A DNA stretch of 64,000 nt, from NCBI GenBank assembly GCA_026395685.1, contig JAPLYG010000009.1:81519-145518 (forward strand), in the 5' to 3' direction. Under the pieces are notes generated by a model that ran no database searches, had not been told where the DNA came from, and was given only the letters and a program-made list of their open reading frames with translations. The stretch is from Candidatus Parcubacteria bacterium. Lineage in GTDB: Bacteria; Patescibacteriota; Patescibacteriia; CAIXNZ01. Positions 1 to 64,000 of the stretch are shown here, piece after piece (positions within the stretch are counted from its first letter, which is position 1; each line of letters starts with the position of its first letter). The position numbers were made by a program, and so were the translations under genes.

Positions 1-1194
1 TGTCCCTTCCCAATCTTTTTCATTTGCCTGATACTCAAAACTGCTGGCTGGCAAGGTAATCACGTTGTTCTGGCCATCCTGTCCACTTTCAGTGATGCCA
101 GAAATTACAGAGCGCTCTCCATTATCGCCTTCGCCATAGGTAAGGCTGTATTTTTTAACCCAAGTGCCGCTTACCTTGGCTTTTATTTCATATATACGGT
201 AACTGGTGGTAATTTCAAAGCCTGCATTATAAATCGGACTGATATCAGTTCTGCTTTCCCTTAAAAATTCTATTTCGAAAATACCATTATCAGTGTCATA
301 ACCTGTGTATTTAATTTTATCGGGATAAATTTGCCCACCGTCTTTGTAATATTCAAACTTAATAAAATTGCCGTTAGTATCAATAATTTTTTCAATCTGC
401 CATTTGTATATTTTAGTACTATCGTCAGGGTCATCCTGCCTGGAATTAGTAGTCAAGCCAAATTTATATTGCGTGCCAGTCTTATCGGTAACCAGCCAGG
501 AATCGTCATCCGAAAATTCATATTTGAGAAATTCTCCGTTATCTGTTTTTGAGCCGTATTCGCCGTAATCTCCGCTGATTAAATCAACCGGCATTAATTC
601 CCCGCTTAAAGACGAAGTGAAATAACTTTCCGTGTACAGATTATCTACACCTATTTTATTAACGCGCTTAATAAAAGGGATTGAGAGAGACCAGCCAAAC
701 CCTAGAATACTTTCATTTTCACTATTTTGGCTGTTATAAACCAATTTCAAGTCCGGCTGCATATTATTCCTTCCCGGCGGAACAACAAGCGGCAAGGTAT
801 AACTTAGAGCTCCTGTGCTGGGATCGGTATCAACATTTAATTTTTCAGCTCCGGGATTTTTAGGATCCATTAAATTCAAAGGGACTTCTTCTTCCGAAGT
901 TAAAGTCTCCATGGGCGGGTTCTCGGATTCGTCTTCCTGTTTGGCCTGATCGATTTCGCTTGAATTATCAGCAGGCTGAACAGTAGTATCTTCTGCGATT
1001 TGGGCTTCGGCTGCAGGCGCTGATATATCAGGCTCTGCTGATTCAGCGGAATCAGTCGGGGCTGAATCAACACTGACAGCTTCTTCTGCGGCCAAGACAA
1101 GTCCTGGCTGGGAAGTGAAAATAAACAAAAAAACCAGCAAAATCAATGCCAGCTTTGAAAAAAAACCACGCCTATTAAATTTGGTCCGGGTCAT
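1..1194 (-). CDS. Secreted Tc-toxin TcB/SpvB-domain protein (RHS/YD-repeat toxin family). Only the N-terminal part is in the window; the gene continues past coordinate 1.
   Basis: The reverse strand from ATG at 1194 translates to MTRTKFNRRGFFSKLALILLVFLF..., a signal peptide. It is followed by PSTGALSYTLPLVVPPGRNNMQPDLKLVYNSQ...GFGWSLSIPFIKR, which matches the SpvB/TcB N-terminal consensus (P.G..G..P.L.L.Y.S...FG.GW.L.IP.I.R). There is no stop before the window edge. The ORF track omits it because it is partial. Confidence 0.65.
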   Translation of the reverse strand, partial: MTRTKFNRRGFFSKLALILLVFLFIFTSQPGLVLAAEEAVSVDSAPTDSAESAEPDISAPAAEAQIAEDTTVQPADNSSEIDQAKQEDESENPPMETLTSEEEVPLNLMDPKNPGAEKLNVDTDPSTGALSYTLPLVVPPGRNNMQPDLKLVYNSQNSENESILGFGWSLSIPFIKRVNKIGVDNLYTESYFTSSLSGELMPVDLISGDYGEYGSKTDNGEFLKYEFSDDDSWLVTDKTGTQYKFGLTTNSRQDDPDDSTKIYKWQIEKIIDTNGNFIKFEYYKDGGQIYPDKIKYTGYDTDNGIFEIEFLRESRTDISPIYNAGFEITTSYRIYEIKAKVSGTWVKKYSLTYGEGDNGERSVISGITESGQDGQNNVITLPASSFEYQANEKDWEGT

Positions 1195-1609
1195 TTCTTA
1201 AAAAATGAATGATTAATTTACTGATTTAAGTATACCCTAACCTTCAGGCATCGTAAAGGCTTTAAAAAAAGGCTAAAGGCTAAAGACTAAAGGCTAAAGT
1301 ATGGTAATTATCAATCTTCCTAAATTTAGACCTTAGCCTTTATAATTTAGACTTAATAAAAAAACACCCGACGCCTTGCCGAGCATTTTTATATATAGAA
1401 ATTATAGATAAAAAAACTATGCTTCCAGATGCAAATGTTCCAATACTTTTTTCATTGAGGCTTCCAAATGATCATGCTTGGAGCGCAAAGATGTAATCTC
1501 AATATCCAATTTCTGATGCAAACCAATAAAAGTATCAATATGGTTCATTAATTCATTCTTGGTCTCGCTTAACTTTTCTTCAAAATATTCCTTAGTTATC
1601 GCGTTTTCT

Positions 1610-2239
1610 TCAAAATATTGCCCAAACTATCAAAACCTTCAGTTTAGGCATAGTCTTAATAATCCTTTCTAAAATAATTTCAAGGTACGGAAATTGCTTA
1701 ACCTTTTCCAATTCCTTAAATATTTTCCTATCACTCTCAGGTATTTCGTTAAGAGTTTTATATAAAGTAAGTTCGCCACTAACAGTATTAACTTTTCTAT
1801 ATATAGGGATTTCGTCGTAAGAATTATATATTACCTCTTGCTCCTGACCATTAACCTTGAAATACTCATAATATTTCTTATTATTACACTCACCCTCTTT
1901 ATTACCAGAACAACTAAAATTCATAGTTCCCTCGCTGTAATATACAACATACAAATCATCTCCTATGAATTTATAAAGTTTTCTATTGTTAACCACAGCC
2001 ACTCCACCGGCATATTTATCACTTATATAATATTTACCATCTAGATATGAAACGCTAACAACCCCTTTACAATCTATAAACTGGTATTCGTAATCAGCAG
2101 ATTGAGCATTTTTAATATCATTTTTTATTTCTGGACATTCACTTAATTTTTTCTCATCAATATATTCCGCTATTAGATATAACGATACAGGAATCATAAA
2201 TAATACCAGAATAACCTTAAAAGGGGTGTGTTTAGACAT
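1610..2239 (-). CDS. Hypothetical membrane-anchored protein (209 aa)
   Basis: ORF with an N-terminal hydrophobic anchor (VILVLFMIPVSLYLIA). It lies in a very AT-rich segment. No recognisable domain. Confidence 0.45.
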   Translation of the reverse strand: MSKHTPFKVILVLFMIPVSLYLIAEYIDEKKLSECPEIKNDIKNAQSADYEYQFIDCKGVVSVSYLDGKYYISDKYAGGVAVVNNRKLYKFIGDDLYVVYYSEGTMNFSCSGNKEGECNNKKYYEYFKVNGQEQEVIYNSYDEIPIYRKVNTVSGELTLYKTLNEIPESDRKIFKELEKVKQFPYLEIILERIIKTMPKLKVLIVWAIF

Positions 2240-2295
2240 AAATTTAAAATAAAAAAATACCCATCTTTAACATTGCGTATTCAAATTCAAGGCAA

Positions 2296-2790
2296 TTATT
2301 TTAACAATTTACTTTTAATATTTTTCCTTAAAATCATTTCTTTCAATTCCTTCAAATCCTTACTGTCCATTTGGGGCTTAAAAAGAATATTAGCTACTAT
2401 TTTATCATGATAAATTATGAGCCAATCTTTTAATTCTTCAATTTTAAAAATATTATCCCATTTATAATTAGAATTAAAAGTTTCTCCGGATACAGATACC
2501 TGATCTTCAGTAAATTCATATCTAATTTGCTCCTGCAAGAACTTGTTGATTTTAAAAGTATTTTTAGATTGCCTTAAAACCGAGTAAGGGATAAGCACCA
2601 CAACTAACAACCCAAACATAATATTAAAAATGGGAAAATCGGAATAATTACCCAGAAAATATGGGACAGCGAAAATCAAATTTAGAATCGCTATCACCAT
2701 AATAAAAATCATCGCCGGTTTGCGAAAGACCTGAATAAACAATAATTTTCTATAATCCTCCAATCTTATTTTGATTATGAATTGAAGCAT
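2296..2790 (-). CDS. Hypothetical membrane protein (164 aa)
   Basis: Two predicted TM helices (IMVIAILNLIFAVPYFLG; MFGLLVVVLIPYSVL) followed by a soluble C-terminal domain. Its stop is 14 nt from the mreB start, so it is probably co-transcribed. Confidence 0.5.
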   Translation of the reverse strand: MLQFIIKIRLEDYRKLLFIQVFRKPAMIFIMVIAILNLIFAVPYFLGNYSDFPIFNIMFGLLVVVLIPYSVLRQSKNTFKINKFLQEQIRYEFTEDQVSVSGETFNSNYKWDNIFKIEELKDWLIIYHDKIVANILFKPQMDSKDLKELKEMILRKNIKSKLLK

Positions 2791-2803
2791 AATTTTATTA
2801 AAA

Positions 2804-3811
2804 CTAATTTGAGCTCAAAATTGAACGTTTATACGCTTCCAAATTTTCCAAGGCAATGCCTGTTCCCTTGGCCACGCAAAAAAGCGCGTCATCGGCAATA
2901 TAGGCCGGAACTCCGGTTGACTTGGAAATCAGCTGGTCAATATTGCGCAGTAAAGAAGTGCCGCCGCTCATAATAATACCCTTATCAATGACATCAGCTG
3001 CCAATTCAGGCGGAGTGTTATGTAAAACTTCCTTGATTGCGTCAACCATGCCTTCCAAAGAATTTTTAACCGCTTCCACCACATCATTGGTGTTCATCGT
3101 AATCGTGCGGGGCAATCCGGTAATCATATCCCGCCCCCTCACTTCCATGGTCAAAGGATCTTTCATGGGCAAAGCTGACCCGATATTAATCTTAATATCT
3201 TCCGCAGTCCTTTCACCAATCGCCAAATTATAATTTCGCCTGGTATATTCTAAAATTGACTGATCAAGCTTATTGCCGCCAATGCGAACAGATGCGCTGG
3301 CAACAATACCGCCCAGAGAAATAACAGCCACTTCTGTTGTGCCGCCGCCGCTGTCAATAATCATATTGCCTGAAGGACTGCCAATCGGCACCCCGGCGCC
3401 GATTGCCGCAACAATCGGTTCTTTGATAATATAGGCGGCTTTAGCGCCGGCAGCCATTGTAGCGTCTACCACAGCGCGCCTTTCCGTAGATGTAATTCCT
3501 GCAGGGACAGCCACCATTACTTCCGGCCTTAAAATTCTTAATCCGCCCAAAGATTTATTGATAAAATAACGCAGCATTGCTTCTGTTGTTTTATAATCGG
3601 CAATCACTCCGTCTTTCATAGGCCGGCGCGCAATAATAGTATCCGGAGTCTTGCCCAGCATTTCTTTGGCTTCAATGCCGACTGCCAGAATTTTTTTATC
3701 AGTTGTGGAAATTGCCACAACAGAAGGCTCGTTGATGACAACGCCTTTCTTGGGCAAATAAACCAAAATGTTGGTGGTGCCTAAATCAATTCCGATCTTT
3801 TTTCTAAACAT
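2804..3811 (-). CDS. mreB: Rod shape-determining protein MreB (actin-like ATPase)
   Basis: MFRKKIGIDLGTTN...MIIDSGGGTTEVAVISLGG...IMSGGTSLLRNIDQLI. These are the canonical MreB/actin phosphate-1, phosphate-2 and adenosine motifs. Length is 335 aa. Confidence 0.95.
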   Translation of the reverse strand: MFRKKIGIDLGTTNILVYLPKKGVVINEPSVVAISTTDKKILAVGIEAKEMLGKTPDTIIARRPMKDGVIADYKTTEAMLRYFINKSLGGLRILRPEVMVAVPAGITSTERRAVVDATMAAGAKAAYIIKEPIVAAIGAGVPIGSPSGNMIIDSGGGTTEVAVISLGGIVASASVRIGGNKLDQSILEYTRRNYNLAIGERTAEDIKINIGSALPMKDPLTMEVRGRDMITGLPRTITMNTNDVVEAVKNSLEGMVDAIKEVLHNTPPELAADVIDKGIIMSGGTSLLRNIDQLISKSTGVPAYIADDALFCVAKGTGIALENLEAYKRSILSSN

Positions 3812-3935
3812 ATGCTAAAAGGATTAATAGGAAGAAAAGGAAAAAATGAACAAATGATTATAGGATTAAATGATAAAAGGAAAACTTCTCCTCTTATCCT
3901 ATTCTTCCTATTCTTCTTCTATTTCAATATCCTAT

Positions 3936-5996
3936 TTAAAATTTAACTTCAAAAACCTTATCGCCATCCAGAACAATTTCATTATTATAATTGGTGTTAA
4001 ACCACTCATTTTCCGGCTCTGCAGGCACTGCTGATTTAATATTTTTACCAAATTTTAGGTCCAAAGTCAAATCAGGCAAAACACCCGGCTGCTTCTGAAC
4101 CAGCAGATTATAGGTGTTGGCGCGTATTTGTTCTTTAATCCTGGCAGGCAGCTTATATTCAAAGGTCAAAGTGCCTGTTTCATGCGGTTCAATGGAAATA
4201 AAAGCGCCAAAAAAAGCTTTATTAAATTCACTACCCGCTTCCACCTGGCCAGCCTGGCCCAAAGGATCTTTGATTTTGTCATTTTCCATCGCACCGCTTG
4301 AACTGACCAATTCACTGCCTGAGGGCACATAAACTCTGGTATATGTTCTTAACCTTGTAGACTTCCAGGTAAAATCCGCATTATTCTGATAAACAATTTC
4401 AGCTTTTGCGATTAAATCGCCATTGCGCTGAGCCAAAGAATATTTTATCGTGCGTTTAACAAACTGATCTGTTTTCAAGGCTGCCATATTACTGTCAACG
4501 ACAAATAAGTAGTCGCCTTCAGTCTGTTTAACATCCCCTGCCCAACCGCGAGCTAAAACCATTTTTTGAATTTCAGGATCTTTCACATAAATTAAAATCT
4601 GCTTTTGATTCATGAATTCAAAGGCCACATCCAGCAAATCCGGCACCTGGCTCATGGGCACAGTCATAAGCTTAACTTTAATCTGGTCAGCCAGTTCTTT
4701 GATAATCCCTTTTCTTTGAGAAATCGGAATATCTAATTCCTGATAAAGCTTGCCGACCATTAATTCCAGCTGTTCCTGGTAATTGCTGTCAGTAAAGACC
4801 ATATTGCCGGCAACAACCGGACCTGTTATTTTTAAAAGTCCGCCTAAAATCTCCGGGGTCATGGCAATGACGCCTGATAAATTTTCCTCATAGGGTAAAA
4901 CATCCTTTATTTCCACGCCCTTTTCACCGATAATTTTTTTGCCCTGTTTTTTCAGCTCAATAATCAGCTTATTTTCCTTATCATACATTTCCAGAGATTT
5001 TAAAGCAGTGGTCGGAAAATCAGGCGCCCAATTTATATCGCGCATAGACCAGTCTTTTTGTTCCAAATATTTGGCGATCTGCCAGGGAGTCGGCTCTTTG
5101 AGTATGGCCTGAGTTGAACGGTCAAGGTTATAGATATTATCAGTATCAAAACTGATTAAATCGCCGTCCTTTAACTTTAAAATGCCGTAAGTGCCGATGA
5201 ATCCGCCGGTCGGCCTTAACTCGGAATTATTCTGAAGTAAAAATAAATATGATTTTGTTTCGTCAAAGCCGGCAATTTTGGGAATTATTCGCAATAAAGG
5301 CAAAGCATTGTCAATCATCATTTTTGCTTTTGGCAAATTATCTCTTATGGGCTCGAATTTTTCCCGCAAAGGGCCCACCAGCTTATCTGACGGAATTTCA
5401 GCAATGGCCTTATCCGCCTCATCAATTCGGTCCTGCAGCTCATACAACATATCTTCCGAAGCAACTATTTTTTCTAAAATCTGACGTTTTTGCTGGGCGG
5501 AAAGATTTTCATAAGTGATGGATTCATTTTTCAATGGTGCCGTAATATCCTCAATCAGCAAAACAACCTTTTCACCGCTATCAGTCAAATTTATTCCTGC
5601 GATTAATAATTCATCAACGGCCTTAAATTGAATTTCAAAATACGGCAGATTCTTTATTATTTTAACTTTATCCAATAAACCCCGGGCGTCCGCCAATTTG
5701 CCATGAGCAGTATTAATTAATTTGGCGCCGGATTTAAAATCACGGTTAATAATCACGTGCAAAGACTGCTCCAGATCATCTTTGGCGGATAAAGACAAAT
5801 TATATGCCTGTTTAATATTGTTATAATAGACTAATCCTAAAACGCCCAAACCGATTATTGCCAAAATAATCAACACAATCAAAATCTTAAGGCCAAAAAA
5901 TAAAGCCTTTTTGTATTTTGAATTTTTAGGAGTTTCCTTAATCTGGGTAAAATCAGGAGAATTTAAACCTACTAAATTGTTGTTTGAGTCTGACAT
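3936..5996 (-). CDS. DUF4012-like membrane-anchored protein (686 aa)
   Basis: N-terminal TM anchor (ALFFGLKILIVLIILAIIGLGVLGLVYY) followed by a large extracytoplasmic domain. Its size, architecture and position next to glycosyltransferases resemble the DUF4012 proteins common in CPR cell-envelope clusters. The family assignment is an inference. Confidence 0.5.
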   Translation of the reverse strand: MSDSNNNLVGLNSPDFTQIKETPKNSKYKKALFFGLKILIVLIILAIIGLGVLGLVYYNNIKQAYNLSLSAKDDLEQSLHVIINRDFKSGAKLINTAHGKLADARGLLDKVKIIKNLPYFEIQFKAVDELLIAGINLTDSGEKVVLLIEDITAPLKNESITYENLSAQQKRQILEKIVASEDMLYELQDRIDEADKAIAEIPSDKLVGPLREKFEPIRDNLPKAKMMIDNALPLLRIIPKIAGFDETKSYLFLLQNNSELRPTGGFIGTYGILKLKDGDLISFDTDNIYNLDRSTQAILKEPTPWQIAKYLEQKDWSMRDINWAPDFPTTALKSLEMYDKENKLIIELKKQGKKIIGEKGVEIKDVLPYEENLSGVIAMTPEILGGLLKITGPVVAGNMVFTDSNYQEQLELMVGKLYQELDIPISQRKGIIKELADQIKVKLMTVPMSQVPDLLDVAFEFMNQKQILIYVKDPEIQKMVLARGWAGDVKQTEGDYLFVVDSNMAALKTDQFVKRTIKYSLAQRNGDLIAKAEIVYQNNADFTWKSTRLRTYTRVYVPSGSELVSSSGAMENDKIKDPLGQAGQVEAGSEFNKAFFGAFISIEPHETGTLTFEYKLPARIKEQIRANTYNLLVQKQPGVLPDLTLDLKFGKNIKSAVPAEPENEWFNTNYNNEIVLDGDKVFEVKF

Positions 5997-6790
5997 GTTT
6001 TTGAGCTGCCTAAATATTTAAAAATATACTTTATCCAGGAAGCAATATGCCATCTGGTTGTTTTATCCAGTTTCCAAAAATTCCAAGATCCGTGATCCGA
6101 AGCTTTTTCCAGCAGATGAATCATTTCCGCTTCACCGAGAAAATAAACTTTGTACTTCGCGTCCCAAAATCTTCGGCACCAGTCAATATCTTCCACATAC
6201 ATAAAATAACGTTCGTCAAAAAGGCCTATTTTATCAACCGCTGATTTCCTGGCTAATAAACAAGCGCCGTGCAAGCAGTCCACCGCCCTATTTGATAAAC
6301 GGTCAAAATCCGCCATTAAATGCTTATCTAAAATGCTCTTGGCAAAAGAAAATTTACCTAAAGGAGTTCTTAACAAAATAATATGCCTGGTTTCAATAAA
6401 AGTACGGCAAGATATTTGAAATGTCCCGTTCGGGTTAATTAATCTTGGGCCCGCTAAACCGACGTCGGGATTTGCCTCCATAAACCTAACCATTTTTTCA
6501 ATTGCATTGCTTAACACTGTGATATCCGGATTTAAAATCATTATATACTTGCCTTGCGCCTGTTTGATTCCGGAGTTATTGCCGGCCGCAAAGCCTAAAT
6601 TCTTTCCTGACTGTATAAATTTAACATCGGGAAAATTTTCTGAAATCATTTGCTCACAGCCGTCACCGGAACCGTTGTCAACCACAATAATTTCATAATT
6701 CAAACCAGCAGTGTTTTCTTTAATATTTTTGATACACTGTTTAGTCAGCCCCCTGGTTTTGTAATTTAAAATTATTATTGATAAATCCAT
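5972..6790 (-). CDS. Family 2 glycosyltransferase
   Basis: MDLSIIILNYKTRGLTKQCIKNI...IIVVDNGSGDG...NLGFAAGNN...MILNPD is the GT-A/GT2 signature (DxD-like and the NPD region). Confidence 0.85.
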   Translation of the reverse strand: MDLSIIILNYKTRGLTKQCIKNIKENTAGLNYEIIVVDNGSGDGCEQMISENFPDVKFIQSGKNLGFAAGNNSGIKQAQGKYIMILNPDITVLSNAIEKMVRFMEANPDVGLAGPRLINPNGTFQISCRTFIETRHIILLRTPLGKFSFAKSILDKHLMADFDRLSNRAVDCLHGACLLARKSAVDKIGLFDERYFMYVEDIDWCRRFWDAKYKVYFLGEAEMIHLLEKASDHGSWNFWKLDKTTRWHIASWIKYIFKYLGSSKTCQTQTTI

Positions 6791-6882
6791 ATGTTACTAA
6801 TATACTAATCAAAGACTAATCAGCTAATTAGTTCAGAATATTACGAATTAGTAGATTAGTAACCAATTCGTAAATTAGTATC

Positions 6883-7911
6883 TTAATTAAACCATTTTCT
6901 CATTTCATCGTCTTTGATCAGCCGGCGCGACATAATCAGCTGATGCTTGATTTTCATACGTTTAAATTTTTTAAAAATTTCCTGCCAAGCCCTGAGAGTT
7001 GAAAATTCAAAAATTAATATATATAAAAATTTCTTAAGTTCATAAAATACAATGTAAATTCCATAGCGCCAGAAATTGCGAGGGCTTAAATTTTTCAGCA
7101 AAATAAAAATATGATTTTTATAGGAATGAAATTTAATAAATTTCGATTTATTTTTTCTCTGCTTAATCACATAAAGGTTGCCGCCCTGGTCAAGATTTTT
7201 TACGCCGCGCTCATGAAAAGCAATTGCTTCAGGCAAATAATAGCTTTTCCAGCCCCGCCACTGCAAACGATAAGCCAGGTCAATATCTTCCTTATAGCTG
7301 AAAAAATCATTATCAAAAAACTCATCTTCAAAGCGCACATCTTCCAAAGCTTTCCGGCAATAAAGAGGACAACTGGCGCAAGGTCCGAAAATTTCAGTAA
7401 CATTTTCCGATGAGGCATTATCATTCTCACCCGCCAGACGGTCAACTACCTTATGGCTTTTAAAAATTTTTATTCCTAATGAGTCAATAATATCAGATTT
7501 AAGGCTTTTTTCCCAGCCCTCATTCTGGTCAAATTGCCAGCGCAGAATCTTGCCGGAAATTGAACCGGCATTATGATGATCTTCTAAAAACCTTACTGCT
7601 TTTTCTAAAAAATTAGGCTCTAAAATGACATCCTGGTTTAAAACTAAAACATAATCAGAATCAGTCCATAAAATCGCCTGATTATGTGCAAAGGCAAATC
7701 CTAAATTATTCTTATTTTTTACCAATTTAATCTTCTGGCTAAAAGCCGGCAAAAACTGCTCTTCTATGATTTTAACTGTCTGATCAACTGAACCATTATC
7801 AATTATCAATAATAAATAATCGGAAAAGGTTTGTTTCAAAATAGCATTCAGACAGTTTTCAATAAATTTTTCGCCGTTCCAGGTGACTAAATTGATAGCG
7901 ACTTTAGGCAT
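6883..7911 (-). CDS. Family 2 glycosyltransferase (rhamnosyltransferase-like)
   Basis: VAINLVTWNGEKFIENCLNAILKQTFSDYLLLIIDNGSVDQT...NLGFAFAHNQA...VLNQD is the GT2 fold signature. Confidence 0.85.
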   Translation of the reverse strand: MPKVAINLVTWNGEKFIENCLNAILKQTFSDYLLLIIDNGSVDQTVKIIEEQFLPAFSQKIKLVKNKNNLGFAFAHNQAILWTDSDYVLVLNQDVILEPNFLEKAVRFLEDHHNAGSISGKILRWQFDQNEGWEKSLKSDIIDSLGIKIFKSHKVVDRLAGENDNASSENVTEIFGPCASCPLYCRKALEDVRFEDEFFDNDFFSYKEDIDLAYRLQWRGWKSYYLPEAIAFHERGVKNLDQGGNLYVIKQRKNKSKFIKFHSYKNHIFILLKNLSPRNFWRYGIYIVFYELKKFLYILIFEFSTLRAWQEIFKKFKRMKIKHQLIMSRRLIKDDEMRKWFN

Positions 7912-7948
7912 TTTCCAAAATTTAAAATTTTAAATTAAAAATTAAAAA

Positions 7949-9454
7949 TTATTTTCGGGCTTTGGGGGTGACAAAAAATCCCAAATATTTTCCCAGCATT
8001 AATCGTGTCTGCGCTTCAGCCGCAGGAATAGCGCCAAAAATAATAATATTGATAGGCAACAATGCCCATTGCAAAAGCATAACCAGCCATTTATATTTCG
8101 GCTGATGAACCGGTCTTGCCGGTAAAAGACGAATGCTTAAAATAGCTGAAACTATTATTCCGACCATGCCGATACTCATGATCCATTCTAAAACAAAAGG
8201 CGCGTTTTGAGCCAAGACAGTAGCTTTAACCTGCGGACCGGCAACGTATAAAGGTAAACGCCCTAAAATAAAAAGCAGAATCGGAGCGGTCGCCCAGGAA
8301 TACATGCCTTCAGACAAATTCCAAATATATTTTATTCTTACCTTAAACGGTATCAAATCCTTTTTTTTGCCAAAATGATAAAGCATATACGGCAAATGTT
8401 CTACTCCCCAACCCCAACGGCGTTGCTGCTTATACAAACTTATAAAGCCGTTCCACATCGACGTATCAGCAATTACCGTATCCATAGAAACCGGAATATA
8501 CATAGGCGTCACTTCATAATCGCCGTTATAATGGATAAAACATTGCAAGAAAATGCGCGAGTCATCAGTCACAATATCCTTTTCCCAAAAACCGACATCC
8601 ACTAAGGCTTTGAAACTCATGGCATGCGAGGAAAAAGTATAAAGACGATCCGGCCGCATTAATTCTGCGAGCAACCAAAAAACCGTAGAAAAAGCTGTAA
8701 TTCTCATCGGCGCCGGCGCATCCCAAATATTATTATTATATAAAACAGCAGGCTGGAATGATGAACGGGTGGGATTGGGATGAGTAATATAAAGATAAGT
8801 CAGATAATCCAAATATTTCTTATGTACATAAGTATCACAATCAAAATAAGAGACAATTACTTTTTCATAAGGAATGCCCAGCTGGTCAATCAATTCCTTA
8901 CATTTCCAGCCAACCCAATTAGCATTCGCGGCCTTGGCTTTTATCTCCCCTTCCATGCCGTCGGGATGAACTGTCGTAAGCAATTTAAAAAACTTGCCCT
9001 CAAAATTCTTCCTGATTTTTGGTTCAACTTCATCATAGACATCTTTTTTGCGTTCTTCCCAGGTAATAGCCACAATTACTTTTTCCGAGGGGTAACCGCA
9101 CTCTAAAATTCCTTTCAAGGATGTTTCTAAAACTTCATATGGCTCAGAATAGGTCGGTAAAATAAAAAGATGAAAATATTCCTGCCAATTGGGCAATGCT
9201 TCCCTTTTGGATTTCCATTCTACTTTAATTGCCTTATTAAAAACATAGGCTGAATAAATTGAATAGAAAATAAAATAGAAGATCCTCAAAACCCAGTATA
9301 ATGAGAAAAGAATAATAAAATAGATAACCCACATCGGCTGAATAAAAGACAAACTAATCGAAATAATAAAAGTAGCCCAGATCATTAAACCCGGAATATA
9401 TTCTAAACGTCTGTATTTTTTTCGTTCCTCTGGGGAAAATTTATCTAAATGCAT
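7949..9454 (-). CDS. Polytopic membrane glycosyltransferase, processive GT2-like (cellulose/chitin-synthase-like)
   Basis: N- and C-terminal TM bundles flank a cytoplasmic domain with DCDTY (DxD-like), TDDSRIF and a QQRRWGWG (QxxRW) motif. QxxRW is diagnostic of processive GT2 synthases. Confidence 0.6.
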   Translation of the reverse strand: MHLDKFSPEERKKYRRLEYIPGLMIWATFIISISLSFIQPMWVIYFIILFSLYWVLRIFYFIFYSIYSAYVFNKAIKVEWKSKREALPNWQEYFHLFILPTYSEPYEVLETSLKGILECGYPSEKVIVAITWEERKKDVYDEVEPKIRKNFEGKFFKLLTTVHPDGMEGEIKAKAANANWVGWKCKELIDQLGIPYEKVIVSYFDCDTYVHKKYLDYLTYLYITHPNPTRSSFQPAVLYNNNIWDAPAPMRITAFSTVFWLLAELMRPDRLYTFSSHAMSFKALVDVGFWEKDIVTDDSRIFLQCFIHYNGDYEVTPMYIPVSMDTVIADTSMWNGFISLYKQQRRWGWGVEHLPYMLYHFGKKKDLIPFKVRIKYIWNLSEGMYSWATAPILLFILGRLPLYVAGPQVKATVLAQNAPFVLEWIMSIGMVGIIVSAILSIRLLPARPVHQPKYKWLVMLLQWALLPINIIIFGAIPAAEAQTRLMLGKYLGFFVTPKARK

Positions 9455-9714
9455 GTTGTTACTAATTTACTAATCAGCTACTAATATAAAAATCAGACAC
9501 CTATTTACACATTAGTAGCCCTAATGAAAAAACGCCCGATGATTGGCCGTTAATTTTTAATAAAATCCTGGCTTTTTCGCTCAAAATTATTGGAATAATA
9601 CTGTATTCAAAATACCATTTTGAGGATAATAAATCAAGCCAAGATAGCTTTTTTTTTGCTAATCTTAAACTTTCTTGCTACAATTTAAGCAAATAAAAAA
9701 TAATCCCCCACACT

Positions 9715-10371
9715 ATGAACAATATAAATGAAATTAAAATTGAACAAACAGAGGAAATTAAGATTGATATTCAGGATAAATTTGAGATGATCGCCGGCAT
9801 TATCCTTGCGATCTTTACCGCCATTTTAGCTATTGCGGGTTTAGCAGGAGACTCTTATAGCCAAAGCATCTTACTTGCCAACACTGAAAAGGCTGATGCT
9901 TATGACTGGTATAATACCAAGGGTATTAAACAAACAGTGACTGAAGGACAAAAAGATGTACTAGACAGCTTAATTGCCACCGGGGTGGTCAAAGCCGAAT
10001 CGAAAAAAGAAGTGGAAGCATATTTAAATAAGCTGCAGGATAAAATTAACAAATATTCTGCGGAAAAAAATGAAATTCTAATCGGTTCTAATGCCCTGGA
10101 CAAAACTCAATGGGTGCAGGATGTTGATGGAGAACTTGGAAAAGTAACGGGCGCCAAAGAATTAGAAGCAGAAATTGCCGGTCAGGAAGCTGCCGGCGCT
10201 AAAATGGATTTGGCAAATTTATTTCTGCAAATCTGTCTGGTCATGGGCGCAATCAGCCTGGTCATGCAACAGCCAAAATCAAAATGGATATTTTTAAGCC
10301 TGGCAATACTAATTGGTTTAATCGGGACAATGTTTACCATCTGGGGACTGCTCCTTGTCTGGCCGTTTTGA
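9715..10371 (+). CDS. Hypothetical membrane protein with central coiled-coil (218 aa)
   Basis: TM helices at both ends (IAGIILAIFTAILAIAGLAG; IFLSLAILIGLIGTMFTIWGLLLV) with a K/E-rich middle. No confident family. Confidence 0.5.
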   Translation: MNNINEIKIEQTEEIKIDIQDKFEMIAGIILAIFTAILAIAGLAGDSYSQSILLANTEKADAYDWYNTKGIKQTVTEGQKDVLDSLIATGVVKAESKKEVEAYLNKLQDKINKYSAEKNEILIGSNALDKTQWVQDVDGELGKVTGAKELEAEIAGQEAAGAKMDLANLFLQICLVMGAISLVMQQPKSKWIFLSLAILIGLIGTMFTIWGLLLVWPF

Positions 10372-10443
10372 TGGGGTGATTTAATAGGAATGCTCTGAGC
10401 CACAGATTATTTTCACAGATAATACTGATTCTAAAAAATAAAA

Positions 10444-10470
10444 ATAAAAATCCCCCGCGACGCGTGGGGA
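10444..10470. terminator. Bidirectional intrinsic terminator between convergent genes
   Basis: The sequence aaaaataaaaATCCCCcgcgacgcgtGGGGATttttgttt forms a GC stem (ATCCCC/GGGGAT). It has an A-run upstream and a T-run downstream. Confidence 0.55.
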
Positions 10471-10484
10471 TTTTTGTTTACCAT

Positions 10485-10757
10485 TTATTTTTCTTCCTCC
10501 GGTAAAAGAATATATAGTGTGATGTAAAGAAAAACCGTAGCAAGAGAGACTCCAAAACTGATCAGTAAAAAAGAAAGTACAAATGCCAGCCGCAGCCAGA
10601 ATGGCTGGATGCCCATGGTTTTGGCTATGCCGGAACAGACGCCGCCAAACATATCGTCTTTATTATCGAGTTTAAAATTCTTCTTCCTCAATAAAAGACC
10701 GAGGCCGACGCAAAACCCAAAAATAATTAGCATGTAAATCAACTCTTGCATTTTCAA
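10485..10757 (-). CDS. PspC-domain membrane protein
   Basis: GGVCSGIAKTMGIQPFWLRLAFVLSFLL matches the PspC domain consensus (GVCAGLA.YFGIDP..VRL.FVL). Two TM helices. Confidence 0.7.
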   Translation of the reverse strand: MKMQELIYMLIIFGFCVGLGLLLRKKNFKLDNKDDMFGGVCSGIAKTMGIQPFWLRLAFVLSFLLISFGVSLATVFLYITLYILLPEEEK

Positions 10758-10765
10758 ATCTCCTT

Positions 10766-11059
10766 TTACTTCTTTTGCCGAAAAATTACGAAATAACCAA
10801 TATCCCTTCCGTAGCAGCCTGTTGCGTCACCAGAGATTATTACCGGCTCTAATTCCGGATAGTCCTTAATAAAAGCGGCTAAAGCTTTGGCAAAAGACGA
10901 ACTCTGATATGGGAAGTAATAAACGCCACTGCCGTGATCCACTATCGCAGAATACGCCTTTTCTTTAACACTTTGGGAATTACTTGCGGAATTACAGCCA
11001 GCCAGCAGCCCTAATGCCAGTACCAACGCAATGATAATGAACAACCTTTGCTTTTCCAT
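10766..11059 (-). CDS. Small lipoprotein (97 aa)
   Basis: The signal peptide carries the lipobox LLAGC (MEKQRLFIIIALVLALGLLAGCNS). Confidence 0.5.
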   Translation of the reverse strand: MEKQRLFIIIALVLALGLLAGCNSASNSQSVKEKAYSAIVDHGSGVYYFPYQSSSFAKALAAFIKDYPELEPVIISGDATGCYGRDIGYFVIFRQKK

Positions 11060-11261
11060 TTTGTCCTCCTCATTTAATTTTCAAACTTAAATCAAACTTA
11101 GGGGAAAATACCCTATTTGTCAATATGGAAAGTGGTTAATTAGGCTAGGGTTAAGATGCTAGTATGTGTTAAGGTAAAGGACTGATTTTTGTTAATTACC
11201 CCTACACTTAACCCAAACACCTACCAGCATCTTTACCAATTCACTATTCACAATTAAAAAA

Positions 11262-11292
11262 ACCCGCCGTTCGCGAACAGCGGGTTTCAGGG
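11262..11292 (-). terminator. Intrinsic terminator downstream of the beta-barrel gene
   Basis: In aaaaaaACCCGCcgttcgcgaacaGCGGGTtt, the stem AACCCGC/GCGGGTT encloses the palindromic loop gttcgcgaac. Read on the minus strand, the hairpin is followed by a T-run. Confidence 0.5.
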
Positions 11293-11325
11293 CGCAGGAT
11301 TTTCTCCTCGCCCTTAGTTGATAAC

Positions 11326-11936
11326 TTAGAAGTTGTAAATCAAAGTTGCCTTATACACATTAGAGTCCATGGCAGATTCGCCTTGTGGCTCAAATGCGTA
11401 GTAGTAGTTCAACTTCAGGGTCATCTTGTCATTGAACGGAATGGTCAGGCTCGGACCAACCTGGTACGAACGAGAGCCTTCATCAACCTGATCAAGGTAA
11501 TAATAATTGCGGTTATCCAGACCAACCCGCCCAAATCCGATCGGATAAGACAGGTTGTTGTAGATAAAGAGCGCGTCAAAGCCGGCATAGTAGTAAAGCC
11601 CGTTGGCAAATACCCACTTTCCGGATTTCAGCGCAGAATCAACCCCTAAAAACCATCCGCGGTCCAGCTCTTCAGCCTCAAAACCATAACCAGCATAACC
11701 AGCCAGGCTGTACTGGTCATTGAACTTGTAGCCCAAGCCCAATGAGGTATAAGGCGCAGAACTGGACATCAGGTTGATAAAACACATATTACCCAACAAA
11801 TCGACTCGCGCTCCGAGATTACGATTGGCATTGAGCGACACGCCCATCTGGGGCTTGTCCTCAACAGCCTGCGCTGAAAACGCGCTAAACATAATAACCA
11901 GAGCAACGAGCGCCGTAAAAAATCTTTTTTCCATCG
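11326..11936 (-). CDS. Outer-membrane-like beta-barrel protein (OmpW/MipA-like architecture), secreted
   Basis: Start placed at MEKRFFTALVALVIMFSAFSAQA (AGGAG 6 nt upstream). The signal peptide is followed by alternating hydrophobic beta-strand patterns. The protein ends in ...ATLIYNF with a terminal Phe, the classic OMP C-terminal signature. The gene is in the high-GC island. Confidence 0.5.
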
Positions 11937-12002
11937 GTTCTCCTTGCCTGCAAGCAGGCGCCGGGAGAACTTTGCTCCCGGATTGTTTTGCTGGTTTGTT
12001 GT

Positions 12003-13328
12003 TTAAAAACAACGCGCCGCAGCAAACAACCCGGAAAGAGGAACATGGTCAATGGAAGAAAAAACTTCCTTGGGTTTTCGCAGAATCAGATCAGCCAGCC
12101 TTACTAGTAATATCTGGAAAATGATCGGCAAAGACTGAGCAACTACTGCCAGATCATTGGCAGGCTGATTGTGCGATTGGTCTGAAAAATCAGTCCCGGC
12201 TCTGATCTGATTGCCTGAATCCTTTTGTTGTTCAAGTAATACTGTCTGACTATTGCCCAAGAAATGATCATCAACTTTATTGAAGTGGCTGGCTGCCAGC
12301 GAAATCGCCGGCTGAAACAGCACCCCGAAAATCAAAGACAAGTAGCCGATATAGACAGAACGCCTGACCAGAACTGGAAATTGGAACAGAGAAGCGATTG
12401 CTTTCTGAACATCTTTCACAGGCTTTCTGGATTGCGCAAGCAAAATCGCTTCTTCGCGCTTAGTCAGTTGATAACCAAGCGGTTTGTAGCGCAAAAACTC
12501 GGCTTTGAGCCGGTTAAAGCGCAGCATCTGCGCCGGACTTTCATAACGAGGATAGTTCCAACAATATTTTGGCCAGAGAATCATGCGCAGAGCAAACCGC
12601 CAGGGAGCTATCAGCATTTCGTCGTAAAACGAAAGCCGGCCTCCAAAAGGCTCTTCAACGTGAATAAATCTCCCCAGTTCAGAATGATGACGGGAAAAGC
12701 GGCGTAAGGCCTTGTTATGCTCTTCAAACCTGATGATATAGATCAGGCCCCAGAACAGCATCAGGATAATATACTTTTCAATCAGCCAGTATAGACAGGT
12801 TAAACCAACTTGTTTTGCCTTAAAGTCCGACATTTCTTCGTACAGGCCATCCCGTTGCTGCATCTTTTTCTGAATGCCGGCAATGTATTTCAACTCTTGA
12901 GAATTCGGCTCGTATCTATTCCAGCAACTTAGTGCATCACGCCGGCGAACCAGAGGTTCCAGCATATTGGGGCTGGTGAGATAAAAATTATATTTATCCT
13001 CCAGGGCAATCAGCTGATCAATATCCTGAAAATAATCAACCAGAGTATAATTAGTGCCTTTTGTCTCAGCACGGTCGAAAATTATTTTCAGTTCCCCGGA
13101 AACTGCATCTCTACGCTTTTTCCAGTCCTCATAATCTTCGCCTACGTAAGATTGGGGTCGATCCCAATCATTTAAGCCGTGATTGCGAGTCTGATAATTT
13201 GGCGCATTGGCATTTTCTCTGACAAAAGTAATGCAGTTCATACCACCCAAGCACACGAAAAATAAGGCAATCAGCCCAACTTTGAGCCATAGCCCATATT
13301 TTTTCAGCAGTTCTGACTTTTTGAACAT
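12003..13328 (-). CDS. Hypothetical membrane protein (441 aa)
   Basis: Long ORF with an N-terminal anchor (LWLKVGLIALFFVCLGG) and internal hydrophobic segments. GC is about 50%, versus about 35% in the flanking DNA. No recognisable domain. Confidence 0.45.
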   Translation of the reverse strand: MFKKSELLKKYGLWLKVGLIALFFVCLGGMNCITFVRENANAPNYQTRNHGLNDWDRPQSYVGEDYEDWKKRRDAVSGELKIIFDRAETKGTNYTLVDYFQDIDQLIALEDKYNFYLTSPNMLEPLVRRRDALSCWNRYEPNSQELKYIAGIQKKMQQRDGLYEEMSDFKAKQVGLTCLYWLIEKYIILMLFWGLIYIIRFEEHNKALRRFSRHHSELGRFIHVEEPFGGRLSFYDEMLIAPWRFALRMILWPKYCWNYPRYESPAQMLRFNRLKAEFLRYKPLGYQLTKREEAILLAQSRKPVKDVQKAIASLFQFPVLVRRSVYIGYLSLIFGVLFQPAISLAASHFNKVDDHFLGNSQTVLLEQQKDSGNQIRAGTDFSDQSHNQPANDLAVVAQSLPIIFQILLVRLADLILRKPKEVFSSIDHVPLSGLFAAARCF

Positions 13329-13444
13329 GGAAGTTCTCCTCTTATGTTAAAGTTGTCAAAGTTCTGTACTTTACAAAACGATTCTATATTTTAACAAAAA
13401 ACTATTCAATTGTCAAACACGGGCCTAAAGATTAACAATTTGAA

Positions 13445-13468
13445 AAGCCTCCACCGAAGTAGAGGCTT
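13445..13468 (-). terminator. Possible terminator hairpin downstream of the MBL hydrolase gene
   Basis: AAGCCTCcaccgaagtaGAGGCTT has a 7-bp stem. On the minus strand the T-tract that follows is weak. Confidence 0.3.
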
Positions 13469-13537
13469 TGATGATCGATTGGGGGAACCGATCATTTGGT
13501 TAGGGGGCTAGTTACCATCGAGCGTTAGGTTGATGGG

Positions 13538-14548
13538 TTAGAGTTGAACCTTCAGGTAGTCCTGGCAGACGAAGATTTTCTCCGGCGTCAGAACCACCAC
13601 CTCGGCTTTGGGATCCAGGCTTTTGACCTGCTCCCCGTAAGTCGCCTTTGCTTCTGCCAGAATGGCGTTAATTGCCGTATCCGTTGCCGGCGGGTCATGA
13701 TGGGTCAGACCCAGGCTTTTGGCGCCAACCTGCAAAGCAGTTTTGACACAGTACTGGGCAGTGCCGTGCCCAAACCCAGATGTCTGGGTCCTGTACTTAT
13801 TCTCAGGATACTGGCAATCCATGACCACCAGGTCTGCGTCTTTCAGCAGCGCCTTTAGGTCATTGGGCAGACCAGCCTGATTCTCGTGATCCGTGAGGAA
13901 CACGAAGACCTTGCCAGTAGGACCATCCTCAAAGCGGTAAGCAATAGTGCGTTCCGGATGGTTGCTGTACAACATCCTGATCACCAAGCACTCGCTTTTT
14001 GGATATTTCCTGCCATCCTTGCCAATCGACAAGGGCTTGCCGTCAGCCCGTTCAAATTGATCCACGGCCATCTGCTTGATGCCCCCTTCGGGGTGAATCA
14101 GCAGGACCTGGGTGTTGGGATGCTCGAGCTTATGGCAAGTAAAGTGGGAGGAAACCTGAGAAAAGTCGACCGGGAAGAACGGGTGCTTCATGATGTGCTC
14201 GAAAACCTCTCTCGGGCCCAGACCGCCATCCACAGGTCCCCAACAATTGATGGGGATATGTTTCATGTAAGTAAGAGCGCCAAGACCGATTCCCTGAGTA
14301 TGGTCATGATGGTAGTGGGTAAAGAGCTCGATAACCGCTTTCACTCCGCTTTTAAGGGCGTCACTGCAAAGAGGCACAAAGCCGCTACCCGCATCAATGA
14401 CCAGCCACCAGCCTTCAGGCAAACAGGGGCTGTTTACCCTCAGACAGGTTGTATTGCCACCAGTTTGCACGCTGTCCCTGTTGGCGATCGGCACTGACCC
14501 GCGCGTTCCGTAGAACGTCACTTCCAAACCGTTACGTTTTTTTTCCAT
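13538..14548 (-). CDS. MBL-fold metallo-hydrolase
   Basis: The HxHxDH motif is present (THYHHDHTQG) with downstream His/Asp ligands. Start placed at MEKKRNGLEVTFYGTRGS, which has an AGGAG RBS. The ORF track uses an upstream in-frame ATG at 14593. Confidence 0.75.
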   Translation of the reverse strand: MEKKRNGLEVTFYGTRGSVPIANRDSVQTGGNTTCLRVNSPCLPEGWWLVIDAGSGFVPLCSDALKSGVKAVIELFTHYHHDHTQGIGLGALTYMKHIPINCWGPVDGGLGPREVFEHIMKHPFFPVDFSQVSSHFTCHKLEHPNTQVLLIHPEGGIKQMAVDQFERADGKPLSIGKDGRKYPKSECLVIRMLYSNHPERTIAYRFEDGPTGKVFVFLTDHENQAGLPNDLKALLKDADLVVMDCQYPENKYRTQTSGFGHGTAQYCVKTALQVGAKSLGLTHHDPPATDTAINAILAEAKATYGEQVKSLDPKAEVVVLTPEKIFVCQDYLKVQL

Positions 14549-15014
14549 CGAGATTCTCCTTCTCCGACTTACCGATGGGCTAACTGATCCCAATTTAAAC
14601 GATCGATTCCCCCGTAACGCTTGTTATATCTCATAAGCACATATTTGTCAACAATAACGCAATAAAAAAACCGGAGAAAAGTCTCCGGGTGGTGGTTTTG
14701 GTCGGCAGCTTTTGCAGACCAAACTTAAAATGAATGTGTTTGAGTCTTCCTGTGTGCGCCCTCTCATGTGAAGGACGACTTTTGCCTGGTCTGGCCGGCC
14801 GCGAACCGCTGAGCAAAATCAAAGTGCAAAGCCCTGATAAAGCTGCCGAAAAACACGGCCTTGCTCCCCTTTTCTACCAGCGAGTACGTAGCCTTTGCCC
14901 GACCATCTGCGGCATTTACTTTTCCAAGATAGCACTATCAGATAAAATTGTCAAGATTGAAACCAAAAAAACCCCCGCAAAATAACAGGCGTTTTTATAT
15001 ACCTATAGAAATAG

Positions 15015-15308
15015 TTATTTTTTCTTTTTTTTATCTTTTTCGTCTTTTCTGTCCTTTAAAAACTCCACAATGTTACCGGCGCTTTCGACTAAAAGCTTCA
15101 TGTAGCTTGAAGTATGCTCAATCCTTTCCTTTAAAGCATTAATTACTGTTTCTACCAGTACGATCTTACGCCTCACGTCAAAGGTAATTTTTTTGAATTC
15201 GCGCAGAATCATGGTGAGATAATAAAGCGCCCAGCATAAAAAGATTGTCAAAAGCAGAACGACAAATGCAAGCACTAAAAATAAAATGTCTTTGGTTGTC
15301 TCAATCAT
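15015..15308 (-). CDS. Small membrane protein (97 aa) with K-rich C-terminus
   Basis: Single long TM (ILFLVLAFVVLLLTIFLCWALYYL) followed by a coiled segment and a KDEKDKKKKK tail. Confidence 0.4.
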   Translation of the reverse strand: MIETTKDILFLVLAFVVLLLTIFLCWALYYLTMILREFKKITFDVRRKIVLVETVINALKERIEHTSSYMKLLVESAGNIVEFLKDRKDEKDKKKKK

Positions 15309-15414
15309 AGTATTAAGGAAGGCTTAACCACAGATTTATTCTCACAGATTGCACAGATTTTTATCAATGTTATCTGTGAATTAAATCAGTGGTTCCGTTA
15401 TACATATTATACCA

Positions 15415-16803
15415 CTATTTCTTTTTTTTGGCCAAATGGCGGATTGCCCAAATAAAAATTACGGCAATAAAAGCTAAAACAATGGCGATAATATTAATCG
15501 GACTAAATAATTTATTATCTTCAGTCTGAGTATTTTCTTTGGTTGTTGAAATATAATCAACGATTCTGCTGACCTTATCCAGTTTTCCGTAGGCGCTTTC
15601 AGCCCTGACTTCAATTAAATTCGCGCCAGTCACCAAATTCAATTCAAATGAAAAACTGCCCTGTTCTGAATCCGGTTTGATATCAGAAGTAATTTCTTTG
15701 CCGTTTAGGCTGACATTGATCTGGGCATTGGGGTCGGATATTTTACCGGAAAAAGTATTGCTTTTGTCATTAGCGTAAATTTTTTGATTATCCGTAATAT
15801 AGACTTCCAGGCGCGGAACCAGACGATATTTCCCGCCTTCTTTGAGAATAAGGGATAATTGCGGCTTATCATTATAAATAAAGAAGTGGTAGCCTTCAAT
15901 CTTATCTTTAGTTATTAATTGATCATCATTCTTTAAAAGATCCGGTTCAAAGACAAAGGGCAGGTCATAAAAGGTCACTTCCAACGGAACTTTAAAATAA
16001 TCCAAAAATTCCTGCTTTATATCAATAACTAATTTTTCCAAAGTTAAATAATCGCTTAGCTTTTCAAAATATTTCACAGCTTCGGGAGTAGATAAATCAA
16101 CTATACCGTTAAAAGTAATCTTTTCCCTGCCTATTAAATCTAAAGTTAAATCCGAAACCTTAGTCGGATCTTTTATCTCGGAAAATTTAGTAGTTTTGGA
16201 ACCGGGTTGAAAAAATAATTCATTTAAATTGACCTGAGAAATTAAGGAAACAGTTTGCTCACCCTCATTTGTGGCTGTAGGCGGAAGTAAAGGCTCTTCT
16301 TCTAATACGCCTTCGGCAACCAGCGGTAATAATTTTTCCCCGCTGGAAAAAGCTAATGTTAATTGCGGATATTTAGAGCTAAAAACGCTGATATAATTTA
16401 TGCCTGAGTCCCCTGCCTTGCTGGAATTTTTTACTTTATTTAAAGTAAAGGTTATCTTTGTACCCTTTTTTACGCTAATCGGATTTGTATAATAATAACG
16501 GATATCATCACAATTAAAAACACAATTGGGATTGCTTTTCCCGACTATGGGATTACCCTGAGGAATGCCGCTGACAAAAAGCTCAGCCGAACCTAAATCA
16601 GGCTGATACCCGCCTAAAGAGATCAAAATGTGTCCAATTTTCGTATCCTGAGGAATGGTGAAAAAAATTGTCCAAGTCGCCAGCGAACCAGAAATTTGCG
16701 GATTAATGCTTAAACTCACCGCTGATAAGTCGGCAGCCTTAACATTCTGACCACAAAACAAGGACAGAATAATAATCGCTAAAATGATAAAAATTTTCTT
16801 CAT
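15415..16803 (-). CDS. Cell-surface protein (signal peptide plus C-terminal TM anchor), 462 aa
   Basis: N-terminal signal (MKKIFIILAIIILSLFCGQNVKA) and a C-terminal anchor (IIAIVLAFIAVIFIWAIRHLAKKKK). The central part is beta-rich. Confidence 0.55.
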   Translation of the reverse strand: MKKIFIILAIIILSLFCGQNVKAADLSAVSLSINPQISGSLATWTIFFTIPQDTKIGHILISLGGYQPDLGSAELFVSGIPQGNPIVGKSNPNCVFNCDDIRYYYTNPISVKKGTKITFTLNKVKNSSKAGDSGINYISVFSSKYPQLTLAFSSGEKLLPLVAEGVLEEEPLLPPTATNEGEQTVSLISQVNLNELFFQPGSKTTKFSEIKDPTKVSDLTLDLIGREKITFNGIVDLSTPEAVKYFEKLSDYLTLEKLVIDIKQEFLDYFKVPLEVTFYDLPFVFEPDLLKNDDQLITKDKIEGYHFFIYNDKPQLSLILKEGGKYRLVPRLEVYITDNQKIYANDKSNTFSGKISDPNAQINVSLNGKEITSDIKPDSEQGSFSFELNLVTGANLIEVRAESAYGKLDKVSRIVDYISTTKENTQTEDNKLFSPINIIAIVLAFIAVIFIWAIRHLAKKKK

Positions 16804-16831
16804 AATTACAAAAATCCCGATTTAATCGGGA

Positions 16832-17110
16832 TTAAGGTATATTTAACTGCACTTTAATTTTATTTATTTCCGCCCCATGAATCCCAACCTCGTCTTCAAT
16901 TCTGTCAATTCGCGAAATCGTAGAAAGACGTTCCTGATCCAAACGCTGAACCGTAGATGCAATCGGTTCTAACGTATCCATTATTTGACGCCCATCATCC
17001 TTTGTCATCATATTATCTAACTTTTCATCATGTTCAACCAACTTGGCAAACATCTTGTCAAATTTTTGATCCTGCTGTTCTAATTTTTGTAAAATTTTAT
17101 TCTCTTCCAT
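16832..17110 (-). CDS. Small coiled-coil protein (92 aa)
   Basis: ORF with a heptad-like charged pattern, placed between pheT and the surface-protein gene. Confidence 0.35.
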   Translation of the reverse strand: MEENKILQKLEQQDQKFDKMFAKLVEHDEKLDNMMTKDDGRQIMDTLEPIASTVQRLDQERLSTISRIDRIEDEVGIHGAEINKIKVQLNIP

Positions 17111-17162
17111 ATAAAAAATTTATACCATCATTATAAGCCAAAGCCCAAAACCTGTCAAAATA

Positions 17163-19598
17163 TTATTTTCTGATCTGCGCGCCGAATTTCGCTTCCAAAT
17201 GCTGTAAAACTTTCTGATGAATAATCTGAACTTCATCCATGGTTAAAGTTTTGTCATCAGAACGGTATTCAATTCTGAATGCAATTGATTTCTTAGCTTC
17301 AGGAATGCCCTGGCCTTCATATACATCAAAGAAAGTAATTTTGCGGATTAAATCCTTGTCCACATCTTTAACCGCCTGATAAATTTCCTCCCAGAGAATT
17401 TTTTTGGCTATAATCATGGAAATATCCAAATCAATGCTCGGGAATTTGGGAATCGGCTTGTATTTGATCACGTCCGTATATAATGATGCTAATTTAGTTA
17501 AATTAAATTCAAAAATTGAGACCTTGGATTTCAAACCCAGCTTATCATACAAATTATCAGCGGGTTCGGAAATATAACCAATGTCTTTAGCCTGAACTAA
17601 AATTTTTATTGCCCGATTCATTTTGGCAAAAGGTAACACATCAACAATTTTCTCCAGTTTATAATCAAAATGCAATTGGCTTAATAAACCGGCAATGACA
17701 TTTTTCGCAATATAAAACGGCTTATCATTTTTCTTTTCGCAAATAATGCCGGCAATTAATTTTTCCTGCAAGGGTAAGCTTTTATCTCCTTTATCAAAGA
17801 CTTTTTCGCCTTTGGCTTCCGGCCAGAAAATCGAACCAACTTCGAATAAACCGAAATCATCATAATTGCGACAGTTGCTGACTGCATTGCCTAACAAATT
17901 AGGAATTAACGAACGGCGCAATAGATTCCAGTCTTTGGACTGCGGGTTGGCAATGTGGATATGATCTTCTACTTTTAAACCCAAACTTTTCACCTGGTCC
18001 TCGCCCACAAAAGAATAATTATAAACTTCGTTTAAACCAAAACCATAAGCCAGAAGCTGTTTGATTTTTCGTTCCAAATCACGTTCAATATTGGCTTCGG
18101 GCTTAGAGATCTCGATCATGGGCAAGCTTGATTTCAAATTGCTATAGCCATAAATCCTAATTACTTCTTCAACTAAATCCTCAGGGATGGAAATATCCTT
18201 CGTGGCGCGCCAGGTTGGTATAGTCACGGTCAAATCCTTAACGCTTTTTTTAACCTCAAAACCCAAACTTGATAAAATCTTCACGACCTTATCTTTGGGA
18301 ATTTCCTGACCGACCTTCTTAGTTATGAAATCAAAACTTAGTTTGATCGGCCCCTGATTTAATTTAAATTTCTTAACATCTTCAATTTTGGAGACTAATT
18401 TTGCCTGAGGACAAAGCTGCAAGATCAATTCAATGGCGCGCTTAATCCCCCACTCGGACAAATTAGGATCCAAAGATTTTTCAAAACGGATTGAAGCTTC
18501 AGAACGTAAACCTAATTTAGATTCTGTCTGACGAATAGAAACATGGTCAAAATTTGCTGATTCAATAATGACTTTTTTGGTTTTATTATCAATTTCAGTA
18601 TTAGCTCCGCCCATAATGCCGGCAATGGCCACTGGTTTAACCGCATCAGCAATTACCAGCATACTTTCATCCAATTCCCTGGCTTGATCATCCAGAGTAT
18701 CTATTTTTTCACCTTTTTTCGCATTACGAACGACAATGCGGTGTTCTGCCAACTTATCATAATCAAAAGCATGAAGAGGCTGGCCGATTTCCATCATCAC
18801 ATAATTGGTAATATCAACAATATTATTAATAGAGCGCATACCCACGCTAGCTACTCGCTTTTTCAGCCAGTCTGGTGATTCTTCAATCTTAATGCCTTCC
18901 AAAACTACTCCGCAATATCGCGGGCATAATTTAAAATCCTCAATTTTAATATCCAACCGACTGTCACCCTGAGGCTCTCGAAGGGTGACTTTGAAATCCT
19001 TTAATTTTTCGCCTATCAAAACGGACACTTCCCGGGCAATGCCATAATGAGACCATAAATCGGGTCGATTACTTAATGATTTATTATCAATTTCATAAAT
19101 CGTATCATCCAAACCTAAAACTTTACTCAAAGGCTCGCCTACTTTAGTTTTACTGTCCAAAATTAAAATTCCAGTGTGATCTTTACCCAAACCAAGCTCA
19201 TCTTCAGCGCACAGCATACCGCTGGATTCCTCACCGCGCACTTTAGCTTTGCTAATTTCCATGCCATTGGGTAATTTGGTTCCGATTGTTGCGACCGGAA
19301 CTTTTTGACCCACAGCGATATTTGGCGCACCACAGACAATATTCAATTTTCCTTCGTTCGCCGAAGCTTTATGCGAAGGCGAATCAATATTAACCACACA
19401 TAACTGCAACTTATCAGCATTAGGATGTTTTTTAACTTCTAAAATTTCGCCGACAATCACGCCATTCAAACTTTGCGCCTGGTCAGTCATACCTTCCACT
19501 TCAGCCGTGGATATAGTCAATTTAAAACCCAGCTCTTTGGAAGATAAAGAGTTTGGTATTTTTACAAAATCGGAAAGCCAATTTTTTGAGATATACAT
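17163..19598 (-). CDS. pheT: Phenylalanine--tRNA ligase beta subunit
   Basis: 811 aa. It has the N-terminal tRNA-binding/OB region, B3/4 and B5 domains and the C-terminal FDX-ACB domain (…GIMGGANTEIDNKT…). It carries a 27-bp palindromic insert at 18963-18989. Confidence 0.95.
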   Translation of the reverse strand: MYISKNWLSDFVKIPNSLSSKELGFKLTISTAEVEGMTDQAQSLNGVIVGEILEVKKHPNADKLQLCVVNIDSPSHKASANEGKLNIVCGAPNIAVGQKVPVATIGTKLPNGMEISKAKVRGEESSGMLCAEDELGLGKDHTGILILDSKTKVGEPLSKVLGLDDTIYEIDNKSLSNRPDLWSHYGIAREVSVLIGEKLKDFKVTLREPQGDSRLDIKIEDFKLCPRYCGVVLEGIKIEESPDWLKKRVASVGMRSINNIVDITNYVMMEIGQPLHAFDYDKLAEHRIVVRNAKKGEKIDTLDDQARELDESMLVIADAVKPVAIAGIMGGANTEIDNKTKKVIIESANFDHVSIRQTESKLGLRSEASIRFEKSLDPNLSEWGIKRAIELILQLCPQAKLVSKIEDVKKFKLNQGPIKLSFDFITKKVGQEIPKDKVVKILSSLGFEVKKSVKDLTVTIPTWRATKDISIPEDLVEEVIRIYGYSNLKSSLPMIEISKPEANIERDLERKIKQLLAYGFGLNEVYNYSFVGEDQVKSLGLKVEDHIHIANPQSKDWNLLRRSLIPNLLGNAVSNCRNYDDFGLFEVGSIFWPEAKGEKVFDKGDKSLPLQEKLIAGIICEKKNDKPFYIAKNVIAGLLSQLHFDYKLEKIVDVLPFAKMNRAIKILVQAKDIGYISEPADNLYDKLGLKSKVSIFEFNLTKLASLYTDVIKYKPIPKFPSIDLDISMIIAKKILWEEIYQAVKDVDKDLIRKITFFDVYEGQGIPEAKKSIAFRIEYRSDDKTLTMDEVQIIHQKVLQHLEAKFGAQIRK
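18963..18989. repeat. 27-bp GC-rich palindromic element (copy 1), in frame inside pheT
   Basis: gtcaccctgaggctctcgaagggtgac is a perfect inverted repeat and encodes VTLREPQGD. A copy differing at only one base is present in murI at 23465-23491. Confidence 0.8.
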
Positions 19599-19609
19599 AT
19601 TGATTTTTA

Positions 19610-20230
19610 TTAATTTTCGCGATAATCGATTTGGAATATTGATTGGTCATTTAGTTCATAATTGCGGAGGGAACTGTATTTGTATTCGCTAAGATCTTTA
19701 ACTATACCGTGTTTATATGGGTTTTTGTGAATGTAATCTAACTTCTCCTGAAATTTTTTGTCAGAATAGACATTAAAATCGTAAAATTTTGATTGCCAAA
19801 GACGATATTGCAAATTTCTTTTGTGCGGTGTCTGGTCTCTCGGGATTGCGCGCAGCATCTGCTCTGTTAACCCCATCCCCCTTCGGGTGGAGCGGAGCAT
19901 CGGCTCTGCGCCTGGGTCAGCTTGAGACAAGAGCAGATGCTCTTGTCTTCCCGAACTTGCGTATAAATCAATAATTCTGCGCGCAGCGGCTCCTTTAATC
20001 CCCTGCATAATTTTTGAAATGGTCAATTTTTCATCCTCAAAATAAATCAAACAATGCACATGATCGGGTAAAATTACATAACCATAAATTTTCAAACCAT
20101 ATTTCTGACGATAAAAATCAAATTCCTCCAATAAAATTTTACAGCAATCTTCATCCTTAAATATCGGCCGTCTTATATTCGTCACAAACGTCACGAAATG
20201 AATATCACCCGGTTGATTAATCCTAATCAT
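19610..20230 (-). CDS. Y1 (HUH) transposase family protein, IS200/RAYT-like
   Basis: HUH motif in LPDHVHCLI. The C-terminal WQSKFYDFNVYSD...YIHKNPYKHGIV...YKYSS matches the IS200-like/RAYT catalytic-Tyr region. A GC-rich in-frame insert lies at about 19825-19965. The gene sits between pheS and pheT. Confidence 0.75.
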   Translation of the reverse strand: MIRINQPGDIHFVTFVTNIRRPIFKDEDCCKILLEEFDFYRQKYGLKIYGYVILPDHVHCLIYFEDEKLTISKIMQGIKGAAARRIIDLYASSGRQEHLLLSQADPGAEPMLRSTRRGMGLTEQMLRAIPRDQTPHKRNLQYRLWQSKFYDFNVYSDKKFQEKLDYIHKNPYKHGIVKDLSEYKYSSLRNYELNDQSIFQIDYREN

Positions 20231-20239
20231 TCTAATTGT

Positions 20240-21280
20240 TTAAAATTGGTTAAGAAATCTGAGATCCCCACTCTGCAATAACCTAATATCGTCAATATTA
20301 TACTTAAGCATCACCAACCTGGTTAAACCAAACCCAAAAGCAAAACCCTGGTATTTATCGGGATCAACATTGCCGGCTTTCAGGACATTGGGGTGGACCA
20401 TGCCGGCGCCGACAATTTCCAGCCAGCCGCTATTTTTGCATAATTTACAGCCTTTGCCGTGACACAAAAAGCAAGTTACTTCTCCGTTGACGCCCGGCTC
20501 CACAAAAGGATAATATTTGGGACGCAATCGTATTTTAGTGTCTTCGCCGTATAACTTTTGAGCCACGGTTTCCAAAAACCCGCACATATCAGTGAAAGAA
20601 ATATTTTTATCAATCATTAGGCCTTCCAGCTGATAAAATGTATGCTCGTGGCGCACGTCAGTAGCTTCATTGCGAAAACAACGGCCCGGAATCACTACTC
20701 GCAAAGGCGCGCCGTGTTTTTGCATGGCTCGAACCTGCACAGAGGAAGTCTGAGTCCTCATCACTAAATTTTCCGTTCCGTTCACAGTCTTGGGATCAAT
20801 ATAAAAAGTATCCTGCATATCGCGCGCCGGGTGCCAGGTCGGAATATTTAAACCTTCAAAATTATAATAATCAGATTCCAATTCAGGACCGTCTAATACC
20901 ATAAAGCCCATTGACTTAAAAATATCTTCCAATTCCGTTTGTACCTGAGTTACGGGATGCAAATGACCAAGCTTGTATTTCTCAATTTCCAAAGTAACAT
21001 CAATAAAATCACGCTCTAAATCCTCATCAATATCTAAATTCAAATCTTGTTTTTTTTGCTCCAAAGCTTTGCTAATTTCATTTTTGATCTCATTGGCCAC
21101 TGCACCAATTTTAGGACGCAAATCATCAGATACTTCTTTAATATCCTTCAAAAGCTTGGCCAGTTCCCCACTTTTGCGGGAAAAATACTTATTCTCAATA
21201 TTCTGCCATTCTTCTGAATTGCGGATATTCTCAATTTCCTTAAGCGCCTGCTCTTTTAAATCTTTTAATTTAATTTCCAT
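20240..21280 (-). CDS. pheS: Phenylalanine--tRNA ligase alpha subunit
   Basis: Class II aaRS motifs (…FRNEATDVRHEHTFYQLEGL…, GAGMVHPNVL, GFAFGFGLTRL). Length is 346 aa. Confidence 0.95.
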   Translation of the reverse strand: MEIKLKDLKEQALKEIENIRNSEEWQNIENKYFSRKSGELAKLLKDIKEVSDDLRPKIGAVANEIKNEISKALEQKKQDLNLDIDEDLERDFIDVTLEIEKYKLGHLHPVTQVQTELEDIFKSMGFMVLDGPELESDYYNFEGLNIPTWHPARDMQDTFYIDPKTVNGTENLVMRTQTSSVQVRAMQKHGAPLRVVIPGRCFRNEATDVRHEHTFYQLEGLMIDKNISFTDMCGFLETVAQKLYGEDTKIRLRPKYYPFVEPGVNGEVTCFLCHGKGCKLCKNSGWLEIVGAGMVHPNVLKAGNVDPDKYQGFAFGFGLTRLVMLKYNIDDIRLLQSGDLRFLNQF

Positions 21281-21343
21281 ATATTTATAAATTAAATAAA
21301 TCCCCGCTTACCCTTCTTACCCGTTTTTCCCTTCTTTTCCCTT

Positions 21344-22450
21344 CTAAATAAGATTACTAAAAAAATTACTAAAAGAAGGACTGTATCTTAAAATATCCTG
21401 AAAGGTAATAACAATAATCAAAATCATCAGGATAGAAAAGCCGATAGTATGAATGATGCCTTCAATTTTTTTATTAACCGGCTTGCGCCTGATTTTTTCA
21501 ATAATAATGAAAAGTAAATGGCCGCCGTCAAAAGCCGGGAATGGCACAAAATTTATGATGGCCAGATTTAAGGATAAAAGAGCTGCAAACTGTAATAAAT
21601 AAATAAGACCGAGCTTTGCCACCTGGCCGGTCAAAACTGCAATTCCTACCGGTCCGGCCACCTGGACTCCGATTGGCTGGCCAATCACTAAATTTTTAAT
21701 AATATTGCCAAAAGCAAAAATAAATTCTTTAGTTAACGCAAATGTTAATTTAATGCCGTGCCAGATAGCCAAATGCGGAGGATAAGAAACTATCCCTGTT
21801 TCCACCAGTCCTACCCCAATACCGCCCTTTCCTTTTTCCAATTCAACAATTTCTACTTCCGTTGTTATCTCCTCCTTATTGCGAATAATAGTAAAATTAA
21901 CCTTCTGACCTATTTTTTCACCGGCAAACTGTATTAATGTTTTAATACTTTTTATTTCCTGACCATCAACTGACTTCAAGACATCTCCGACTTCAATCCC
22001 AGCTGCTTTAGCCGGCTTATCATCCAAAACATTCATTACTTGAATTTTGTATTCGCTTACTTTACCACTGGCTAAAACATCCTGATCAACTGATTGCGGC
22101 AAGCCAAACATAAACCCAACTGACAGCAGAACAATACATAATAAATAATTCATGGCCACACCGGCGGAAATCACCAAAGCTCTTTGCCAAGGCTTTTTAT
22201 TGATATAACTATTTGGATCTTCAGATCCTTCTTCATTTTCGCGTAAATTCACAAAGCCTCCTAAAGGAATTGCATTAATGGAATAAATAATACCGTCTTT
22301 GCCCTTTTTGCTCCAAATTTTTGGCGGAAAACCAATGCCAAACTCATAAATTTTCATACCCATCTTTTTGGCAGCATAAAAATGGCCAAGTTCATGAACC
22401 AGGACTAAAATGCCTAAAACAATAAGAAAAATTAATACAGTGGTGATCAT
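21344..22450 (-). CDS. rseP: Site-2 protease RseP (M50 zinc metalloprotease with PDZ domain)
   Basis: HELGHF (HExxH) sits in the first TM. A PDZ domain is present (GIEVGDVLKSVDGQEI). The C-terminal region carries the LDGG motif (FDGGHLLF). Confidence 0.85.
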   Translation of the reverse strand: MITTVLIFLIVLGILVLVHELGHFYAAKKMGMKIYEFGIGFPPKIWSKKGKDGIIYSINAIPLGGFVNLRENEEGSEDPNSYINKKPWQRALVISAGVAMNYLLCIVLLSVGFMFGLPQSVDQDVLASGKVSEYKIQVMNVLDDKPAKAAGIEVGDVLKSVDGQEIKSIKTLIQFAGEKIGQKVNFTIIRNKEEITTEVEIVELEKGKGGIGVGLVETGIVSYPPHLAIWHGIKLTFALTKEFIFAFGNIIKNLVIGQPIGVQVAGPVGIAVLTGQVAKLGLIYLLQFAALLSLNLAIINFVPFPAFDGGHLLFIIIEKIRRKPVNKKIEGIIHTIGFSILMILIIVITFQDILRYSPSFSNFFSNLI

Positions 22451-22634
22451 TGTATAGAAAGATTATTATTAAGTTTATAACATAATTTTAACTTAAATAT
22501 AAATAAAAAGCAAACCCCTTTATCCCCCTAAAAACCTAACAATTCATTGACATAAACCAATAAATAAGCTAAGGTAAATTATCGCTAGACATTTTGTATA
22601 TCTTGTCATAAAAGCGCAACTGGAGGTTTTTAAT

Positions 22635-23234
22635 GTGAAAAGGACCAAAAAAAAGCAACAGCAGCTGAACCAAGTTCTTTATTTCGCGATTATGGAACAC
22701 CATGAAAATGTATCTGCGTTTTGCCGGGATTTTCATCTGCATCCGGTCGAAGTCGGCTTGCTTTTAAATCTCAAGTCATCACCTTGCAGAGTCAATGGCA
22801 AATGGCGAAAAATTTCGCTGGATTTGGCTGAAATATTAGGCATTGACACGCATATTCTTTTTTCGGCAGAACTTTACGGCTTAGTGCAGACTGAAACTAT
22901 GGCGGAAATTCCCCTTTCTAATTTGCCACCCAATGCTCGCCTCTGCATTCCCTCAGTTCTAAACGATTATGAAATCCAAATTCTGAGACAGACGGTCAAA
23001 GATGAAATCGACCTGGCTCTGGCCAGGTTCAGTCCCAAAGAAGAAATGATCCTCAGGATGAAATTTGGTTTTGGCGCAGAACGGGAATTTACGCAGAAAG
23101 AAATCGGCCAAGCCTTTTTCATCAGCCATTCCCGCGTCGATCAAATTACCACAAAAACATTGAGGATTCTCAGTATGAGAAATCCACAGCTAAAAAATCT
23201 TATCAAAGACATTGCCGATCTGGATTTTGACTAA
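22635..23234 (+). CDS. Sigma-70 region-4 (HTH) domain protein, too short to be a full sigma factor
   Basis: The C-terminal LSPKEEMILRMKFGFGAEREFTQKEIGQAFFISHSRVDQITTKTLRILS matches sigma-70 region 4. Translation starts at GTG, with GGAGG 8 nt upstream. No region 2 is visible. Confidence 0.5.
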   Translation: MKRTKKKQQQLNQVLYFAIMEHHENVSAFCRDFHLHPVEVGLLLNLKSSPCRVNGKWRKISLDLAEILGIDTHILFSAELYGLVQTETMAEIPLSNLPPNARLCIPSVLNDYEIQILRQTVKDEIDLALARFSPKEEMILRMKFGFGAEREFTQKEIGQAFFISHSRVDQITTKTLRILSMRNPQLKNLIKDIADLDFD

Positions 23235-23239
23235 AAATA

Positions 23240-23275
23240 AACCCCGACCCTAACCGGCCGGGTTTTTTTATATGT
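23240..23275 (+). terminator. Intrinsic terminator after the sigma-like gene
   Basis: aaaCCCCGaccctaaCCGGCCGGGttttttt is a GC hairpin followed by a 7-nt T-run. Confidence 0.5.
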
Positions 23276-23362
23276 GATGGCTTAACCACGAAAATCATAT
23301 CACTAAAAAACACGAAATATATATTTCGTGTAATTTCGTGCAACATTTCGTGGTTCCGATAT

Positions 23363-24235
23363 CTACTTCAGCTCAATCTTTTCAAACTTAATTCCGCTAC
23401 CAAACCACTCCTCCCCCAACTTCTGGTAATGCGGCGACAAATCAGTCACCTGAAACTTAATATTGTCACCCTGAGGTTCTCGAAGGGTGACATCGTCGGC
23501 GTCATGCTTCGAGATCCTCAGCATGACATTCTCGTTTTTATCCAATTTTGTTTCAATCTCCGGATGCCGTGTCAAATAATCAGCCAAAGAATCAGCCACA
23601 ATTTCACCTGAATGCAAAACTTTTGTTCTTGAACTCATAATCCCCTGAATTTCCTTAAACAGAATCGGATAATGCGTACAGCCTAAAATCAAAGTATCAA
23701 CTTTTGCCAGTTTCAACGGCTGTAAATAAACTCGCAAAATCCTCTTGGCCACATCTGTTTTTTGCCAGCCTTCTTCCACCAAAGGCACCAAAAGCGGACA
23801 CGCCTGCTGTAAAACTTCCAGCTTATTATTAATTTTTCCTATTTCGATTTCATAAGCTTTGGAATTAACAGTACCTTTGGTGCCAATAACACCGATTTTC
23901 TTTTTGGCTACTTTCACTGCTTCTTCAACTACCGGCCTGATCACGCCTAATACTCGCCTATCAGCAAAATGCTGAGGCAACCAGTTTTGCTGTATCTTAG
24001 GCAAAGCTTCAGCTGACGCAGTATTACAGGCAATAATTACCAACTGGCAATCCTGCTTAAATAAAAAATCAACTGCCTGTTCCGTAAAATTATAGATTAC
24101 CTCCCGGGAGCGGTTGCCATATGGCGTCCGCGCATTGTCTCCCAGGTAAATGTAATCGTATTGAGGCAGTTTTTTGATGATTTCTTTAAGAATAATTAAG
24201 CCTCCGAGTCCGGAGTCAAAAATTCCGATCTTCAT
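23363..24235 (-). CDS. murI: Glutamate racemase
   Basis: MKIGIFDSGLGGL...IACNTAS...LGCTHYP motifs. The start is taken at MKIGIF; the ORF track starts 8 codons upstream. The C-terminus is extended and contains the in-frame palindromic element (…DVTLREPQGDNIKF…). Confidence 0.85.
   Translation of the reverse strand: MKIGIFDSGLGGLIILKEIIKKLPQYDYIYLGDNARTPYGNRSREVIYNFTEQAVDFLFKQDCQLVIIACNTASAEALPKIQQNWLPQHFADRRVLGVIRPVVEEAVKVAKKKIGVIGTKGTVNSKAYEIEIGKINNKLEVLQQACPLLVPLVEEGWQKTDVAKRILRVYLQPLKLAKVDTLILGCTHYPILFKEIQGIMSSRTKVLHSGEIVADSLADYLTRHPEIETKLDKNENVMLRISKHDADDVTLREPQGDNIKFQVTDLSPHYQKLGEEWFGSGIKFEKIELK
23465..23491. repeat. 27-bp GC-rich palindromic element (copy 2), in frame inside the murI 3' region
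   Basis: gtcaccctgaggttctcgaagggtgac differs from the pheT copy at one base and encodes the same VTLREPQGD. Confidence 0.8.
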
Positions 24236-24244
24236 AATATTCAA

Positions 24245-24332
24245 GGCGAAAACGCCCAATTTCGGACTGACAGGCTTTAGCCTGTTATATTAACACACTG
24301 AAGTGTGTCAGTCCGTTCCTTAGCGTTTTCGC
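24245..24332 (-). ncRNA. Nested multi-stem structured element immediately upstream of the murI start (candidate regulatory leader or REP-like element)
   Basis: The outer stem is ggcgaaaacgcc/ggcgttttcgc. An inner stem (ggactgaca/tgtcagtcc) encloses two hairpins (caggctttagcctg and acacactgaagtgtgt). On the murI mRNA strand the structure ends 9 nt before the AUG. Confidence 0.3.
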
Positions 24333-24374
24333 AATTCCAAGAACCAATGGCTCAATAGATTAATGGCAAATGGC

Positions 24375-25507
24375 TTTATTTAATTAATCCCAATAATTCC
24401 TTCACCTTCTCGTCCACCAGCGCCTGCGACTTGGCCTCCACATTCAACCGAATCAAGGGTTCCGTATTTGACTTGCGCAAATTAAAGCGCCAGTCAGCGT
24501 ATTCAACGGAAACGCCATCAATATGTTCGACCTTGCCGTCTGAATATTTCTCTTCAGCATTCTTTAAAACAACATCGGGGTCATTTACCGCCCGGCTTAT
24601 TGATCAAAGCTTGGCCTTTAAATTTTTTGACAGTATCTTCCACCGCCCAGGTTAAACGGGGGTCATAAATAATTTTCTTAGATTCTTTGCCGAATTTTTC
24701 CAGCATTATCTGGGCTAAAATCGCAGTCAGATAATAGCCGTCAACAAAATCTCCGTTTTCATCAAAAATAAAACAGCGGTCAGCATCAGCATCCCAGGCC
24801 ACACCCAAATCAGCCTTTTCTGATTTGACTAATGCCTCAGTTTCTATACGTCTTTCAAGAATCATGGGGTCAGGCCGTCCTTTGGGAAAATTTCCATTGG
24901 GCTCAAAATCCAAAGGCACGATTTCAATCGGTAAGAATTCTAAAATCTTATTTACTGCCACCCCTGCCATGCCAAAATTGGCATTGGCCACAATTTTCAT
25001 GGGCTTGATTGCCTTGGGATCAATAAAACTCAGACAATGCTTGACATAATCAGCTAAAATTTCTTTTTTAGTTACTTCCCCCTTTTCCGGTTCAATTATT
25101 TGTTCCTCTTTCAAAGCCTGATCACGCATTTCCATAATGCCGGTATCACCGGAAATAGCAATCGCCTTTTCCCTGACAAATTTTATTCCGTTGTATTCTT
25201 TGGGATTGTGAGAAGCGGAAATGGTCATACCCCCGCTGTAACCGTATTTTGCCACACTGAAATAAAGCATGTCCGTAGAAATTGTGCCGATATCAATAAC
25301 ATCAATTCCAGCATCTGTCAGCCCCTTGGCTGCTGATTGCCATAAACTGGGCGAAGACAAACGTACGTCTTTACCTAAGGCAATCGGACCTTTAGGTTTT
25401 ACAAATTTGACGTATGCCTGAGCGATTTTATAAACCGCATCTTCATCAATATCTGTCGGATAAATACCGCGCACGTCATAAGCCTTGAATATTGAAGGGT
25501 TGATCAT
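24375..25507 (-). pseudogene. Phosphoglucomutase/phosphomannomutase (alpha-D-phosphohexomutase) with a broken frame. It is either a pseudogene or an assembly frameshift.
   Basis: The 308-aa ORF (24581-25507) carries the active-site TISASHNPKEYNGIKF and metal-binding WDADADRCFIF and ends ...QALINKPGGK*. A different frame (24375-24595) encodes VNDPDVVLKNAEEKYSDGKVEHIDGVSVEYADWRFNLRKSNTEPLIRLNVEA..., the typical PMM/PGM C-terminal domain 4. The GEMSGH-type sugar-binding loop is not seen. Confidence 0.6.
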
Positions 25508-25606
25508 ATTTTTTAAGTCTAAAGTATAAAGTATAAAGTCTAAAGTTAGGACTTCAGACTTTCCCGCGGAGCGGGAAGCCGCTTCGCGGCTCGGGCTTCA
25601 ATTTAA

Positions 25607-26788
25607 TTAATTTTCAAGTTTTAATTCTTTTTTTAAAACCGACAGCAAAGTCCCCAATCCCCACAAAACAATAGCCAGTTTAACAAACCAGCCTAAAAGA
25701 GGAATTGAACATATCAAATAGATAATTAATAAACCAATTATCATTGACCAGACTGCAGCCGGAGCATTTTGTCGGAAGATTTTCTTTAACACTTTTTCAC
25801 CGATATAAACGCCGATAAAAATACGGCACAGATAAATGGCTGTCAGATATAAGCCGCCTAAAATCATACTAAGCGGAAAACCGATAAATGTCACGGCTAA
25901 AATCATTAATGCAATCGGAATAACGATTAGATAAACAAAACCTTTTAAGATATTCAAAATAATATTTTTCTCTAATTCCATTTTTATCTTGCCGACAAAA
26001 TTCTTAAAAATAAATACCATTACCAAGCCGACAACAATTGCACCCAATAAACCCGCCAGCCAGAAAATTAATCTCAGCATATAGTTCGGTGCAGCCGGCT
26101 GAGGTGTTTCAATTTTTAATTGCGTGAATTTTTCTTCGCCTTTAATCTGTGCCCCGGCCTGTATTTCAGCCTGAAAAGGCGCGGTATATTCAAAATTACC
26201 GTTAATAATCGCGCTTGGCAGTAAAGTCAGAGAGCCTTCAGCGTCAATTCCAATATAGGCACTGCCTGTAATTTCATTGTTAATTAACAGATTACCTGCG
26301 GCGCAATATAAATTTTTCTTAATTTTACCGAATTCATCTACATTGCCGCCTAAGATAATGGCGCTTTTACCGATTTCAGCATCCTTATTTATAGTAATAG
26401 TTCCACCCAAGGCTGTCAGGTTACCTTCAATTTTGCCGTTAATTGTGACTGTCGCACCGGCTACTCTTAAATCCCCCTTAATTACTGAATTAATAACCAC
26501 GCTCGAACCAGCGACCATTAAATCCCCGTCAATCGGACCGGAAACAACCACATTGGCACCCGCCAAATAGACATCGTCTTTCATCTGGCTATTAAGATTG
26601 ATGTTTTGTCCGCTAGCCCAATATACATTTTCAAACACCTGGTCTGTTGATAAAAACAAGTTAATATTCTGGGGCTGATCAGCGCCTTTTCCCTGACAAT
26701 TTGTACTGGGCGCCATTAATATTAACACCGAAACAATCAAGAGCACTAAAATATTGAGTTTTTTACCTAATTTTTGCCTAAATTTCAT
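25607..26788 (-). CDS. Bactofilin-like beta-helix repeat protein fused to a polytopic membrane domain
   Basis: Repetitive V.G.I.GDL.VAG..V.ING turns (VSGPIDGDLMVAGSSVVINSVIKGDLRVAGATVTINGKIEGNL...) resemble bactofilin (DUF583). There is an N-terminal signal/TM and a C-terminal block of four or more TM helices. Start placed at MKFRQKLGKK, which has a GGAG upstream. Confidence 0.55.
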   Translation of the reverse strand: MKFRQKLGKKLNILVLLIVSVLILMAPSTNCQGKGADQPQNINLFLSTDQVFENVYWASGQNINLNSQMKDDVYLAGANVVVSGPIDGDLMVAGSSVVINSVIKGDLRVAGATVTINGKIEGNLTALGGTITINKDAEIGKSAIILGGNVDEFGKIKKNLYCAAGNLLINNEITGSAYIGIDAEGSLTLLPSAIINGNFEYTAPFQAEIQAGAQIKGEEKFTQLKIETPQPAAPNYMLRLIFWLAGLLGAIVVGLVMVFIFKNFVGKIKMELEKNIILNILKGFVYLIVIPIALMILAVTFIGFPLSMILGGLYLTAIYLCRIFIGVYIGEKVLKKIFRQNAPAAVWSMIIGLLIIYLICSIPLLGWFVKLAIVLWGLGTLLSVLKKELKLEN

Positions 26789-26846
26789 AATAGGCTTCTC
26801 CTTTTTTAGCACTCCTATGACTAGGGGTGGATATTAGATTGAATAA

Positions 26847-26876
26847 AATTAAAATTTCTTTTGACATTAGGCCGTT
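26847..26876 (+). promoter_or_regulatory. Sigma-70-like promoter upstream of lemA
   Basis: TTGACA-18 nt-TATAAT (ttgacattaggccgttttctatacTATAAT), about 120 nt upstream of the lemA ATG. Confidence 0.4.
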
Positions 26877-26996
26877 TTCTATACTATAATTAGTACAGAT
26901 ATTCAGCTAGCCGTATGCTGAATTTCGTAGCGTATTAAAATAAGCCTAATTTATAACTTAAGTATATTAAATTTAATTAATTTAAGCAAAAAAACT

Positions 26997-27548
26997 ATGG
27001 AAATTTTGGGGATAGTACTCATTGTAGTTGCCATATTAATTGTCTGGTTAATTGCCGTCTACAATGATTTAATCAAAAGCCGAAACCGCGTGGATGAAGC
27101 TTGGTCAGATATTGATGTACAATTAAAGCGCCGCTATGACCTGATTCCAAATTTAGTGGAAACTGTTAAAGGTTATGCCGGGCATGAAAATCAGGTATTT
27201 ACCAAAGTAACAGAAGCCCGTTCTCAGGCTATGCAGGCAAAATCAATTGATGAAAAAGGCAAAGCTGAAGGCATGTTATCACAAACTTTAAAATCATTAT
27301 TTGCCGTAGCTGAATCATATCCTGAATTAAAAGCCTCAACTAATTTTTTACAGTTACAGGATGAATTAAGCGACACAGAAAATAAAATCCAGGCCTCTCG
27401 CCGTTTCTACAATGGCAATGTCCGTGATTTCAATACTAAAATTCAAGTTTTCCCCAATACTTTAGTCGCCAGTTTGTTAGGTTTTAAAAAATACGATTTT
27501 TTCCAGGCTGAAGAAGGTGAAAAAGCAGCCCCTCAAGTCAAATTCTAA
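26997..27548 (+). CDS. lemA: LemA family protein
   Basis: N-terminal TM followed by LIKSRNRVDEAWSDIDVQLKRRYDLIPNLVETVKGYAGHE, the LemA signature. Confidence 0.85.
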   Translation: MEILGIVLIVVAILIVWLIAVYNDLIKSRNRVDEAWSDIDVQLKRRYDLIPNLVETVKGYAGHENQVFTKVTEARSQAMQAKSIDEKGKAEGMLSQTLKSLFAVAESYPELKASTNFLQLQDELSDTENKIQASRRFYNGNVRDFNTKIQVFPNTLVASLLGFKKYDFFQAEEGEKAAPQVKF

Positions 27549-27641
27549 AATTACTAATTGCTAATTAGCTACTAATCTATAATTATCAATATTCATAGAT
27601 TAGTAGAATATTCGCATATTAGCCTGCCTGACGCCTGCCTG

Positions 27642-28553
27642 ATGGTAGGCAGGGCAGACAGGTATCCTATGTACCAACAAATCGATTCCAATAAGAGAAA
27701 GACCGCCATACTAATGGTATTGTTTATTATTTTTGTATTAGGGTTGGGCTGGCTTTTCAGCTATTTAAGTGAGATGGGCTCTGGGGGCATTTTTTTAGCG
27801 GCAATTATTTCTCTGGCCATGGCAGCAACCAGCTATTATGCTGGCGACAAGATCGCCTTAACAACTGCCGGCGCCAAAGAAATAGCCAAAGAGGATAATC
27901 CCTATGTTTATCGTTTGGTGGAAAATTTATGCATCACTGCCGGGTTGCCAATACCCAAGGTATATATTATTTATGATCCCAATATTAATGCCTTTGCTAC
28001 TGGCCGCGATCCGCAGCATGCTTCGCTTGCCGTTACCCAGGGCGCAATTAATAAATTAGAAAATTTAGAATTGGAAGGCGTTATTGCCCATGAATTAGCG
28101 CATATTAAAAATTATGACATCCGCTTCATGATGGTAATAATCGTCCTGGTCGGCATTATTGCCCTGCTCGCAGACTGGCTAATGCACGGCTTTTTATGGA
28201 ATAGAAGCAACCGGGATAAAGGGAATCTGGGCATAATATTTTTAATCGCCGGCATCGCGCTGGCCATCCTTTCCCCGCTAATCGCTAAAATTATTCAATT
28301 AGCAATTTCACGCCGACGGGAATATTTAGCTGATGCCACAGGATCGCTTTTAACCCGTTACCCTCAGGGCTTAGCTAATGCTTTGGAAAAAATCGGGCAG
28401 GAAAATATTAACCCGCTAATCCGCGCTAATAATGCAACCGCTCATCTATATATAGCCAACCCCTTTGGCCAGACAAGAAAACTATTTTCCAATTTATTTT
28501 CTACTCATCCCCCGCTGGAGGATCGTATCGCCCAGTTGAGATCCATGGCTTAA
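27642..28553 (+). CDS. htpX: Zn-dependent protease HtpX (M48 family)
   Basis: HELAHIKNYD (HExxH), downstream Glu, and four TM helices. The true start may be the MYQQID Met at 27669. Confidence 0.85.
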   Translation: MVGRADRYPMYQQIDSNKRKTAILMVLFIIFVLGLGWLFSYLSEMGSGGIFLAAIISLAMAATSYYAGDKIALTTAGAKEIAKEDNPYVYRLVENLCITAGLPIPKVYIIYDPNINAFATGRDPQHASLAVTQGAINKLENLELEGVIAHELAHIKNYDIRFMMVIIVLVGIIALLADWLMHGFLWNRSNRDKGNLGIIFLIAGIALAILSPLIAKIIQLAISRRREYLADATGSLLTRYPQGLANALEKIGQENINPLIRANNATAHLYIANPFGQTRKLFSNLFSTHPPLEDRIAQLRSMA

Positions 28554-28599
28554 AAATTATAAATTGAATATTATAAACTAAAAATTTATTTCAATTCCC

Positions 28600-29355
28600 A
28601 TGCCCCAAAAAACATCTCTTCTCAAATTCTTTAAAGATTTTAAAGAAAACACAAAAAAACACTCCCCTAATTTGGTTTTTGCCACGCTATTTACGGCTAT
28701 TTTTGCCGCAATCATTTTGACGATCTTTTTCGGCCTCTACTATTTTATTATGTCCAAGTCATCACTAAGCACATTTTTGGCCGTGCGCTTTACTTTTCTG
28801 GTTATTAATTACCTTTTAGTGCTGATTTTATCTTCCATTGTGCAAATAATAGTAATTAAGGTGTTCTTCGAGCCGGAGCTCAAACTTGCAAATCTAGTCG
28901 GCCATGTAAAAGATTACTTCTGGAAATTCTTAGGATTAAGCATAGTAATTAACATCTTGTTTTTACTTTTTTGCCTGCCCATCTATGCCGCGCTGCTATT
29001 ATTTGCCATTGAAAACTTTATTCTCGCCATAGTATCTCTAATTACCGGTATCTTACTGATATTATTTTTTACCGCGTATGTTATGTTCAGCCCTTTTATT
29101 TTGATTGAAAAAAAGGAAAAAGTTTACCATGCGCTCAAACAATCAATGGATATGGCTTCAGGCAACCTTTGGGGCATTCTTAGCAAATTGCTTATTTTAA
29201 TCGTTATTCTGATTGCCTTAAACTACATTGCCACCTTATTTATAAATATTCCCTGGGTCGGCCAAGTCTTTGAATTAGCCGGTATTTTCCTTCTTTTTTT
29301 AGTAACTTTCATCTACGTTTTTACTCTTTACGAAAATATTAAAATTAAAAATTAA
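28600..29355 (+). CDS. Polytopic membrane protein (251 aa), hypothetical
   Basis: Five to six hydrophobic helices. No recognisable domain. Confidence 0.5.
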   Translation: MPQKTSLLKFFKDFKENTKKHSPNLVFATLFTAIFAAIILTIFFGLYYFIMSKSSLSTFLAVRFTFLVINYLLVLILSSIVQIIVIKVFFEPELKLANLVGHVKDYFWKFLGLSIVINILFLLFCLPIYAALLLFAIENFILAIVSLITGILLILFFTAYVMFSPFILIEKKEKVYHALKQSMDMASGNLWGILSKLLILIVILIALNYIATLFINIPWVGQVFELAGIFLLFLVTFIYVFTLYENIKIKN

Positions 29356-29365
29356 TTTCTAACTT

Positions 29366-30643
29366 TTGGCAATGGCGGCTCTAAACACCCAACCGATAAT
29401 ACCCAATGACTTAGCTGGCCAAGTAGCCAGAGAGCTTAAGTTAAAAAAAGATTCGGTTAAAAACAAAAAATATAACCGCCAGGTCGCTAATCTGCAAAAA
29501 AAGCTATCGTCTATTGCCCAAGATTTAAATTCAGAATCTGAAAATGGAAAAAAGGCGGGTGCAAGACAGCTTCGGGAAGAAAACGCCACTACCTCTGCTG
29601 AAGATACAGAAGCAGAAACACCGCAACCACAGGCGCAACAGGCACCCGGTGCAAAAAATAAGAAAAAAAATATTCCCCCAAAAGATGCCCGGCAAGCTGC
29701 CGGACAAGCAAAAAAATCAGCGCCCGGTAACCAAGCTCAAGCACCTGAAGGCTCTAAAACTACGCCCGCAAATCAAAATAACAACATACCGGCTGAAACT
29801 TTATTGGGCCAAAAACAGCCACAGCAGCCAGAAAACCTAGAAGCTGATACTTTACAAAAAGCCCCTCAACCTGAGGAAGCTGAAGAAAATGCAGCAGCAG
29901 AACCCGAGACAGAACCAGAAGAAGAAGAAAACGAAGAGAATACAGCTCCTTATCAACCATTAACTCAAGATGAAGAAGGAGCAGAAGGCGAAACAAAAAA
30001 AGAAGAAAAGGAGAAGCAAGATGAGGAACCTGAAACACCAGAACAAGCCCCGATGCAAAAAGAAACACCAGCAGAAGGACAACCAGCGCCAACGGAAAGG
30101 CAAGGTGCAGCAGAGGAAATAACTGAAAAGATAGAATCAGAAGAAGAAGAAAAAGAAGCAGAAAGAGATTTATCAAGAGAGCAGCGTTTGGCTGCTATAG
30201 CGGAAAAAAAAGAGGAAGAAAAAGAAGGCAAAGGCGAAGAAAGTCAGGGCGCAGAAGCAGCGAAAAGTCCTCTGGATATTGGCTGGCAACTGGCATCGGC
30301 TAAAGCGTTAATTTGGTCTTGGACTACTTTCTACTATGTGTTACCCCTTCTTTATACAAATTTCCATTTTATCGGAAAATATATTGCTTACAGCAACTGG
30401 TTTTGTAAATTTGGCGAGGAGGTAACTATTACCAAAAAAGCAACGAGCCAAATGGCTGCACAAGTACTTGGTGAGAAGAACGAAAATAATCCCATGGCAG
30501 GAATCCTTGCAGCCGGATCCGAATGGTTAGAAATAATAGCGCTGTTTACTCTTGATTTAATTATTAGTCTGATAATAGGCGGATTTATCTATCTAGTTTA
30601 TTATGTATTGGAACATTATAGCTGGATAACGCATATCCTATAA
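29366..30643 (+). CDS. Acidic, low-complexity (E/K/Q/P-rich) disordered protein with a C-terminal membrane domain
   Basis: 425 aa. Residues about 60-300 are highly charged and disordered (PEEAEENAAAEPETEPEEEENEEN...). The C-terminal 120 aa contains TM helices (IIALFTLDLIISLIIGGFIYLVYYV). Confidence 0.5.
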   Translation: MAMAALNTQPIIPNDLAGQVARELKLKKDSVKNKKYNRQVANLQKKLSSIAQDLNSESENGKKAGARQLREENATTSAEDTEAETPQPQAQQAPGAKNKKKNIPPKDARQAAGQAKKSAPGNQAQAPEGSKTTPANQNNNIPAETLLGQKQPQQPENLEADTLQKAPQPEEAEENAAAEPETEPEEEENEENTAPYQPLTQDEEGAEGETKKEEKEKQDEEPETPEQAPMQKETPAEGQPAPTERQGAAEEITEKIESEEEEKEAERDLSREQRLAAIAEKKEEEKEGKGEESQGAEAAKSPLDIGWQLASAKALIWSWTTFYYVLPLLYTNFHFIGKYIAYSNWFCKFGEEVTITKKATSQMAAQVLGEKNENNPMAGILAAGSEWLEIIALFTLDLIISLIIGGFIYLVYYVLEHYSWITHIL

Positions 30644-30701
30644 TTTTCGCCTAATGTTATATGAAATCTTAAATAATAAAAATATATTAATTATTTAAAT
30701 T

Positions 30702-31964
30702 ATGTCTGACAAATTAAAAAAGTATTTATTAATCATCGGCTTTGTCTTATTAGTTTTATTCCTGGGCTTTTTAATTTATTGGCTTTTTTTCCGGGAAATT
30801 ATTCCCCTGCCCTTCCAAAATATTGTAACCCCTGTCAATAATGCCAATTTTCCCAATGCTAATGAAAAGCCGCCAATAACAAATTTAAACGGGAATGAAA
30901 ATGTAGCGCCTATTAACGAGCAAATATTGCCGGCACTGCCGCCGGTAACCGGCGAAGTGGGTCCCACCATCTCCCCGTTTGCGAATGGCGGATTGACTGA
31001 TTACACTACCCTGGAAACAAGATTTGTTTCTTCCCCGACCTTAGCTGCCAATGGCCGTGATTTGGTTTATTATGACAAAACAGACGGATTCATTTATAAA
31101 CTTATAACAGAAACAGGCGCTAAGGAAAAATTTAACGAAAACCAGTTCAATAATGTTGAAAAAGCCACCTGGTCAAATAATATGGCTAAAGCAGTCTTTG
31201 AATATCCTGACGGCGGTAATGTGGTTTTTGATTTTAATACCAATCTATCAGTGACTTTACCCAGCCAATGGAAAGATTTCTCTTTTTCTCCTGATGGCAA
31301 TAAGCTTGCTTTTAAAAATATAATGCTTGATCCGGAAGAACGCTATATATCCATAGCCAATAGCAATGGCAGTGATTTTACCGAAATCCAGGCCATTGGT
31401 GAAAAAGACAGCGATTTGTATGTTGATTGGAGCCCGAATAATAAATACGTAGCTTTATATCGCGAGGGCATGGATGCCAGCCGTTCAGAAATTTACCCTA
31501 TCGGCTTTAATGATGAAAATTTTGCCAGCATCAGAGTCGAAGGACGTAACCCAAGCTTTCTTTACTCGCCTAGCGGCAATCTTTTACTTTATAGCGTATT
31601 TAATTCCCGTTCTGACTTTAAACCTCTTTTATGGTTTGTCATAAGTGATACTGCCAGCCTGGGCGCCGGACGACGTGATTTGGGACTGAATACCTGGGCC
31701 TCCAAATGCACATTTGCCACGGAAACAATTGTTTATTGCGCAGTGCCACGGACAATGGAAATGGGCACCGGTTATATTCCTTCACTGGCAGATAATACTC
31801 CGGATGACTTTTTCCGCATTAATTTAACAACTACTAATAAGACGATGATTGCCCGCCCGATTTTCAATACCACCGTGGAAAAACTCTTTGTCTCAAGCGA
31901 CCAGAGCAAATTATATTGGTATGAAAAAGGCACAGGCAACATCAAAGAAATTAAATTAAAGTAA
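30702..31964 (+). CDS. Membrane-anchored PD40/TolB-like beta-propeller repeat protein
   Basis: N-terminal TM followed by repeated FSPDGNKLAF / WSPNNKYVAL / YSPSGNLLLY blades. Confidence 0.55.
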   Translation: MSDKLKKYLLIIGFVLLVLFLGFLIYWLFFREIIPLPFQNIVTPVNNANFPNANEKPPITNLNGNENVAPINEQILPALPPVTGEVGPTISPFANGGLTDYTTLETRFVSSPTLAANGRDLVYYDKTDGFIYKLITETGAKEKFNENQFNNVEKATWSNNMAKAVFEYPDGGNVVFDFNTNLSVTLPSQWKDFSFSPDGNKLAFKNIMLDPEERYISIANSNGSDFTEIQAIGEKDSDLYVDWSPNNKYVALYREGMDASRSEIYPIGFNDENFASIRVEGRNPSFLYSPSGNLLLYSVFNSRSDFKPLLWFVISDTASLGAGRRDLGLNTWASKCTFATETIVYCAVPRTMEMGTGYIPSLADNTPDDFFRINLTTTNKTMIARPIFNTTVEKLFVSSDQSKLYWYEKGTGNIKEIKLK

Positions 31965-31968
31965 CTTT

Positions 31969-32145
31969 ATGGCAAAATTCTCCTTACCACGATCACCGAA
32001 GATGGATTTTTTCTATTTTATAGTTTTTTCCCTTGTTGTTATAATCATTTTTACTGTCATTATAATCGGCACTTTTTATGACTACTGGCAAAGAGGCCAC
32101 AAAATAGAGCAATATTATAAAAGTCCTGTTTCCAGCGCTCTCTAA
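31969..32145 (+). CDS. Small single-TM membrane protein (58 aa), translationally coupled to radA
   Basis: MAKFSLPRSPKMDFFYFIVFSLVVIIIFTVIIIGTFYDYWQRGHKIEQYYKSPVSSAL. Its stop lies 3 nt before the radA ATG. It is below the 60-aa cutoff of the ORF track. Confidence 0.3.
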   Translation: MAKFSLPRSPKMDFFYFIVFSLVVIIIFTVIIIGTFYDYWQRGHKIEQYYKSPVSSAL

Positions 32146-32148
32146 ATT

Positions 32149-33486
32149 ATGTCTAAACAACCTCAAACAATTTTCAGCTGCACAAAATGCGGCGCCCAGC
32201 ATCCAAAATGGACTGGGCGTTGTTTGACTTGCGGCGCCTGGGGCACAATATCAGAAGAAACGGAAAATGAAAAAATCCAAATGACTCATATCAAAGTGGA
32301 TACCTCGCAATTAGTTGACTTTAATATAGCGCAAACTACAAAATTTGAACGGCTAATTACCGGCTTTGACGAATTCGATCGGGTACTGGGCGGAGGGATT
32401 GTCAGCGGCAGCTTGCTTTTACTCGGAGGCGAGCCGGGAATCGGCAAATCAACCATTGTCCTGCAAATCTGCCAACAGCTCAAAGCCCATATTCTATATG
32501 TTTCCGGAGAAGAATCAGCCAGCCAAATTAAGATGCGGGTGGACAGGCTTAATCTTAATTTCGCCAATTTAAAATTTTTAGCGGAAAACAATATAGAAAA
32601 AATAGTAGGCTTTGCCCTTGAAGAAAAACCGAACCTGATTATCATTGACTCGATTCAAACTTTATATTCCACCGAATTGCCGTCTGAAGCCGGCTCAATT
32701 AATCAGGTACGCATTTGTACTGTCAAACTTTTAGAAATCGCCAAAAAGTATAATATCTCAATTTTATTAATCGGTCATGTTACTAAAGACGGCCAAGTCG
32801 CAGGACCCAAATCTTTAGAACATTTAGTTGATGCCGTCTTATATTTAGAAGCGTCGACCGGCAATGACTTTAGACTTTTACGCTGCGCAAAAAACCGCTT
32901 TGGCTCAACTCAGGAAATAGGTATTTTCAGCATGACCAATAACGGGCTGGAAGAAGTAAAAAATCCCTCCGAATTATTTTTACCGCAGAATCAGGAACCA
33001 GCATCAGGCTCAGCCTTAACCTGTGTAATGGAAGGCAGCCGGCCGTTTTTGATTGAAGTCCAAGCGCTGGTAACCAAAACCATGTTTGGCTATCCGCAAA
33101 GAAAAAGTGCGGGTTATGATTTAAACCGCCTGCAAATGCTGATCGCGGTTTTGATTAAACGCACTCAAGTACCGCTTTTAAATCAAGATGTCTTTTTGAA
33201 TATCACCGGCGGCTTGAAAATAACTGAAACCGGCGCAGATTTAGCAGTTTGCCTGGCAATTGTTTCTTCCCTAAAAAATATAATTATTCCGGACAGAACT
33301 TCAATCATTGGTGAAGTCGGTCTGGGCGGTGAAATCAGGCCAGTATATCAGCTGGAAAAAAGAGTCGAAGAATCCCTGAAAATGAATTTTAAAAAGATTT
33401 TGATTCCGAACAGCAAAATCAAGCTGGAACGTAAAGAACTGATTGTAGTAAAAAATCTTGAAGAGGCGATTAAAGCTATTAACTAA
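32149..33486 (+). CDS. radA: DNA repair protein RadA/Sms
   Basis: C4 zinc finger CTKCGAQHPKWTGRCLTCGAW. Walker A GGEPGIGKST. KNRFG motif. Lon-like C-terminal domain. Confidence 0.95.
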   Translation: MSKQPQTIFSCTKCGAQHPKWTGRCLTCGAWGTISEETENEKIQMTHIKVDTSQLVDFNIAQTTKFERLITGFDEFDRVLGGGIVSGSLLLLGGEPGIGKSTIVLQICQQLKAHILYVSGEESASQIKMRVDRLNLNFANLKFLAENNIEKIVGFALEEKPNLIIIDSIQTLYSTELPSEAGSINQVRICTVKLLEIAKKYNISILLIGHVTKDGQVAGPKSLEHLVDAVLYLEASTGNDFRLLRCAKNRFGSTQEIGIFSMTNNGLEEVKNPSELFLPQNQEPASGSALTCVMEGSRPFLIEVQALVTKTMFGYPQRKSAGYDLNRLQMLIAVLIKRTQVPLLNQDVFLNITGGLKITETGADLAVCLAIVSSLKNIIIPDRTSIIGEVGLGGEIRPVYQLEKRVEESLKMNFKKILIPNSKIKLERKELIVVKNLEEAIKAIN

Positions 33487-33586
33487 GAAACAAACTGCAT
33501 GTTAGCGCTGACAATAAATTATATTAACTCCCGAATTTAATACTTAATTATACCCCTTAGCGCGGGGTCTTTTTATTTAGTATGCT

Positions 33587-34228
33587 ATGCCGGCTTATCG
33601 AAGATTAAATCCTAAATTTTATCAGCAAAATACTTTTGAGTTTGCCCGGGATTTGCTGGGTAAGTATTTGATGCGTAAGCAGGGCAAATACACCTTAATT
33701 GGCAAGATCGTTGAAACAGAGGCCTATTTTGGCCCAAATGACCTAGCTTCACACGCCTCCCGCGGTAAAACAGCCCGAACACAGATGATGTTTGAGCATG
33801 CCGGATTGGCTTATATTTATCTGATTTATGGAATGTATTATTGCTTCAATATTGTTACGGAAGCCAAGGATTTCCCTGCCGCCATCCTAATCCGCGCCGT
33901 CGAACCCATCTCGGGAATTTCTCAAATGCAAAAAAACCGTCATCTAAATAAAAAACTTATAGTCCCAATGCCTAATGCCCAATGCCCAATCCCTAATCTA
34001 ACCAACGGTCCCGCCAAACTCTGCCAAGCCTTTAAGATTGATAAAAAGCTAAACGGCCATAATCTAATCACCAGCAAACTTCTCTACTTGGCTGAAAATC
34101 CTAAAGAAAAAATCAAGCCCTCTCAAATCCAAAGCGCCAAACGCGTCAACATTGACTATGCCGGGCATTATAAGCATAAGCTTTGGCGCTACTATATCAA
34201 AAACAATACTTTTGTGTCAATGAAATAA
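33587..34228 (+). CDS. mpg: DNA-3-methyladenine glycosylase (Mpg/AAG family)
   Basis: FARDLLGKYLMRK...IVETEAYFGPNDLASHASRGKTARTQMMFEHAGLAYIYLIYGMYYCFNIV matches PF02245. A low-complexity insertion (MPNAQCPIPNL) lies in the C-terminal part. Confidence 0.8.
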   Translation: MPAYRRLNPKFYQQNTFEFARDLLGKYLMRKQGKYTLIGKIVETEAYFGPNDLASHASRGKTARTQMMFEHAGLAYIYLIYGMYYCFNIVTEAKDFPAAILIRAVEPISGISQMQKNRHLNKKLIVPMPNAQCPIPNLTNGPAKLCQAFKIDKKLNGHNLITSKLLYLAENPKEKIKPSQIQSAKRVNIDYAGHYKHKLWRYYIKNNTFVSMK

Positions 34229-34239
34229 TACAAAGAACA

Positions 34240-34270
34240 AAAAAAGAACCCCGCAGGGTTCTTTTTTTAT
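34240..34270. terminator. Bidirectional intrinsic terminator between mpg (+) and the peptidase gene (-)
   Basis: acaaaaaaaGAACCCcgcaGGGTTCttttttt has a 6-bp GC stem flanked by A- and T-runs. Confidence 0.7.
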
Positions 34271-34289
34271 CTTATCCGATACTTCCAAA

Positions 34290-37200
34290 TTATCTAAAAG
34301 TTAAATTGCCTATTAAGTATTCTCCCGTATAACCCCGGTTTTCCTGTCCATTAGACGCTCCCCAGCTGTATATATAGGTTCTCAAAGTTCTAGCGCAACA
34401 TGGGCTTAGGAAATCTGTATCCCTTACATCTGCGACAACTAATATATTTAACGGAGAGCCAACAGTTAATCCGTTATTTGCCGTTAAGTTAATATAGGAA
34501 AAATCACTGCCTCCGTAAGTAACATTAGGGAAATATCCGGTACCCATTAAATTTTCAGGAGCCACTGAATCTTTATAAATTTTAACCTCTACAGTATTGT
34601 CTCCGATTTGACCAGGCTCACTGCCAATTAATGTACCGTTTAACTTTAAAGCTAACTGCGTTAAAACAGTATTTTGATTACAATCGGCAACTATTTGCGC
34701 GGCAGTCCTACCGATGATAATAGAGGAGCTATCTTTGGATCTAATTAGACGGTTCCCCGTTTCACTGATAGCGGGATTAAGTGTTACTGCTGTTGCTGTT
34801 CGAGAACATTGGCATTGCCCTGATACTGTATTCATTCCATAGCCTGGCGCGCATAAAAAGTTGCATGTGCCCATACTTAAATTATAATTTTTTACATATA
34901 CAGGCTGCCATTTCGTGCCGGACCAGGCTTGAGTATAAGAACTTTCGCCGTTCCATTGCTGACCGGTATTCAAAGCGCCGCAGGAGATTGTCCTGGTCAG
35001 AGCCTCACACTTTTTTGCAGAGGCATTGTACTCATAGTTCATCTTGCATTTAAAATTGCAGGAGCCCGCGGTTGTAGCATTATAATTTTTTACATATACA
35101 GGCAGCCATTCCGAACCGTTCCAGGTTTGTGTGTATGAGCTGTCGCCATTCCATTCCTCACCGTCATATAAATCCCCGCAGGAAGCTCCCTGGGTCTGGG
35201 AGCATTTATGCGTACTCACATCACTGCATTCTCTGCATATTTGCCCCATTGAATCTATTGATGTTTCCGCGCACTTTTTTGATTGGCAGATGCTCTGGGT
35301 GATTGTTCTGGTATATTCCCTCATGTTTCCTTCCGGGTCTAATTTACAGATTAACTGATCTCCTATCGGCCTGCAGTCCGCATTGCTCTTGCAGTCATTC
35401 AGCCACACCGCCCTGCCAAGTTCGCATATGCCCAAATCAGGCGCTGTCTTGTTTATTATTTTATCAGATTTCGTTGCTATGCCCAGCAAAAGTCCGACAT
35501 GATCCCTGAAAAAGTCACAATTATTCTCATCTAAGCATTTACTTTGGATGAGTTCGGATCTTAGGGGTGTATCCGCCTTGTATGCGGTTTGGAGTGATAT
35601 CATGAGCCTTATGATTTGGCCGATATTAGCTTTATTAAGGAGTGATGATCCTAAAGCGCCTTCCGTAAGTATGTTGCCAATGCAAGAATCTGTCTGATCC
35701 ATTTTTCCGCACCCGTCCACTGCCATATTTAATGTTCCCCGGTGATTACTTACAGCTCCTCCGTCAGAATCTGTCGGAACATTCACCGTAAGGGGGTCAT
35801 TTTCCAAAATGCCTGCCGCTACTACCTGATATTCTCTGCCGTCATTGCCTGTGAGTTTTAAATCAGCGCTTTGGTAGCATATTGCCGGGCATCCGCACAG
35901 ACCTCCAGGTACACCGTCGCAGTTAGAATCCCCGCACTTAAGGTCGCCCTGACTAAAATAAGGATAACCATTATTAATAGAATCACGAATATCCCAAATA
36001 TTTTCATTGGCGTTGTCATCGTACGGATTAGAAACAAAATCCCAAGGCGTTGTCAGGCCAGCTGTCGCAAGAGAAGTGAATGTTTCTATACTTTTCATCT
36101 CCGCAGTTGTCTTGCCCGTGGTGCCGGAAGGGCATATGTCCCTTGATATGCCGGATATTTCAGTGTCCCAGAAGCTATTTTGGCAACTTTCAGGTAGGCC
36201 ACCAGCTACGACTCCCGCTACATTAAACCAATCAGGAGTGGCTTCTATTTTTCCGGCGACATAGGAATTGGAAATTAAACCGAAATTCATTCCTGCTAAA
36301 CCTCCTATCGTAGGAGTCAAGGATGTTGACTTAACAAAAACTCTGGAGTAAGAATTTGAAATTTGTCCCTCATATTGATTTTCTCCCAATAATCCACCGC
36401 AATATTGATTACAATTAACATCCCCTGTCGCATAAGAATTTGATATATCAGCATCATTTTTGCCTACTATTCCCCCCGCATATGTGTCACCTGTAATATC
36501 TACATCTTCCAAGCCGACATTTTTTATAATAACCCTTCCGCCTAATCCGTAAGCGGATGTCTTACCAAATAAACCAATGGGCTTTTTAAAATTAGAATCC
36601 GGCCTGTTTACATATAATCCTTTGATAATATGATTTTGTCCGTCAAATGTTCCTGAAAACGGCGTTCCTTCGGTTCCAATCGGTTCAAACCCCGCGCCGT
36701 TGTTCCAATTTACTGTATCAGAACAGTCAATATCATTGGTTAATACATAATTATTATGGATGGGGAAATTATTAATGGCTTGCAATTCCTCGCAGTCAGA
36801 TATTGATATGGTTTGTGGAGTAATTGATTTTGATTTCATTACAACAATCGCGCCAAATTCCATACCGCAGCTGCCATAATCAATTTTTAAATAACCGTTA
36901 TCATGACTACCAGCATCTGCGCCCCAACTGTTCTTTAATATCCAATAGCCTTTTTCGTCATTATACCCTACTAGGACTACAGCATGGTTTGCCATGGGGG
37001 GATCAAATGAACATCTAAATATGCCATTAGAATCAAAAGTGCCGTTAAGATCCCAAGAAAAAGTTACGCTAAGAGGCCCGTAGTTAATAAGATATTGTTT
37101 AATAATTGCAGAATCAGGAGGCAAAGATAACCACTGATTTATTTTTACTACCCTGCTTTGCCAGTTAGCGCAACGGTCACTACAAGTAGCATCACTGCAT

Positions 37201-38372
37201 GAATTATTAGCTCTATAATTGCAAGTGGTGCTGTCAGGCTTACATGAATTGCCGCACATGCACCCAGATCCATCTATATAAGGCATGCAAGCTTCATCAG
37301 GTATCCCGAAGTCCTTAATAAATGTCAGAGCACCCCCAGACCATCCTCCGCAACAATTTCCGGCATTAGAACAATCAGAAACCAGATATTCTTCTGAAAG
37401 ATCCAAATCAAGGTCAGGATTATTGGCATCAATATTGGCAACTGCCTCCGTAGCACCCACAGTTCCAAATGCCCAGCAACTGCCACAACTCCCCTGATTT
37501 TTTACAGAAGTCATCCAATTGGCACCATTGTAATCTCTCCAGTCAAAGGATGTGGGAAGTGATCCTGAATCGCCTAAAGTGGTCATTTCCACAGTTTGTG
37601 CTTGTGCGGTGTGAGATAACAAAGCAGCCTGTATCTGCTTATCTATAGATTCTGTTTGCATAGACACTGATGGTTCTGTTTTAGATATATTGTTTACCTC
37701 CCCGCACGGTCCGCAATAGCCTCCCTGGTCAAGAAGAGCTTTGACTGCTTCTTCAGCGACACACAAAGTTTTTTCAGCGGCACTTCCAGGCTTGCTGCAG
37801 ACAAACGCCTTGCCTTTGCCGCAAGGAAATTTGCTGCAAGTCTTGTCCAAATTGCAGCTGGTCGCGGACTTTTTATATAAATCCATTAAATCAACGACTG
37901 ATCCGACTTCCTGACCTTTTTTATCCACGCAAACCGCGTATTCCCGGGAAAAAGGATTTTTGCCGTCAGTTTTTATTTTCAAGTCATAGCCTTTTTGGGC
38001 GCAGTATGAATGCTCTTTGCCGCAATATCCCTGGAGAAATTTCCATTCCTCGCATTCCACTTTGTCCGGAAAAATACAGACGCCATATTGGCCATTTTCA
38101 TTTTCCCTGATTTCATAGGAATAACCCAGTTCTTTGCAATGGACTGCCGCGGGATTGGCAAAGCCCCTGCCGATTCCATCAGCAGGAATTTCAGCAGGTT
38201 GAGTTGCGACCGGTTGAGGCTTGGTTGCGGTTTCAACTGTCTTTTTAGGCTTTTGCATTGCCGGAATAATAGCAAAAGCCAAAGCGCTTACTCCGAGCAA
38301 AACAGCTGTCGCAATTGCCAGCTGAATATCAATGCTTGATGTTGTTTTGGTATAAGTTTTCATAGAGATCAA
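34290..38372 (-). CDS. Giant secreted papain-like cysteine peptidase (C1A) with DUF333 domain(s) and Cys-rich repeats (1360 aa)
   Basis: Signal/TM at the N-terminus. DUF333: GFANPAAVHCKELGYSYEIRENENGQYGVCIFPDKVECEEWKFLQGYCG. C1 catalytic Cys box: NQGSCGSCWAFGTVGATEA. His/Asn region: ANHAVVLVGYNDEKGYWILKNSWG. Two tandem ~70-aa Cys/Trp repeats lie near the C-terminus. Confidence 0.8.
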   Translation of the reverse strand: MISMKTYTKTTSSIDIQLAIATAVLLGVSALAFAIIPAMQKPKKTVETATKPQPVATQPAEIPADGIGRGFANPAAVHCKELGYSYEIRENENGQYGVCIFPDKVECEEWKFLQGYCGKEHSYCAQKGYDLKIKTDGKNPFSREYAVCVDKKGQEVGSVVDLMDLYKKSATSCNLDKTCSKFPCGKGKAFVCSKPGSAAEKTLCVAEEAVKALLDQGGYCGPCGEVNNISKTEPSVSMQTESIDKQIQAALLSHTAQAQTVEMTTLGDSGSLPTSFDWRDYNGANWMTSVKNQGSCGSCWAFGTVGATEAVANIDANNPDLDLDLSEEYLVSDCSNAGNCCGGWSGGALTFIKDFGIPDEACMPYIDGSGCMCGNSCKPDSTTCNYRANNSCSDATCSDRCANWQSRVVKINQWLSLPPDSAIIKQYLINYGPLSVTFSWDLNGTFDSNGIFRCSFDPPMANHAVVLVGYNDEKGYWILKNSWGADAGSHDNGYLKIDYGSCGMEFGAIVVMKSKSITPQTISISDCEELQAINNFPIHNNYVLTNDIDCSDTVNWNNGAGFEPIGTEGTPFSGTFDGQNHIIKGLYVNRPDSNFKKPIGLFGKTSAYGLGGRVIIKNVGLEDVDITGDTYAGGIVGKNDADISNSYATGDVNCNQYCGGLLGENQYEGQISNSYSRVFVKSTSLTPTIGGLAGMNFGLISNSYVAGKIEATPDWFNVAGVVAGGLPESCQNSFWDTEISGISRDICPSGTTGKTTAEMKSIETFTSLATAGLTTPWDFVSNPYDDNANENIWDIRDSINNGYPYFSQGDLKCGDSNCDGVPGGLCGCPAICYQSADLKLTGNDGREYQVVAAGILENDPLTVNVPTDSDGGAVSNHRGTLNMAVDGCGKMDQTDSCIGNILTEGALGSSLLNKANIGQIIRLMISLQTAYKADTPLRSELIQSKCLDENNCDFFRDHVGLLLGIATKSDKIINKTAPDLGICELGRAVWLNDCKSNADCRPIGDQLICKLDPEGNMREYTRTITQSICQSKKCAETSIDSMGQICRECSDVSTHKCSQTQGASCGDLYDGEEWNGDSSYTQTWNGSEWLPVYVKNYNATTAGSCNFKCKMNYEYNASAKKCEALTRTISCGALNTGQQWNGESSYTQAWSGTKWQPVYVKNYNLSMGTCNFLCAPGYGMNTVSGQCQCSRTATAVTLNPAISETGNRLIRSKDSSSIIIGRTAAQIVADCNQNTVLTQLALKLNGTLIGSEPGQIGDNTVEVKIYKDSVAPENLMGTGYFPNVTYGGSDFSYINLTANNGLTVGSPLNILVVADVRDTDFLSPCCARTLRTYIYSWGASNGQENRGYTGEYLIGNLTFR

Positions 38373-38438
38373 TTATATTGTTATTGGTTTAATTATAGCA
38401 CAAAAGGCGACCTTATACCTCACTTCGGGGGGGACAAG

Positions 38439-38476
38439 ACGGGGCTCCGCTCCGAAGCTTCGGTGCGGAGCCCCGT
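38439..38476. repeat. 38-nt near-perfect GC-rich palindrome (REP-like hairpin) in the intergenic region
   Basis: acggggctccgcTccgaagcttcggTgcggagccccgt has only two central mismatches. It shares the GCGGAGC/GCTCCGC core with the hairpins at 25561-25597 and 19880-19900. Confidence 0.6.
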
Positions 38477-38711
38477 TCCCACCACTATATTAAAAAAATC
38501 CCTTTATTTCGACGGAATAACACCCAATCAACAATTATCAATCATCAAACAATAACTAAATTATAATACCGAATCATATAAACAAATTAGAATTTAGCAT
38601 TTTGATATTTGAATTTGTTTGATGATTGTAGTTTGATTATTGATTATTTAAAAAATAAAATTACACAACCTCATACAACTTCATAAAACATCATATAACC
38701 TCATACAACTT

Positions 38712-38750
38712 TTCAAATAAAAAAGGCGGACAAAACTAGTTTGTCCGTCC
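38712..38750 (-). terminator. Intrinsic terminator of the DksA/TraR-like gene
   Basis: On the minus strand: GGACAAActagtTTTGTCCgccTTTTTTATTT. Confidence 0.6.
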
Positions 38751-38773
38751 GACCCCTCCTGTTAAGGTATCCC

Positions 38774-39232
38774 CTAGTCAAACATTCTGGCCACGGGTTT
38801 TTTCTTTTCTCTGCTTTTTCTACGTTCCTGAAGTTCAGCCAGACAATGATTGCATAGCTGACCTATCGCGCTGGCCTCGAGTTGATTGATCCCGACTCGG
38901 CCGTCACAATCTTCATTATCCAAATGAAACTCATCCGGACCAATACATTGATTAAAGGTTCCTTCTATGATGCGACTAATAGCCGCATTGACCTTGCCAA
39001 GCTCTCTGCCATTCCAATTGCGGGTACGTACCTCCTCCTCCAAAAACCTGTTGCTATCGGCCTGATCGCAAAGTTCACTATGGCATCCGGCACTTTGCAT
39101 TGGCGCTGACAAAGAGGCTTCCAACTTTTCTTTTTTCTCCTTTAAAATCCGCCAGAACTTCTCAACTTCACGTTTTCTTAGACCGTTTTGAGCTTTAACG
39201 CAAATACCGCCTGTCTTTCCAGCTTCAGCCAT
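38774..39232 (-). CDS. DksA/TraR-family C4 zinc-finger protein (putative)
   Basis: The C-terminal cysteines (NQCIGPD...EDCDG...LCNHC) are preceded by a coiled-coil region, as in DksA/TraR/YteA proteins. The gene is noticeably GC-richer than its neighbours. Confidence 0.45.
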   Translation of the reverse strand: MAEAGKTGGICVKAQNGLRKREVEKFWRILKEKKEKLEASLSAPMQSAGCHSELCDQADSNRFLEEEVRTRNWNGRELGKVNAAISRIIEGTFNQCIGPDEFHLDNEDCDGRVGINQLEASAIGQLCNHCLAELQERRKSREKKKPVARMFD

Positions 39233-39316
39233 GATCTTCCTCCCTTGTCTTGATTAAAAAAAATGGAATCACCTTTTTATGCTATACGAAAACCTAATAA
39301 ATGTCAATGGTCTTTT

Positions 39317-41383
39317 TTATTCCAGATGATTGATCATTTTGCTTTGTTCAATTTTATTTTTTAATAGAGGAAAATCAGCAAGGCTATAATGCTCAAAGAA
39401 ATTATGCGCTTCAGCTTTAGCCAGATTTATAAGCTCCAAATCATTAAAACTGGCAATGTTTAATTCCGGCAAACCCGACTGTCTGGTGCCAAAAACCTCG
39501 CCTGGACCGCGGAATTTCAGGTCATATTCAGCTAAGGCAAAGCCGTCGCTTGATTTTACCAGGGCGCTTAATCTTTCTCTCGTTTTTTGACTAAAATTTT
39601 CAGAAAATAAAAAACAATATGACTGATACTCTCCCCTGCCTACCCGGCCGCGAAACTGATGGAGCTGGGCTAAACCAAAACGGTCGGCTCCTTCAATCAT
39701 CATTATACTGGCATTAGGCACATCAATACCGACTTCCACCACTGAAGTTGAAACCAAAATATTAATTTCATTATTTTTAAAATCATTCATTACCTTTTCC
39801 TTCTCGGCTGATTTTAATTTGCCGTGCAATAAGCCGATCCTAAAATCTGGGAAAACATGTTCCGCAAGTTTTTTGAATTCAGCCGTAACTGATTTGACGC
39901 CTAATTTGTCAGATTCATCAATCAGAGGACAAATAACAAAAACCTGACGGCCTTGATTTATTTCCTGCCTGATAAACTGATATGCCTGCTGACGATTGGC
40001 TTCTTCAATTAATTTAGTAATAATTCTTTTACGGCCCTTGGGCATTTCTTTGATCAGAGACAAATCCAAATCCCCATATAAAACTAAAGCCAAAGAACGC
40101 GGAATTGGCGTAGCTGTCATGGAAATAAAATGCGGCGTTAAACCGTTTCTATTTTTATCTTTCAGCTTTTTCCTTTGTTCCACGCCAAAGCGATGCTGTT
40201 CATCCACGATTACCAGCCCCAAATTTTGGTAATCCACCTCATCCTGAATTAAGGCATGGGTGCCAATAATGATATTGATTTCCCCTGTTTTTATTAATTT
40301 TAATACATCCTGCTTCTTCATTTTATCCTGTCCAAAAATGTTTTTTTCATTGCCGGTCAAAAGAGCAATTTTAAAGCCAAAAGGTTTTAGGAAAGAAGAT
40401 ATTGATTTAAAATGCTGGACAGCCAAAATTTCAGTCGGCGCCATTAATACGCCCTGATAATTATTTAGCGCCGTATTTAATAACGCAATTAAGGCGACCA
40501 TGGTTTTACCAGAGCCGACATCTCCTTCAATCAGCCTGTTGGCCGGAGAAGATTTCTCCAGGTCCAAAAGTATTTGCCAGCTGGCTTTTTTTTGATCATT
40601 GGTCAGAGTAAACGGCAAAGAGCTGACAAAACTTTTAATTTCTTTCTCTTTAAATTGAATCTGGGGAGCTTTTGCCTGAGCTAAAAATTGGCGTAAAATC
40701 TGACTGCTAACTTGAATCAAAAAAAGTTCGTCAAATTTTAAACGCCTGCGGGCTAAAGCCATCTGTTCTTGATTATTGGGAAAATGTATCTGGCTTAAAG
40801 CCTGGGGCAAGGGCATTAAATTATTTTTTTCCCTTATTTCAGGAGGCATCCAATCTTCCACTAAATTAACTGAGCGTAAAGCCTGACTCAGCAAAAAACG
40901 GATTTGCTTTTGCGTCAAATTTGCAGTCAGCGAATAAATCGGCACGATTTTGGCAGTATTAAGGCTGTCAAATTGCGTCGACCGTTCATAAGCAGGCGAA
41001 ACAAACTGTAAAGTGAGTCGCTCAATTTCAGGAGTACCGGAAATAAAAATATCATCACCCGGCTTCAAATTTTTAGTTAAAAAAGGCTGGTTAAACCAAA
41101 TTACCTTAATTGAGCCGGTATCATCTTCGATTAGCGCTTCGGTAATTGTCATGCGGCGGCGATGAGCGCGACGATTTTCAATCAAAACAATTTTCCCTTT
41201 AATCGTCACTGCCTCTCCAGGCTTTAAATCCCTGATATTTACTATTTTGCTATAATCTTCATAGCGGAATGGGAAATTATAGAGCAAATCAAAAACAGTT
41301 GCGATCCCCAGATTTTTAAGGCGCGATGCAGTTGTCTTGCCCACTCGGGTCAAAAGTTCAATCGGTGTATTTAATGAAAACAT
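39317..41383 (-). CDS. recG: ATP-dependent DNA helicase RecG
   Basis: N-terminal wedge/OB domain. Helicase motifs GDVGSGKT and DEQHRFGV, plus motif VI QLHQFRGRVGRG. Length is 688 aa. Confidence 0.9.
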   Translation of the reverse strand: MFSLNTPIELLTRVGKTTASRLKNLGIATVFDLLYNFPFRYEDYSKIVNIRDLKPGEAVTIKGKIVLIENRRAHRRRMTITEALIEDDTGSIKVIWFNQPFLTKNLKPGDDIFISGTPEIERLTLQFVSPAYERSTQFDSLNTAKIVPIYSLTANLTQKQIRFLLSQALRSVNLVEDWMPPEIREKNNLMPLPQALSQIHFPNNQEQMALARRRLKFDELFLIQVSSQILRQFLAQAKAPQIQFKEKEIKSFVSSLPFTLTNDQKKASWQILLDLEKSSPANRLIEGDVGSGKTMVALIALLNTALNNYQGVLMAPTEILAVQHFKSISSFLKPFGFKIALLTGNEKNIFGQDKMKKQDVLKLIKTGEINIIIGTHALIQDEVDYQNLGLVIVDEQHRFGVEQRKKLKDKNRNGLTPHFISMTATPIPRSLALVLYGDLDLSLIKEMPKGRKRIITKLIEEANRQQAYQFIRQEINQGRQVFVICPLIDESDKLGVKSVTAEFKKLAEHVFPDFRIGLLHGKLKSAEKEKVMNDFKNNEINILVSTSVVEVGIDVPNASIMMIEGADRFGLAQLHQFRGRVGRGEYQSYCFLFSENFSQKTRERLSALVKSSDGFALAEYDLKFRGPGEVFGTRQSGLPELNIASFNDLELINLAKAEAHNFFEHYSLADFPLLKNKIEQSKMINHLE

Positions 41384-41531
41384 TATGATAAATTATTGAT
41401 TTTATTGATAATATGTATTAATAATAGCCTATTAACCCAAACTTTTCAACAAAATAAAAAGACAGAAATCCCTAAATTTCCGTCTTTCTCACATAACTTT
41501 AAACTTTGCACTTTAAACTTTACACTTCAAG

Positions 41532-41603
41532 TGCCCCCGCTAGGAATCGAACCTAGATCACAAGATCCGCAATCTTGTGTTCTATCCATTGAACTACGAG
41601 GAC
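41532..41603 (-). tRNA. tRNA-Arg (anticodon GCG)
   Basis: The reverse strand reads GUCCUCGUAGUUCAAUGGAUAGAACACAAGAUUGCGGAUCUUGUGAUCUAGGUUCGAUUCCUAGCGGGGGCA. It folds into a cloverleaf with a 7-bp acceptor stem (two G·U pairs), D stem GUUC/GAAC, anticodon stem CAAGA/UCUUG with loop UUGCGGA, and T arm CUAGG-UUCGAUU-CCUAG. No CCA is encoded. Confidence 0.7.
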
Positions 41604-41858
41604 TTATTTAATTTGTGTGTACTCCATTGCCCGCCAGGGGCGGGCAGGCTGCCTTTGGCGGAAACTACGAGGACCTACTAAGTTGAAAATTCAAAGTGCA
41701 AAGTTTAAAGTTACAGTTAGTAGTTTAAATTTTTGGAATATATTTTTATTTTACGATACCCAATTAGCGTAACGAATATCCAGACCGAATAACGAAAAAC
41801 TATTTTAAAAGGGAGACAAAAATATCTCCCTCTCAAGTATAGAATATTTCTAAAAATT

Positions 41859-42365
41859 TTACAACTTTAATAAGGTCTCCAAAATATCACTTATTGTCTG
41901 GTGTTGTTTATTTAAATCCTCATCCAAATATTCCAATAATTTTTCTCTGATCGGTAAAGGATTATTATTATCTAACGGGATGGACAAATCATCGGGAGAT
42001 AGTCCTTTTAATTTAAAATATATCTTTTTAACGGGCGGGCTGTAAAGAATATAAAAACCGGAAAATTTATCATACTCAAAGAACTGGCCGCCAAGCACGA
42101 TCCCATCCTCGGTAATCTGGAAAATGATATCTTTGGGCGGCTCGTATTTCCTTAAAAAAACAATAAACGTAGCCAAAATAACTATCAGCGCAAAGAAATA
42201 ATTCGTAATCACAATACAGTAAACAACAACGATCACGGCTAAAATAATCATAATTAAGTACCAAAGATTGCTCCTTTGATGCTCGGTAAATTCAGGAATT
42301 TTCCAGCGGAAAAAGACTTTCCCGTAATTATTTTCTTGATTTTGATTTTCTGAGTTTGTTGCCAT
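41859..42365 (-). CDS. Hypothetical membrane protein (168 aa)
   Basis: Two TM helices (LWYLIMIILAVIVVVYCIVITNYFFALIVILATFIVFL) followed by a soluble domain. Confidence 0.45.
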   Translation of the reverse strand: MATNSENQNQENNYGKVFFRWKIPEFTEHQRSNLWYLIMIILAVIVVVYCIVITNYFFALIVILATFIVFLRKYEPPKDIIFQITEDGIVLGGQFFEYDKFSGFYILYSPPVKKIYFKLKGLSPDDLSIPLDNNNPLPIREKLLEYLDEDLNKQHQTISDILETLLKL

Positions 42366-42469
42366 ATATAAGCATTATACAATTATTTCATTAGATAAAC
42401 AAACAAATGTCCCTAAAGTTTGACTAATTGCAGAAAATAAGCTAAAATACTATACATAATAGGGCTTTT

Positions 42470-42562
42470 GGAGAGGTACCCAAGAGGCTGAAGGGGCGGG
42501 TTTGCTAAACCTGTAGGTCGGAGTTTTTTCCGGCGCGGGAGTTCGAATCTCCCCCTCTCCGC
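42470..42562 (+). tRNA. tRNA-Ser (anticodon GCU)
   Basis: GGAGAGG...CGGGU-UUGCUAA-ACCUG with a long variable arm (UAGGUCGGAGUUUUUUCCGGC), T arm GGGAG-UUCGAAU-CUCCC and acceptor 3' strand CCUCUCC. This is a class II tRNA. Confidence 0.8.
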
Positions 42563-42714
42563 CCAGATACAAGTTTATGAGGCAATGTGTTTGAACGGTG
42601 GAAGTTGCATCAATCTATTTTAACCGTTAATTGGTTCTATTTCATAAACTTGTATCTGGGCTCCGTTTGTCCCCCTGTTTTATACAACTAAACGAAAACG
42701 AATAACGACATTCA

Positions 42715-42801
42715 GGAAGGGTGGCAGAGCGGTTGAATGTACCGGTCTTGAAAACCGGAGTCCCGTTTACGGGACCGTGGGTTCAAATCCCACCCCTTCC
42801 G
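42715..42801 (+). tRNA. tRNA-Ser (anticodon UGA)
   Basis: GGAAGGG...CCGGU-CUUGAAA-ACCGG with a long variable arm (AGUCCCGUUUACGGGACC), T arm GUGGG-UUCAAAU-CCCAC and acceptor 3' strand CCCUUCC. Confidence 0.8.
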
Positions 42802-42809
42802 CACATTAA

Positions 42810-43547
42810 TCAATCTTCACGCTGGGCAATAACTAAACCATAAATCTCGGTAAAACCCGCCTGATACAATGCTTGAGCGCACTCCTTCAATGTACTGCCG
42901 GTAGTAATGACGTCATCTATTAAGATGGCTTTTTTAGTATTATCAAAATTCGATTTTAGGCAAAAAGCTTCCTTAACATTCTGCTGTCTTTCGCTTCTTT
43001 TCAAATTTATCTGGGTCTGAGTGTTCTTTATTCTTTCAATTATATTGGAAACTTCAATTCCGGTAGCTTCTTTTAGCTGAAGGGCAATCAATTCACTCTG
43101 ATTAAATCCCCGGAGTAACAAACGTTTTTTATGAAGCGGAACCGGGATAAAAATTGCCTTAGTTTTTTCTAAAGAAAACTCGGTCAATATGTTATTTAAA
43201 TTTAAATATTTAAGTAGAATTTCCCTTAAGATGGCGCTAATTTCTTCGATATAACCGTATTTTAGCTGATGTATCAGCTCCTGGATAACCTTTTGATTAT
43301 AATCAGTTGCCACCCAGATAGCTGCGATTTTTGTTTCAGCTGCACAACTTTCACAAATTTTTCCCCAAGGACTGGGCTTTTTGCAAAGTGCACAATAAAA
43401 TTCTTTGATCAGCTCTATTTGAGAAAGACACTGCTGACATAAATAATCCCCCTCTTTAGCGCAGCCGATACACTCTTTGGGAAAAATTAAATCCAACACA
43501 AATTCCTTAAACTTCTTTAACTCATTTTTAAAATTTTTCATGTACAA
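42810..43547 (-). CDS. comF: ComF family competence protein (phosphoribosyltransferase domain)
   Basis: N-terminal Cys cluster (CIGCAKEGDYLCQQC...CALCKK...CESC) and the PRTase motif AILIDDVITTGSTL near the C-terminus. Confidence 0.7.
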   Translation of the reverse strand: MYMKNFKNELKKFKEFVLDLIFPKECIGCAKEGDYLCQQCLSQIELIKEFYCALCKKPSPWGKICESCAAETKIAAIWVATDYNQKVIQELIHQLKYGYIEEISAILREILLKYLNLNNILTEFSLEKTKAIFIPVPLHKKRLLLRGFNQSELIALQLKEATGIEVSNIIERIKNTQTQINLKRSERQQNVKEAFCLKSNFDNTKKAILIDDVITTGSTLKECAQALYQAGFTEIYGLVIAQRED

Positions 43548-43565
43548 ATTACTAATAACTTTTTT

Positions 43566-44189
43566 CTATTGCCAATATGCTCCACTTACCTTCCAGACAT
43601 CGTTTTCTTTAACTAAATTCAAAAGTAATTCCTGAGTAAAGGTATTGGATGTCACACTGTCTTTTTTAAATTCCTCGCGCTGGGTAGAAACGCGGACTTC
43701 GGCTGTATTTTTTTCTTCATCAAAAGCCGAGATATTAATATTCAATACTTTTGTCTCAACAGCATAATATTCCGAGGTCGGATGCTTAGAGGAAATTTCA
43801 TTTGTATATGTTTCCAAAACCCACTCTTTCATTTTGGCTGTCATATAATCCTTTATATTGTCAAAATTAACAAAACCCAGCTGATTATTATAACTGCCGT
43901 AATTTTGGGCAAAAACATTTACCAAAGAGGTGATACTTTCCTTATCACCCTTTTTAACATTTTCAGCCTCGGGAATAATATTAGCTGTACCATTTGTAGG
44001 ACTGCCGTTATTATTATTTACTGAATTCCCGTTGGTATTGCCAGTTACCTGCTGATTTATAATATTGGCATTTTCATTTGTCACTAGAGGCTTTTTATTA
44101 ACCATCATCAGCGCCAAATAACCGCCAATAACCAAAATCATTATGATTAAAATGATAATTAGTAATAGAACAATTTTTTTACTCATCAT
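43566..44189 (-). CDS. Bitopic membrane protein (207 aa); possible VirB8-like T4SS component
   Basis: N-terminal TM (IVLLLIIILIIMILVIGGYLALMM), an N/T-rich linker and a ~130-aa C-terminal domain. Its size and topology, and its position immediately downstream of the VirB4-like gene, suggest VirB8. The assignment is inferred, not motif-based. Confidence 0.35.
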   Translation of the reverse strand: MMSKKIVLLLIIILIIMILVIGGYLALMMVNKKPLVTNENANIINQQVTGNTNGNSVNNNNGSPTNGTANIIPEAENVKKGDKESITSLVNVFAQNYGSYNNQLGFVNFDNIKDYMTAKMKEWVLETYTNEISSKHPTSEYYAVETKVLNINISAFDEEKNTAEVRVSTQREEFKKDSVTSNTFTQELLLNLVKENDVWKVSGAYWQ

Positions 44190-44212
44190 AAATTTATTTA
44201 AATATTATTTAA

Positions 44213-46144
44213 TTAAATAGGCAAATCTTCAACACCGGCTACCTTAGGAGTTACTTTACTTCCAGGAGCAACCTCCTTATTCCCCTGTAATTCAAATTCC
44301 CTTTTGGCAGCTTCAATCTCCAAAAGCTGACGGGGATCACTGGTAATAAGCTGGTCTTCAACATATGAGGCAACGACCTGAATAGCTGCGTGCTTGCGTC
44401 CGGCAAAGAAAATTCCTTCCCCTACCCCGCACTCCAAAAGCAGATATTTTTCACCTTCGGTAAGCACAAAAATTTGTTTAACCGTTTCAATCGAAGCGGG
44501 TGATTGTTTCAATAATAGCTGCATGGCTGAATTGGTTACAATTGCCTTGCCATAAGGATTGTTTAAAAAATCATTGACGTCCTGGGTAATAGTGGTGACT
44601 CCCAAATAATATTTGCGGCATCTTTTTACCAGGGCATAAATAAATTTTGCCGAATCTTCGCTTGTCATCAACCACCAAGCCTCGTCAATAACCATAATTC
44701 TTTTTTTTGTTATGGATCTGACAACATTCCAGATATAATTTACAATTGTATAAATTGCTATCGGCCTTAATTCGTCTTCCAAGTCTCGGACAGAAAACGC
44801 TACTAATTGATTGTTCATATCTACATTAGTCGGGGCATTAAACAAGCCGGAGAAAGTGCCGTCAGTATATTTTTTCAGACGGATACTCAATGATTCTGCC
44901 CCCAGCATACCAGATAAAATATTGTGCAAATCCTGCATGACCGGCACTTCTACTGTCGCTAAATCTGATTGCGGAGTAATATCTTTGCTGGCATAGGTCT
45001 CGATCAAAGCCCGATCCAGAATGGAATCTTCTTCCACGGTGAGCTTGCCCAGCATTAGGCGCAACAAGCCTTTTAAGGTAATAACCGCGCTGCGGATAAT
45101 ATCTTCGGTGGAGGCATCGCCGATTGATCTGGGCAAATCGAAAGGATTTATTTTATTTTTTGAAGACAAAGAAATATCGACAAAGGTGCCGCCGACTGCT
45201 TCAGTCAGGTGCAAATATTCTCTTTCCGGATCAATAATAATCACATCAGTTCCCAACATCAGGCTGCGTAAAACTTCTAATTTAACAGCGTAGCTTTTGC
45301 CGGCGCCTGAAGTGGCAAAAACCACAGCATTGGCATTTTGCATGGAAAAACGATCAAATAAAACCAAGCTGTTATTATGTCTGTTAATGCCGTATAAAAT
45401 ACCATCATCTGAGGTTAGCTCTGAAGAAATAAAGGGAAAAGAAGAAGCGCACGGTGACGTATTCATGTTAAAGGAAATCGTCAATTCATCATCGCAAAGC
45501 GGCAAAGTGGAATTGAAGCCCTGTTCTGACTGGTAAAAAACCTTGCGGCTATAAATCAGCTTACCGCCCAACATTGACTCGATTTCACTGGTTAGCTGAT
45601 CCATTTCTTCCTTGCTATTGGTATAAAACGTTATATAAAGGCCAAATTGAAAAAAATGCTCAATGCCCTGAGTCAGGTCATCCCTTAATTTTTCAATGTC
45701 TTTGATACCGGTTTCCAAAATCGGATCGCGGGGTGCGCCTTTTTCAACATCTGACATTAATTGCGCTTCCATATTGCCGACCCTCTTTTTTAGCTGCTTT
45801 AGGATAATATCAGCTTTGACAGGATAAAAATACATAGCCACATCCAAAGTCCTGCTCAAATTCACAATTGGCGTAAACCAGCCAACTGTTATATAGCGCG
45901 GATAATTAACCACAAATATGGTACGCACAAACTGATCTCCAAGCATTATCCAAAACGGCTTAACTTCAAAAGATGCCGGGGCAATCAAATCCTTCACTTC
46001 CACTAAGCCGCGGCGATAAATTTTCTCTTCCTGCAGAGTTACTGTTTCGGCCTTGCTTTTTACCGGCTCTTTTGGTCCTTTGCCTTTAAGCGGTACCGGC
46101 GACCGGGGGGCTGCTTGATTGAATTGACTGATATCAAGTGCCAT
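44213..46144 (-). CDS. VirB4/TrbE-family type IV secretion ATPase (ATPase core)
   Basis: Walker A (FATSGAGKSY) and Walker B (RIMVIDEAWW), plus conserved IYRRGLVEV...NYPRYITVGWF and TQDVNDF regions typical of VirB4/TraE/PrgJ. Confidence 0.75.
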   Translation of the reverse strand: MALDISQFNQAAPRSPVPLKGKGPKEPVKSKAETVTLQEEKIYRRGLVEVKDLIAPASFEVKPFWIMLGDQFVRTIFVVNYPRYITVGWFTPIVNLSRTLDVAMYFYPVKADIILKQLKKRVGNMEAQLMSDVEKGAPRDPILETGIKDIEKLRDDLTQGIEHFFQFGLYITFYTNSKEEMDQLTSEIESMLGGKLIYSRKVFYQSEQGFNSTLPLCDDELTISFNMNTSPCASSFPFISSELTSDDGILYGINRHNNSLVLFDRFSMQNANAVVFATSGAGKSYAVKLEVLRSLMLGTDVIIIDPEREYLHLTEAVGGTFVDISLSSKNKINPFDLPRSIGDASTEDIIRSAVITLKGLLRLMLGKLTVEEDSILDRALIETYASKDITPQSDLATVEVPVMQDLHNILSGMLGAESLSIRLKKYTDGTFSGLFNAPTNVDMNNQLVAFSVRDLEDELRPIAIYTIVNYIWNVVRSITKKRIMVIDEAWWLMTSEDSAKFIYALVKRCRKYYLGVTTITQDVNDFLNNPYGKAIVTNSAMQLLLKQSPASIETVKQIFVLTEGEKYLLLECGVGEGIFFAGRKHAAIQVVASYVEDQLITSDPRQLLEIEAAKREFELQGNKEVAPGSKVTPKVAGVEDLPI

Positions 46145-46147
46145 AAA

Positions 46148-46801
46148 TTATCTTTCTAAATTAAACTGAGTTAAATCCTTAATTTTTTGATTTTGGCTGG
46201 TCGTCGGATTATAGCAATTATAATACAGCTCAATCAATCCCTGAGTGTCCAGTGCAACGCTGTCAATGCCCATAGACTGCAGATTGGATCGTATATTATT
46301 AACCCTGAGCATTAATTCTTCCTTATATTTGGAAAAAACTTCCTTTCTTACTTTAATGATTTCTACCGGAAAAAGAGTTTCCTGAACTCTAGTAAAAAAA
46401 GATCTTTGTTTCTTTGAACCGGCCGGATGAAAGGGCACTACTACAAAAAACTTTTTGGTCATTATTTCATTCATTTCAATCAGCTGGCCGATATAATCAA
46501 TATAACCGGCTATTTGATTCCTCAAAAGCTCATTTTGCTGCAATTTTTCCGCTTCTTTTAAACGGCGGATATAACCCTCAATGTCTAATTTGCGCGACTG
46601 AATTACAATCTGTAAAGGATGGTCCAGGGAATTCAAAAACTGCATATATGATGAAATCAAAGCATTTTGTTCATCCTCGCCTTTCAAGGCGAAATTAACA
46701 CTGGAGCACATCAAAACAGCTCTTAAGGTGCCGTCGTGCATGATTACTATATCATCGCGGAATTCGGCCATTTGTAAATATTTTTGTACGGGAGCTGGCA
46801 T
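46148..46801 (-). CDS. VirB4 N-terminal (CagE/TrbE/VirB) domain, separated from the ATPase core by a single in-frame TAA
   Basis: DGTLRAVLMCSSVNFALKGEDEQNALISSYMQFLNSLDHPLQIVIQS resembles the N-terminal region of Gram-positive-type VirB4 homologues. It is in the same frame as 44213-46144: stop codon, one codon (TTT), then ATG. Confidence 0.55.
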   Translation of the reverse strand: MPAPVQKYLQMAEFRDDIVIMHDGTLRAVLMCSSVNFALKGEDEQNALISSYMQFLNSLDHPLQIVIQSRKLDIEGYIRRLKEAEKLQQNELLRNQIAGYIDYIGQLIEMNEIMTKKFFVVVPFHPAGSKKQRSFFTRVQETLFPVEIIKVRKEVFSKYKEELMLRVNNIRSNLQSMGIDSVALDTQGLIELYYNCYNPTTSQNQKIKDLTQFNLER

Positions 46802-46835
46802 ATTTTATATTATTATAAAAGTCAAAATTCAATAA

Positions 46836-47261
46836 TTATTCTTCTTCCTGATACGCACCGCCGGTATTAATGATCAAGCTTAAGGATGAAAGACGGGAGG
46901 TAACAAGCGGCGGTTTGATAATAAATTCTTTTTTCACTTCCATCTTCTCCGCTTTGACCACAGCCCGGGGCTCTACTTTTTTCCAAATTCGCATCTTAGG
47001 CTTTTTCAGAGTCTGCAGCAAATTAAGAAAAAAATAATGCATCGGCATGCCATTTATTTTAAAAAAAGCGATTAATAAAAATATTAAGGTAATTATAAGA
47101 GCAGATACAATAAAATAAGTAAAATTCATCGTCTTATACAATATAAAATCAATCATGGCGCAGACCATCATAATTAAAAACTGCCTAGTGGTAACCGGGC
47201 CGATAATTTTTGTTTCAATATCAATAAATTGGGGGACCAAAAATGGTCCAAGCATTGACAT
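46836..47261 (-). CDS. Small two-TM membrane protein, VirB3/PrgI-like (putative)
   Basis: 141 aa with two TM helices (FLIMMVCAMIDFILY; FIVSALIITLIFLLIAFF), placed immediately upstream of the VirB4 N-domain as VirB3 usually is. Confidence 0.35.
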   Translation of the reverse strand: MSMLGPFLVPQFIDIETKIIGPVTTRQFLIMMVCAMIDFILYKTMNFTYFIVSALIITLIFLLIAFFKINGMPMHYFFLNLLQTLKKPKMRIWKKVEPRAVVKAEKMEVKKEFIIKPPLVTSRLSSLSLIINTGGAYQEEE

Positions 47262-47319
47262 AATTTATAAAGGCTAAAGGCTTAATTTTAAATTTAAAAT
47301 TAAAAATTTAAAATTATCA

Positions 47320-48540
47320 TCAATATTTAAGACTCTTATTCAGTTCCATGATTGCCTTGAATTCAACCAAAGTCAAATCCCCCCGTTCCTTGATAACCTG
47401 TTCAAAAGACTTGCCCTCCAAAAGGGATTTATTCATGATCTCCGCATAAACCTTGTATAAAGGGCTGGATTTCAGAGCTAAAACTCCCTGAGAGCGCTTA
47501 ACCACTGATTCGCCTTCTAATATTTCCAGCTTATCGGCAATTTTCTGAACTGCTTGAATCGGATCTTTGGACAAACGGCGAAAATCAGTCAAAGTCAAAG
47601 CTGCTAATTCATCAACGGGACCATACAATTTCGGCTCAAACTTGACGTCTGAAAACTGGGGCCTGCTTTTGGGTTCATTTCTCTTAACCATCGGCTGATT
47701 CACGGGCATAACTGGCTGTATTGGCTCAGGAGCTCTGGTTATGGCGGGAGAAGCCAGCGGCGCTTGAGTATTTGCCTGCGGCGCCGGCAATTCTTTTTGA
47801 CTTTGTAGAAAATCTTCTTCTTCCATGATTTCTTCGACCAGGTCAGGCTGTGCTTGCCGAAGAGGAGCCGCTGTTTTTCCCAAAGACAGTCCTCTTTCTT
47901 TAAGTAAATCTTCAATATTAGTTTCTTGTTTTGGCGCTATCTGTTCCAAAAGATCAAAAGACTTTTTCGGCTTGGCCGCCACATCAATTTCCTGTTCACT
48001 GACATTGCTAACCGGCTGGACTGTCTGCTGTTTTAAATCAATTCCTCTTTTTTGCCAGTCTGCTTTTTTGATACGCAGAATTTGCAGCAGCTTTTCAACA
48101 GCTTCCAGGCCAAGTCCGACACCGCCGATTTTTTCAGATTTCAAAAGTGAATCTTTAAATTCAATTTCATCGCGGATATCCTGCAGATATGAAAGGATCA
48201 GCTTAACCAGGCGATCAGTCATTATTTCATCCGGGTAAATATCGGACTGAGCTATCAATGCCTTTATTTCCGTCTGCAAATCAAAATTCATTGCCTGCTG
48301 GCTTTTTAATTCTTCCAGCAAAGAGGCCTTATCCTTTTCCGGCAGAAGATTCATTTCCACTGACAAATCAATGGCAGCATCAATATCCATATTCAAAACC
48401 TTATGCAGGCTATAGCCGACTTTTTTTGCTTCGACTTCGCCTGAAAGAGCCGTCTGTGCCAGCTGGCTAAAAGTCCCCACATCCTGAATATTATATTTTT
48501 TTACTAATTCTGAAAAAATGTTTGAATTCATAATCTGCAT
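47320..48540 (-). CDS. Hypothetical acidic coiled-coil protein (406 aa) in the T4SS-like cluster
   Basis: Long ORF with a Pro/Gln-rich middle (PAPQANTQAPLASPAITRAPEPIQP). No known domain. Confidence 0.4.
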   Translation of the reverse strand: MQIMNSNIFSELVKKYNIQDVGTFSQLAQTALSGEVEAKKVGYSLHKVLNMDIDAAIDLSVEMNLLPEKDKASLLEELKSQQAMNFDLQTEIKALIAQSDIYPDEIMTDRLVKLILSYLQDIRDEIEFKDSLLKSEKIGGVGLGLEAVEKLLQILRIKKADWQKRGIDLKQQTVQPVSNVSEQEIDVAAKPKKSFDLLEQIAPKQETNIEDLLKERGLSLGKTAAPLRQAQPDLVEEIMEEEDFLQSQKELPAPQANTQAPLASPAITRAPEPIQPVMPVNQPMVKRNEPKSRPQFSDVKFEPKLYGPVDELAALTLTDFRRLSKDPIQAVQKIADKLEILEGESVVKRSQGVLALKSSPLYKVYAEIMNKSLLEGKSFEQVIKERGDLTLVEFKAIMELNKSLKY

Positions 48541-48565
48541 TAATTTAAAGAGGAAATTAAATGGG

Positions 48566-51500
48566 CTAAGTTTTTTCCAAAGACTTTACATTAGAGGCAA
48601 TATCAGTCAAAGAGCGCCTGACTCTGTCCTTGTCCTGTATCGCCAGCGGATTAGTCTGGATCTCCCGGACTAAATTGGTCATGGAATCTCGCAGTTTATT
48701 AGCCACTGACTGGTCAAATCTCGCACCCAAGCTTTCCTCCATCTTTTTGAGTCCGCTATCAAGATTTTCCTGCATTCTTTTCACTCCCCTCAAAAGCAAA
48801 TCATTGGTAGCAGCACCATCAACGGCCGTAGTACCGGCCTTTATAAAATTATTATAATAATTAGAAACATTTACTGTCGTGGTAGTAGAACTAGGTGCTG
48901 CCTCCGGTCTTGGAGCTGGAGCAGGAGCTGGAGCTGGCGCAGGTGCTGGTTCAGCAGTTCCTGCTGGCGCAGGTGCTGCGGGTTTTGGCTTAGGTGCTGG
49001 AGGAGGAGTTCCTGCTGGCGGAGGAGTCCCTGCTGGCGGTGGTGTAACTGGTGGCTCTTCCTCTTCCTCAGGTTCCTCTTCAGCTGATATATCTACATCT
49101 TTATCTCCTCTTTTTCTGGGAATAGCAAACTTATAGAAGCCAATACCTTGGGCTCGGCTCAAAATACCATACATTTGTCCGCGCTGTCCCTTTAGGTCTT
49201 TACCCTTCAACTCTTCTAATTCTCCAATTAATTCCTCAAGCTTATCAATCTCCATAAATTCAGGAGAATAACCGGCAGTTTCAACTTCTTCCCTGATAGA
49301 ATATGCCAACGCCTCTAACCCTGCCTGAGCACTGGTAATTTTATCAGGAGTAGCTTGACCACTATTAACCTTGGCCAAAAGTCTTTTCAATCTGTCAGAA
49401 ACTTTGCTTTCAGAAGTATTCTTAATCTCACGCTGGTTAATGACATCTCCGCCATGCTCAACATAATCCGCATTGATTTCATCAAAATTTTCTATCTGTC
49501 CGACTTCTGTTGTAGCCATTTTCTTCATACTGCGGGAAACTATTTCTTGTGCCTGTTGCGGAGGTACACCTTTAACTGATTCTAATAAATCCGGCATTTC
49601 TTTTTCCATTTTACTAATAACTTCAGCTGCATTTCGTTCTTGCGGAGTAACTGCTTTGCCCTCACGCATCTTATCCTTAATGCCTCTATAATCATAAAGC
49701 GAGTATTCTTCGCCTTTAATCTTAAATTTCTTTCTTTGTCCGCTTTGATTAAAGAAGATAACTTCAGCCATTTCCTTGCTGGTTTCTCCAGTGACAATAT
49801 CATGGCCAGTACCCTGGACATATTTACCGCCACTAGTCTTATAGCCTTCCTGCAAAGCCTGCATATTTTCCGTGGAATACAACTCTTTATGCATCAAATC
49901 CATCTGCTCTACTTTGCCTTTAATAAACTTATCTCTTGCCTCACCGGTTAAACCTTTTTTGCCTGCTTCTTCTTCAGCATATTTCCTTCTGCCTGCTTCA
50001 TCCTTAGAAGCTGTAATATAGTGCAGCTGCATATCTTCTTCCTTATCCTTAATGAATTTCTTTTTTTCTTCCGGAGTAGTTATTCTGCCTTCTTTTTCCT
50101 CTTTATCTGCTAAATCTGCTACGAGCTTCTTCCTCTCAGCGTCTGTTCCTGTTATCACTTTAATCAGATCACCGGTTGCTTTCTTGCCATTTTTCAGACC
50201 CTGTTCGCCAGACTGCTTCATGCGACCGGCATTTTTTGACAGACCCATCCACAACGCCATTTTTTGCGCAATATTTCCTTCAGCCAGACTTCCTGCCTGC
50301 TTATTATTCATCGCCTTAGTTACCTTTGAAGTATCAGCTGCAGCCGCACTCTTCATCGTGTCTTTAGCTTTTTGGATTTCACCTGCCGTACCAGCCTGCA
50401 CCAGTTGAAATTCATTGGTTTCAGGATTTCTGACTACAGCTGAAACAGATATGCGGTAACCGGTTTTTTCCTCATGTTTATCCTCCCATTTTTTTGATAA
50501 TGCTTCCATATTGGCAACACCTCCTTTAGCTGATTTTTCCAGATCAATTACTTTCTTGCCGGTGGTTTCATCTGTTTTTGTTTTAATACCATAATGTTCA
50601 AAAACACCCAAGTCTAAAGCTTTCTGCATATCATTATCATCAATTAAACCCTGCTCACCTTTGAGATTTAAAAGCGCCAGAAAACGATCGCCGGTAGCAG
50701 TTTTCATCCGCTCGTTAAGTATTTTCGGATCTTTATCTGAACCAACCAGGCGTTCTTGTTTTTCATAATTCTCAATTTCTTTTTGTCTTTGTTCCACCAA
50801 AGCGCCCGGCTTGCCGCCGATCCATTTTTCTACTTGGGCAGTCGAACGCTCTCCCAGAGTTTCACGTCCTTTTTTGGTGGCTACCAGACGAATACCTTTG
50901 GAAATAGCGCCAGAGATGCCACCGCCACGTTCTACTCTTTCTAATCCTTCCTTAGCTGTTAAGCCGGCATATTGTCCGACTTTTCCGGCTGACCATTTGG
51001 CTGTGCGCTCCATTCTGCCCAAAGTCGCATCCTGGATCTTGCCTGCTGCTTTGCCTGCATAGCTGGCGCCCAAAACTTTCATTTCAGAAGTAAATTTCAA
51101 ACCGGCGACCAGCATAATAATGCCCAGCATGTACTTGATAACATAATCCAGACGCCCGGCTTTGGAATTCGCCACTGCATCATCCAGATTTGCCTGTCCC
51201 AGTCCGCCTTCACTGACCTTGGCCAGTTCCGTGGCATACATTACCGTATAATTATTGTTCAGTGTCAGAATTGAAATCCATAAAAAGAAAGCTAAAAGCG
51301 GCCCAACCAGGCAGTATTCTATAAAACTGTTTAACCAACGGCTGCCATAACCTCCGATTCTGCCGCTGACTCCGGTAAAAGCCATAGAAGCAAAGGCAAG
51401 CGGTGAAAAAACAACCAAAACCCAAAGGACAATTATTCTAAAAATTAAAATAATCAGAAAGATCGCGACCACAATCAAGGCGACGACCACATACATGAGC

Positions 51501-52606
51501 CCCAGTAATTTGGAAGAAATCAGCTGGAAGCTGGTTAAGCCTTCATTATTGGTAATCGGATCCCAGATATCGCGCATGCCTAACCCTTTAAATAAGTTCT
51601 CCCCGAGGATATCTTTATAAGCATTAACAAAAGTAAACATCACAACCTGAGACAGGTCGATGATCAGCCCGCAAATTGTACGGGAAAAATTAACCACCAC
51701 GGCCATGATCAGCAGTTTCGGCAAAAGCTTCTGCCACTGGTATCTTTCAATTTTCAGCACCGTAACAAAAGCCACAAAAAGCAAAGCCAGCACGAAAAAC
51801 ATATTGACCAGATCGCGCAAAACAATCCACCCCTGAATAACATAATATGAATTGATAAAATGATTAAATTTACTGACATTAACCACAAGCTCAAAAAATG
51901 CCACTAAAAGTTTGCCCAAAAGGCCGATAACTATATTTATAATAAAAGCCAGCACCTGGATTACAGCATTTGCCTCCTTGTTCCCCTCCTGGGATGTTTG
52001 CCCGTCACCGGTGCCTGTTGATGCAGGCGCAGGCGTCTCAGTCGCTGGGCTAACTTTAGGCTTACAGCAAATTGGCGCAGCCGCCTCACTACAATCCATT
52101 ACCGGAATCTCATCTTCAGTAGTCGTATCACAGCTAGGGCCGGGGCTACAATTGCCTCCTGCTGCAGCACATGCTGTTCCCGGAGCTGTCGGCGCTAAAG
52201 GCGCTGCCGTAGGTTTACAACAAACAGGAGTAGCCCCACTACATTCTGAGCCAGGAGCAAGAGTATCAGGACCAAGACAACCGCCATTAATTACACACGT
52301 GCCATTTTCAGTTGCTGTGCCTGTAGGTGTCTTGCCAGTACAGGGGGTAGCTGCCGGAGCTGCGCAACAAAAAGTCTCAGTGGCTGCACAAGCAGTCATG
52401 CCGGCAGGTACTGTGGTAATAGTCAAATTACTGGGAGTACACACACTTGCAGAACAAGTACCATTTTTCGGTATACCAGCCAAAGTACCATTGCAACTTG
52501 CAGCCAGCACCGGGCTTGCTACAAACAGAAGCAAACCCAGCCCCAGTGTCAGACCAGTCAGGAAAAGGAATGTTAATTTGTTTTTAAGAAAAGATAACAT
52601 CACCAT
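48566..52606 (-). CDS. Polytopic VirB6/TrbL-like membrane protein with Cys/Thr-rich N-terminal ectodomain and a long disordered, Pro-rich C-terminal tail (1346 aa)
   Basis: Signal peptide, Cys-rich region, then six or more TM helices in residues about 210-450, consistent with VirB6-like topology. This is followed by ~800 aa of K/E-rich coiled sequence and PPVTPPPAGTPPPAGTPPPAPKPKPAAPAPA...PAPAPAPAPAP. Confidence 0.45.
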   Translation of the reverse strand: MVMLSFLKNKLTFLFLTGLTLGLGLLLFVASPVLAASCNGTLAGIPKNGTCSASVCTPSNLTITTVPAGMTACAATETFCCAAPAATPCTGKTPTGTATENGTCVINGGCLGPDTLAPGSECSGATPVCCKPTAAPLAPTAPGTACAAAGGNCSPGPSCDTTTEDEIPVMDCSEAAAPICCKPKVSPATETPAPASTGTGDGQTSQEGNKEANAVIQVLAFIINIVIGLLGKLLVAFFELVVNVSKFNHFINSYYVIQGWIVLRDLVNMFFVLALLFVAFVTVLKIERYQWQKLLPKLLIMAVVVNFSRTICGLIIDLSQVVMFTFVNAYKDILGENLFKGLGMRDIWDPITNNEGLTSFQLISSKLLGLMYVVVALIVVAIFLIILIFRIIVLWVLVVFSPLAFASMAFTGVSGRIGGYGSRWLNSFIEYCLVGPLLAFFLWISILTLNNNYTVMYATELAKVSEGGLGQANLDDAVANSKAGRLDYVIKYMLGIIMLVAGLKFTSEMKVLGASYAGKAAGKIQDATLGRMERTAKWSAGKVGQYAGLTAKEGLERVERGGGISGAISKGIRLVATKKGRETLGERSTAQVEKWIGGKPGALVEQRQKEIENYEKQERLVGSDKDPKILNERMKTATGDRFLALLNLKGEQGLIDDNDMQKALDLGVFEHYGIKTKTDETTGKKVIDLEKSAKGGVANMEALSKKWEDKHEEKTGYRISVSAVVRNPETNEFQLVQAGTAGEIQKAKDTMKSAAAADTSKVTKAMNNKQAGSLAEGNIAQKMALWMGLSKNAGRMKQSGEQGLKNGKKATGDLIKVITGTDAERKKLVADLADKEEKEGRITTPEEKKKFIKDKEEDMQLHYITASKDEAGRRKYAEEEAGKKGLTGEARDKFIKGKVEQMDLMHKELYSTENMQALQEGYKTSGGKYVQGTGHDIVTGETSKEMAEVIFFNQSGQRKKFKIKGEEYSLYDYRGIKDKMREGKAVTPQERNAAEVISKMEKEMPDLLESVKGVPPQQAQEIVSRSMKKMATTEVGQIENFDEINADYVEHGGDVINQREIKNTSESKVSDRLKRLLAKVNSGQATPDKITSAQAGLEALAYSIREEVETAGYSPEFMEIDKLEELIGELEELKGKDLKGQRGQMYGILSRAQGIGFYKFAIPRKRGDKDVDISAEEEPEEEEEPPVTPPPAGTPPPAGTPPPAPKPKPAAPAPAGTAEPAPAPAPAPAPAPRPEAAPSSTTTTVNVSNYYNNFIKAGTTAVDGAATNDLLLRGVKRMQENLDSGLKKMEESLGARFDQSVANKLRDSMTNLVREIQTNPLAIQDKDRVRRSLTDIASNVKSLEKT
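48879..49060. repeat. Tandem GC-rich microsatellite-like repeats encoding the PAPAPA/PPAGTPPP tract
   Basis: (gctgga)n/(gcaggt)n and two-and-a-half copies of ggaggagtYcctgctggcgg lie inside the 1346-aa gene. Confidence 0.6.
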
Positions 52607-52612
52607 AATTTA

Positions 52613-55600
52613 TTAATTGCACATAGAACCCTCGCAGCGGGAACCTGGGTTTAATGGATTCGGAATATTACACATATGGCAGTCAGGATTAAACTGTGTC
52701 GGCATACAGAAAGGCAACCAGGTATTACTATAAGTATAAGCAACCATTTTACACTTGGAATCTGCCACACAAGGAGCAGCCTCATCATATTCTTCACAGC
52801 CCAAAGTATCCTCTTTTATAATACAACCCATTGCATAAGTGCCAGCTGCCCAATGCTTACCCCAAAAACACTTAGGATCACGGGAACAAAGGAATCTGGT
52901 AGTCCATTTAGCACAGCCTGAAGAATCAAATCTGTCAACGCAAATACCGGTGGTCCAAGAGCAAAGGCCTAAAGTAGCATCACAATCTGCTTGAGATGTA
53001 TTCACGGAGCAATCTGTCCTACTGACACATGCAGGAGCCTTGGGCTCACAGCCAAATTGGTTTAGGCAACCAAACCATTGCTGATCAAGATTAATTTTAT
53101 AATCGCAGGTTGTTTTTGGCTCACAAAAATCTCCAAGAGTTGCTGCTGGAGTTGCTGTTGGAGCCTTCCAGTTACAAGCATCATTAGCTTGACAGGCACT
53201 CTTAAGCTGAATCGTTGTACAAAGATTCACGCATTGCTGATTGGGAAAATCCCAATAACAGCCATCATTGCCTGCTTCATTGCAGGTATCCTCGCTATAT
53301 TTTGTTTCACACGCAGAGGTGCAGAGATAATCTTCTCCGACCTCGCAGGTTGAACTATTTTTACATGCATTACTGGTTAATGGGGTTATATCTGATTTAC
53401 AGCAGACGCTGCCATAAGCAGTACATTGGATTCCCGGAGATAAAATATCTGTTTCCGCACAACTGCCAGAAGCCTGGCACTGGCCATTTATATAGGTATA
53501 ACCCGGATCGCCGACAGCTACTCCTGAACATAGCTGTGCAGTTACCAGCCCGGTAGTAGACATTTCTATACATTTATTTTCACATTTTAAATCTTGCTCA
53601 TTCCAGGAACAGTTTGTATTGCAACCAGCTGGATCTAAAATCAAATTGCAGGTATCACGGCAAACATCAGGCCGCCACTGACAAAATTTATCATCATTAC
53701 AAACTTTGGCATTAGGATTTGGAAGACAGCATATTGGAAAGTTATTATTCGGACATTTATTATCTACTGGAAACTCGTTAGATCCGCACTTACCCAGATT
53801 TTTTCTGCAGATACCGCCTGCATCTTTACAGGTTCCTACCGGAAGACTTTGTACTGCTGCCGGATATTTCTTATCGCACTGTAAATTACAGCTCCACCTC
53901 CAGCGATCTTTATCTGCCCAATAAGCATTCCAGGAGCAGTAATCTGCTTTTTGAGTCATACAAATCTCGCCTCTGGGGCCATGAGAATCAATATTTGTCG
54001 TACCCAAACCGCTATATCTATAAGTACAAATATCTTCCATGCAATAATGATTGAAATAGCTGCAATAAGTGGCAAGCGACTCACAGTCTTTTTGCTTTGT
54101 AGCTTCAGTGGCATTAATATTTGGCGTCGTAAGACTGCAAATATTGAAAAGGCAGGTAGCTGTGGCCTCATCCCAGGTACACATATCCTGGCCTGACTCA
54201 GTTACATCTTTTTCGCAATCTGTCTTATTCTTATGATAATCACACACATTTTTTATACATTGGCCGTTGTTCCACGCACAATAAGGCAGAAGTTCACACT
54301 TAGTTTTATTTTTCAGCAAGCCGCATTCGTCAATTTTAAAAGGAAAGTAAGTTAAACAAGCATTGGCGCCTTCACGATAAATTCCCCCATACAAGGGATT
54401 CAATAAATCATATTCCAGGCAACGGCCCTGAAAACCTAAATTTGTTTTAATGGTTTCAACAGCGCTGCATTGTCCGATGATTTTTTCATCAGTATTTTCC
54501 TCACTCAAAGGAATAACGCATTGGGGATTATTTTTTGTAACCCCCTGGCATAAGCGTCCCTCAACTGCTTTGTTGCCGGTACAAATTTGAGGCTTATTGT
54601 TTGATTCGCTTATAATTTTATTTAAAAATCCATAAGGAAAATAAGTAATGGTTCCTGTTGCTTCAGCCTTGTCATAATTACACCCGTCGGCAATATTTTT
54701 TAGGGTTAAAGTAGGACTAAAAAGATTAACCACCTTGCTATACTTGCTCAGCCGGGAAATATCATAAGGCAAAGGAGAATCTTCTTCCGGAAATATTTTG
54801 CAGACCGGGCTGATAAATCTTTGATCTGGTTCGGCAATGGGATCAACACTGGTATATTCCACGGGATACTTGGCAAACAAATATCCGTCATTAATTTCCA
54901 CTTCAACCGGATAGCGGTCAGGAATAGTATAACCGGAGTAATCTCCCAACTCCCAGCGTTTAATCGCATCATCCATGCCGGTTCCGCTTCCTGCAAATCT
55001 GGTAACATATGTGGCGCGGGTAATTTTTAATGGAGCCGAAGGTGTGGCTTTTGTATACCTGACTCCGTCAAAATTTGAGTGAATTAGAGGATCAGTATTA
55101 CCGGTATTTATTGTCTTGCTTATTTCCGTTGTCCCTTCAGAATTATAGGTAATAACCTGAGTCTGTCTGCAATTGCCTAGTCTGTCAGTTTCTGAACAGA
55201 TCACCCATTCTCCGCAGTCACGATCTTTGCTGACTTTTATAGTCTCAATATTATTATTACTGGTCTGATTTTTAAAAGCGACACAGCCTTTATTCCAATC
55301 AACGCTGGAACATGATGAACGGTCAATATTATTGCCGTTGTCAATTACATGATAAATCTGGCCGGAAGATTGATCCTGATTGATTGTCTGGAAACTGGAA
55401 CACCCGCTATATGCGCTCTGGCACTCACCGGTATAATTTATATACCCAGTATCAGTAACCTTAAGAATGCCAAAAGGATTGGCCACGCAAAGCCCTGCTC
55501 CTGAAGAAAGCCAGATGCCATGCTGATTTTCGCAATCAGCCTGACCTGTAGCTGACATGCCCTTACCGCACTGTTTCAAATCACCCACCCAGATACCGCC

Positions 55601-58600
55601 GCAATAGCTGCATGGTGTAGAACCAGTACTGCAGTCGGGCTGATTTCTCATGGTATTACATCCAATTTCTGTACCGGCCACAAACCAACCGCTTATAGTC
55701 TGCTGCTCGATCGGCTTATTAGCCTGGTACTGGCAAATTTTGGTCGGATCAATCTTGTAATATTCCGGCGAGCCGTTTTCATTGATCAGTTCCACGCAGC
55801 CTTCAGCATCCTGATTGCATAAAATTGCGCGCGCGCCTTCATAATTATCAGGATTATTTTTCAGATAAGCAACATCATAAACCACACCTGAACCCTGAGT
55901 CAAAACCGGCTCTTCAAATTTCTGACAGCCTTTATTCTCATACGTGCACTTGAATTTTTGGTTAACCACATAGGCTGTAAGTACATCTGACGGCACTGCA
56001 ATGTTCAGACTGGTCTTTGTATTCGGCGCTAAAGAATTCTGGGTATCAATCAGGTATTGGCAGCCAACTTTGTCAGCAGCGCATAATTTGCTGAATGATT
56101 TAAGATAAAACATCTGGCTGTTTGGCCCGCGATAAGCCGCGCAATTATAATCTACATAGGTGCAATTGGGCTGTGACCAGCTGTTTTTTATCAGATAATA
56201 ATTGTCTTTTTGCTGGATCAGGCTGATATTATCAAGGTTAAGCACATCAGTGCCGGAAACATTATTAAAGGTAATTGAGTCAAATGAAGAATTCAAATAG
56301 ATTGGCCCCAATTGGTACATATTCCAGGTATTCAATAATTCGGTTTCGCCAAAATTAGTTATGCGCAAAGTGCCGTTACCTTTGGCTGTAAATTGTAGAA
56401 TATAATAGTTGCCTTTGGAAAGAGTTGCTTGCCTGACAGCCGAGCCATAAGCCGCGATTTCCAGGGAATGACCGCCGGCATCCTGGCTGGCGGAACTTAA
56501 GCTGATGCCAGGACCGCTATACTGGGTCGGTAAATTGACGCTGTCTTCAAAAGTATCGTTAAATGAATGATAGGTATTATAAATGCCGGCACCATAATAA
56601 TGATAACATCCTGCCTGGGCTGCCGGACATTTCATGCTTAAAGAAGAAATGCCATCGTAAACGCAGTACTTATTGGTTTCATCCCACTTGCCATTAGTGA
56701 CACCGCAGGTTTCTTGAGTCGCAATGGTTTTTCTGTAAGGATGGCAATCTGCTGAGGCAATAATGGTTTTTCTGACATCCCGAAAATAAGTATTTCCGGC
56801 TGAATCGTAAAACTTCAGGCAATAACCGGTTGACAAAACATTGCTCCTGCAATCCTCTGAATTATCAAAAGTTTTGGGAGAACCGTCACCATTTGCCTGT
56901 AAAACATGCTTGACCACTTGTTGCGGTCCATCAGAAATACTTTCCCAGGTATAAAAAGTCTGTTCCCCCAAGCCAGAACCGGGCTTAATGCACTGCCTGA
57001 GCATTGTATAGTATTCAATGCCCTCGCCTCCCTTGGCTACTTCATCTAAATTAGTAAATTGGGAACAGCCGACATTAGCTGCCTGACAGGTTGTAGCAGT
57101 CTTTGGTACAAAGTCGGCTAATTCGCGAATCGGCTCAAAAGCAGTAGGCTGTTGAATATATTGATTATAACCGACGCATTCTGCCGGACACTGATCATCT
57201 TCCTGAATTACAGCCGTAACATCAGGATCACCATTTACCGGCTGGTACAAAGCGCAACCAACATCATCAGAGGAACATTTCATCATAAAATTATTGCAAT
57301 CATTGCGGGTGGGGCTGCTAGAATCGCAATTGGCGCTGGTTTTGTAATATACTCTGGTTGCCAAAACATCCTGATCATAACTGGCCGGCAAAACAAAACC
57401 CGTTGCCTGAAAATCGCTGATAGTCGTAGGATTTGCGATATATTCATGGCAGCCGTCATTCTTTTCCTCGCATGTTTCGATATTGCGATTGAAATAAAAT
57501 TTATCTAAGTTGTAGGTTTTATCAATTGATTTATAGCCTTTGCAATTAACTGTATCGGGCCCGCAATTGGAGGGGTCTAAAGTATTTTTGAGATACGCCA
57601 AATCAGCTTCACGGCCATTGGATTGAATCTGAGTATAGGTACGACAGCTGGAAAAATAGTCCGGGCAGGCTTTAGCGCTAAAACGCCAGACATTCTTTTC
57701 CTTAACACAAACCTGATAATTGCTGCTGCCGCAGGATTTAGGCTGATCATCTTTGACACAACTCACAAAATCAGCGCAACGCGAATAGCGGCGTCCTGAT
57801 TGATTATCCGTCAGAAGTTCGCCAAATGATTCAACCTGCAATGTCCTGGCGTCAGTCGGCAGATAACACTTGGTAGCCGGAATTTTTAAAACCCAATATG
57901 GATCAACCAGATTGCAAAATGGTGATTCTGCAGTGTCATAATTGCCGCAAATACCGTCCTGGCCGCGCTTATCAAAAGCAGTAACAATCTCCCCAAAAGT
58001 AGCATTGACAACCTGATTATACATTAATTTATTAACTTCTATATCAGTCCCAAATTTACAATTGTCAATCCTTTGTTTCGCATAGGGGGAAATAGGAAGT
58101 GTGGTCATTGATAAATCAATAAACTGTCCGAAATCATTACCCGTTGAAGCTGTATAAGCGCAATTAGCCGTACCCGGTACACAGGAAACACAACTGGCAT
58201 TATCAGCAGACCAAGAACACAAATTAGTAATGGATAGACAACTAGACAGTCCCAGGCTCTGGCAGGGATTATAATATTTACGGAAGTTACAATCTCTTAC
58301 CAGTTCAGCTGCCAGCTCCATGCCCAAAGGCACAACACGCGCTTTTCTCAGTTTTCTTATATTGGATAAATTGTAGGTATTATCTTCAATCTCTTCACCC
58401 CAGGAAAATGTGGCACCGGACTTTAATTTGCCCTGGCTAAGCGCCTGATCAATGGTCAGCCTGTTTTGAATAGCCATGGCAAAACTTTGATCAATGACCT
58501 GATTATAAATATTGGGATTAGCATTTTTACCCTGCAGATTGAGCTGGAATTCCTGCAATAAATCCAGATCGGAAAATTCATTATTGGTGCCCGGCTCAAA

Positions 58601-60205
58601 ACTGGTGAAATAAAGGGATACTCCGGACTCGGTAATAATACTTTGATTCTCTTTGACGAAAATACTGCCTTTATTTTCCTTCTGTTTTCTGGGATTTGAC
58701 AGAGCCATCATAAGCTCATTGATATACAAATTATATAATTCCTGTAAAAAGACGCCCAAAGAATCAGCCACAATACTCTTTGTATATTCAGTCATGCTGT
58801 CAGATGGAGTGAGAGACTGAATTGATTTCGCTTTCAAAATATCAGCCGGAGTTTTAATATAGCCTGTTACTTTATCCACCATGCCTTTCCAGCCGCCACT
58901 GGTACTGACTTCTGTTTTTTTGCGTTCTTCTGCTTCAGTCTGGGCTTTGCCTGTGCCTTCTTGCACCTGCGTTTTAGTGGTATTGGCCGGATCTGCCTGT
59001 GGTTCAAACTGAGTTTTTGCTTTTTGATAAGTATAAAGTCCGGCTCCGCGGAACATCTTGGCCTGGATGCGGTTATTAACAAATTTTTGCAGCTGCTCGT
59101 AGCCATTACTGATAGAATTATAAAGATTAGCGGCATCCTGCAGTTTAGCCTGGGCTTCGCGCTGAAAAATACCTGCCGCCTGAGAACCAGGTGCCACTTC
59201 AGCTGCAGTCGGGATCGTAGTATAACCGACATTCATTAAGGCTTGCTTGCATTGATTAATTAAGCCAGTGGCGTCTTTTTTCATGCAGGCTTGGTAGGTG
59301 GCGCGGCTGGTATTAACCGGACGCTGGGCATCATTAATTTTTTTATTCCAGGCACTTTTAATATCAGGTATATATTCTTCAGAAACATAATAATTGCTGC
59401 CCACAGTCAGGGTAACCGGCTGGTTTGTTCCCCTGCCGGCTATTAATTTATCAACGTCAGCATCTAATTGCTGTCTGGTAAGGTCTAAGGCTGCTGCTTT
59501 GGCTGTTAAATCTGATTTAGCCGAGGTACCTGCTAAAAGACTGTCACTGGTAATATCACGATTGATTTGGCTTACTGTCTGCTGAAAATTCGGACCAATA
59601 TCAGTTGTTTTAATTTTAATGAAATCCTGCCATTCCTTGCCTTCGAAATTAAATTGTTCCTTTAATTCCAAAAAGCTGCAACCTTTGGGAACTGCGCCAA
59701 AAATGCTTTTTTGCGCTAAAGTGTCGGGCTTATTCGGCAAAGTCAGGGCAATATTCAAGGTCAGAGTAGGATCAAAATGGCAGAGATCAAGGCCGATTCC
59801 CTGGCTTACTGCTCCCGTCAACCAGTCTTCAAAAGCAGCCTGGCCCTGGTCTTTTATCGCACCATAAGGGTCTGTTTCCCAAATCGGCTTTTGGCCTTTG
59901 CCCATTAAAACAATCGAGGAAGCGGTTTTTTTGGCAAATTCTCTGCCCAGATTGGCAACTACGTTTTTGAAAAAAGTCGCTTTCAGATCGTCCAATACTT
60001 CGTCTTTAGTAAATTTTGCAAATTCCAATCCCTTCCAACCCGTCTGGATGGATGATAAAAGAGAATCAATTACCATCTGGACCTGGGCATTAGCCGGATT
60101 AATATCAACAAAAAGAAAAAAATAAAAATTGCTTAGCACAAAAAAGAAAACCAAAAAGGAAAGAATCGCCTTATTGATTTTCTTTTTATTTTCATTTCCC
60201 CGCAT
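52613..60205 (-). CDS. Giant Cys-rich secreted protein (2530 aa), last-but-one gene of the T4SS-like block
   Basis: N-terminal signal/TM (ILSFLVFFFVLSNFYFFLFV...ANA), about 150 Cys throughout, and no internal stops. No confidently recognisable catalytic domain. Confidence 0.6.
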   Translation of the reverse strand: MRGNENKKKINKAILSFLVFFFVLSNFYFFLFVDINPANAQVQMVIDSLLSSIQTGWKGLEFAKFTKDEVLDDLKATFFKNVVANLGREFAKKTASSIVLMGKGQKPIWETDPYGAIKDQGQAAFEDWLTGAVSQGIGLDLCHFDPTLTLNIALTLPNKPDTLAQKSIFGAVPKGCSFLELKEQFNFEGKEWQDFIKIKTTDIGPNFQQTVSQINRDITSDSLLAGTSAKSDLTAKAAALDLTRQQLDADVDKLIAGRGTNQPVTLTVGSNYYVSEEYIPDIKSAWNKKINDAQRPVNTSRATYQACMKKDATGLINQCKQALMNVGYTTIPTAAEVAPGSQAAGIFQREAQAKLQDAANLYNSISNGYEQLQKFVNNRIQAKMFRGAGLYTYQKAKTQFEPQADPANTTKTQVQEGTGKAQTEAEERKKTEVSTSGGWKGMVDKVTGYIKTPADILKAKSIQSLTPSDSMTEYTKSIVADSLGVFLQELYNLYINELMMALSNPRKQKENKGSIFVKENQSIITESGVSLYFTSFEPGTNNEFSDLDLLQEFQLNLQGKNANPNIYNQVIDQSFAMAIQNRLTIDQALSQGKLKSGATFSWGEEIEDNTYNLSNIRKLRKARVVPLGMELAAELVRDCNFRKYYNPCQSLGLSSCLSITNLCSWSADNASCVSCVPGTANCAYTASTGNDFGQFIDLSMTTLPISPYAKQRIDNCKFGTDIEVNKLMYNQVVNATFGEIVTAFDKRGQDGICGNYDTAESPFCNLVDPYWVLKIPATKCYLPTDARTLQVESFGELLTDNQSGRRYSRCADFVSCVKDDQPKSCGSSNYQVCVKEKNVWRFSAKACPDYFSSCRTYTQIQSNGREADLAYLKNTLDPSNCGPDTVNCKGYKSIDKTYNLDKFYFNRNIETCEEKNDGCHEYIANPTTISDFQATGFVLPASYDQDVLATRVYYKTSANCDSSSPTRNDCNNFMMKCSSDDVGCALYQPVNGDPDVTAVIQEDDQCPAECVGYNQYIQQPTAFEPIRELADFVPKTATTCQAANVGCSQFTNLDEVAKGGEGIEYYTMLRQCIKPGSGLGEQTFYTWESISDGPQQVVKHVLQANGDGSPKTFDNSEDCRSNVLSTGYCLKFYDSAGNTYFRDVRKTIIASADCHPYRKTIATQETCGVTNGKWDETNKYCVYDGISSLSMKCPAAQAGCYHYYGAGIYNTYHSFNDTFEDSVNLPTQYSGPGISLSSASQDAGGHSLEIAAYGSAVRQATLSKGNYYILQFTAKGNGTLRITNFGETELLNTWNMYQLGPIYLNSSFDSITFNNVSGTDVLNLDNISLIQQKDNYYLIKNSWSQPNCTYVDYNCAAYRGPNSQMFYLKSFSKLCAADKVGCQYLIDTQNSLAPNTKTSLNIAVPSDVLTAYVVNQKFKCTYENKGCQKFEEPVLTQGSGVVYDVAYLKNNPDNYEGARAILCNQDAEGCVELINENGSPEYYKIDPTKICQYQANKPIEQQTISGWFVAGTEIGCNTMRNQPDCSTGSTPCSYCGGIWVGDLKQCGKGMSATGQADCENQHGIWLSSGAGLCVANPFGILKVTDTGYINYTGECQSAYSGCSSFQTINQDQSSGQIYHVIDNGNNIDRSSCSSVDWNKGCVAFKNQTSNNNIETIKVSKDRDCGEWVICSETDRLGNCRQTQVITYNSEGTTEISKTINTGNTDPLIHSNFDGVRYTKATPSAPLKITRATYVTRFAGSGTGMDDAIKRWELGDYSGYTIPDRYPVEVEINDGYLFAKYPVEYTSVDPIAEPDQRFISPVCKIFPEEDSPLPYDISRLSKYSKVVNLFSPTLTLKNIADGCNYDKAEATGTITYFPYGFLNKIISESNNKPQICTGNKAVEGRLCQGVTKNNPQCVIPLSEENTDEKIIGQCSAVETIKTNLGFQGRCLEYDLLNPLYGGIYREGANACLTYFPFKIDECGLLKNKTKCELLPYCAWNNGQCIKNVCDYHKNKTDCEKDVTESGQDMCTWDEATATCLFNICSLTTPNINATEATKQKDCESLATYCSYFNHYCMEDICTYRYSGLGTTNIDSHGPRGEICMTQKADYCSWNAYWADKDRWRWSCNLQCDKKYPAAVQSLPVGTCKDAGGICRKNLGKCGSNEFPVDNKCPNNNFPICCLPNPNAKVCNDDKFCQWRPDVCRDTCNLILDPAGCNTNCSWNEQDLKCENKCIEMSTTGLVTAQLCSGVAVGDPGYTYINGQCQASGSCAETDILSPGIQCTAYGSVCCKSDITPLTSNACKNSSTCEVGEDYLCTSACETKYSEDTCNEAGNDGCYWDFPNQQCVNLCTTIQLKSACQANDACNWKAPTATPAATLGDFCEPKTTCDYKINLDQQWFGCLNQFGCEPKAPACVSRTDCSVNTSQADCDATLGLCSWTTGICVDRFDSSGCAKWTTRFLCSRDPKCFWGKHWAAGTYAMGCIIKEDTLGCEEYDEAAPCVADSKCKMVAYTYSNTWLPFCMPTQFNPDCHMCNIPNPLNPGSRCEGSMCN

Positions 60206-60245
60206 ATATATAAAAATTTATGAGTTAATATTTTTAAAAAATTAT

Positions 60246-61067
60246 TTACTCATACTTATTAATAATCTGATCAAAAATCTGCTTTAATGTCTCATCATCT
60301 AGCTGGTCAACCGTAGCCTTATCCATGCCTCTGATGATCAGTTCTTCACGCAGCTGCGCCGGGGTCATATTTTTCAAATTATCAAGAGCCTGCTTTTTTT
60401 CTTCATCGGTCGCAACACCTTCCTGGCTTACAGCTCCGACATTCTTCATTTCATCAAACATTTTCTGAAGTTCCGGATTATCAATGCCAATATCCTTTAA
60501 AGTTTTGGTGCCGGCAATTAATTCCTGCTGATACTGCATGAGCTTGTCCATATCGCCTTCTTTCAGCGTATTCAATACTTCGCTTGGAGAATAAGTGCTT
60601 TCCGGCAAAGCAGCGGTTTCATTAATATTTAAAGCTCCGCAAACCTGGCCCTGCGGGCAATTGGGATCTTCGCCCTTGAGCAGTTCGTCCTTATCGCTGA
60701 TTTTATCACTATCAGTATCGGATAAATATGGGCTGGTGCCGTAAATATTCAGTTCGCTCCAATCATCCAAACCGTCCAAATCGCTGTCTTGATTTTTCAA
60801 TTGGGCAATCACTTCTTCCTCACTAGTCTGGAATAATTTGTTATACTCATCAATCAGCTGGCCGCGCTTATGCTCGAGTAATGAGGGGTAAAGCGGACCC
60901 TGAATATTTTTAATAAACTGCAGATAGCCAAGACCGACCGCAGAAATTGTAATCAATATTAAAAAAAACACGAAAAACTTTTCCATCGGAGTTTTTTCGA
61001 TTTTAGATACAATTTTTTCGGCTTTTGGCTCTAAGTAATTTTTGATTTTCTCATCAATTGGCGACAT
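60246..61067 (-). CDS. Membrane-anchored protein with Asp-rich Ca-binding-like (TSP3/dockerin-type) repeats (273 aa)
   Basis: TM (FFVFFLILITISAVGLGYLQF) and DSDLDGLDDWSE...DTDSDKISDKDE loops. Confidence 0.4.
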   Translation of the reverse strand: MSPIDEKIKNYLEPKAEKIVSKIEKTPMEKFFVFFLILITISAVGLGYLQFIKNIQGPLYPSLLEHKRGQLIDEYNKLFQTSEEEVIAQLKNQDSDLDGLDDWSELNIYGTSPYLSDTDSDKISDKDELLKGEDPNCPQGQVCGALNINETAALPESTYSPSEVLNTLKEGDMDKLMQYQQELIAGTKTLKDIGIDNPELQKMFDEMKNVGAVSQEGVATDEEKKQALDNLKNMTPAQLREELIIRGMDKATVDQLDDETLKQIFDQIINKYE

Positions 61068-61126
61068 TTCTAGAGCTAATTTTATTTAAAATATATACTG
61101 AACTTATTATACCATAAAAATAACAG

Positions 61127-61996
61127 TTAAACCACAAACTGTTGATAAAGTCCGGCCCAATCTTTCAGGCTCAAATTCTGAGCGCGGCAGTCAGCCCTTA
61201 AACCGATCTTTACCAGTCTATCTTTTGCTTCCAAATTGTCCAATTTATATCCGCTGGCCAGATTATTATGCAGTTGCTTCCGGGGCGAGCTAAAACCGAT
61301 TTTAACCAGCTGCCAAAAGCGTTTTTCTTGAAAATCTTGCCTTTCTTTTTCGCTCAATACTTGGCTAATTTCAGCGGGTAAAGTATCTCTATTGACAGTT
61401 ATTTTTAAAATCGCGCTATCAACCTTGGGAATGGGGAAAAAACTTTGTTTTAAGATAAGATTGGCAATCTCAGGCTGGCCATAAAACTGCACCGACAAAC
61501 TCAACAGACTCATCTCTCCGGGCTTGGCTATTATTTTCTCCGCGACTTCCTTTTGTACTAAAATGGTCAGCGATTTTGGCCGCGGCTCATAGCTTAAAAA
61601 CTTCCTGATTATCGGCTTGGTTATCGCATAGGGCAAATTAGCCACCAGCTTATATTCCCCTCCTCCCAAGCGGACGGCCAATTCTTGATTCTTTATTTTT
61701 AAAATATCTGCCTGTAAAATTTCCAGATTGCCTGCTTGTTTAAATTTTTTGTGTAAATAAAAAACAAGGCGCTTATCCAGCTCCACGCACAATACTTTAC
61801 GGCAATTGGAAATTAATTTTTCCGTTAACACCCCAAAACCCGGGCCAATCTCAATAACTAAATCCGTTTTTTTCAGTTCACCTGCTGAAACTATTTTTGC
61901 CAAGGCCTGCTCGTCAATCAAAAAATTCTGGCCCATAGCCTTGCTGGGCCTGATGCCGAGTTGCTGACAGAGATTTTTTATTTCAATGATAGTCAT
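61127..61996 (-). CDS. rsmA: 16S rRNA (adenine1518/1519-N6)-dimethyltransferase RsmA/KsgA
   Basis: GQNFLIDEQALAKIV...VIEIGPGFGVLTEKL is the SAM-binding motif I. Start placed at MTIIEIK; the ORF track begins 16 codons upstream. Confidence 0.85.
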   Translation of the reverse strand: MTIIEIKNLCQQLGIRPSKAMGQNFLIDEQALAKIVSAGELKKTDLVIEIGPGFGVLTEKLISNCRKVLCVELDKRLVFYLHKKFKQAGNLEILQADILKIKNQELAVRLGGGEYKLVANLPYAITKPIIRKFLSYEPRPKSLTILVQKEVAEKIIAKPGEMSLLSLSVQFYGQPEIANLILKQSFFPIPKVDSAILKITVNRDTLPAEISQVLSEKERQDFQEKRFWQLVKIGFSSPRKQLHNNLASGYKLDNLEAKDRLVKIGLRADCRAQNLSLKDWAGLYQQFVV

Positions 61997-62112
61997 AAAA
62001 TTGAATTTAAAATTCAAAATGCAAAGTGCAAAATTACAAATCAAAAATTAAAATTTTGGTATTCTTTTATTTTAATAAAACATTCCAGAATTTTAAACTA
62101 ACAACTGCAACT

Positions 62113-62457
62113 TTAAACTTTGAACTTTGAACTTTCAACTTCATCCTCCAGGGCCTCCTTCCGCACCACCTTCGTCACATCCTTTTCCACTTTATCCAAT
62201 TTAACCAAAGCCCGAAACATTAAATAAAACAGAATCAAAATAGAAATATATATCACCAGATCAACGCCGCGACCGACGCCGACCATATTAGCGGCATAGG
62301 AAGTAACATCGGGAAATAAGACTAAAAATGCTACTGCAAACCAAAAAATCGTCCACAAAATTAGTTCCTGCAGGGAAATATTCTTGTCCTTGTAGCGCAT
62401 GGCGACTTTGATTACGGCGAACAGGATGAAAAGGATTAGAATAATTTTAATTAACAT
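62113..62457 (-). CDS. DUF2304-like small membrane protein (GT2 partner)
   Basis: 114 aa with three TM helices and a charged C-terminal tail. Proteins of this type normally sit directly beside DPM1-like GT2 genes. Confidence 0.55.
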   Translation of the reverse strand: MLIKIILILFILFAVIKVAMRYKDKNISLQELILWTIFWFAVAFLVLFPDVTSYAANMVGVGRGVDLVIYISILILFYLMFRALVKLDKVEKDVTKVVRKEALEDEVESSKFKV

Positions 62458-62634
62458 ACTTAAAAAATTAATTGCTTAGTTATACGTTTATCGGTTTCCT
62501 GCCTTCGCCCGTATGAGACGGGCTACGGCAGACAAGCGTTTTTCGTTACGTCAATAGTTTAACGAAAAACGTAACGATCATCGATACCGAATAACGATAA
62601 ACCGATTTTATTTTCTAATTATTTTTGCCATCAA

Positions 62635-63240
62635 TTATATTTCATCAATTAATCCGGGATACTTTGTATAAATATATTGATAATTTGCCGCATCAAAAAT
62701 GTTATGCTTTGCGGGATTATTATAAAGATATCGCATATGTTGATTAAAATCATCATAATTGCGAATATAATGATCGTGAAGTGATTTTTGCCAATGAAAT
62801 TTTACATACAAAGTTTGATTTAATCCATATTTTGCCACAAATTGACGGCGCGTTGTAATCAAATATTCATAATGCTTTTCGATTATCTCTTCATAAATTT
62901 TATATTCCTCCCCCAATTGAAGGAGCGATTTGCAAATCGCTCCTTCGTCGACATAACCTAAGATAAAATTTATATTCCTGGTATAGTGTCTTTTGATAAA
63001 TTGCATTATTTTCGATAAATCCATCGCTTCATACGGCAAAAACATTAAATGAAAATGATCCAATAATATTACAAACGAATATAAATCAAATTTGTGCCTT
63101 TTTTTCGCCAATTTTAAAATTTCAATAAACAACTCGCAAAAAATCGACTCCTTAAAATATTCAACCCGGTTATCGGCAACACCTGTCACAAAATAAGTCG
63201 CCCCTTCAAAATATATCCGTTTTTGCGCTCCTTTATGCAT
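62635..63240 (-). CDS. Y1 (HUH) transposase family protein, IS200/RAYT-like (second copy)
   Basis: HUH motif in LLDHFHLMF. The C-terminal WQKSLHDHYIRNYDDFNQHMRYLYNNPAKHNI...YQYI is conserved with the 19610-20230 protein. A perfect 28-bp palindrome lies at 62919-62946 in frame. Confidence 0.75.
   Translation of the reverse strand: MHKGAQKRIYFEGATYFVTGVADNRVEYFKESIFCELFIEILKLAKKRHKFDLYSFVILLDHFHLMFLPYEAMDLSKIMQFIKRHYTRNINFILGYVDEGAICKSLLQLGEEYKIYEEIIEKHYEYLITTRRQFVAKYGLNQTLYVKFHWQKSLHDHYIRNYDDFNQHMRYLYNNPAKHNIFDAANYQYIYTKYPGLIDEI
62919..62946. repeat. Perfect 28-bp palindrome inside the second Y1 transposase gene
   Basis: gaaggagcgatttgcaaatcgctccttc equals its own reverse complement and encodes EGAICKSLL in frame. 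Confidence 0.8.
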
Positions 63241-63915
63241 TTACTTACCTATTATTTTTGAAAATAAAAGATCCCGAATAATCCTCAATCCGCTGCCAAA
63301 ACGCTGGCCATAATTATGATATAAAATTTCTACCGGAATTTCCTGATATTTTAAATTATTCAGCCGAACTTGCTCCAAAATTTCCGTAGCATGAGCCATG
63401 CCATCCTGATTAATAGTAATTTTTTCTGCAGCATTTTTTGATACAGCTCGAAAGCCGCAATGCGCGTCAGTTAGCCTTATACCTGTAAACAGCCAGTTGA
63501 AAATTATTGCCGGATAGTGAATAAAATATTTTTTTGACCAGGGCGTCTGGGACTTTTTATCCAGAGATCTGGAACCAAAAACAATATCAGCCTGACCGGC
63601 TATAATCGGGGCAATTATCTGGGCGATATCTTTGACCTGCATCTGGCCGTCACCGTCAAAATGCACGATTATTTCCGCACCCTGATTCAGGGCAAATTCA
63701 GTTCCGGTCTGCAAAGCCGCGCCCTGTCCCCTATTTATAAAATGCTTTAACAATTTAACATTTAACCCTTTAACAATTTCCGCCGTATTATCAGTTGAGC
63801 AATCGTCAACAACTACAATATTAGGCGTAATCTCTTTTAATTGAGAAAGAACGCCGCTGATATTTTTTTCTTCATTGTAAGCTGGAATCACGATCCAGAC
63901 CTTTTGATCTAACAT
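63241..63915 (-). CDS. Polyprenyl-phosphate glycosyltransferase, GT2 (DPM1/GtrB-like)
   Basis: VWIVIPAYNEEKNI...VVVDDCSTDNT...NRGQGAALQTG...HFDGDGQ. Its stop directly abuts the transposase start codon. Confidence 0.85.
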   Translation of the reverse strand: MLDQKVWIVIPAYNEEKNISGVLSQLKEITPNIVVVDDCSTDNTAEIVKGLNVKLLKHFINRGQGAALQTGTEFALNQGAEIIVHFDGDGQMQVKDIAQIIAPIIAGQADIVFGSRSLDKKSQTPWSKKYFIHYPAIIFNWLFTGIRLTDAHCGFRAVSKNAAEKITINQDGMAHATEILEQVRLNNLKYQEIPVEILYHNYGQRFGSGLRIIRDLLFSKIIGK

Positions 63916-64000
63916 AAAAGAGTTTAAAGTTCAAAGTTTAAAATGCAAAGTTACAGTGTAAAATTCAAAATTTTGGAATATATATTATTTAAAAAAACTT

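What the first reader, a model, noticed from the sequence alone, without database searches (positions are those of the whole stretch)
23465..23491. murI has a C-terminal extension built around the palindromic element
MurI normally ends shortly after the second catalytic Cys region, at about 265-275 aa. Here the ORF continues to 290 aa, and the extra tail (…SKHDADDVTLREPQGDNIKFQVTDLSPHYQKLGEEWFGSGIKFEKIELK) contains the palindrome copy. The insert may have fused the murI frame to downstream sequence. This would be a concrete example of an RPE-like element remodelling a protein's C-terminus.
Basis: partly seen in the sequence, partly recalled or inferred. Interest (0 to 1): 0.6.

Follow-up and report, generated by a model that had tools for sequence, protein, structure and literature searches.

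The report
Hairpin repeat inserted in-frame inside murI
The glutamate racemase gene does not have a new C-terminal tail; it carries a 21-codon in-frame insertion made of two copies of a small, widespread palindromic DNA repeat, placed in a surface loop just before the enzyme's normal C-terminus, which is a known kind of event seen here in a new host group.

Summary
murI (23363-24235, minus strand) encodes 290 aa, and a perfect palindrome, GTCACCCT-N11-AGGGTGAC, lies at 23465-23491.

The 33 residues after the palindrome are the native MurI C-terminus. They are conserved in 267-aa relatives that lack the palindrome and align to the last residue of solved MurI structures. They are also confidently folded in an AlphaFold model.

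What is really there is an internal, in-frame insertion of exactly 63 nt (23465-23527, residues 237-257). It consists of two inverted 27-nt hairpin units and a 9-nt spacer, with no target duplication.

The same 27-mer also sits in frame in pheT at 18963-18989. An exact-pattern scan found the family in more than 117 DNA stretches from many phyla. Most copies lie outside genes, and the stems always stay complementary.

Among related CPR MurI proteins the insert is patchy. All 7 insert-bearing proteins have nearest relatives without it, and other inserts occupy the same site. This points to repeated gain or loss at a permissive loop.

Mobilisation by a RAYT-type transposase is inferred only. One is encoded at 19610-20230, but no element copies flank RAYT genes. 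The closest known cases are intragenic REPs and Rickettsia palindromic elements. This is a new member of a known kind, of moderate-to-low interest.

The parts
23363..24235 (-). murI (glutamate racemase) coding sequence, 290 aa plus stop
   Evidence: TIGR00067 scores 222.9 bits against a cutoff of 146.65, and Pfam PF01177 matches. Both catalytic Cys residues (C70, C186) are invariant in alignment A1. The AlphaFold model matches MurI crystal structures with target-normalised TM 0.91.
23465..23527 (-). 63-nt in-frame insertion (codons 237-257, VMLRISKHD-ADD-VTLREPQGD): two hairpin units tail-to-tail with a 9-nt spacer
   Evidence: It is absent from the syntenic gene in L001, whose empty site reads AAT|AATATT, and there is no target duplication. 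pLDDT is below 50 at residues 243-250 and 254-256. Covariation supports two local stems.
   Evidence: covariance-model score 47.8 bits.
23492..23500 (.). 9-nt spacer between the two units (encodes ADD)
   Evidence: the spacer sequence varies among homologous inserts.
23501..23527 (-). hairpin unit B, inverted orientation, variant stem: GTCATGCT GAGGATCTCGA AGCATGAC on the minus strand; encodes VMLRISKHD
   Evidence: covariance-model score 46.4 bits on the minus strand.
23366..23464 (-). native MurI C-terminus, residues 258-290 (final strand, helix, strand), not an extension
   Evidence: Conserved in all 35 aligned homologues, including the 267-aa forms. It aligns to E. faecalis MurI 2vvt through the last residue. 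Block-mean pLDDT is 83-87 for residues 261-290, with strands at 259-263 and 284-286 and a helix at 268-278.
18963..18989 (+). third copy of the same 27-mer, in frame inside pheT; also encodes VTLREPQGD
   Evidence: It occupies a linker where relatives have an unrelated sequence of similar length (L001, L202) or a composite element (L003).
17163..19598 (-). pheT (phenylalanyl-tRNA synthetase beta subunit), host of the third copy
   Evidence: Pfam B3_4, B5, tRNA_synthFbeta, FDX-ACB and tRNA_bind domains.
19610..20230 (-). REP-associated tyrosine transposase (RAYT) gene between pheS and pheT; candidate mobilising enzyme by inference only
   Evidence: NCBIfam NF047646 scores 124.5 bits against a cutoff of 80, and Pfam Y1_Tnp matches. 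It is not flanked by element copies.
62635..63240 (-). second, divergent RAYT-like gene in the window
   Evidence: tblastn gives 28% identity to the first RAYT, E 1.5e-12; ORF listed.

Best explanation
murI here is a complete, ordinary glutamate racemase gene. It has acquired an internal, in-frame 63-nt insertion made of two 27-nt units of a small palindromic DNA repeat.

The unit is an 8-bp stem, GTCAnnnT/AnnnTGAC, with an 11-nt loop, GAGGYTCTCGA, and usually a T just 5' of it. The two units are inverted relative to each other (tail-to-tail) and separated by 9 nt.

The unit is 9 codons long and three of its six reading frames have no stop codon. The insertion therefore neither shifts nor closes the frame. 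It adds 21 hydrophilic, probably disordered residues (237-257) to the variable loop between the last long helix of the C-terminal domain and the final beta-strand. The native 33-residue C-terminus follows unchanged.

The repeat belongs to a REP-like family that is mostly extragenic and is found in many bacterial phyla. Copies inside essential genes survive only where length, frame and a permissive surface loop coincide. This would explain why the same sites in murI and pheT are occupied repeatedly and differently in related CPR lineages.

Shown: the insertion boundaries, the native tail, family membership of the repeat, stem conservation and the patchy distribution.

Inferred: that the units move as single-stranded hairpins through a Y1/HUH (RAYT-type) transposase such as the one at 19610-20230. 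I put that step at about 0.4. It is also inferred that the inserted protein is functional.
For: 1. A DNA alignment with the syntenic, insert-free gene in L001 places the insert exactly between AAT and AATATT. It is 63 nt long with no duplication.
2. The tail is conserved in all 35 homologues, including the 267-aa forms. A profile of the family aligns to E. faecalis MurI 2vvt from residue 26 to 287 of 290, including EFYTTGSAKMFEEIASSWLG...IHL opposite kffvtdlsehyqklgekwfg...vel.
3. The AlphaFold model has mean pLDDT 88.9, low only at 243-256. Foldseek gives target-normalised TM 0.91 to B. anthracis MurI 2gzm over the whole length.
4. The same 27-mer lies in pheT. More than 117 genomic stretches match the pattern in Falkowbacteria, Peregrinibacteria, Kerfeldbacteria, Dojkabacteria, Saccharibacteria, Bacteroidota, Chlorobi, Neomarinimicrobiota, Deltaproteobacteria and others.
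5. Of 141 copies, the three variable stem positions are fully Watson-Crick in 114 and T:G in the other 27, never otherwise. Independence would give 36 fully complementary copies.
6. Of 141 copies, 101 lie in open stretches under 150 codons and 13 lie deep inside long ORFs. Those 13 use only the three stop-free frames.
7. Six homologous murI inserts pair 97.9% of cells in the two local stems, with 5 pairs changed on both sides and 0 of 500 shuffles reaching the covariation score.
8. All 7 doublet-bearing MurI proteins have nearest neighbours without the doublet (window versus P0002 at 93.1%), and 10 other sequences carry different inserts at the same site.
9. A RAYT gene is present (NF047646, 124.5 bits).
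10. The insert appears in independent assemblies (L003, L004, L122), so it is not an assembly artefact.
Against: No element copy flanks the window RAYT or five homologous RAYT loci, L202-L206. Only one distant case, L038, has a copy 214 nt from a RAYT-like ORF. The transposase link is therefore unsupported.

In pheT the copy replaces a linker of similar length rather than simply adding to it, so simple insertion is not the whole story there.

The MurI tree is a neighbour-joining tree without support values. Recombination between alleles could mimic repeated gain and loss.

Nothing here shows that the protein is made or active.
Confidence: 0.85

Rival explanations
1. One reading: the palindrome insertion shifted or extended the murI frame into downstream sequence, creating a novel C-terminal tail of about 20-50 residues.
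For: The ORF is about 22 aa longer than the 267-268 aa usual in the family, and the palindrome lies in the last fifth of the gene.
Against: The 33 residues after the insert are conserved in every insert-free homologue and in solved MurI structures. They are confidently folded. At the DNA level the sequence on both sides of the 63-nt insert is collinear with the empty site in L001.
Confidence: 0.02
2. The 21 residues are a lineage-specific MurI loop maintained for a protein-level function, and the palindromy of the DNA is incidental.
For: Seven related MurI proteins carry a similar doublet at the same place. The insert is always in frame.
Against: The same 27-mer occurs in pheT and in over 100 mostly non-coding places in unrelated phyla. 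It is read in three different frames when intragenic.

Stems keep complementarity through amino-acid-changing double substitutions, such as VML..KHD, VMV..NHD and VTL..KGD. Distribution on the MurI tree is patchy. The region is predicted to be disordered.
Confidence: 0.03
3. The hairpins have been co-opted as a functional nucleic-acid structure within the murI transcript or DNA. Possible roles include a translation pause, an RNase or mRNA-stability site, or a protein-binding site, as proposed for REPs. This reading can hold together with the insertion reading.
For: The 63-nt insert is predicted to fold very stably: RNA -38.1 kcal/mol with z -7.0, DNA -21.6 kcal/mol with z -6.4.

Stems are conserved by compensatory change. 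T:G but never C:A mismatches occur (27 versus 0), which suggests one specific strand folds. REPs are reported to lie mostly downstream of ORFs and to act as RNA elements (PMC3733652).
Against: No Rfam family matches. Close relatives do without the insert. Stem conservation is equally expected if the hairpin is needed for transposition or arises by hairpin-templated repair. The two murI units present the loop strand on opposite strands, so only one of them could act in the mRNA in that orientation.
Confidence: 0.12
4. The repeat is a REP of the type that has no dedicated transposase, like the CGTC/TGTC-tagged REPs. It spreads or is replaced by another route, such as a different enzyme, template switching at hairpins or gene conversion. 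On this reading the RAYT genes in the window are unrelated.
For: No copies flank any of six RAYT loci examined. The base 5' of the unit is T in 81% of copies, giving a TGTC head. Di Nocera et al. report that CGTC REPs, whose tag is often TGTC, are not associated with transposase genes even in species that encode tyrosine transposases (PMC3733652). In pheT the copy substitutes for a linker of like length.
Against: Scarless insertion at a T without target duplication and strand-specific hairpin features fit IS200/IS605-type single-strand transposition. Two RAYT-type genes lie in this 64-kb window. One Saccharibacteria locus has a copy next to a RAYT-like ORF.
Confidence: 0.4

Closest known systems
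Intragenic REPs, especially CGTC/TGTC-tagged REPs (Di Nocera, De Gregorio and Rocco 2013, PMC3733652)
   Same: Both are short (20-40 bp) hairpin repeats that are mostly extragenic, with a minority lying wholly inside ORFs. Both occur as single units or dimers encoding 20-30 amino acids and are found in housekeeping genes, including tRNA synthetase genes. The head motif is C/TGTC. No repeat copies flank transposase genes.
   Different: Here GTC pairs with GAC as part of an 8-bp stem, whereas the CGTC tag is described as unpaired. The loop is 11 nt, against 4-5 nt. Dimers are tail-to-tail, whereas CGTC REPs are mostly head-to-head. There is no CCA tail. The hosts are CPR/Patescibacteria, Bacteroidota, Chlorobi and others rather than mainly Alphaproteobacteria. 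I could not see the published consensus figures, so sequence identity with any listed family is untested.
Rickettsia palindromic elements, RPEs (Ogata et al. 2000; summarised in PMC10969869 and PMC3733652)
   Same: Both are palindromic repeats inserted in frame in unrelated housekeeping genes. Both add a peptide segment judged compatible with the host protein's fold.
   Different: RPEs as first described are about 100-150 bp and specific to Rickettsia. This unit is 27 nt (63 nt as a doublet) and spans many phyla. RPE-4 and RPE-6 were reclassified as CGTC REPs.
REPIN/RAYT systems (Bertels and Rainey 2011, PMC3116915; Bertels et al. 2017, PMC5581495)
   Same: Both involve two REP units in inverted orientation with a short spacer. 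A single-copy-like RAYT gene is present in the genome, in a position conserved in a relative (between pheS and pheT in L202 as well).
   Different: The units here are intragenic. The RAYT genes are not flanked by the repeat. Covariation among six homologous inserts supports two separate hairpins, not the long inter-unit hairpin that defines a REPIN.
MITEs that make in-frame fusions (ERIC, BOX and Nezha-type elements; review PMC10969869)
   Same: Both are small non-autonomous repeats that can be tolerated inside ORFs.
   Different: There are no terminal inverted repeats distinct from the hairpin itself and no target-site duplication. The element is also much smaller.

Membership tests
Glutamate racemase MurI (TIGR00067 / PF01177) | Scores above the curated family cutoff | tested here: met
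   TIGR00067 scores 222.9 bits against a cutoff of 146.65; PF01177 scores 61.8 against 31.
Glutamate racemase MurI (TIGR00067 / PF01177) | Two catalytic cysteines in the ACNTAS and GCTHYP motifs | tested here: met
   C70 and C186 are invariant in alignment A1.
Glutamate racemase MurI (TIGR00067 / PF01177) | Complete two-domain fold, including the C-terminal strand and helix that return to the N-terminal domain | tested here: met
   The family profile aligns to 2vvt through its last residues. The model has TMt 0.91 to 2gzm, and block-mean pLDDT is 83-87 for residues 261-290.
REP (repetitive extragenic palindrome) | Imperfect palindrome of 20-40 nt forming a stem-loop | tested here: met
   The unit is 27 nt with an 8-bp stem and an 11-nt loop. 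Stems are kept by compensatory change.
REP (repetitive extragenic palindrome) | Many copies per genome | tested here: inconclusive
   There are only 3 copies in this 64-kb window. Dozens of contigs of one Falkowbacteria MAG (JACRNX01) carry copies. The complete source genome was not available.
REP (repetitive extragenic palindrome) | Predominantly extragenic location | tested here: inconclusive
   Across other genomes, 101 of 141 copies lie in open stretches under 150 codons and 13 lie deep inside long ORFs. In this window, however, all 3 copies are intragenic.
REP (repetitive extragenic palindrome) | Conserved unpaired GTAG or CGTC tag at one end (Di Nocera superfamilies) | tested here: inconclusive
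   The base at -1 is T in 114 of 140 copies, giving TGTC, a variant that paper mentions. Here, though, GTC is base-paired with GAC.
REPIN/RAYT system | Two REPs in inverted orientation separated by a short spacer | tested here: met
   Units lie at 23465-23491 (+) and 23501-23527 (-), separated by 9 nt. Similar doublets occur in L032, L037, L051 and L062.
REPIN/RAYT system | The doublet forms one long conserved hairpin | tested here: not met
   The long hairpin is the predicted minimum-energy fold. Across six homologous inserts, however, inter-unit pairing is 82% and no better than shuffles. The variable triplets of the two units never pair with each other.
REPIN/RAYT system | Cognate RAYT gene flanked by the repeat | tested here: not met
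   A RAYT is present (NF047646). No copy lies within the flanks of the window RAYT or of the homologues in L202-L206.
Rickettsia palindromic elements (RPE) | Sequence membership in one of the RPE families; about 100-150 bp; Rickettsia host | not testable with these tools
The size (27 or 63 nt) and the host (CPR) differ. Only the behaviour, in-frame insertion into housekeeping genes, is shared.
MITE | Terminal inverted repeats plus target-site duplication | tested here: not met
   The empty site AAT|AATATT and the filled site AAT[63 nt]AATATT show no duplication.

The most novel reading that the evidence does not exclude
The 27-nt hairpin may be an undescribed, near-universal REP superfamily. 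Its core is essentially identical in CPR/Patescibacteria, Bacteroidota, Chlorobi, Neomarinimicrobiota, Deltaproteobacteria and other phyla, and it is absent from 2.9 million viral contigs.

In CPR bacteria it may be actively and scarlessly inserting into and excising from the same few permissive sites of essential genes such as murI and pheT. That would generate protein-length polymorphism between very close relatives. Its mobilising enzyme would still be unidentified.
Probability: 0.3. Interest if true: 0.6.

Novelty: new member of a known kind. Interest (0 to 1): 0.35.

Why it matters
For annotation, length outliers of essential CPR enzymes can arise from translated hairpin repeats rather than from frameshifts, fusions or misassembly. 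The native termini remain intact in such cases.

For biology, the same loop of MurI and the same linker of PheT are occupied by different repeat inserts in lineages 85-93% identical. This gives a natural map of permissive sites. It also hints that these repeats turn over quickly in very small genomes.

The cross-phylum identity of the 27-mer, and the lack of any repeat-flanked transposase, bears on the open question of how REPs that have no known dedicated transposase spread.

Tried and rejected
1. An Rfam scan of 23300-23700 at E up to 10 gave only chance-level hits far below the gathering scores, so no described RNA family fits.

2. I looked for repeat copies flanking RAYT genes. None were found in the window or in L202-L206. 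tblastn with the window RAYT against all 117 repeat-bearing loci gave only two weak hits, L038 and L065.

3. I tested the long inter-unit (REPIN-type) hairpin by covariation. It is not supported, although it is the minimum-energy fold.

4. A scan of viral contigs for the repeat gave 0 matches, so a phage vehicle is not indicated.

5. Full-text searches were run for the encoded peptides (REPQGD, SLSKGD and others) and for RAYT or REPIN together with CPR or Patescibacteria. The first gave 0 papers. The second gave no listed paper holding both kinds of term.

6. One contig look-up (P0005) returned no DNA.

7. I considered and rejected an assembly artefact. The same insert is in three independent assemblies.

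8. I considered a simple insertion in pheT. The alignment instead shows replacement of a linker of similar length.

Full report
**Observation**

The minus-strand ORF 23363..24259 (298 aa from a TTG) contains the murI coding sequence. From the ATG at 24235 it is 290 aa and starts MKIGIFDSG, as do its homologues. It is a bona fide glutamate racemase: Pfam PF01177 matches, and TIGR00067 scores 222.9 bits against a cutoff of 146.65.

The pattern occurs twice in the window against 0.00 expected in shuffles. The second occurrence, 18963-18989, lies inside pheT and encodes the same peptide, VTLREPQGD.

It is in the opposite orientation and has a different but still complementary stem, GTCATGCT...AGCATGAC. 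A covariance model built from 24 distinct variants and run over the whole window with filters off finds these three copies and nothing else.

**Is it a C-terminal extension?**

No. A search of the protein collection returned a dense family of CPR/Patescibacteria MurI proteins (Buchananbacteria, Falkowbacteria, Uhrbacteria and others). Their modal length is 267-268 aa, with scattered longer forms.

In an alignment of 35 of them, the sequence after the palindrome, F.VTDLS.HYQ.LGE.WFG.GIKFEKVEL, is present in every member, including the 267-aa forms.

A profile of the family aligns to solved MurI structures through their last residues. For E. faecalis 2vvt, kffvtdlsehyqklgekwfg..kfekvel lies opposite EFYTTGSAKMFEEIASSWLG..KAQQIHL.

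An AlphaFold model built on the alignment has mean pLDDT 88.9. The only segments below 50 are residues 243-250 and 254-256. The tail forms a strand (259-263), a helix (268-278) and a strand (284-286), with block-mean pLDDT of 83-87 over residues 261-290. Foldseek matches the model over its whole length to MurI crystal structures, with target-normalised TM 0.91 to 2gzm.

**What is there instead**

The closest relative, P0002, is 93.1% identical outside the insert. It lies on a syntenic contig, L001, with the gene order murI, M50 peptidase, pheS, pheT. The DNA alignment shows collinear sequence on both sides of a clean gap.

The empty site reads ...TCA AAT | AAT ATT TTT. The window reads ...GAG AAT [63 nt] AAT ATT AAG TTT. 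The insert is therefore exactly 63 nt, 23465-23527, and encodes residues 237-257, VMLRISKHD-ADD-VTLREPQGD. It consists of 27 + 9 + 27 nt and has no target duplication.

It sits in the variable loop between the last long helix (209-228) and the final beta-strand.

**The repeat family**

I ran an exact-pattern scan of one genome per species for GTCAYSSTGAGSNTCTCGAASSRTGAC. These came from many phyla:

- One Falkowbacteria MAG, with dozens of contigs.
- Peregrinibacteria, Kerfeldbacteria, Dojkabacteria, Saccharibacteria and Buchananbacteria.
- Several Bacteroidota.
- Prosthecochloris, Neomarinimicrobiota, Deltaproteobacteria, Omnitrophota, Chloroflexota, Planctomycetia and Spirochaetia.

The same pattern has no match in 2.9 million viral contigs.

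Among 141 copies, the pattern left three stem positions free on each arm. They are fully Watson-Crick in 114 copies and T:G in the other 27. Independence would give 36 fully complementary copies. The reciprocal C:A combination never occurs. This suggests that the strand carrying the GAGGYTCTCGA loop is the one that folds, although subfamily expansion could also produce that asymmetry.

The base 5' of the unit on that strand is T in 114 of 140 copies, while the base 3' is A in only 70.

Location of the 141 copies:

- 101 lie in open stretches under 150 codons.
- 27 lie close to the ends of long open stretches.
- 13 lie deep inside long ORFs, always in one of the three stop-free frames.

The family is thus REP-like: mostly extragenic with an intragenic minority. 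The unit is 9 codons long, so insertion preserves the reading frame.

**Structure of the murI insert**

The window insert is predicted to fold as one long hairpin. As RNA it gives -38.1 kcal/mol with z -7.0, and as DNA -21.6 kcal/mol with z -6.4.

Six homologous 63-nt inserts at the same murI site were recovered from other assemblies. Comparison of these points the other way:

- The two local 8-bp stems pair in 97.9% of cells. Five pairs are changed on both sides, and 0 of 500 shuffles reach the covariation score.
- The inter-unit hairpin pairs in 82% of cells, no better than shuffles. The variable triplets of the two units in a doublet never match each other.

With only six related sequences this is indicative, not proof.

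**History of the site**

Among the 60 best MurI homologues plus the window, 44 have an empty site and 7 have a hairpin doublet. Ten carry something else:

- A single unit, VMVRQAHHD.
- A doublet with a further insertion nested in its first loop (P0010, P0017).
- An unrelated ...GSTMLTMTT... insert.
- Others.

Every one of the 7 doublet-bearing proteins has nearest neighbours without the doublet. P0006 (doublet) and P0020 (a different insert) are 91.6% identical.

The doublets also differ in kind. The window has stems ATGC then ACCC. L207 has ACCC then ATGC. L123 has a different loop type, GAGCYTGTCGA, in both units.

This argues for several independent gains, or gains and precise losses, at one permissive site. 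The tree is neighbour-joining without support values, and allele recombination was not excluded.

The pheT site behaves similarly. L001 and L202 have unrelated linkers of similar length. The window has one unit that replaces the linker. L003 has a composite of two units.

**Mechanism**

Shown: the insertion is scarless and frame-preserving, it lies next to a T, and it is made of strand-asymmetric hairpins.

Inferred: transposition as single-stranded DNA by a Y1/HUH transposase. The window encodes a REP-associated tyrosine transposase at 19610-20230 (NF047646, 124.5 bits against a cutoff of 80). It also encodes a second, divergent one at 62635-63240.

The defining REP-RAYT linkage, repeats flanking the transposase gene, was tested and not found in the window or in five homologous loci. 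One Saccharibacteria locus has a copy 214 nt from a RAYT-like ORF.

Di Nocera et al. (PMC3733652) describe a REP superfamily with a CGTC, often TGTC, head. It lacks any associated transposase even in species that encode tyrosine transposases, and it includes Rickettsia RPE-4 and RPE-6. The present family resembles it in head motif and in the missing linkage. It differs in loop length, in the pairing of the GTC and in dimer orientation. I therefore rate RAYT mobilisation and a RAYT-independent route as about equally likely.

**Comparison with what is known, and novelty**

In-frame palindromic inserts in housekeeping genes are known from Rickettsia RPEs. Intragenic REPs are also known, with dimers encoding 20-30 residues and hosts that include tRNA synthetase genes (PMC3733652; PMC10969869).

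I found no paper that links RAYT or REPIN with CPR/Patescibacteria, and none containing the encoded peptides. This repeat family and its CPR hosts therefore appear to be undescribed in the searchable literature.

The finding is a new member of a known kind. The specific claim of a remodelled C-terminus is refuted. The residual interest lies in the recurrent use of one site in essential genes and in the cross-phylum identity of the 27-mer.

Noticed in passing
window 19610-20230 (-); L202 4001-4567: A RAYT (REP-associated tyrosine transposase) gene is wedged between pheS and pheT with almost no intergenic DNA. A homologue occupies the same pheS-pheT interval in a related genome (L202). L001 has pheS and pheT adjacent with no RAYT. 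This looks like a vertically kept, domesticated position.
   Followed up: partly
window about 19830-19930 (RAYT residues about 104-140): The window RAYT (206 aa) carries a GC-rich, partly self-complementary segment...AEPMLRSTRRGMGLTEQMLRAIPRD.... It is absent or shorter in homologues of 180-188 aa. The transposase gene may itself host a different palindromic insert.
   Followed up: partly
window 62635-63240 (-), palindrome at 62919-62946: A second, divergent RAYT-like ORF (28% identity to the first) contains a perfect 28-nt palindrome, GAAGGAGCGATTTGCAAATCGCTCCTTC, inside its coding sequence.
   Followed up: no
window 17163-19598 (pheT), residues about 73-84 and 204-213: Besides the hairpin unit that replaces a linker at residues 204-212, the window PheT has an extra 9 residues (SPSHKASAN...) relative to the L001 orthologue. 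L003 and L004 carry a composite hairpin insert (VTLREPFGSAQGRPHHD) at the same linker.
   Followed up: partly
MurI homologues P0017, P0037, P0043, P0045, P0006, P0010, P0020, P0036 (alignment A1): There are other recurrent inserts in the same protein family. One is a 10-residue PPEADPPLAE-type insert after about residue 135. Another is an N-terminal MPARGGSAFGG-type extension. Both suggest further repeat families that land in frame in CPR genes.
   Followed up: no
window 23301-23355: The intergenic region just downstream of murI holds three interlocking copies of the inverted motif CACGAAAT/ATTTCGTG. A related ACGAAAA-rich repeat occurs at 41768-41800 and 62570-62602. These may be protein-binding sites.
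   Followed up: no
window 41681-41746, 62004-62069, 63921-63986: Three copies of an AT-rich 66-nt intergenic repeat (AAAGTTTAAAGTT-type), 71-77% identical to one another.
   Followed up: no
L064 220-380 (Hanamia sp.); L112; L075: In some Bacteroidota the same 27-nt unit occurs as tandem arrays of four units at a spacing of about 45 nt, rather than as singles or inverted doublets.
   Followed up: no

Follow-up and report, generated by a model that had tools for sequence, protein, structure and literature searches.

The window, by which we mean the whole 64,000-nt stretch of Parcubacteria DNA, is about 40% G+C and carries most of its genes on the minus strand. A bactofilin-like gene (25607-26812) and a phosphoglucomutase (PGM) gene (24581-25507), both on the minus strand, are separated by 99 nt, from the stop of the former to the start of the latter. 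This spacer holds a G+C-rich element, H1, made of two stem-loops with 3-nt loops, the one (25561-25577) abutting the other (25577-25591). The original prediction called attention to the sequence from 25561 to 25597, which is present as quoted, and described it as nested hairpins; instead, the two stem-loops stand in tandem. The fold of H1 is unremarkable for its own G+C content (z = -1.4). The only part of the spacer flagged by a terminator scan is the AT-rich hairpin that follows H1 on the transcribed strand (Table 1). The PGM gene (24378-25507) looks broken: its 308-aa ORF holds domains I and II only, and a stretch resembling domain IV (..FNLRKSNTEPLIRLNVEAK..) comes after it in a different frame. 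Its orthologue in a related contig, L063, is intact at 447 aa. The window's gene is either a pseudogene or the result of an assembly error.

Five other hairpins were listed along with H1: H2, H4, H5, and H6 in other spacers and H3 within Y1a, one of two genes related to Y1 transposases. All five exist close to where they had been placed, and all six hairpins fold as stem-loops. For comparison, we drew on L001 (another Parcubacteria MAG) and on the loci or contigs L061, L063-L065, L067, and L069-L071. The related loci were gathered mostly around Y1 genes, so estimates from them of hairpin density and of association with Y1 are biased. L063, a contig of 332 kb, is syntenic with the window from 17 to 28 kb, and orthologous proteins of the two are 53-81% identical, which calibrates their divergence.

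Table 1. Locations of hairpins, palindromes, and associated genes (coordinates are those of the window unless a contig is named)
Feature	Location	Strand	Description
H1, tandem G+C double hairpin	25561-25591		TTCCCGC-GGA-GCGGGAA / AGCCGC-TTC-GCGGCT
Extended H1 element	25551-25599		46 of 49 nt identical to L001 (blastn 93.9%); includes flanking ACTTCAGACTT word
AT-rich hairpin of AAGTCT/AAAGT words	25535-25562	-	Directly 3' of H1 on transcribed strand
H2, 38-nt near-perfect palindrome	38439-38476		Upstream of 1360-aa C1-protease gene; singleton; dG -42, z -5.1
H3 region, in-frame hairpin array inside Y1a	19839-19960	-	GACAAGAGCA-TC-TGCTCTTGTC; GCGCAGAGC-CGAT-GCTCCGC; ACAGAGCAGATGCTGCGCGC
H4, hairpin of CCTGCC/GGCAGG words	27622-27663		Singleton; z -3.4
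H5, 33-nt tandem hairpin	41630-41662		CCCGCC-AGG-GGCGGG, CAGG, CTGCC-TTT-GGCGG-A
Pseudo-tRNA-Arg 5' fragment carrying H5	41604-41675	-	Diverged; covers roughly the first 30 nt of the tRNA
H6	62499-62531		CTGCC-TTC-GCCCGT-ATGAG-ACGGGC-TAC-GGCAG; singleton; z -3.2
Y1a, RAYT-family gene between pheS and pheT	19610-20230	-	NF047646, 124.5 bits (cutoff 80)
Y1b, second RAYT-family gene	62635-63240	-	NF047646, 86.5 bits (cutoff 80)
Perfect palindrome inside Y1b	62919-62946		28 nt, GAAGGAGCGATTTG/CAAATCGCTCCTTC, encodes EGAICKSLL
Y1b palindrome in orthologues	L067 10304-10325; L069 10301-10322; L071 2672-2693
GTAG-headed inverted doublets (REPIN-like), L063	9901-9966, 10279-10343
GTAG-headed inverted doublets, L065	1467-1526, 8727-8785, 10280-10355, 12394-12469
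GTAG-headed inverted doublets, L061	9848-9954, 12425-12484, 12850-12915
E2, 65-nt palindromic inverted doublet	23464-23528		In frame in murI (VMLRISKHDADDVTLREPQGD)
E2 half unit	18962-18989		Matches 23464-23491 at 27 of 28 nt; read in frame within pheT as VTLREPQGDS
AT-rich word-palindrome spacers, examples	3812-3935, 6791-6882, 15309-15414, 23280-23362, 24260-24320, 27549-27620, 38500-38700
Canonical terminators	23243-23262, 33552-33568, 34236-34271		Flagged by terminator scan

Structure of the spacers

Perfect G+C hairpins are far more common in the window than expected from block shuffles (17 observed, 2.9 +/- 1.9 expected). Tandem G+C double hairpins number eight in 199 kb of Parcubacteria DNA, as compared to 0.05 in block shuffles, and every one of the eight belongs to the H1 or the H5 class described below. 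More generally, 17 of the window's 28 spacers fold with z <= -3. The unstructured spacers lie mostly between divergent genes, and those between co-directional or convergent genes are mostly strongly structured. A search of Rfam turned up only tRNAs at gathering score in the window, and in E-value mode no match overlapped any hairpin.

Most co-directional spacers are long AT-rich palindromes, in which one arm repeats a short word (ACTAAT, CACAGAT, CACGAAA, AGGAA, and ATCAA among them) and the other arm repeats its complement. Two of these spacers have common ends, GGCTTAACCAC...GTGGTTCCG, and differ in their inner words. The orthologous spacers of L063 follow the same design with other words.

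The heptamer GCGGAGC and the singleton hairpins

It had been proposed that the hairpins share a GCGGAGC core. The heptamer occurs seven times in the window, where shuffles give 4.8 +/- 2.3 and 21 of 100 shuffles do as well. At this chance frequency it is not a meaningful core, and we discarded it as such. We likewise rejected the six hairpins as a single family, as their similarity to one another is no better than that of shuffled sequences: in Smith-Waterman comparisons on both strands, no pair survives the 15 tests (minimum p = 0.033). The proposed population of dispersed REP-like elements stands in part: small palindromic elements are indeed scattered through this lineage, but the six hairpins do not belong together as a family. 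Copies of H1 exist in two other genomes and copies of H5 on three other contigs. H2, H4, and H6 are singletons: neither about 200 kb of related DNA nor viral contigs yielded a relative. They are unique local palindromes in a genome whose co-directional spacers are mostly strongly structured.

H2 lies just upstream of TGcTATAAT on the minus strand. H6 is about 100 nt downstream of the stop of Y1b and has GTAG in its internal loop (minus strand). H4, with GTAG in its loop, ends 5 nt before the true ATG (27669) of an M48 peptidase gene. The longest ORF of that gene begins at 27642, inside the hairpin, but alignment with L063 puts the start at 27669, so H4 is fully intergenic. The called start of murI in L063 is, similarly, the ATG directly before an inserted hairpin module. 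Both cases (M48 in the window, murI in L063) warn annotators that hairpins create spurious start codons and N-terminal extensions.

Recurrence of H1

A close match to the extended H1 element (Table 1) is found in L001, where the double hairpin (3946-3976) is flanked by two convergent genes, one hypothetical and one for an ABC transporter. A third copy, TCCCGC-CTA-GCGGGA-T-GCCGC-TTC-GCGGC, lies in L063 between NIF3 and pheT (11656-11686). Both contexts differ from that in the window, and the orthologous bactofilin-PGM spacer of L063 lacks H1, having instead an unrelated palindrome of CCGAAT words. Three loci of the class were seen, with one copy in the 64 kb of the window. No cleanly alignable empty site, from which its insertion target and boundaries could be read, was found for H1. 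H1 cannot be taken as a terminator because it lacks a T-run and its orientation relative to transcription is inconsistent. T-runs are likewise absent from H2, H4, H5, and H6, and the terminator scan passed over H1, H2, and H4 even though it flagged canonical sites.

A 20-mer from H1, sought in one genome per prokaryotic species (the GTDB representatives, among them L001's genome), gave 19 matches, 18 of them chance occurrences in high-G+C genomes; the single exact match among Parcubacteria is that of L001. Viral contigs yielded no match to the H1 class. Concatenated six-frame translations of H1 and H5, very short as queries, found no protein at E <= 10. The same 20-mer matched 41 metagenome contigs, all of 58-71% G+C, and we treated these matches as coincidence. 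About 35 of them, from soil or rhizosphere (among L020-L060), carry an intergenic repeat of about 90 nt whose end, cccTTCCCGCGGAGCGGGAAGCC followed by tcgtg, includes the 20-mer and happens to be the hairpin of H1. The repeat adjoins housekeeping genes, sometimes in inverted pairs (L055), with no TnpB, Y1, or transposase gene nearby and no Rfam match. It is probably an unrelated REP-like family of a G+C-rich bacterium.

Filled and empty sites of the H5 class

Members of the H5 class have the form CCCGCC-NNN-GGCGGG-TCCGCC-TTT-GGCGGA. Besides the one copy in the 64-kb window, the class is represented in L063 (one copy, 4586-4615), L069 (four), and the viral contig L070 (one). Five independent loci of the class were seen. 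A covariance model of the class, run unfiltered on the window, recovered H5 as the sole significant match (42.3 bits), the next best being H1 (13.7 bits, E = 0.45), and found no new copies in the other loci. The stems are nearly invariant; what varies is the 3-nt loop of one hairpin, which across modules is AGG, TGA, GGA, or CTA. The one compensatory pair observed was equaled in 125 of 500 shuffles, and since the stems hardly vary, covariation is too sparse to separate structural from sequence constraint.

At five sites, a filled sequence can be compared with an empty counterpart. H5 itself interrupts a pseudo-tRNA-Arg fragment immediately upstream of an intact tRNA-Arg gene (41531-41603): relative to that gene, 33 nt are inserted at the D-loop position, GTAGTT^CAATGG. 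In L069, fragments of tRNA-Glu compared with the intact gene show an insert of 30 nt between TTTT and CAT in the anticodon loop. Single 15-nt hairpin units headed by CCTG appear at other tRNA positions. These fragments also show an insert of 19 nt (CCTG + TCCGCC-TCT-GGCGGA) after GGTTAG in the D region and one of 30 nt (CCTG + CCCGCC...GGCGGG) in the T loop. In murI of L063, finally, a 30-nt module falls exactly between the ATG and the second codon, adding ten codons in frame. Here the filled site reads aatattATG[30 nt]AAAATAGGAATTTTTGA and the window aatattATGAAGATCGGAATTTTTGA (the start region is also read ATGAAGATCGGAATTTTTGA); the alignment with a single gap is our own reading, MAFFT having preferred a different, gappier solution. 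None of the five sites shows a target-site duplication, and TT^CA is common to three. The comparisons show that members of the H5 class are precise insertions of 30 or 33 nt without duplication of the target. Since both tRNA cases are pseudo-fragments beside an intact gene, duplication or recombination at tRNA genes could have contributed to them.

The tRNA-Glu region of L069 (7950-8900) is laid out as an intact tRNA-Glu(UUC) gene followed by three tandem units of 146 nt, 98-100% identical, each including a 3' half of the tRNA with a 30-nt tandem hairpin in the anticodon loop. Two hairpin inserts are found in a separate 5' half, and the T-loop insert is present in one copy. In the window, the tRNA-Arg gene, the pseudo-fragment, and H5 are enclosed by the two arms (41494-41527 and 41680-41713) of a 34-nt inverted repeat, 88% complementary and composed of AAAGT/ACTTT words. 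Three minus-strand genes (41681, 62004, and 63921) have related arrays of words upstream, with AAATTTTTGGAATATAT after them. In L070 (IMG/VR UViG_3300037264_002598, classed as viral), at 4886-5040, a tandem hairpin of the H5 class lies upstream of a gene and adjoins an E2-like CTCGAAGGGTGA and a GCAAAGTTAACAGTTAGCA stretch that resembles the word arrays of the window. From the presence of a module on this contig, phages may carry such elements.

The Y1 genes and their in-gene modules

Two Y1 genes in the window were predicted to be RAYT-like, and, judged by their proteins, both are genuine members of the RAYT family. Each has the HUH motif, the catalytic tyrosine, and the RAYT-specific C-terminal motif, and each scores above the curated cutoff (Table 1). 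The two are 28% identical. The best match in PDB is 4ER8, E. coli TnpAREP, with the HUH and Tyr motifs aligned (LPDHVHC with LPEHMHC, LDYIHKNP with VDYIYINP). H62, H64, and Y171 are invariant across the Y1b family. Y1a is tightly packed between its neighbors (gaps of 11 and 9 nt), and Y1b has an upstream gap of 0 nt. Neither gene is flanked by REPs in the window; H6 lies on one side only of Y1b, and the orthologues of Y1b lie in other gene contexts with no H6-like neighbor. Y1a occupies the same place between pheS and pheT in the window, L063, and L064, and is 70% identical to its orthologue in L063, similar to the identity of its neighbors.

Aligned with TnpAREP, Y1a shows about 50 inserted residues. 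The DNA that encodes them in L063 is a module of some 64 nt, GGGTAG-CCAAGAGCATCTGCTCTTGG-...-GCGCAGAGCAGATGCTCTGCGC-TACCC, made up of two inverted GTAG-headed units. The module has a second copy (97% identity over 66 nt) about 35 nt before the start codon of the gene, and the similarity ends at the outer stem. L065 has three further copies of the GTAG-headed module within 20 kb. The module of L061 is a different one, with TTTTAT loops, and is found within one of its Y1 genes and around both of them. In-gene modules of the relatives begin with GGGTAG and end with CTACCC. In these relatives, then, a REPIN-like doublet is translated in frame inside the RAYT gene and recurs extragenically within a few kb; across genomes, its stems differ and its loops are kept. 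H3, the insert in the window's Y1a, had been taken as REP-like. This view is borne out, in that H3 is a degenerate, expanded version of the GTAG-headed REPIN module of its orthologues, its GCGGAGC corresponding to a stem GCAGAGC with one base changed. It has no extragenic copy in the 64-kb window.

The in-gene modules of the Y1 genes comprise the GTAG-headed doublet and GAAGGAGCGATTTGCAAATCGCTCCTTC. The Y1b palindrome is identical in nucleotides in two orthologues whose proteins are only about 70% identical, which points to selection on the nucleic acid. In L067, a double change at the center, from TG.CA to TA.TA, leaves the palindrome perfect. No copy was found elsewhere in our data, including the viral contigs. 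Perhaps the palindrome is a candidate binding site of the enzyme that it helps encode. The cognate modules of the RAYTs are sequences different from the intergenic hairpins, and no transposase has been tied to the modules of H1 and H5.

Origin of the modules

Modules of the H1 and H5 classes share an architecture: about 30 nt, with two abutting G+C stems of 5-7 bp, each closed by a loop of 3 nt. Near-identical modules at nonorthologous sites, in genomes whose housekeeping proteins are 53-81% identical, together with the clean boundaries of the inserts, argue for modules that copy and insert rather than for terminators that evolved locally. We think it somewhat probable that H1 is a copy of a low-copy class of miniature palindromic modules spread across related Parcubacteria, with H5 a sister class of the same architecture, both having spread by copy-and-insert as single-stranded hairpins and being co-transcribed within spacers. 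The hairpins would be inserted into exposed T-rich loops, and a nuclease of the HUH/Y1 type, for example the resident RAYTs, could perform the chemistry. Modules within same-strand spacers would then be transcribed along with their neighbors and form stable stem-loops, which may protect or process the ends of mRNA.

Of the alternatives, a local origin fares best, though we consider it rather unlikely. Each hairpin would have arisen in place as structural RNA (a terminator without a U-tract, a 3'-end stabilizer, or a processing site), with no common origin or mobility. The idea agrees with the strong structure of co-directional and convergent spacers in the window (as opposed to divergent ones), with the wholly different hairpins found at the same places in the orthologous spacers of L063, and with the lack of relatives of H2, H4, and H6. 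It does not account for the near-identity over 17-49 nt between H1 or H5 and copies in other contexts, where proteins are about 70% identical, nor for copies that lie either way round relative to transcription, within tRNA fragments, or directly behind a start codon. The absence of T-runs and the silence of the terminator scan also speak against it.

The original prediction named the two RAYTs as the obvious candidates for mobilizing the hairpins. On this model there is one REP family with a common core, moved as in classical REP/RAYT systems. This we find improbable. To be sure, both Y1 proteins score above the cutoff that NCBIfam sets for REP-associated tyrosine transposases, with their HUH and Tyr motifs retained, genuine RAYT-REPIN pairs exist in relatives, H6 has GTAG and lies near Y1b, and insertion without duplication beside a short T-rich target fits the chemistry of Y1 enzymes (PMC3333891, PMC6006769). 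However, the core heptamer is at chance frequency, the six hairpins lack mutual similarity, and the modules cognate to the RAYTs differ from them in sequence and have no extragenic copy in 64 kb. Moreover, neither Y1 gene is flanked by REPs, H6 is absent beside the orthologues of Y1b, and the modules have far fewer copies than REPs, of which a genome typically holds more than 100 (PMC2817692).

The modules might instead be operators that function as double-stranded DNA, to which a conserved dimeric protein binds at two neighboring 6-3-6 inverted repeats. Invariant half-sites around a variable 3-nt spacer (AGG, TGA, GGA, CTA) are what one would expect of such sites, and several copies do lie 20-90 nt upstream of a gene start. 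But others lie between convergent genes (L001), in tRNA pseudo-fragments, or in frame after a start codon, and no common downstream gene or regulator is evident, so that this explanation too has little probability. Still less probable is that integrative elements targeting tRNA genes left the modules behind as scars or as remnants of attachment sites: two H5-class loci do involve duplicated tRNA fragments beside an intact tRNA (in L069 as three tandem units of 146 nt, each with the 3' half of tRNA-Glu) and one copy is on a viral contig, but the murI copy of L063 and all copies of H1 have no tRNA nearby, no integrase is seen, and the inserts, only 19-33 nt, are internal to the tRNA fragment and do not border it.

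Comparison with known elements

REP-like elements and RAYTs have been studied mainly in Proteobacteria, and in the literature that we searched no paper links RAYT or REPIN with Patescibacteria. REPs are typically present in more than 100 near-identical copies per genome (PMC2817692) and have an unpaired GTAG or CGTC tag at one end (PMC3733652), and the RAYT gene is classically flanked by two cognate REPs in inverted orientation (PMC2817692). H1 falls outside this definition on all three counts. H1 and H5 occur about once per 50 kb (by a count from loci biased toward Y1 genes), not in hundreds per genome. H1, H2, and H5 lack GTAG and CGTC, and H4 and H6 have GTAG only in loops. Y1a and Y1b have no flanking REPs; the genes of relatives do have, on their upstream side, a copy of the in-gene module. 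Furthermore, the units of H1 and H5 are only 15 nt, in hairpins that are direct tandem repeats, and the cognate module of the RAYT lies in frame inside its gene. Other features are shared. H1, as two hairpins of 15-17 nt, falls in the range of the 20-40-bp imperfect palindromes of REPs; the elements are short, G+C-rich, extragenic, and often paired; they are found in co-directional spacers (H1, H2, H4, H5, and H6) or convergent ones (the copy in L001), as REPs prefer; the host genome encodes RAYTs with HUH and Tyr; and GTAG-headed doublets accompany the RAYT gene in relatives. H1 and H5 look like a new variant of REP-like miniature palindromic elements.

Insertion of the modules would resemble the chemistry of IS200/IS605 elements and RAYTs (PMC3333891, PMC6006769, PMC8266576). 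Like IS200/IS605, which move by the single-strand "peel and paste" of a Y1 HUH enzyme, the modules are inserted precisely and without duplication beside a short target (here TT^CA), with hairpins as substrates and loops prone to be single-stranded as targets. They differ in having no internal transposase gene and no distinct left and right ends and in being about 30 nt rather than 0.6-2 kb. They are unlike MITEs, which are defined by terminal inverted repeats and target-site duplication; the five filled sites, with inserts of 19-33 nt, show no duplication. Intrinsic (Rho-independent) terminators are also G+C stem-loops downstream of genes, but H1, H2, H4, H5, and H6 have no T-run, and H1 and H5 are found in either orientation relative to transcription.

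Rickettsia palindromic elements are small palindromes, 100-150 bp in length, that can sit in frame in protein-coding genes. So described, they resemble the in-frame module of the H5 class after the ATG of murI in L063, E2 in murI and pheT, and the modules of the RAYT genes. They differ in length and belong to another lineage.

One may go further and suppose that these are a kind of mobile DNA of Patescibacteria not described before: 15-nt G+C hairpin units, usually as 30-nt tandem pairs, inserted precisely and without duplication at TT^CA in loops prone to be single-stranded (the D, anticodon, and T loops of tRNA, and the starts of genes) and moved by domesticated Y1 nucleases of the RAYT type that carry recognition palindromes in their own reading frames. 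This larger scheme is speculative, and we hold it unlikely as a whole. If truly mobile, the tandem hairpins would be among the smallest insertion elements known, and they would insert peptides in frame and disrupt tRNA genes in tiny, streamlined genomes. The conservation of palindromes inside RAYT genes at the level of nucleotides suggests that the enzyme's substrate may be embedded in its own gene, a clue to the regulation or retention of domesticated Y1 nucleases.

The E2 palindrome

The only small palindrome repeated within the window is E2, with the unit GTCACCCTGAGGYTCTCGAAGGGTGAC, present as a full doublet in murI and a half unit in pheT (Table 1). It resembles what we take to be a widespread repeat, "SLSKH / LRQAQGD," of many small hypothetical ORFs; searching the literature by its peptide or DNA words found nothing relevant. 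E2 is also found in L001 (588-653), L065 (near 8850 and 9040), L070 (4923-4940), and L063 (5320-5384), and the copy in murI is common to the window and its orthologue in L063.

Follow-up and report, generated by a model that had tools for sequence, protein, structure and literature searches.

A predicted exported papain-family protease of a Candidatus Parcubacterium with a DUF333 pair in the propeptide position

Papain-family proteases are generally made with a pro-region that they need for folding, so a member that carries an uncharacterized domain in that position raises the question of what the domain does and where the enzyme acts. We addressed this question for a 1360-aa protein encoded in a Parcubacteria/CPR MAG, within a stretch of 64,000 nucleotides that was analyzed as a whole (the window). 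The initial annotation had described a giant secreted papain-like protease with a DUF333 module, and the ORF, the profiles and the sequence motifs bore out every structural aspect of this description. The protein is of an ordinary kind, a predicted exported C1A cysteine protease that has already been deposited and automatically named, and its architecture is modestly interesting.

The gene and its predicted export signal

The protease gene is a single, uninterrupted CDS on the minus strand at exactly the coordinates first assigned to it (Table 1); the fragmentation that the initial annotation had considered as a possible flaw was observed neither here nor in the deposited version. That version, MCX6740104.1, from a Candidatus Parcubacteria MAG and labeled "DUF333 domain-containing protein", starts at an ATG (38363) three codons downstream of the TTG and comprises 1357 aa. 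The gene has its own terminator, and the terminator of the upstream gene lies between the two genes, which makes the protease gene a monocistronic unit. The candidate promoter element in Table 1 was not listed by a consensus promoter scan. The neighboring genes encode RadA, a DNA glycosylase, a DksA-like ORF and RecG; no secretion or attachment gene is linked to the protease gene in its neighborhood in the window, and several giant, unannotatable and probably surface-located proteins are encoded in the same window (48566-52606 and 52613-60205). The GC content of the gene is 0.42-0.43, compared with 0.34-0.46 across the window, and neither this value nor the identity differences between homologues (45-53%) is decisive for a recent horizontal transfer into the CPR genome. 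In the sequence clusters, the target's 90% cluster is represented by a 50-aa entry (P0249) of unrelated sequence, which is a clustering artefact.

Table 1. Features of the protease locus (window coordinates)
Feature	Residues (aa)	Position	Strand	Basis
Candidate promoter element of the extended -10 type, TGCTATAAT, ~30 nt before the ATG		38392..38400	-	read by eye
Whole ORF, 1360 aa from TTG 38372	1-1360	34290..38372	-	translation, deposited CDS
Putative export signal: n-region Lys5 and Lys9, hydrophobic core, A-F-A site	4-34	38271..38363	-	hydropathy and motif scan
Pro/Thr/Ala-rich spacer	35-69	38166..38270	-	translation; model start pLDDT <50
DUF333 unit 1, invariant Cys 79, 99, 107, 117	70-117	38022..38165	-	profile, family alignment, model
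DUF333 unit 2, truncated, invariant Cys 124, 148	118-166	37875..38021	-	homologues, model, alignment
Lineage-specific Cys-rich insert (7 Cys) with predicted helices	167-271	37560..37874	-	no homologue match; low pLDDT
Peptidase_C1 (papain family, C1A)	272-510	36843..37559	-	Pfam, PDB alignment, family alignment, model
Catalytic codon	Gln293	37494-37496	-	
Catalytic codon	Cys299	37476-37478	-	
Catalytic codon	His463	36984-36986	-	
Catalytic codon	Asn481	36930-36932	-	
Family-conserved disulfide-rich insertion within the protease	362-401	37170..37289	-	invariant Cys; positional alignment; pLDDT 57-83
GLUG domain, homologous to the IgA1 protease/Zmp-type surface protease domain	511-800	35973..36842	-	profiles
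Cys-rich middle region, 17 Cys, orphan	801-1050	35223..35972	-	profile and sequence searches
Two tandem ~70-aa Cys/Trp repeats	1051-1122 and 1116-1187	34812..35222	-	Smith-Waterman, profile search
C-terminal domain	1188-1360	34293..34811	-	profile search
Stop codon		34290-34292	-	
Intrinsic terminator, 16-bp stem and T-run, 19 nt past the stop codon		34236..34271	-	

Export is predicted from the N-terminus, where the only hydrophobic segment of the protein (aa ~16-39) reaches a KD value of 2.57 and A-F-A occupies aa 32-34. Hydropathy and regex scans of the whole protein revealed no further TM segment and no lipobox, LPXTG or PEP-CTERM motif, and by its sorting signals the protein does not qualify as a sortase-, lipoprotein- or PEP-CTERM-anchored surface protein. 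The segment may be a Sec signal peptide that is removed by cleavage, or it may stay on the protein and anchor its N-terminus in the membrane (aa 16-39); because the positive charges KPKK directly follow it, the topology and cleavage call are uncertain. The 64 Cys residues of the protein are typical of what would be expected in an extracytoplasmic protein. An exported and, by prediction, active protease is well supported.

The catalytic domain and the conserved DUF333-C1 module

The match of Pfam Peptidase_C1 (PF00112) to aa 272-508 (E=1.6e-39) extends over profile positions 1-216 of 220 and, at 136.7 bits, exceeds the cut-off of 20.7, which places the domain in C1A; in the PDB, the domain aligns to DPP1 and cathepsins. 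A family alignment of 92 sequences shows no variation at Gln293, Cys296, the catalytic Cys299, His463 and Asn481, and Trp483 is conserved in at least 90% of the sequences. Gln293, Cys299, His463 and Asn481 correspond to papain Gln19 of the oxyanion hole, the Cys25/His159 dyad and Asn175 in a positional alignment with papain and cathepsin B. No substitution of the catalytic Cys or His, which the initial annotation had held possible on careful alignment, appeared among the 92 sequences, and a pseudo-enzyme was ruled out because every catalytic residue is intact and invariant. The protease is therefore predicted to be catalytically competent. The AF2 model (pLDDT >90 over the protease domain) shows the papain-like two-lobe fold, and Foldseek superposed it on mature cathepsin K and cruzain with a target-normalized TM of 0.80-0.85 and E down to 3.7e-17.

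The target thus shares its fold and the Gln-Cys-His-Asn machinery with papain, cathepsins L/K/S/B and dipeptidyl peptidase I (MEROPS C1A), along with the motifs QGSCGSCWAF, NHAV..VGY and KNSWG, a mature N-terminus of the form LP.SFDWR and production with an N-terminal extension after the signal peptide. It differs in three respects: the DUF333 pair sits where the I29 (ERFNIN/GNFD) or cathepsin-B-type propeptide is found, an 850-aa C-terminal tail is added, and a disulfide-rich insertion of ~25 aa directly follows a conserved "PY" at the position of the cathepsin B occluding loop, as judged from the positional alignment. In cathepsin B, the His110-His111 pair of this loop binds the substrate C-terminus. 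The insertion of the target is similar in size and lacks any His, let alone a His-His pair, and a cathepsin-B-type exopeptidase was ruled out as a class assignment.

The DUF333 match (PF03891, aa 70-115, E=7e-18 with the whole protein) joined that of Peptidase_C1 in the Pfam search that the initial annotation had recommended. It scored 65.1-74.3 bits against a curated cut-off of 25 and follows the membership pattern NPA..C...G.C...C..W...G.C. A second, weaker stretch appeared when the N-terminal piece was scanned by itself; this unit (aa ~116-166) is kept in 116 of 120 homologues (E ~1e-19) and is modeled as alpha-beta3-alpha with the same topology as unit 1, without the last Cys loop. To speak of one and a half DUF333 repeats, as was done at first, is thus fair. 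"Hemolysin" is merely a historical label of DUF333 (PF03891 and the COG label). A literature search, which included COG3042, PF03891 and YoaF, found no paper characterizing DUF333, and an apparent mention in a papain-like classification paper refers to DUF3335.

In 119 of the 120 best homologues, DUF333 precedes C1 at a constant spacing (median 82 aa), and these 119 share the layout of signal peptide, one and a half DUF333 units, short linker and C1, with variable C-terminal tails. We recognize this layout here as a conserved module. Its carriers include Anaerolineales, Zixibacteria, Gemmatimonadota, Ignavibacteria, Acidobacteriota and Methanosarcinales in addition to CPR/DPANN genomes. By sequence, the target is a member of an uncharacterized DUF333/C1 peptidase clade of MAGs, in which P0001 (Actinobacteria), P0010 (Zixibacteria), P0052 (Dehalococcoidia) and P0080 (Nanoarchaeota) have an identical N-terminal layout, including the Cys-rich insertion in C1, and a module identity of 40-60%. 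DUF333 and C1 occupy one ORF at 30 genome loci and are split only by one stop or frameshift at three more. A separate, neighboring inhibitor gene was rejected: no separate DUF333 ORF was found at 49 loci with DUF333-less C1 genes, in flanks of up to 3 kb per side.

Neither I29 nor Propeptide_C1 (PF08246, PF08127) matched the whole protein or aa 60-271 at E<=1-10, and the protein thus lacks the I29 (ERFNIN/GNFD) or Propeptide_C1 that precedes the catalytic domain in a classical C1A zymogen. Where the target has its insert at aa 167-271, the relatives have a linker of 25-35 aa rich in Pro/Ser/Glu; because of this short linker, nothing else in the relatives could serve as a propeptide. The insert of the target is the likely region of zymogen processing. 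DUF333-less sister proteases have a short pro-like segment of 60-90 aa at the DUF333 position, and a domain swap with I29 in that sister clade was discarded, as no I29 and one weak Propeptide_C1 hint (E=0.043) were found. The AF2 model of aa 60-520 reached a pTM of 0.81 although ~28% of the chain is of low confidence, and we therefore infer that the DUF333 pair and the protease may be placed as one rigid unit. From this position and this modeled packing, we infer that the DUF333 pair may act as a pro-domain or chaperone.

The DUF333 pair could instead be a permanent binding or anchoring module, attached to the envelope near the N-terminal anchor or to a ligand, in which case the protease would be active as made or regulated otherwise, by redox or through the Cys-rich insertion. 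Structure comparison detected no resemblance of the DUF333 fold to a known propeptide or inhibitor. Moreover, DUF333 is widespread in bacteria as a small stand-alone (lipo)protein without an adjacent C1 protease, such as the E. coli lipoprotein YoaF, which is still named "putative hemolysin", and this distribution points to a binding role of a more general kind. The tandem is also more conserved (57% mean column identity) than typical propeptides, and an insertion of 105 aa separating DUF333 from the protease is tolerated in the target. However, in a clade without any other propeptide, DUF333 stands exactly where all C1A zymogens have theirs, and bacteria and archaea alike keep the two domains strictly fused and in the same order. 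The high pTM implies that the pair packs rigidly against the protease, and papain-family enzymes generally require a pro-region for folding. We therefore regard a permanent module as rather unlikely, if a serious contender.

The C-terminal tail

The tail begins with a GLUG domain that is absent from the initial annotation. GLUG (PF07581) matched in two to three stretches with 39.6-42.9 bits against a cut-off of 20.5, which supports membership, and 120 homologues cover aa 511-800 with E down to 2e-53. The GLUG profile reached PDB entries 3n6z (E=3.8e-19) and 7uvk/7uvl (E ~1e-11); searched by sequence, the tail had no PDB match, and solely this profile led to the IgA1-protease structures. The target shares the GLUG-motif domain with PDB 3n6z and with the streptococcal IgA1 protease/Zmp (M26) surface metalloproteases. 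Like the latter, it would be a large protease, secreted or at the surface, that carries a noncatalytic GLUG module; unlike these zinc metalloproteases, it is a cysteine protease without LPXTG, and its GLUG domain sits C-terminal to the catalytic domain. Elsewhere, GLUG accompanies clostripain, subtilase, transglutaminase-like and M26 domains.

The Cys-rich region that follows (aa 801-1050) has no Pfam match, no PDB match and essentially none in 1.84 billion representatives. The next two units each contain four conserved Cys and a WN...TQ.W.G..W.P motif, and share 36 of 71 residues (51%) and 136 of 213 codon-aligned nucleotides (64%) between positions 35007-35222 and 34812-35027 of the window. 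The initial estimate of about 65% DNA identity at 34790-35210 was thus essentially right. Windowed Smith-Waterman alignment gave the repeats a score of 183-199, whereas shuffled sequences scored 35 +/- 5 and at most 53; self-BLAST of the protein returned the diagonal only. Sequence searches indicate that the Cys/Trp repeat forms a genuine family that Pfam does not model, with 318 representative clusters and up to ~40 copies, co-occurring with lectin-like Lcl_C, EGF and beta-propeller (SBBP) modules in large extracellular, adhesin-like proteins. A carbohydrate-binding function, as raised initially for these repeats, is conceivable. The C-terminal domain has one remote relative (P0371, aa 1231-1340, E=1.3e-14). 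These searches mark aa 167-271, aa 801-1050 and the larger part of the C-terminus as near-orphan; within the set of the 120 best homologues, the aa 167-271 insert, GLUG, the Cys/Trp repeats and the orphan regions occur in the target alone. The tails of its relatives in the DUF333/C1 clade differ, consisting of parallel beta-helix, P-domain, PPC, CARDB, dockerin or FN3.

Such a tail invites the idea of a dedicated attack or attachment effector of an episymbiont, whose tail binds the host surface while the protease degrades host surface proteins. The Parcubacteria/CPR origin of the MAG, the adhesin-type modules (GLUG and Cys/Trp repeats), the restriction of the tail to the target's lineage and the presence of DPANN and CPR genomes among the module carriers are consistent with it. 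However, the catalytic module is common to many free-living anaerobes, and that of the target is, at 49-53% identity, slightly closer to their versions than to that of the CPR representative, with which it shares 45%. No observation links the protein specifically with host dependence. The gene neighborhood offers no secretion or attachment linkage. A host effector role is speculation and, in our view, improbable. Of the earlier proposal of a secreted effector or nutrient-scavenging protease, the plausible part is an exported, predicted-competent protease feeding an auxotrophic CPR cell, whereas no specific tie to host dependence emerged. The homologues that were to be sought in episymbionts do occur in CPR/DPANN genomes, but also in many free-living groups, and the module is thus not episymbiont-specific.

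The tail could also serve a surface-protein maturation protease or an adhesin, in which C1 processes the cell's own surface proteins or only itself. Cwp84 of Clostridioides difficile is a surface C1A protease that processes the surface proteins of its own cell and is made as a zymogen with C-terminal surface-binding domains. The target resembles it as a bacterial, probably extracellular C1A protease with an apparent zymogen form and noncatalytic C-terminal domains that may bind a surface, and the organism is monoderm-like, with several giant probable surface proteins encoded in the window. However, Cwp84 is built with a conventional propeptide and with CWB2 repeats that bind the wall, whereas a profile scan of the target detected no S-layer or cell-wall-binding (CWB2/SLH) repeats, and the tails of its relatives (dockerin, P-domain, PPC, CARDB, beta-helix) resemble those of general secreted degradative enzymes. 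We consider a maturation function the least probable of these explanations, with only a slight chance of being correct.

Putative mechanism and significance

Overall, we favor, with moderate confidence, an exported and catalytically competent C1A cysteine endopeptidase that is made as a multidomain precursor, with DUF333 as its pro-region and the tail for targeting. The N-terminal hydrophobic signal would direct Sec passage across the membrane and, if uncleaved, would tether the precursor to the cell. The disulfide-bonded DUF333 pair, directly after the signal in the place of an I29 or cathepsin-B-type propeptide, would act as an intramolecular chaperone and/or inhibitor. Activation and release would follow from a cut in the flexible, nonconserved stretch that separates DUF333 from the mature N-terminus (LPTSFDWRD, aa 272). 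The ~850-aa tail, composed of GLUG, the orphan Cys-rich region, the two Cys/Trp adhesin-type repeats and the orphan C-terminal domain, would be kept on the mature enzyme and position it on a substrate or surface. In a reduced-genome Parcubacterium, the protease may break down extracellular proteins, possibly on the surface of another cell; the acquisition of peptides and amino acids in this way is the most likely physiological role, argued only from lifestyle. Our literature search found no paper linking C1 peptidases with CPR.

None of these points overturns current understanding. The target is a clean example of a widespread clade of bacterial and archaeal MAGs with DUF333 in place of the classical propeptide, and this clade provides a concrete and cheaply testable hypothesis on DUF333 function. 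More broadly, the DUF333 tandem, which is conserved from Chloroflexota to DPANN archaea, could represent a type of pro-domain or inhibitor of papain-family proteases that differs from I29 and has so far gone unrecognized; we put this forward tentatively, as possible rather than probable. If true, thousands of stand-alone DUF333 proteins, YoaF among them, could be cysteine-protease inhibitors or protease-binding proteins, and a long-standing DUF would receive its first function. In addition, the analysis documents a family of extracellular Cys/Trp repeats of ~70 aa that Pfam does not cover. For CPR biology, the protein is a candidate for surface interaction and a candidate route by which a cell of minimal biosynthetic capacity obtains peptides.

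The gene and its catalytic domain

Overall, the evidence supports that the protein of ORF 34290..38372(-) is the precursor of an endopeptidase of the papain family (C1A), with both its export and its activity being predicted. As placed in the initial annotation, the ORF encodes 1360 aa from a TTG start at 38372, from which residues are numbered here. The public record, MCX6740104.1, begins three codons later at ATG 38363 (1357 aa) and is named 'DUF333 domain-containing protein', nothing more; no obvious Shine-Dalgarno sequence precedes either start codon. Because the frame is uninterrupted in the window and was deposited as a single CDS, the gene is whole and not fragmented. The target stop codon is followed after 19 nt by an intrinsic terminator (16-bp stem and T-run), and the DksA-like ORF upstream ends in its own terminator; therefore, the gene looks monocistronic. 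A candidate extended -10 element, TGCTATAAT, lies at 38392-38400. Upstream of it, the AT-rich intergenic region contains a perfect 34-nt GC-rich palindrome (GGGGCTCCGC-N14-GCGGAGCCCC, 38441-38474), which is found nowhere else in the window (chance expectation 0), lacks a T-run and may bind a protein or act as a stability element.

A Pfam scan of the whole protein returned three families (Peptidase_C1, DUF333 and GLUG). A PDB sequence search retrieved dipeptidyl peptidase I and cathepsins L/K/H/S, with which the QGSCGSCWAF (Cys), NHAVVLVGY (His) and KNSWG (Asn) segments all align. Across 92 aligned relatives there is no variation at Gln293, Cys296, Cys299, His463 or Asn481, and conservation of Trp483 is at least 90%. 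In the AlphaFold2 model, which covers aa 60-520, pLDDT exceeds 90 across the protease, and the model superposes on the mature forms of cathepsin K and cruzain (target-normalised TM scores of 0.80-0.85). The initial annotation had called a papain-like protease and named a substituted Cys or His, or a broken gene, as grounds against it; the catalytic residues are intact and the gene is unbroken, and therefore the call stands. A disulfide-rich insertion common to the family sits at the position of the occluding loop of cathepsin B but without the His pair of that loop, a comparison that is a lead only.

A hydrophobic segment occurs only at the N-terminus (aa ~16-39; A-F-A site, aa 32-34), and a motif scan of the whole protein found no lipobox, LPXTG or PEP-CTERM motif. 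Judging from this segment together with 64 Cys, the protein is almost certainly extracytoplasmic, the segment serving as a cleaved signal or an anchor.

Features of the target protein, of its surroundings and of three related loci
Feature	Position	Strand	Details
DUF333	aa 70-115		Pfam E=7e-18
Insert between DUF333 and protease	aa 167-271		105 aa, 7 Cys
Peptidase_C1	aa 272-508		Pfam E=1.6e-39
Disulfide-rich insertion in protease	aa 362-401		~25 aa, directly after conserved PY; common to family
GLUG domain	aa 511-800		Pfam GLUG motifs and homologues
Cys/Trp repeat 1	aa 1051-1122; window 35007-35222
Cys/Trp repeat 2	aa 1116-1187; window 34812-35027
RadA	neighbour of target		MCX6740102; residue-for-residue match to deposited protein
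DNA glycosylase	neighbour of target		...103 of the MCX6740102 series; residue-for-residue match
RecG	neighbour of target		...106 of the MCX6740102 series; residue-for-residue match
ORF upstream of radA	29366-30643	+	extremely Glu/Lys/Gln/Ala-rich low complexity, hydrophobic C-terminal part
ORF upstream of radA	30702-31964	+	N-terminal TM segment
tRNA Arg-GCG	41531-41603		ARAGORN and Rfam
tRNA-Ser(GCT), 97 nt	42469-42565	+	ARAGORN only; Rfam tRNA model silent at gathering threshold
tRNA Ser-TGA	42715-42802		ARAGORN and Rfam
TraG/VirB4-like P-loop ATPase	44213-46144		PF19044 E=7e-27; few genes from giant ORFs
Giant ORF, 1346 aa	48566-52606	-
Giant ORF, 2530 aa	52613-60205	-	MCX6740115.1, 'hypothetical'
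Locus L022, Pacearchaeota	2878-6918		DUF333 and C1 in same frame, single in-frame stop between
Locus L038, deltaproteobacterium	1044-2309		DUF333 and C1 in same frame, single in-frame stop between
Locus L046, Methanosarcinales	2803-5198		DUF333 and C1 parted by frameshift

DUF333 and the protease as a module

The main addition to the earlier account is that DUF333 and the C1 protease form a conserved unit. In a search among 5.8 billion proteins, DUF333 lies N-terminal to C1 in 119 of the 120 best homologues, starting at a median residue of 54, with the protease starting a median of 82 residues past its end. (In the 90% protein collection, the target is missing among its own homologues because its cluster is represented by P0249, an unrelated 50-aa ENA peptide, a clustering artefact.) When one genome for each GTDB species was scanned, the complete module appeared in Ignavibacteria, Anaerolineales, Dehalococcoidales, Gemmatimonadota, Acidobacteriota, Zixibacteria, Desulfobacteraceae and Paceibacterota (CPR), as well as in Methanosarcinales and in Nano-, Pace-, Aenigmat-, Nanohal- and Micrarchaeota. 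At 30 loci both domains share one ORF; at three more (L022, L038 and L046), all that parts them is one in-frame stop or a frameshift. These breaks could be sequencing errors, recoding or a true two-gene split, and a genuine split would be relevant to DUF333 working in trans. At 49 loci whose C1 genes are more distant and lack DUF333, the flanking sequence fetched (at most 3 kb per side) contained no separate DUF333 ORF.

What had been described as half a DUF333 (aa 116-165) proved to be conserved in 116 of 120 homologues (E about 1e-19). Scanned alone against Pfam, this segment is recognised as a second, weaker DUF333 stretch, and two independent AF2 runs modelled it as a second alpha-beta-beta-beta-alpha unit. 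The stand-alone model reaches pLDDT 92.3 and pTM 0.83. The pair holds six invariant Cys, four in the first unit and two in the second. Foldseek found no solved relative of the fold (best E=0.33), our searches of the literature library found no paper characterising DUF333, and no support was found for its 'hemolysin' label.

Papain-family enzymes are synthesised as zymogens, in which an N-terminal pro-region blocks the cleft and assists folding. Neither I29 nor Propeptide_C1 is detectable in the target clade, and in relatives DUF333 is joined to the mature N-terminus (P.SFDWR) by just a 25-35-aa, non-conserved linker rich in Pro/Ser/Glu. DUF333-less sister proteases carry at the same position a 60-90-aa pro-like segment (motif IQ.AI...GA.WTAGET..S.LS.EE...LG), with one weak Propeptide_C1 hint (E=0.043). 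Moreover, the AF2 model of aa 60-520 attains pTM 0.81 though about 130 of its 461 residues fall below pLDDT 70, a value hard to reach, we infer, without the protease and the DUF333 pair being placed as one rigid body. Given the missing propeptide families, the short linker and this modelled placement, the DUF333 pair would most likely serve as the pro-domain of this protease clade.

Insert and tail of the target

None of the 120 homologues has a match to the insert that separates DUF333 from the protease, and the AF2 model is of low confidence there. Beyond the protease, the tails of relatives are highly variable (parallel beta-helix, P-domain, PPC, CARDB, dockerin, FN3 and others). In the target, aa 511-800 are covered by 120 homologues (E down to 2e-53), including proteins of Methanolobus and Bacteroidota T9SS proteins, and the GLUG profile matches the solved structure 3n6z, a 'putative IgA1 protease' (E=3.8e-19), and the S. 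pneumoniae IgA1 protease (7uvk/7uvl). Since other proteins combine GLUG with M26, clostripain, subtilase or transglutaminase-like domains, it is a recurring companion of extracellular proteases.

The remaining tail (aa 801-1360) is nearly orphan, with one match in a word-indexed search and 318 matches at E<=1e-3 when 1.84 billion representatives were searched exhaustively with HMMER. Among the 150 listed of these 318, the best-scoring match falls inside the Cys/Trp repeats in all but one (protein P0371). The two repeats reported initially are real (identity of 51% for amino acids and 64% for codon-aligned DNA; alignment scores of 183-199 vs a shuffled maximum of 53). They belong to a family whose unit is about 70 aa long and contains four Cys (consensus ...C.GLP.NAEWN...S.TQTWNGSEW.P....YN......C.F.C..NY.WNG..C), with 809 copies across the 150 proteins listed (median 4 and maximum 42 per protein). 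The repeat has no Pfam model of its own, just borderline DUF6087, DUF5874 and MBG_3 scores, and co-occurs with Lcl_C, EGF and SBBP modules. Because its named carriers are MAGs labelled just 'bacterium', with no classification, and one lies on a 2.07-Mb contig, specificity to CPR is not demonstrable. No family was found for aa 801-1050 or the C-terminal domain, the latter having a single remote relative that covers aa 1231-1340.

Surroundings and probable role

Elsewhere in the window, the two adjacent giant ORFs have zero Pfam matches; together with the TraG/VirB4-like ATPase, they may form a CPR surface or secretion/pilus-type cluster. The two ORFs upstream of radA likewise have no Pfam family. 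GC content is 0.42-0.46 at 10001-16000 vs about 0.35-0.40 in the flanks, and Rfam found no rRNA there.

The initial annotation was correct in describing an exported protease, but its proposal of an effector for a host-dependent lifestyle, though possible, gained nothing specific in its favour. The module is widespread among free-living anaerobes, the target gene lies among DNA-repair genes, and the target module is marginally closer to those of Acidobacteriota, Gemmatimonadota and Ignavibacteria (49-53% identity) than to the CPR representative (45%). The target is best described as an exported papain-family protease of a clade that is visible in databases and uncharacterised. Its role would most economically be extracellular proteolysis, the tail guiding the enzyme to a surface or substrate, and in this Parcubacterium the protease would plausibly serve peptide scavenging. 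What merits testing for the DUF333-C1 clade as a whole is the proposed pro-domain role of DUF333.
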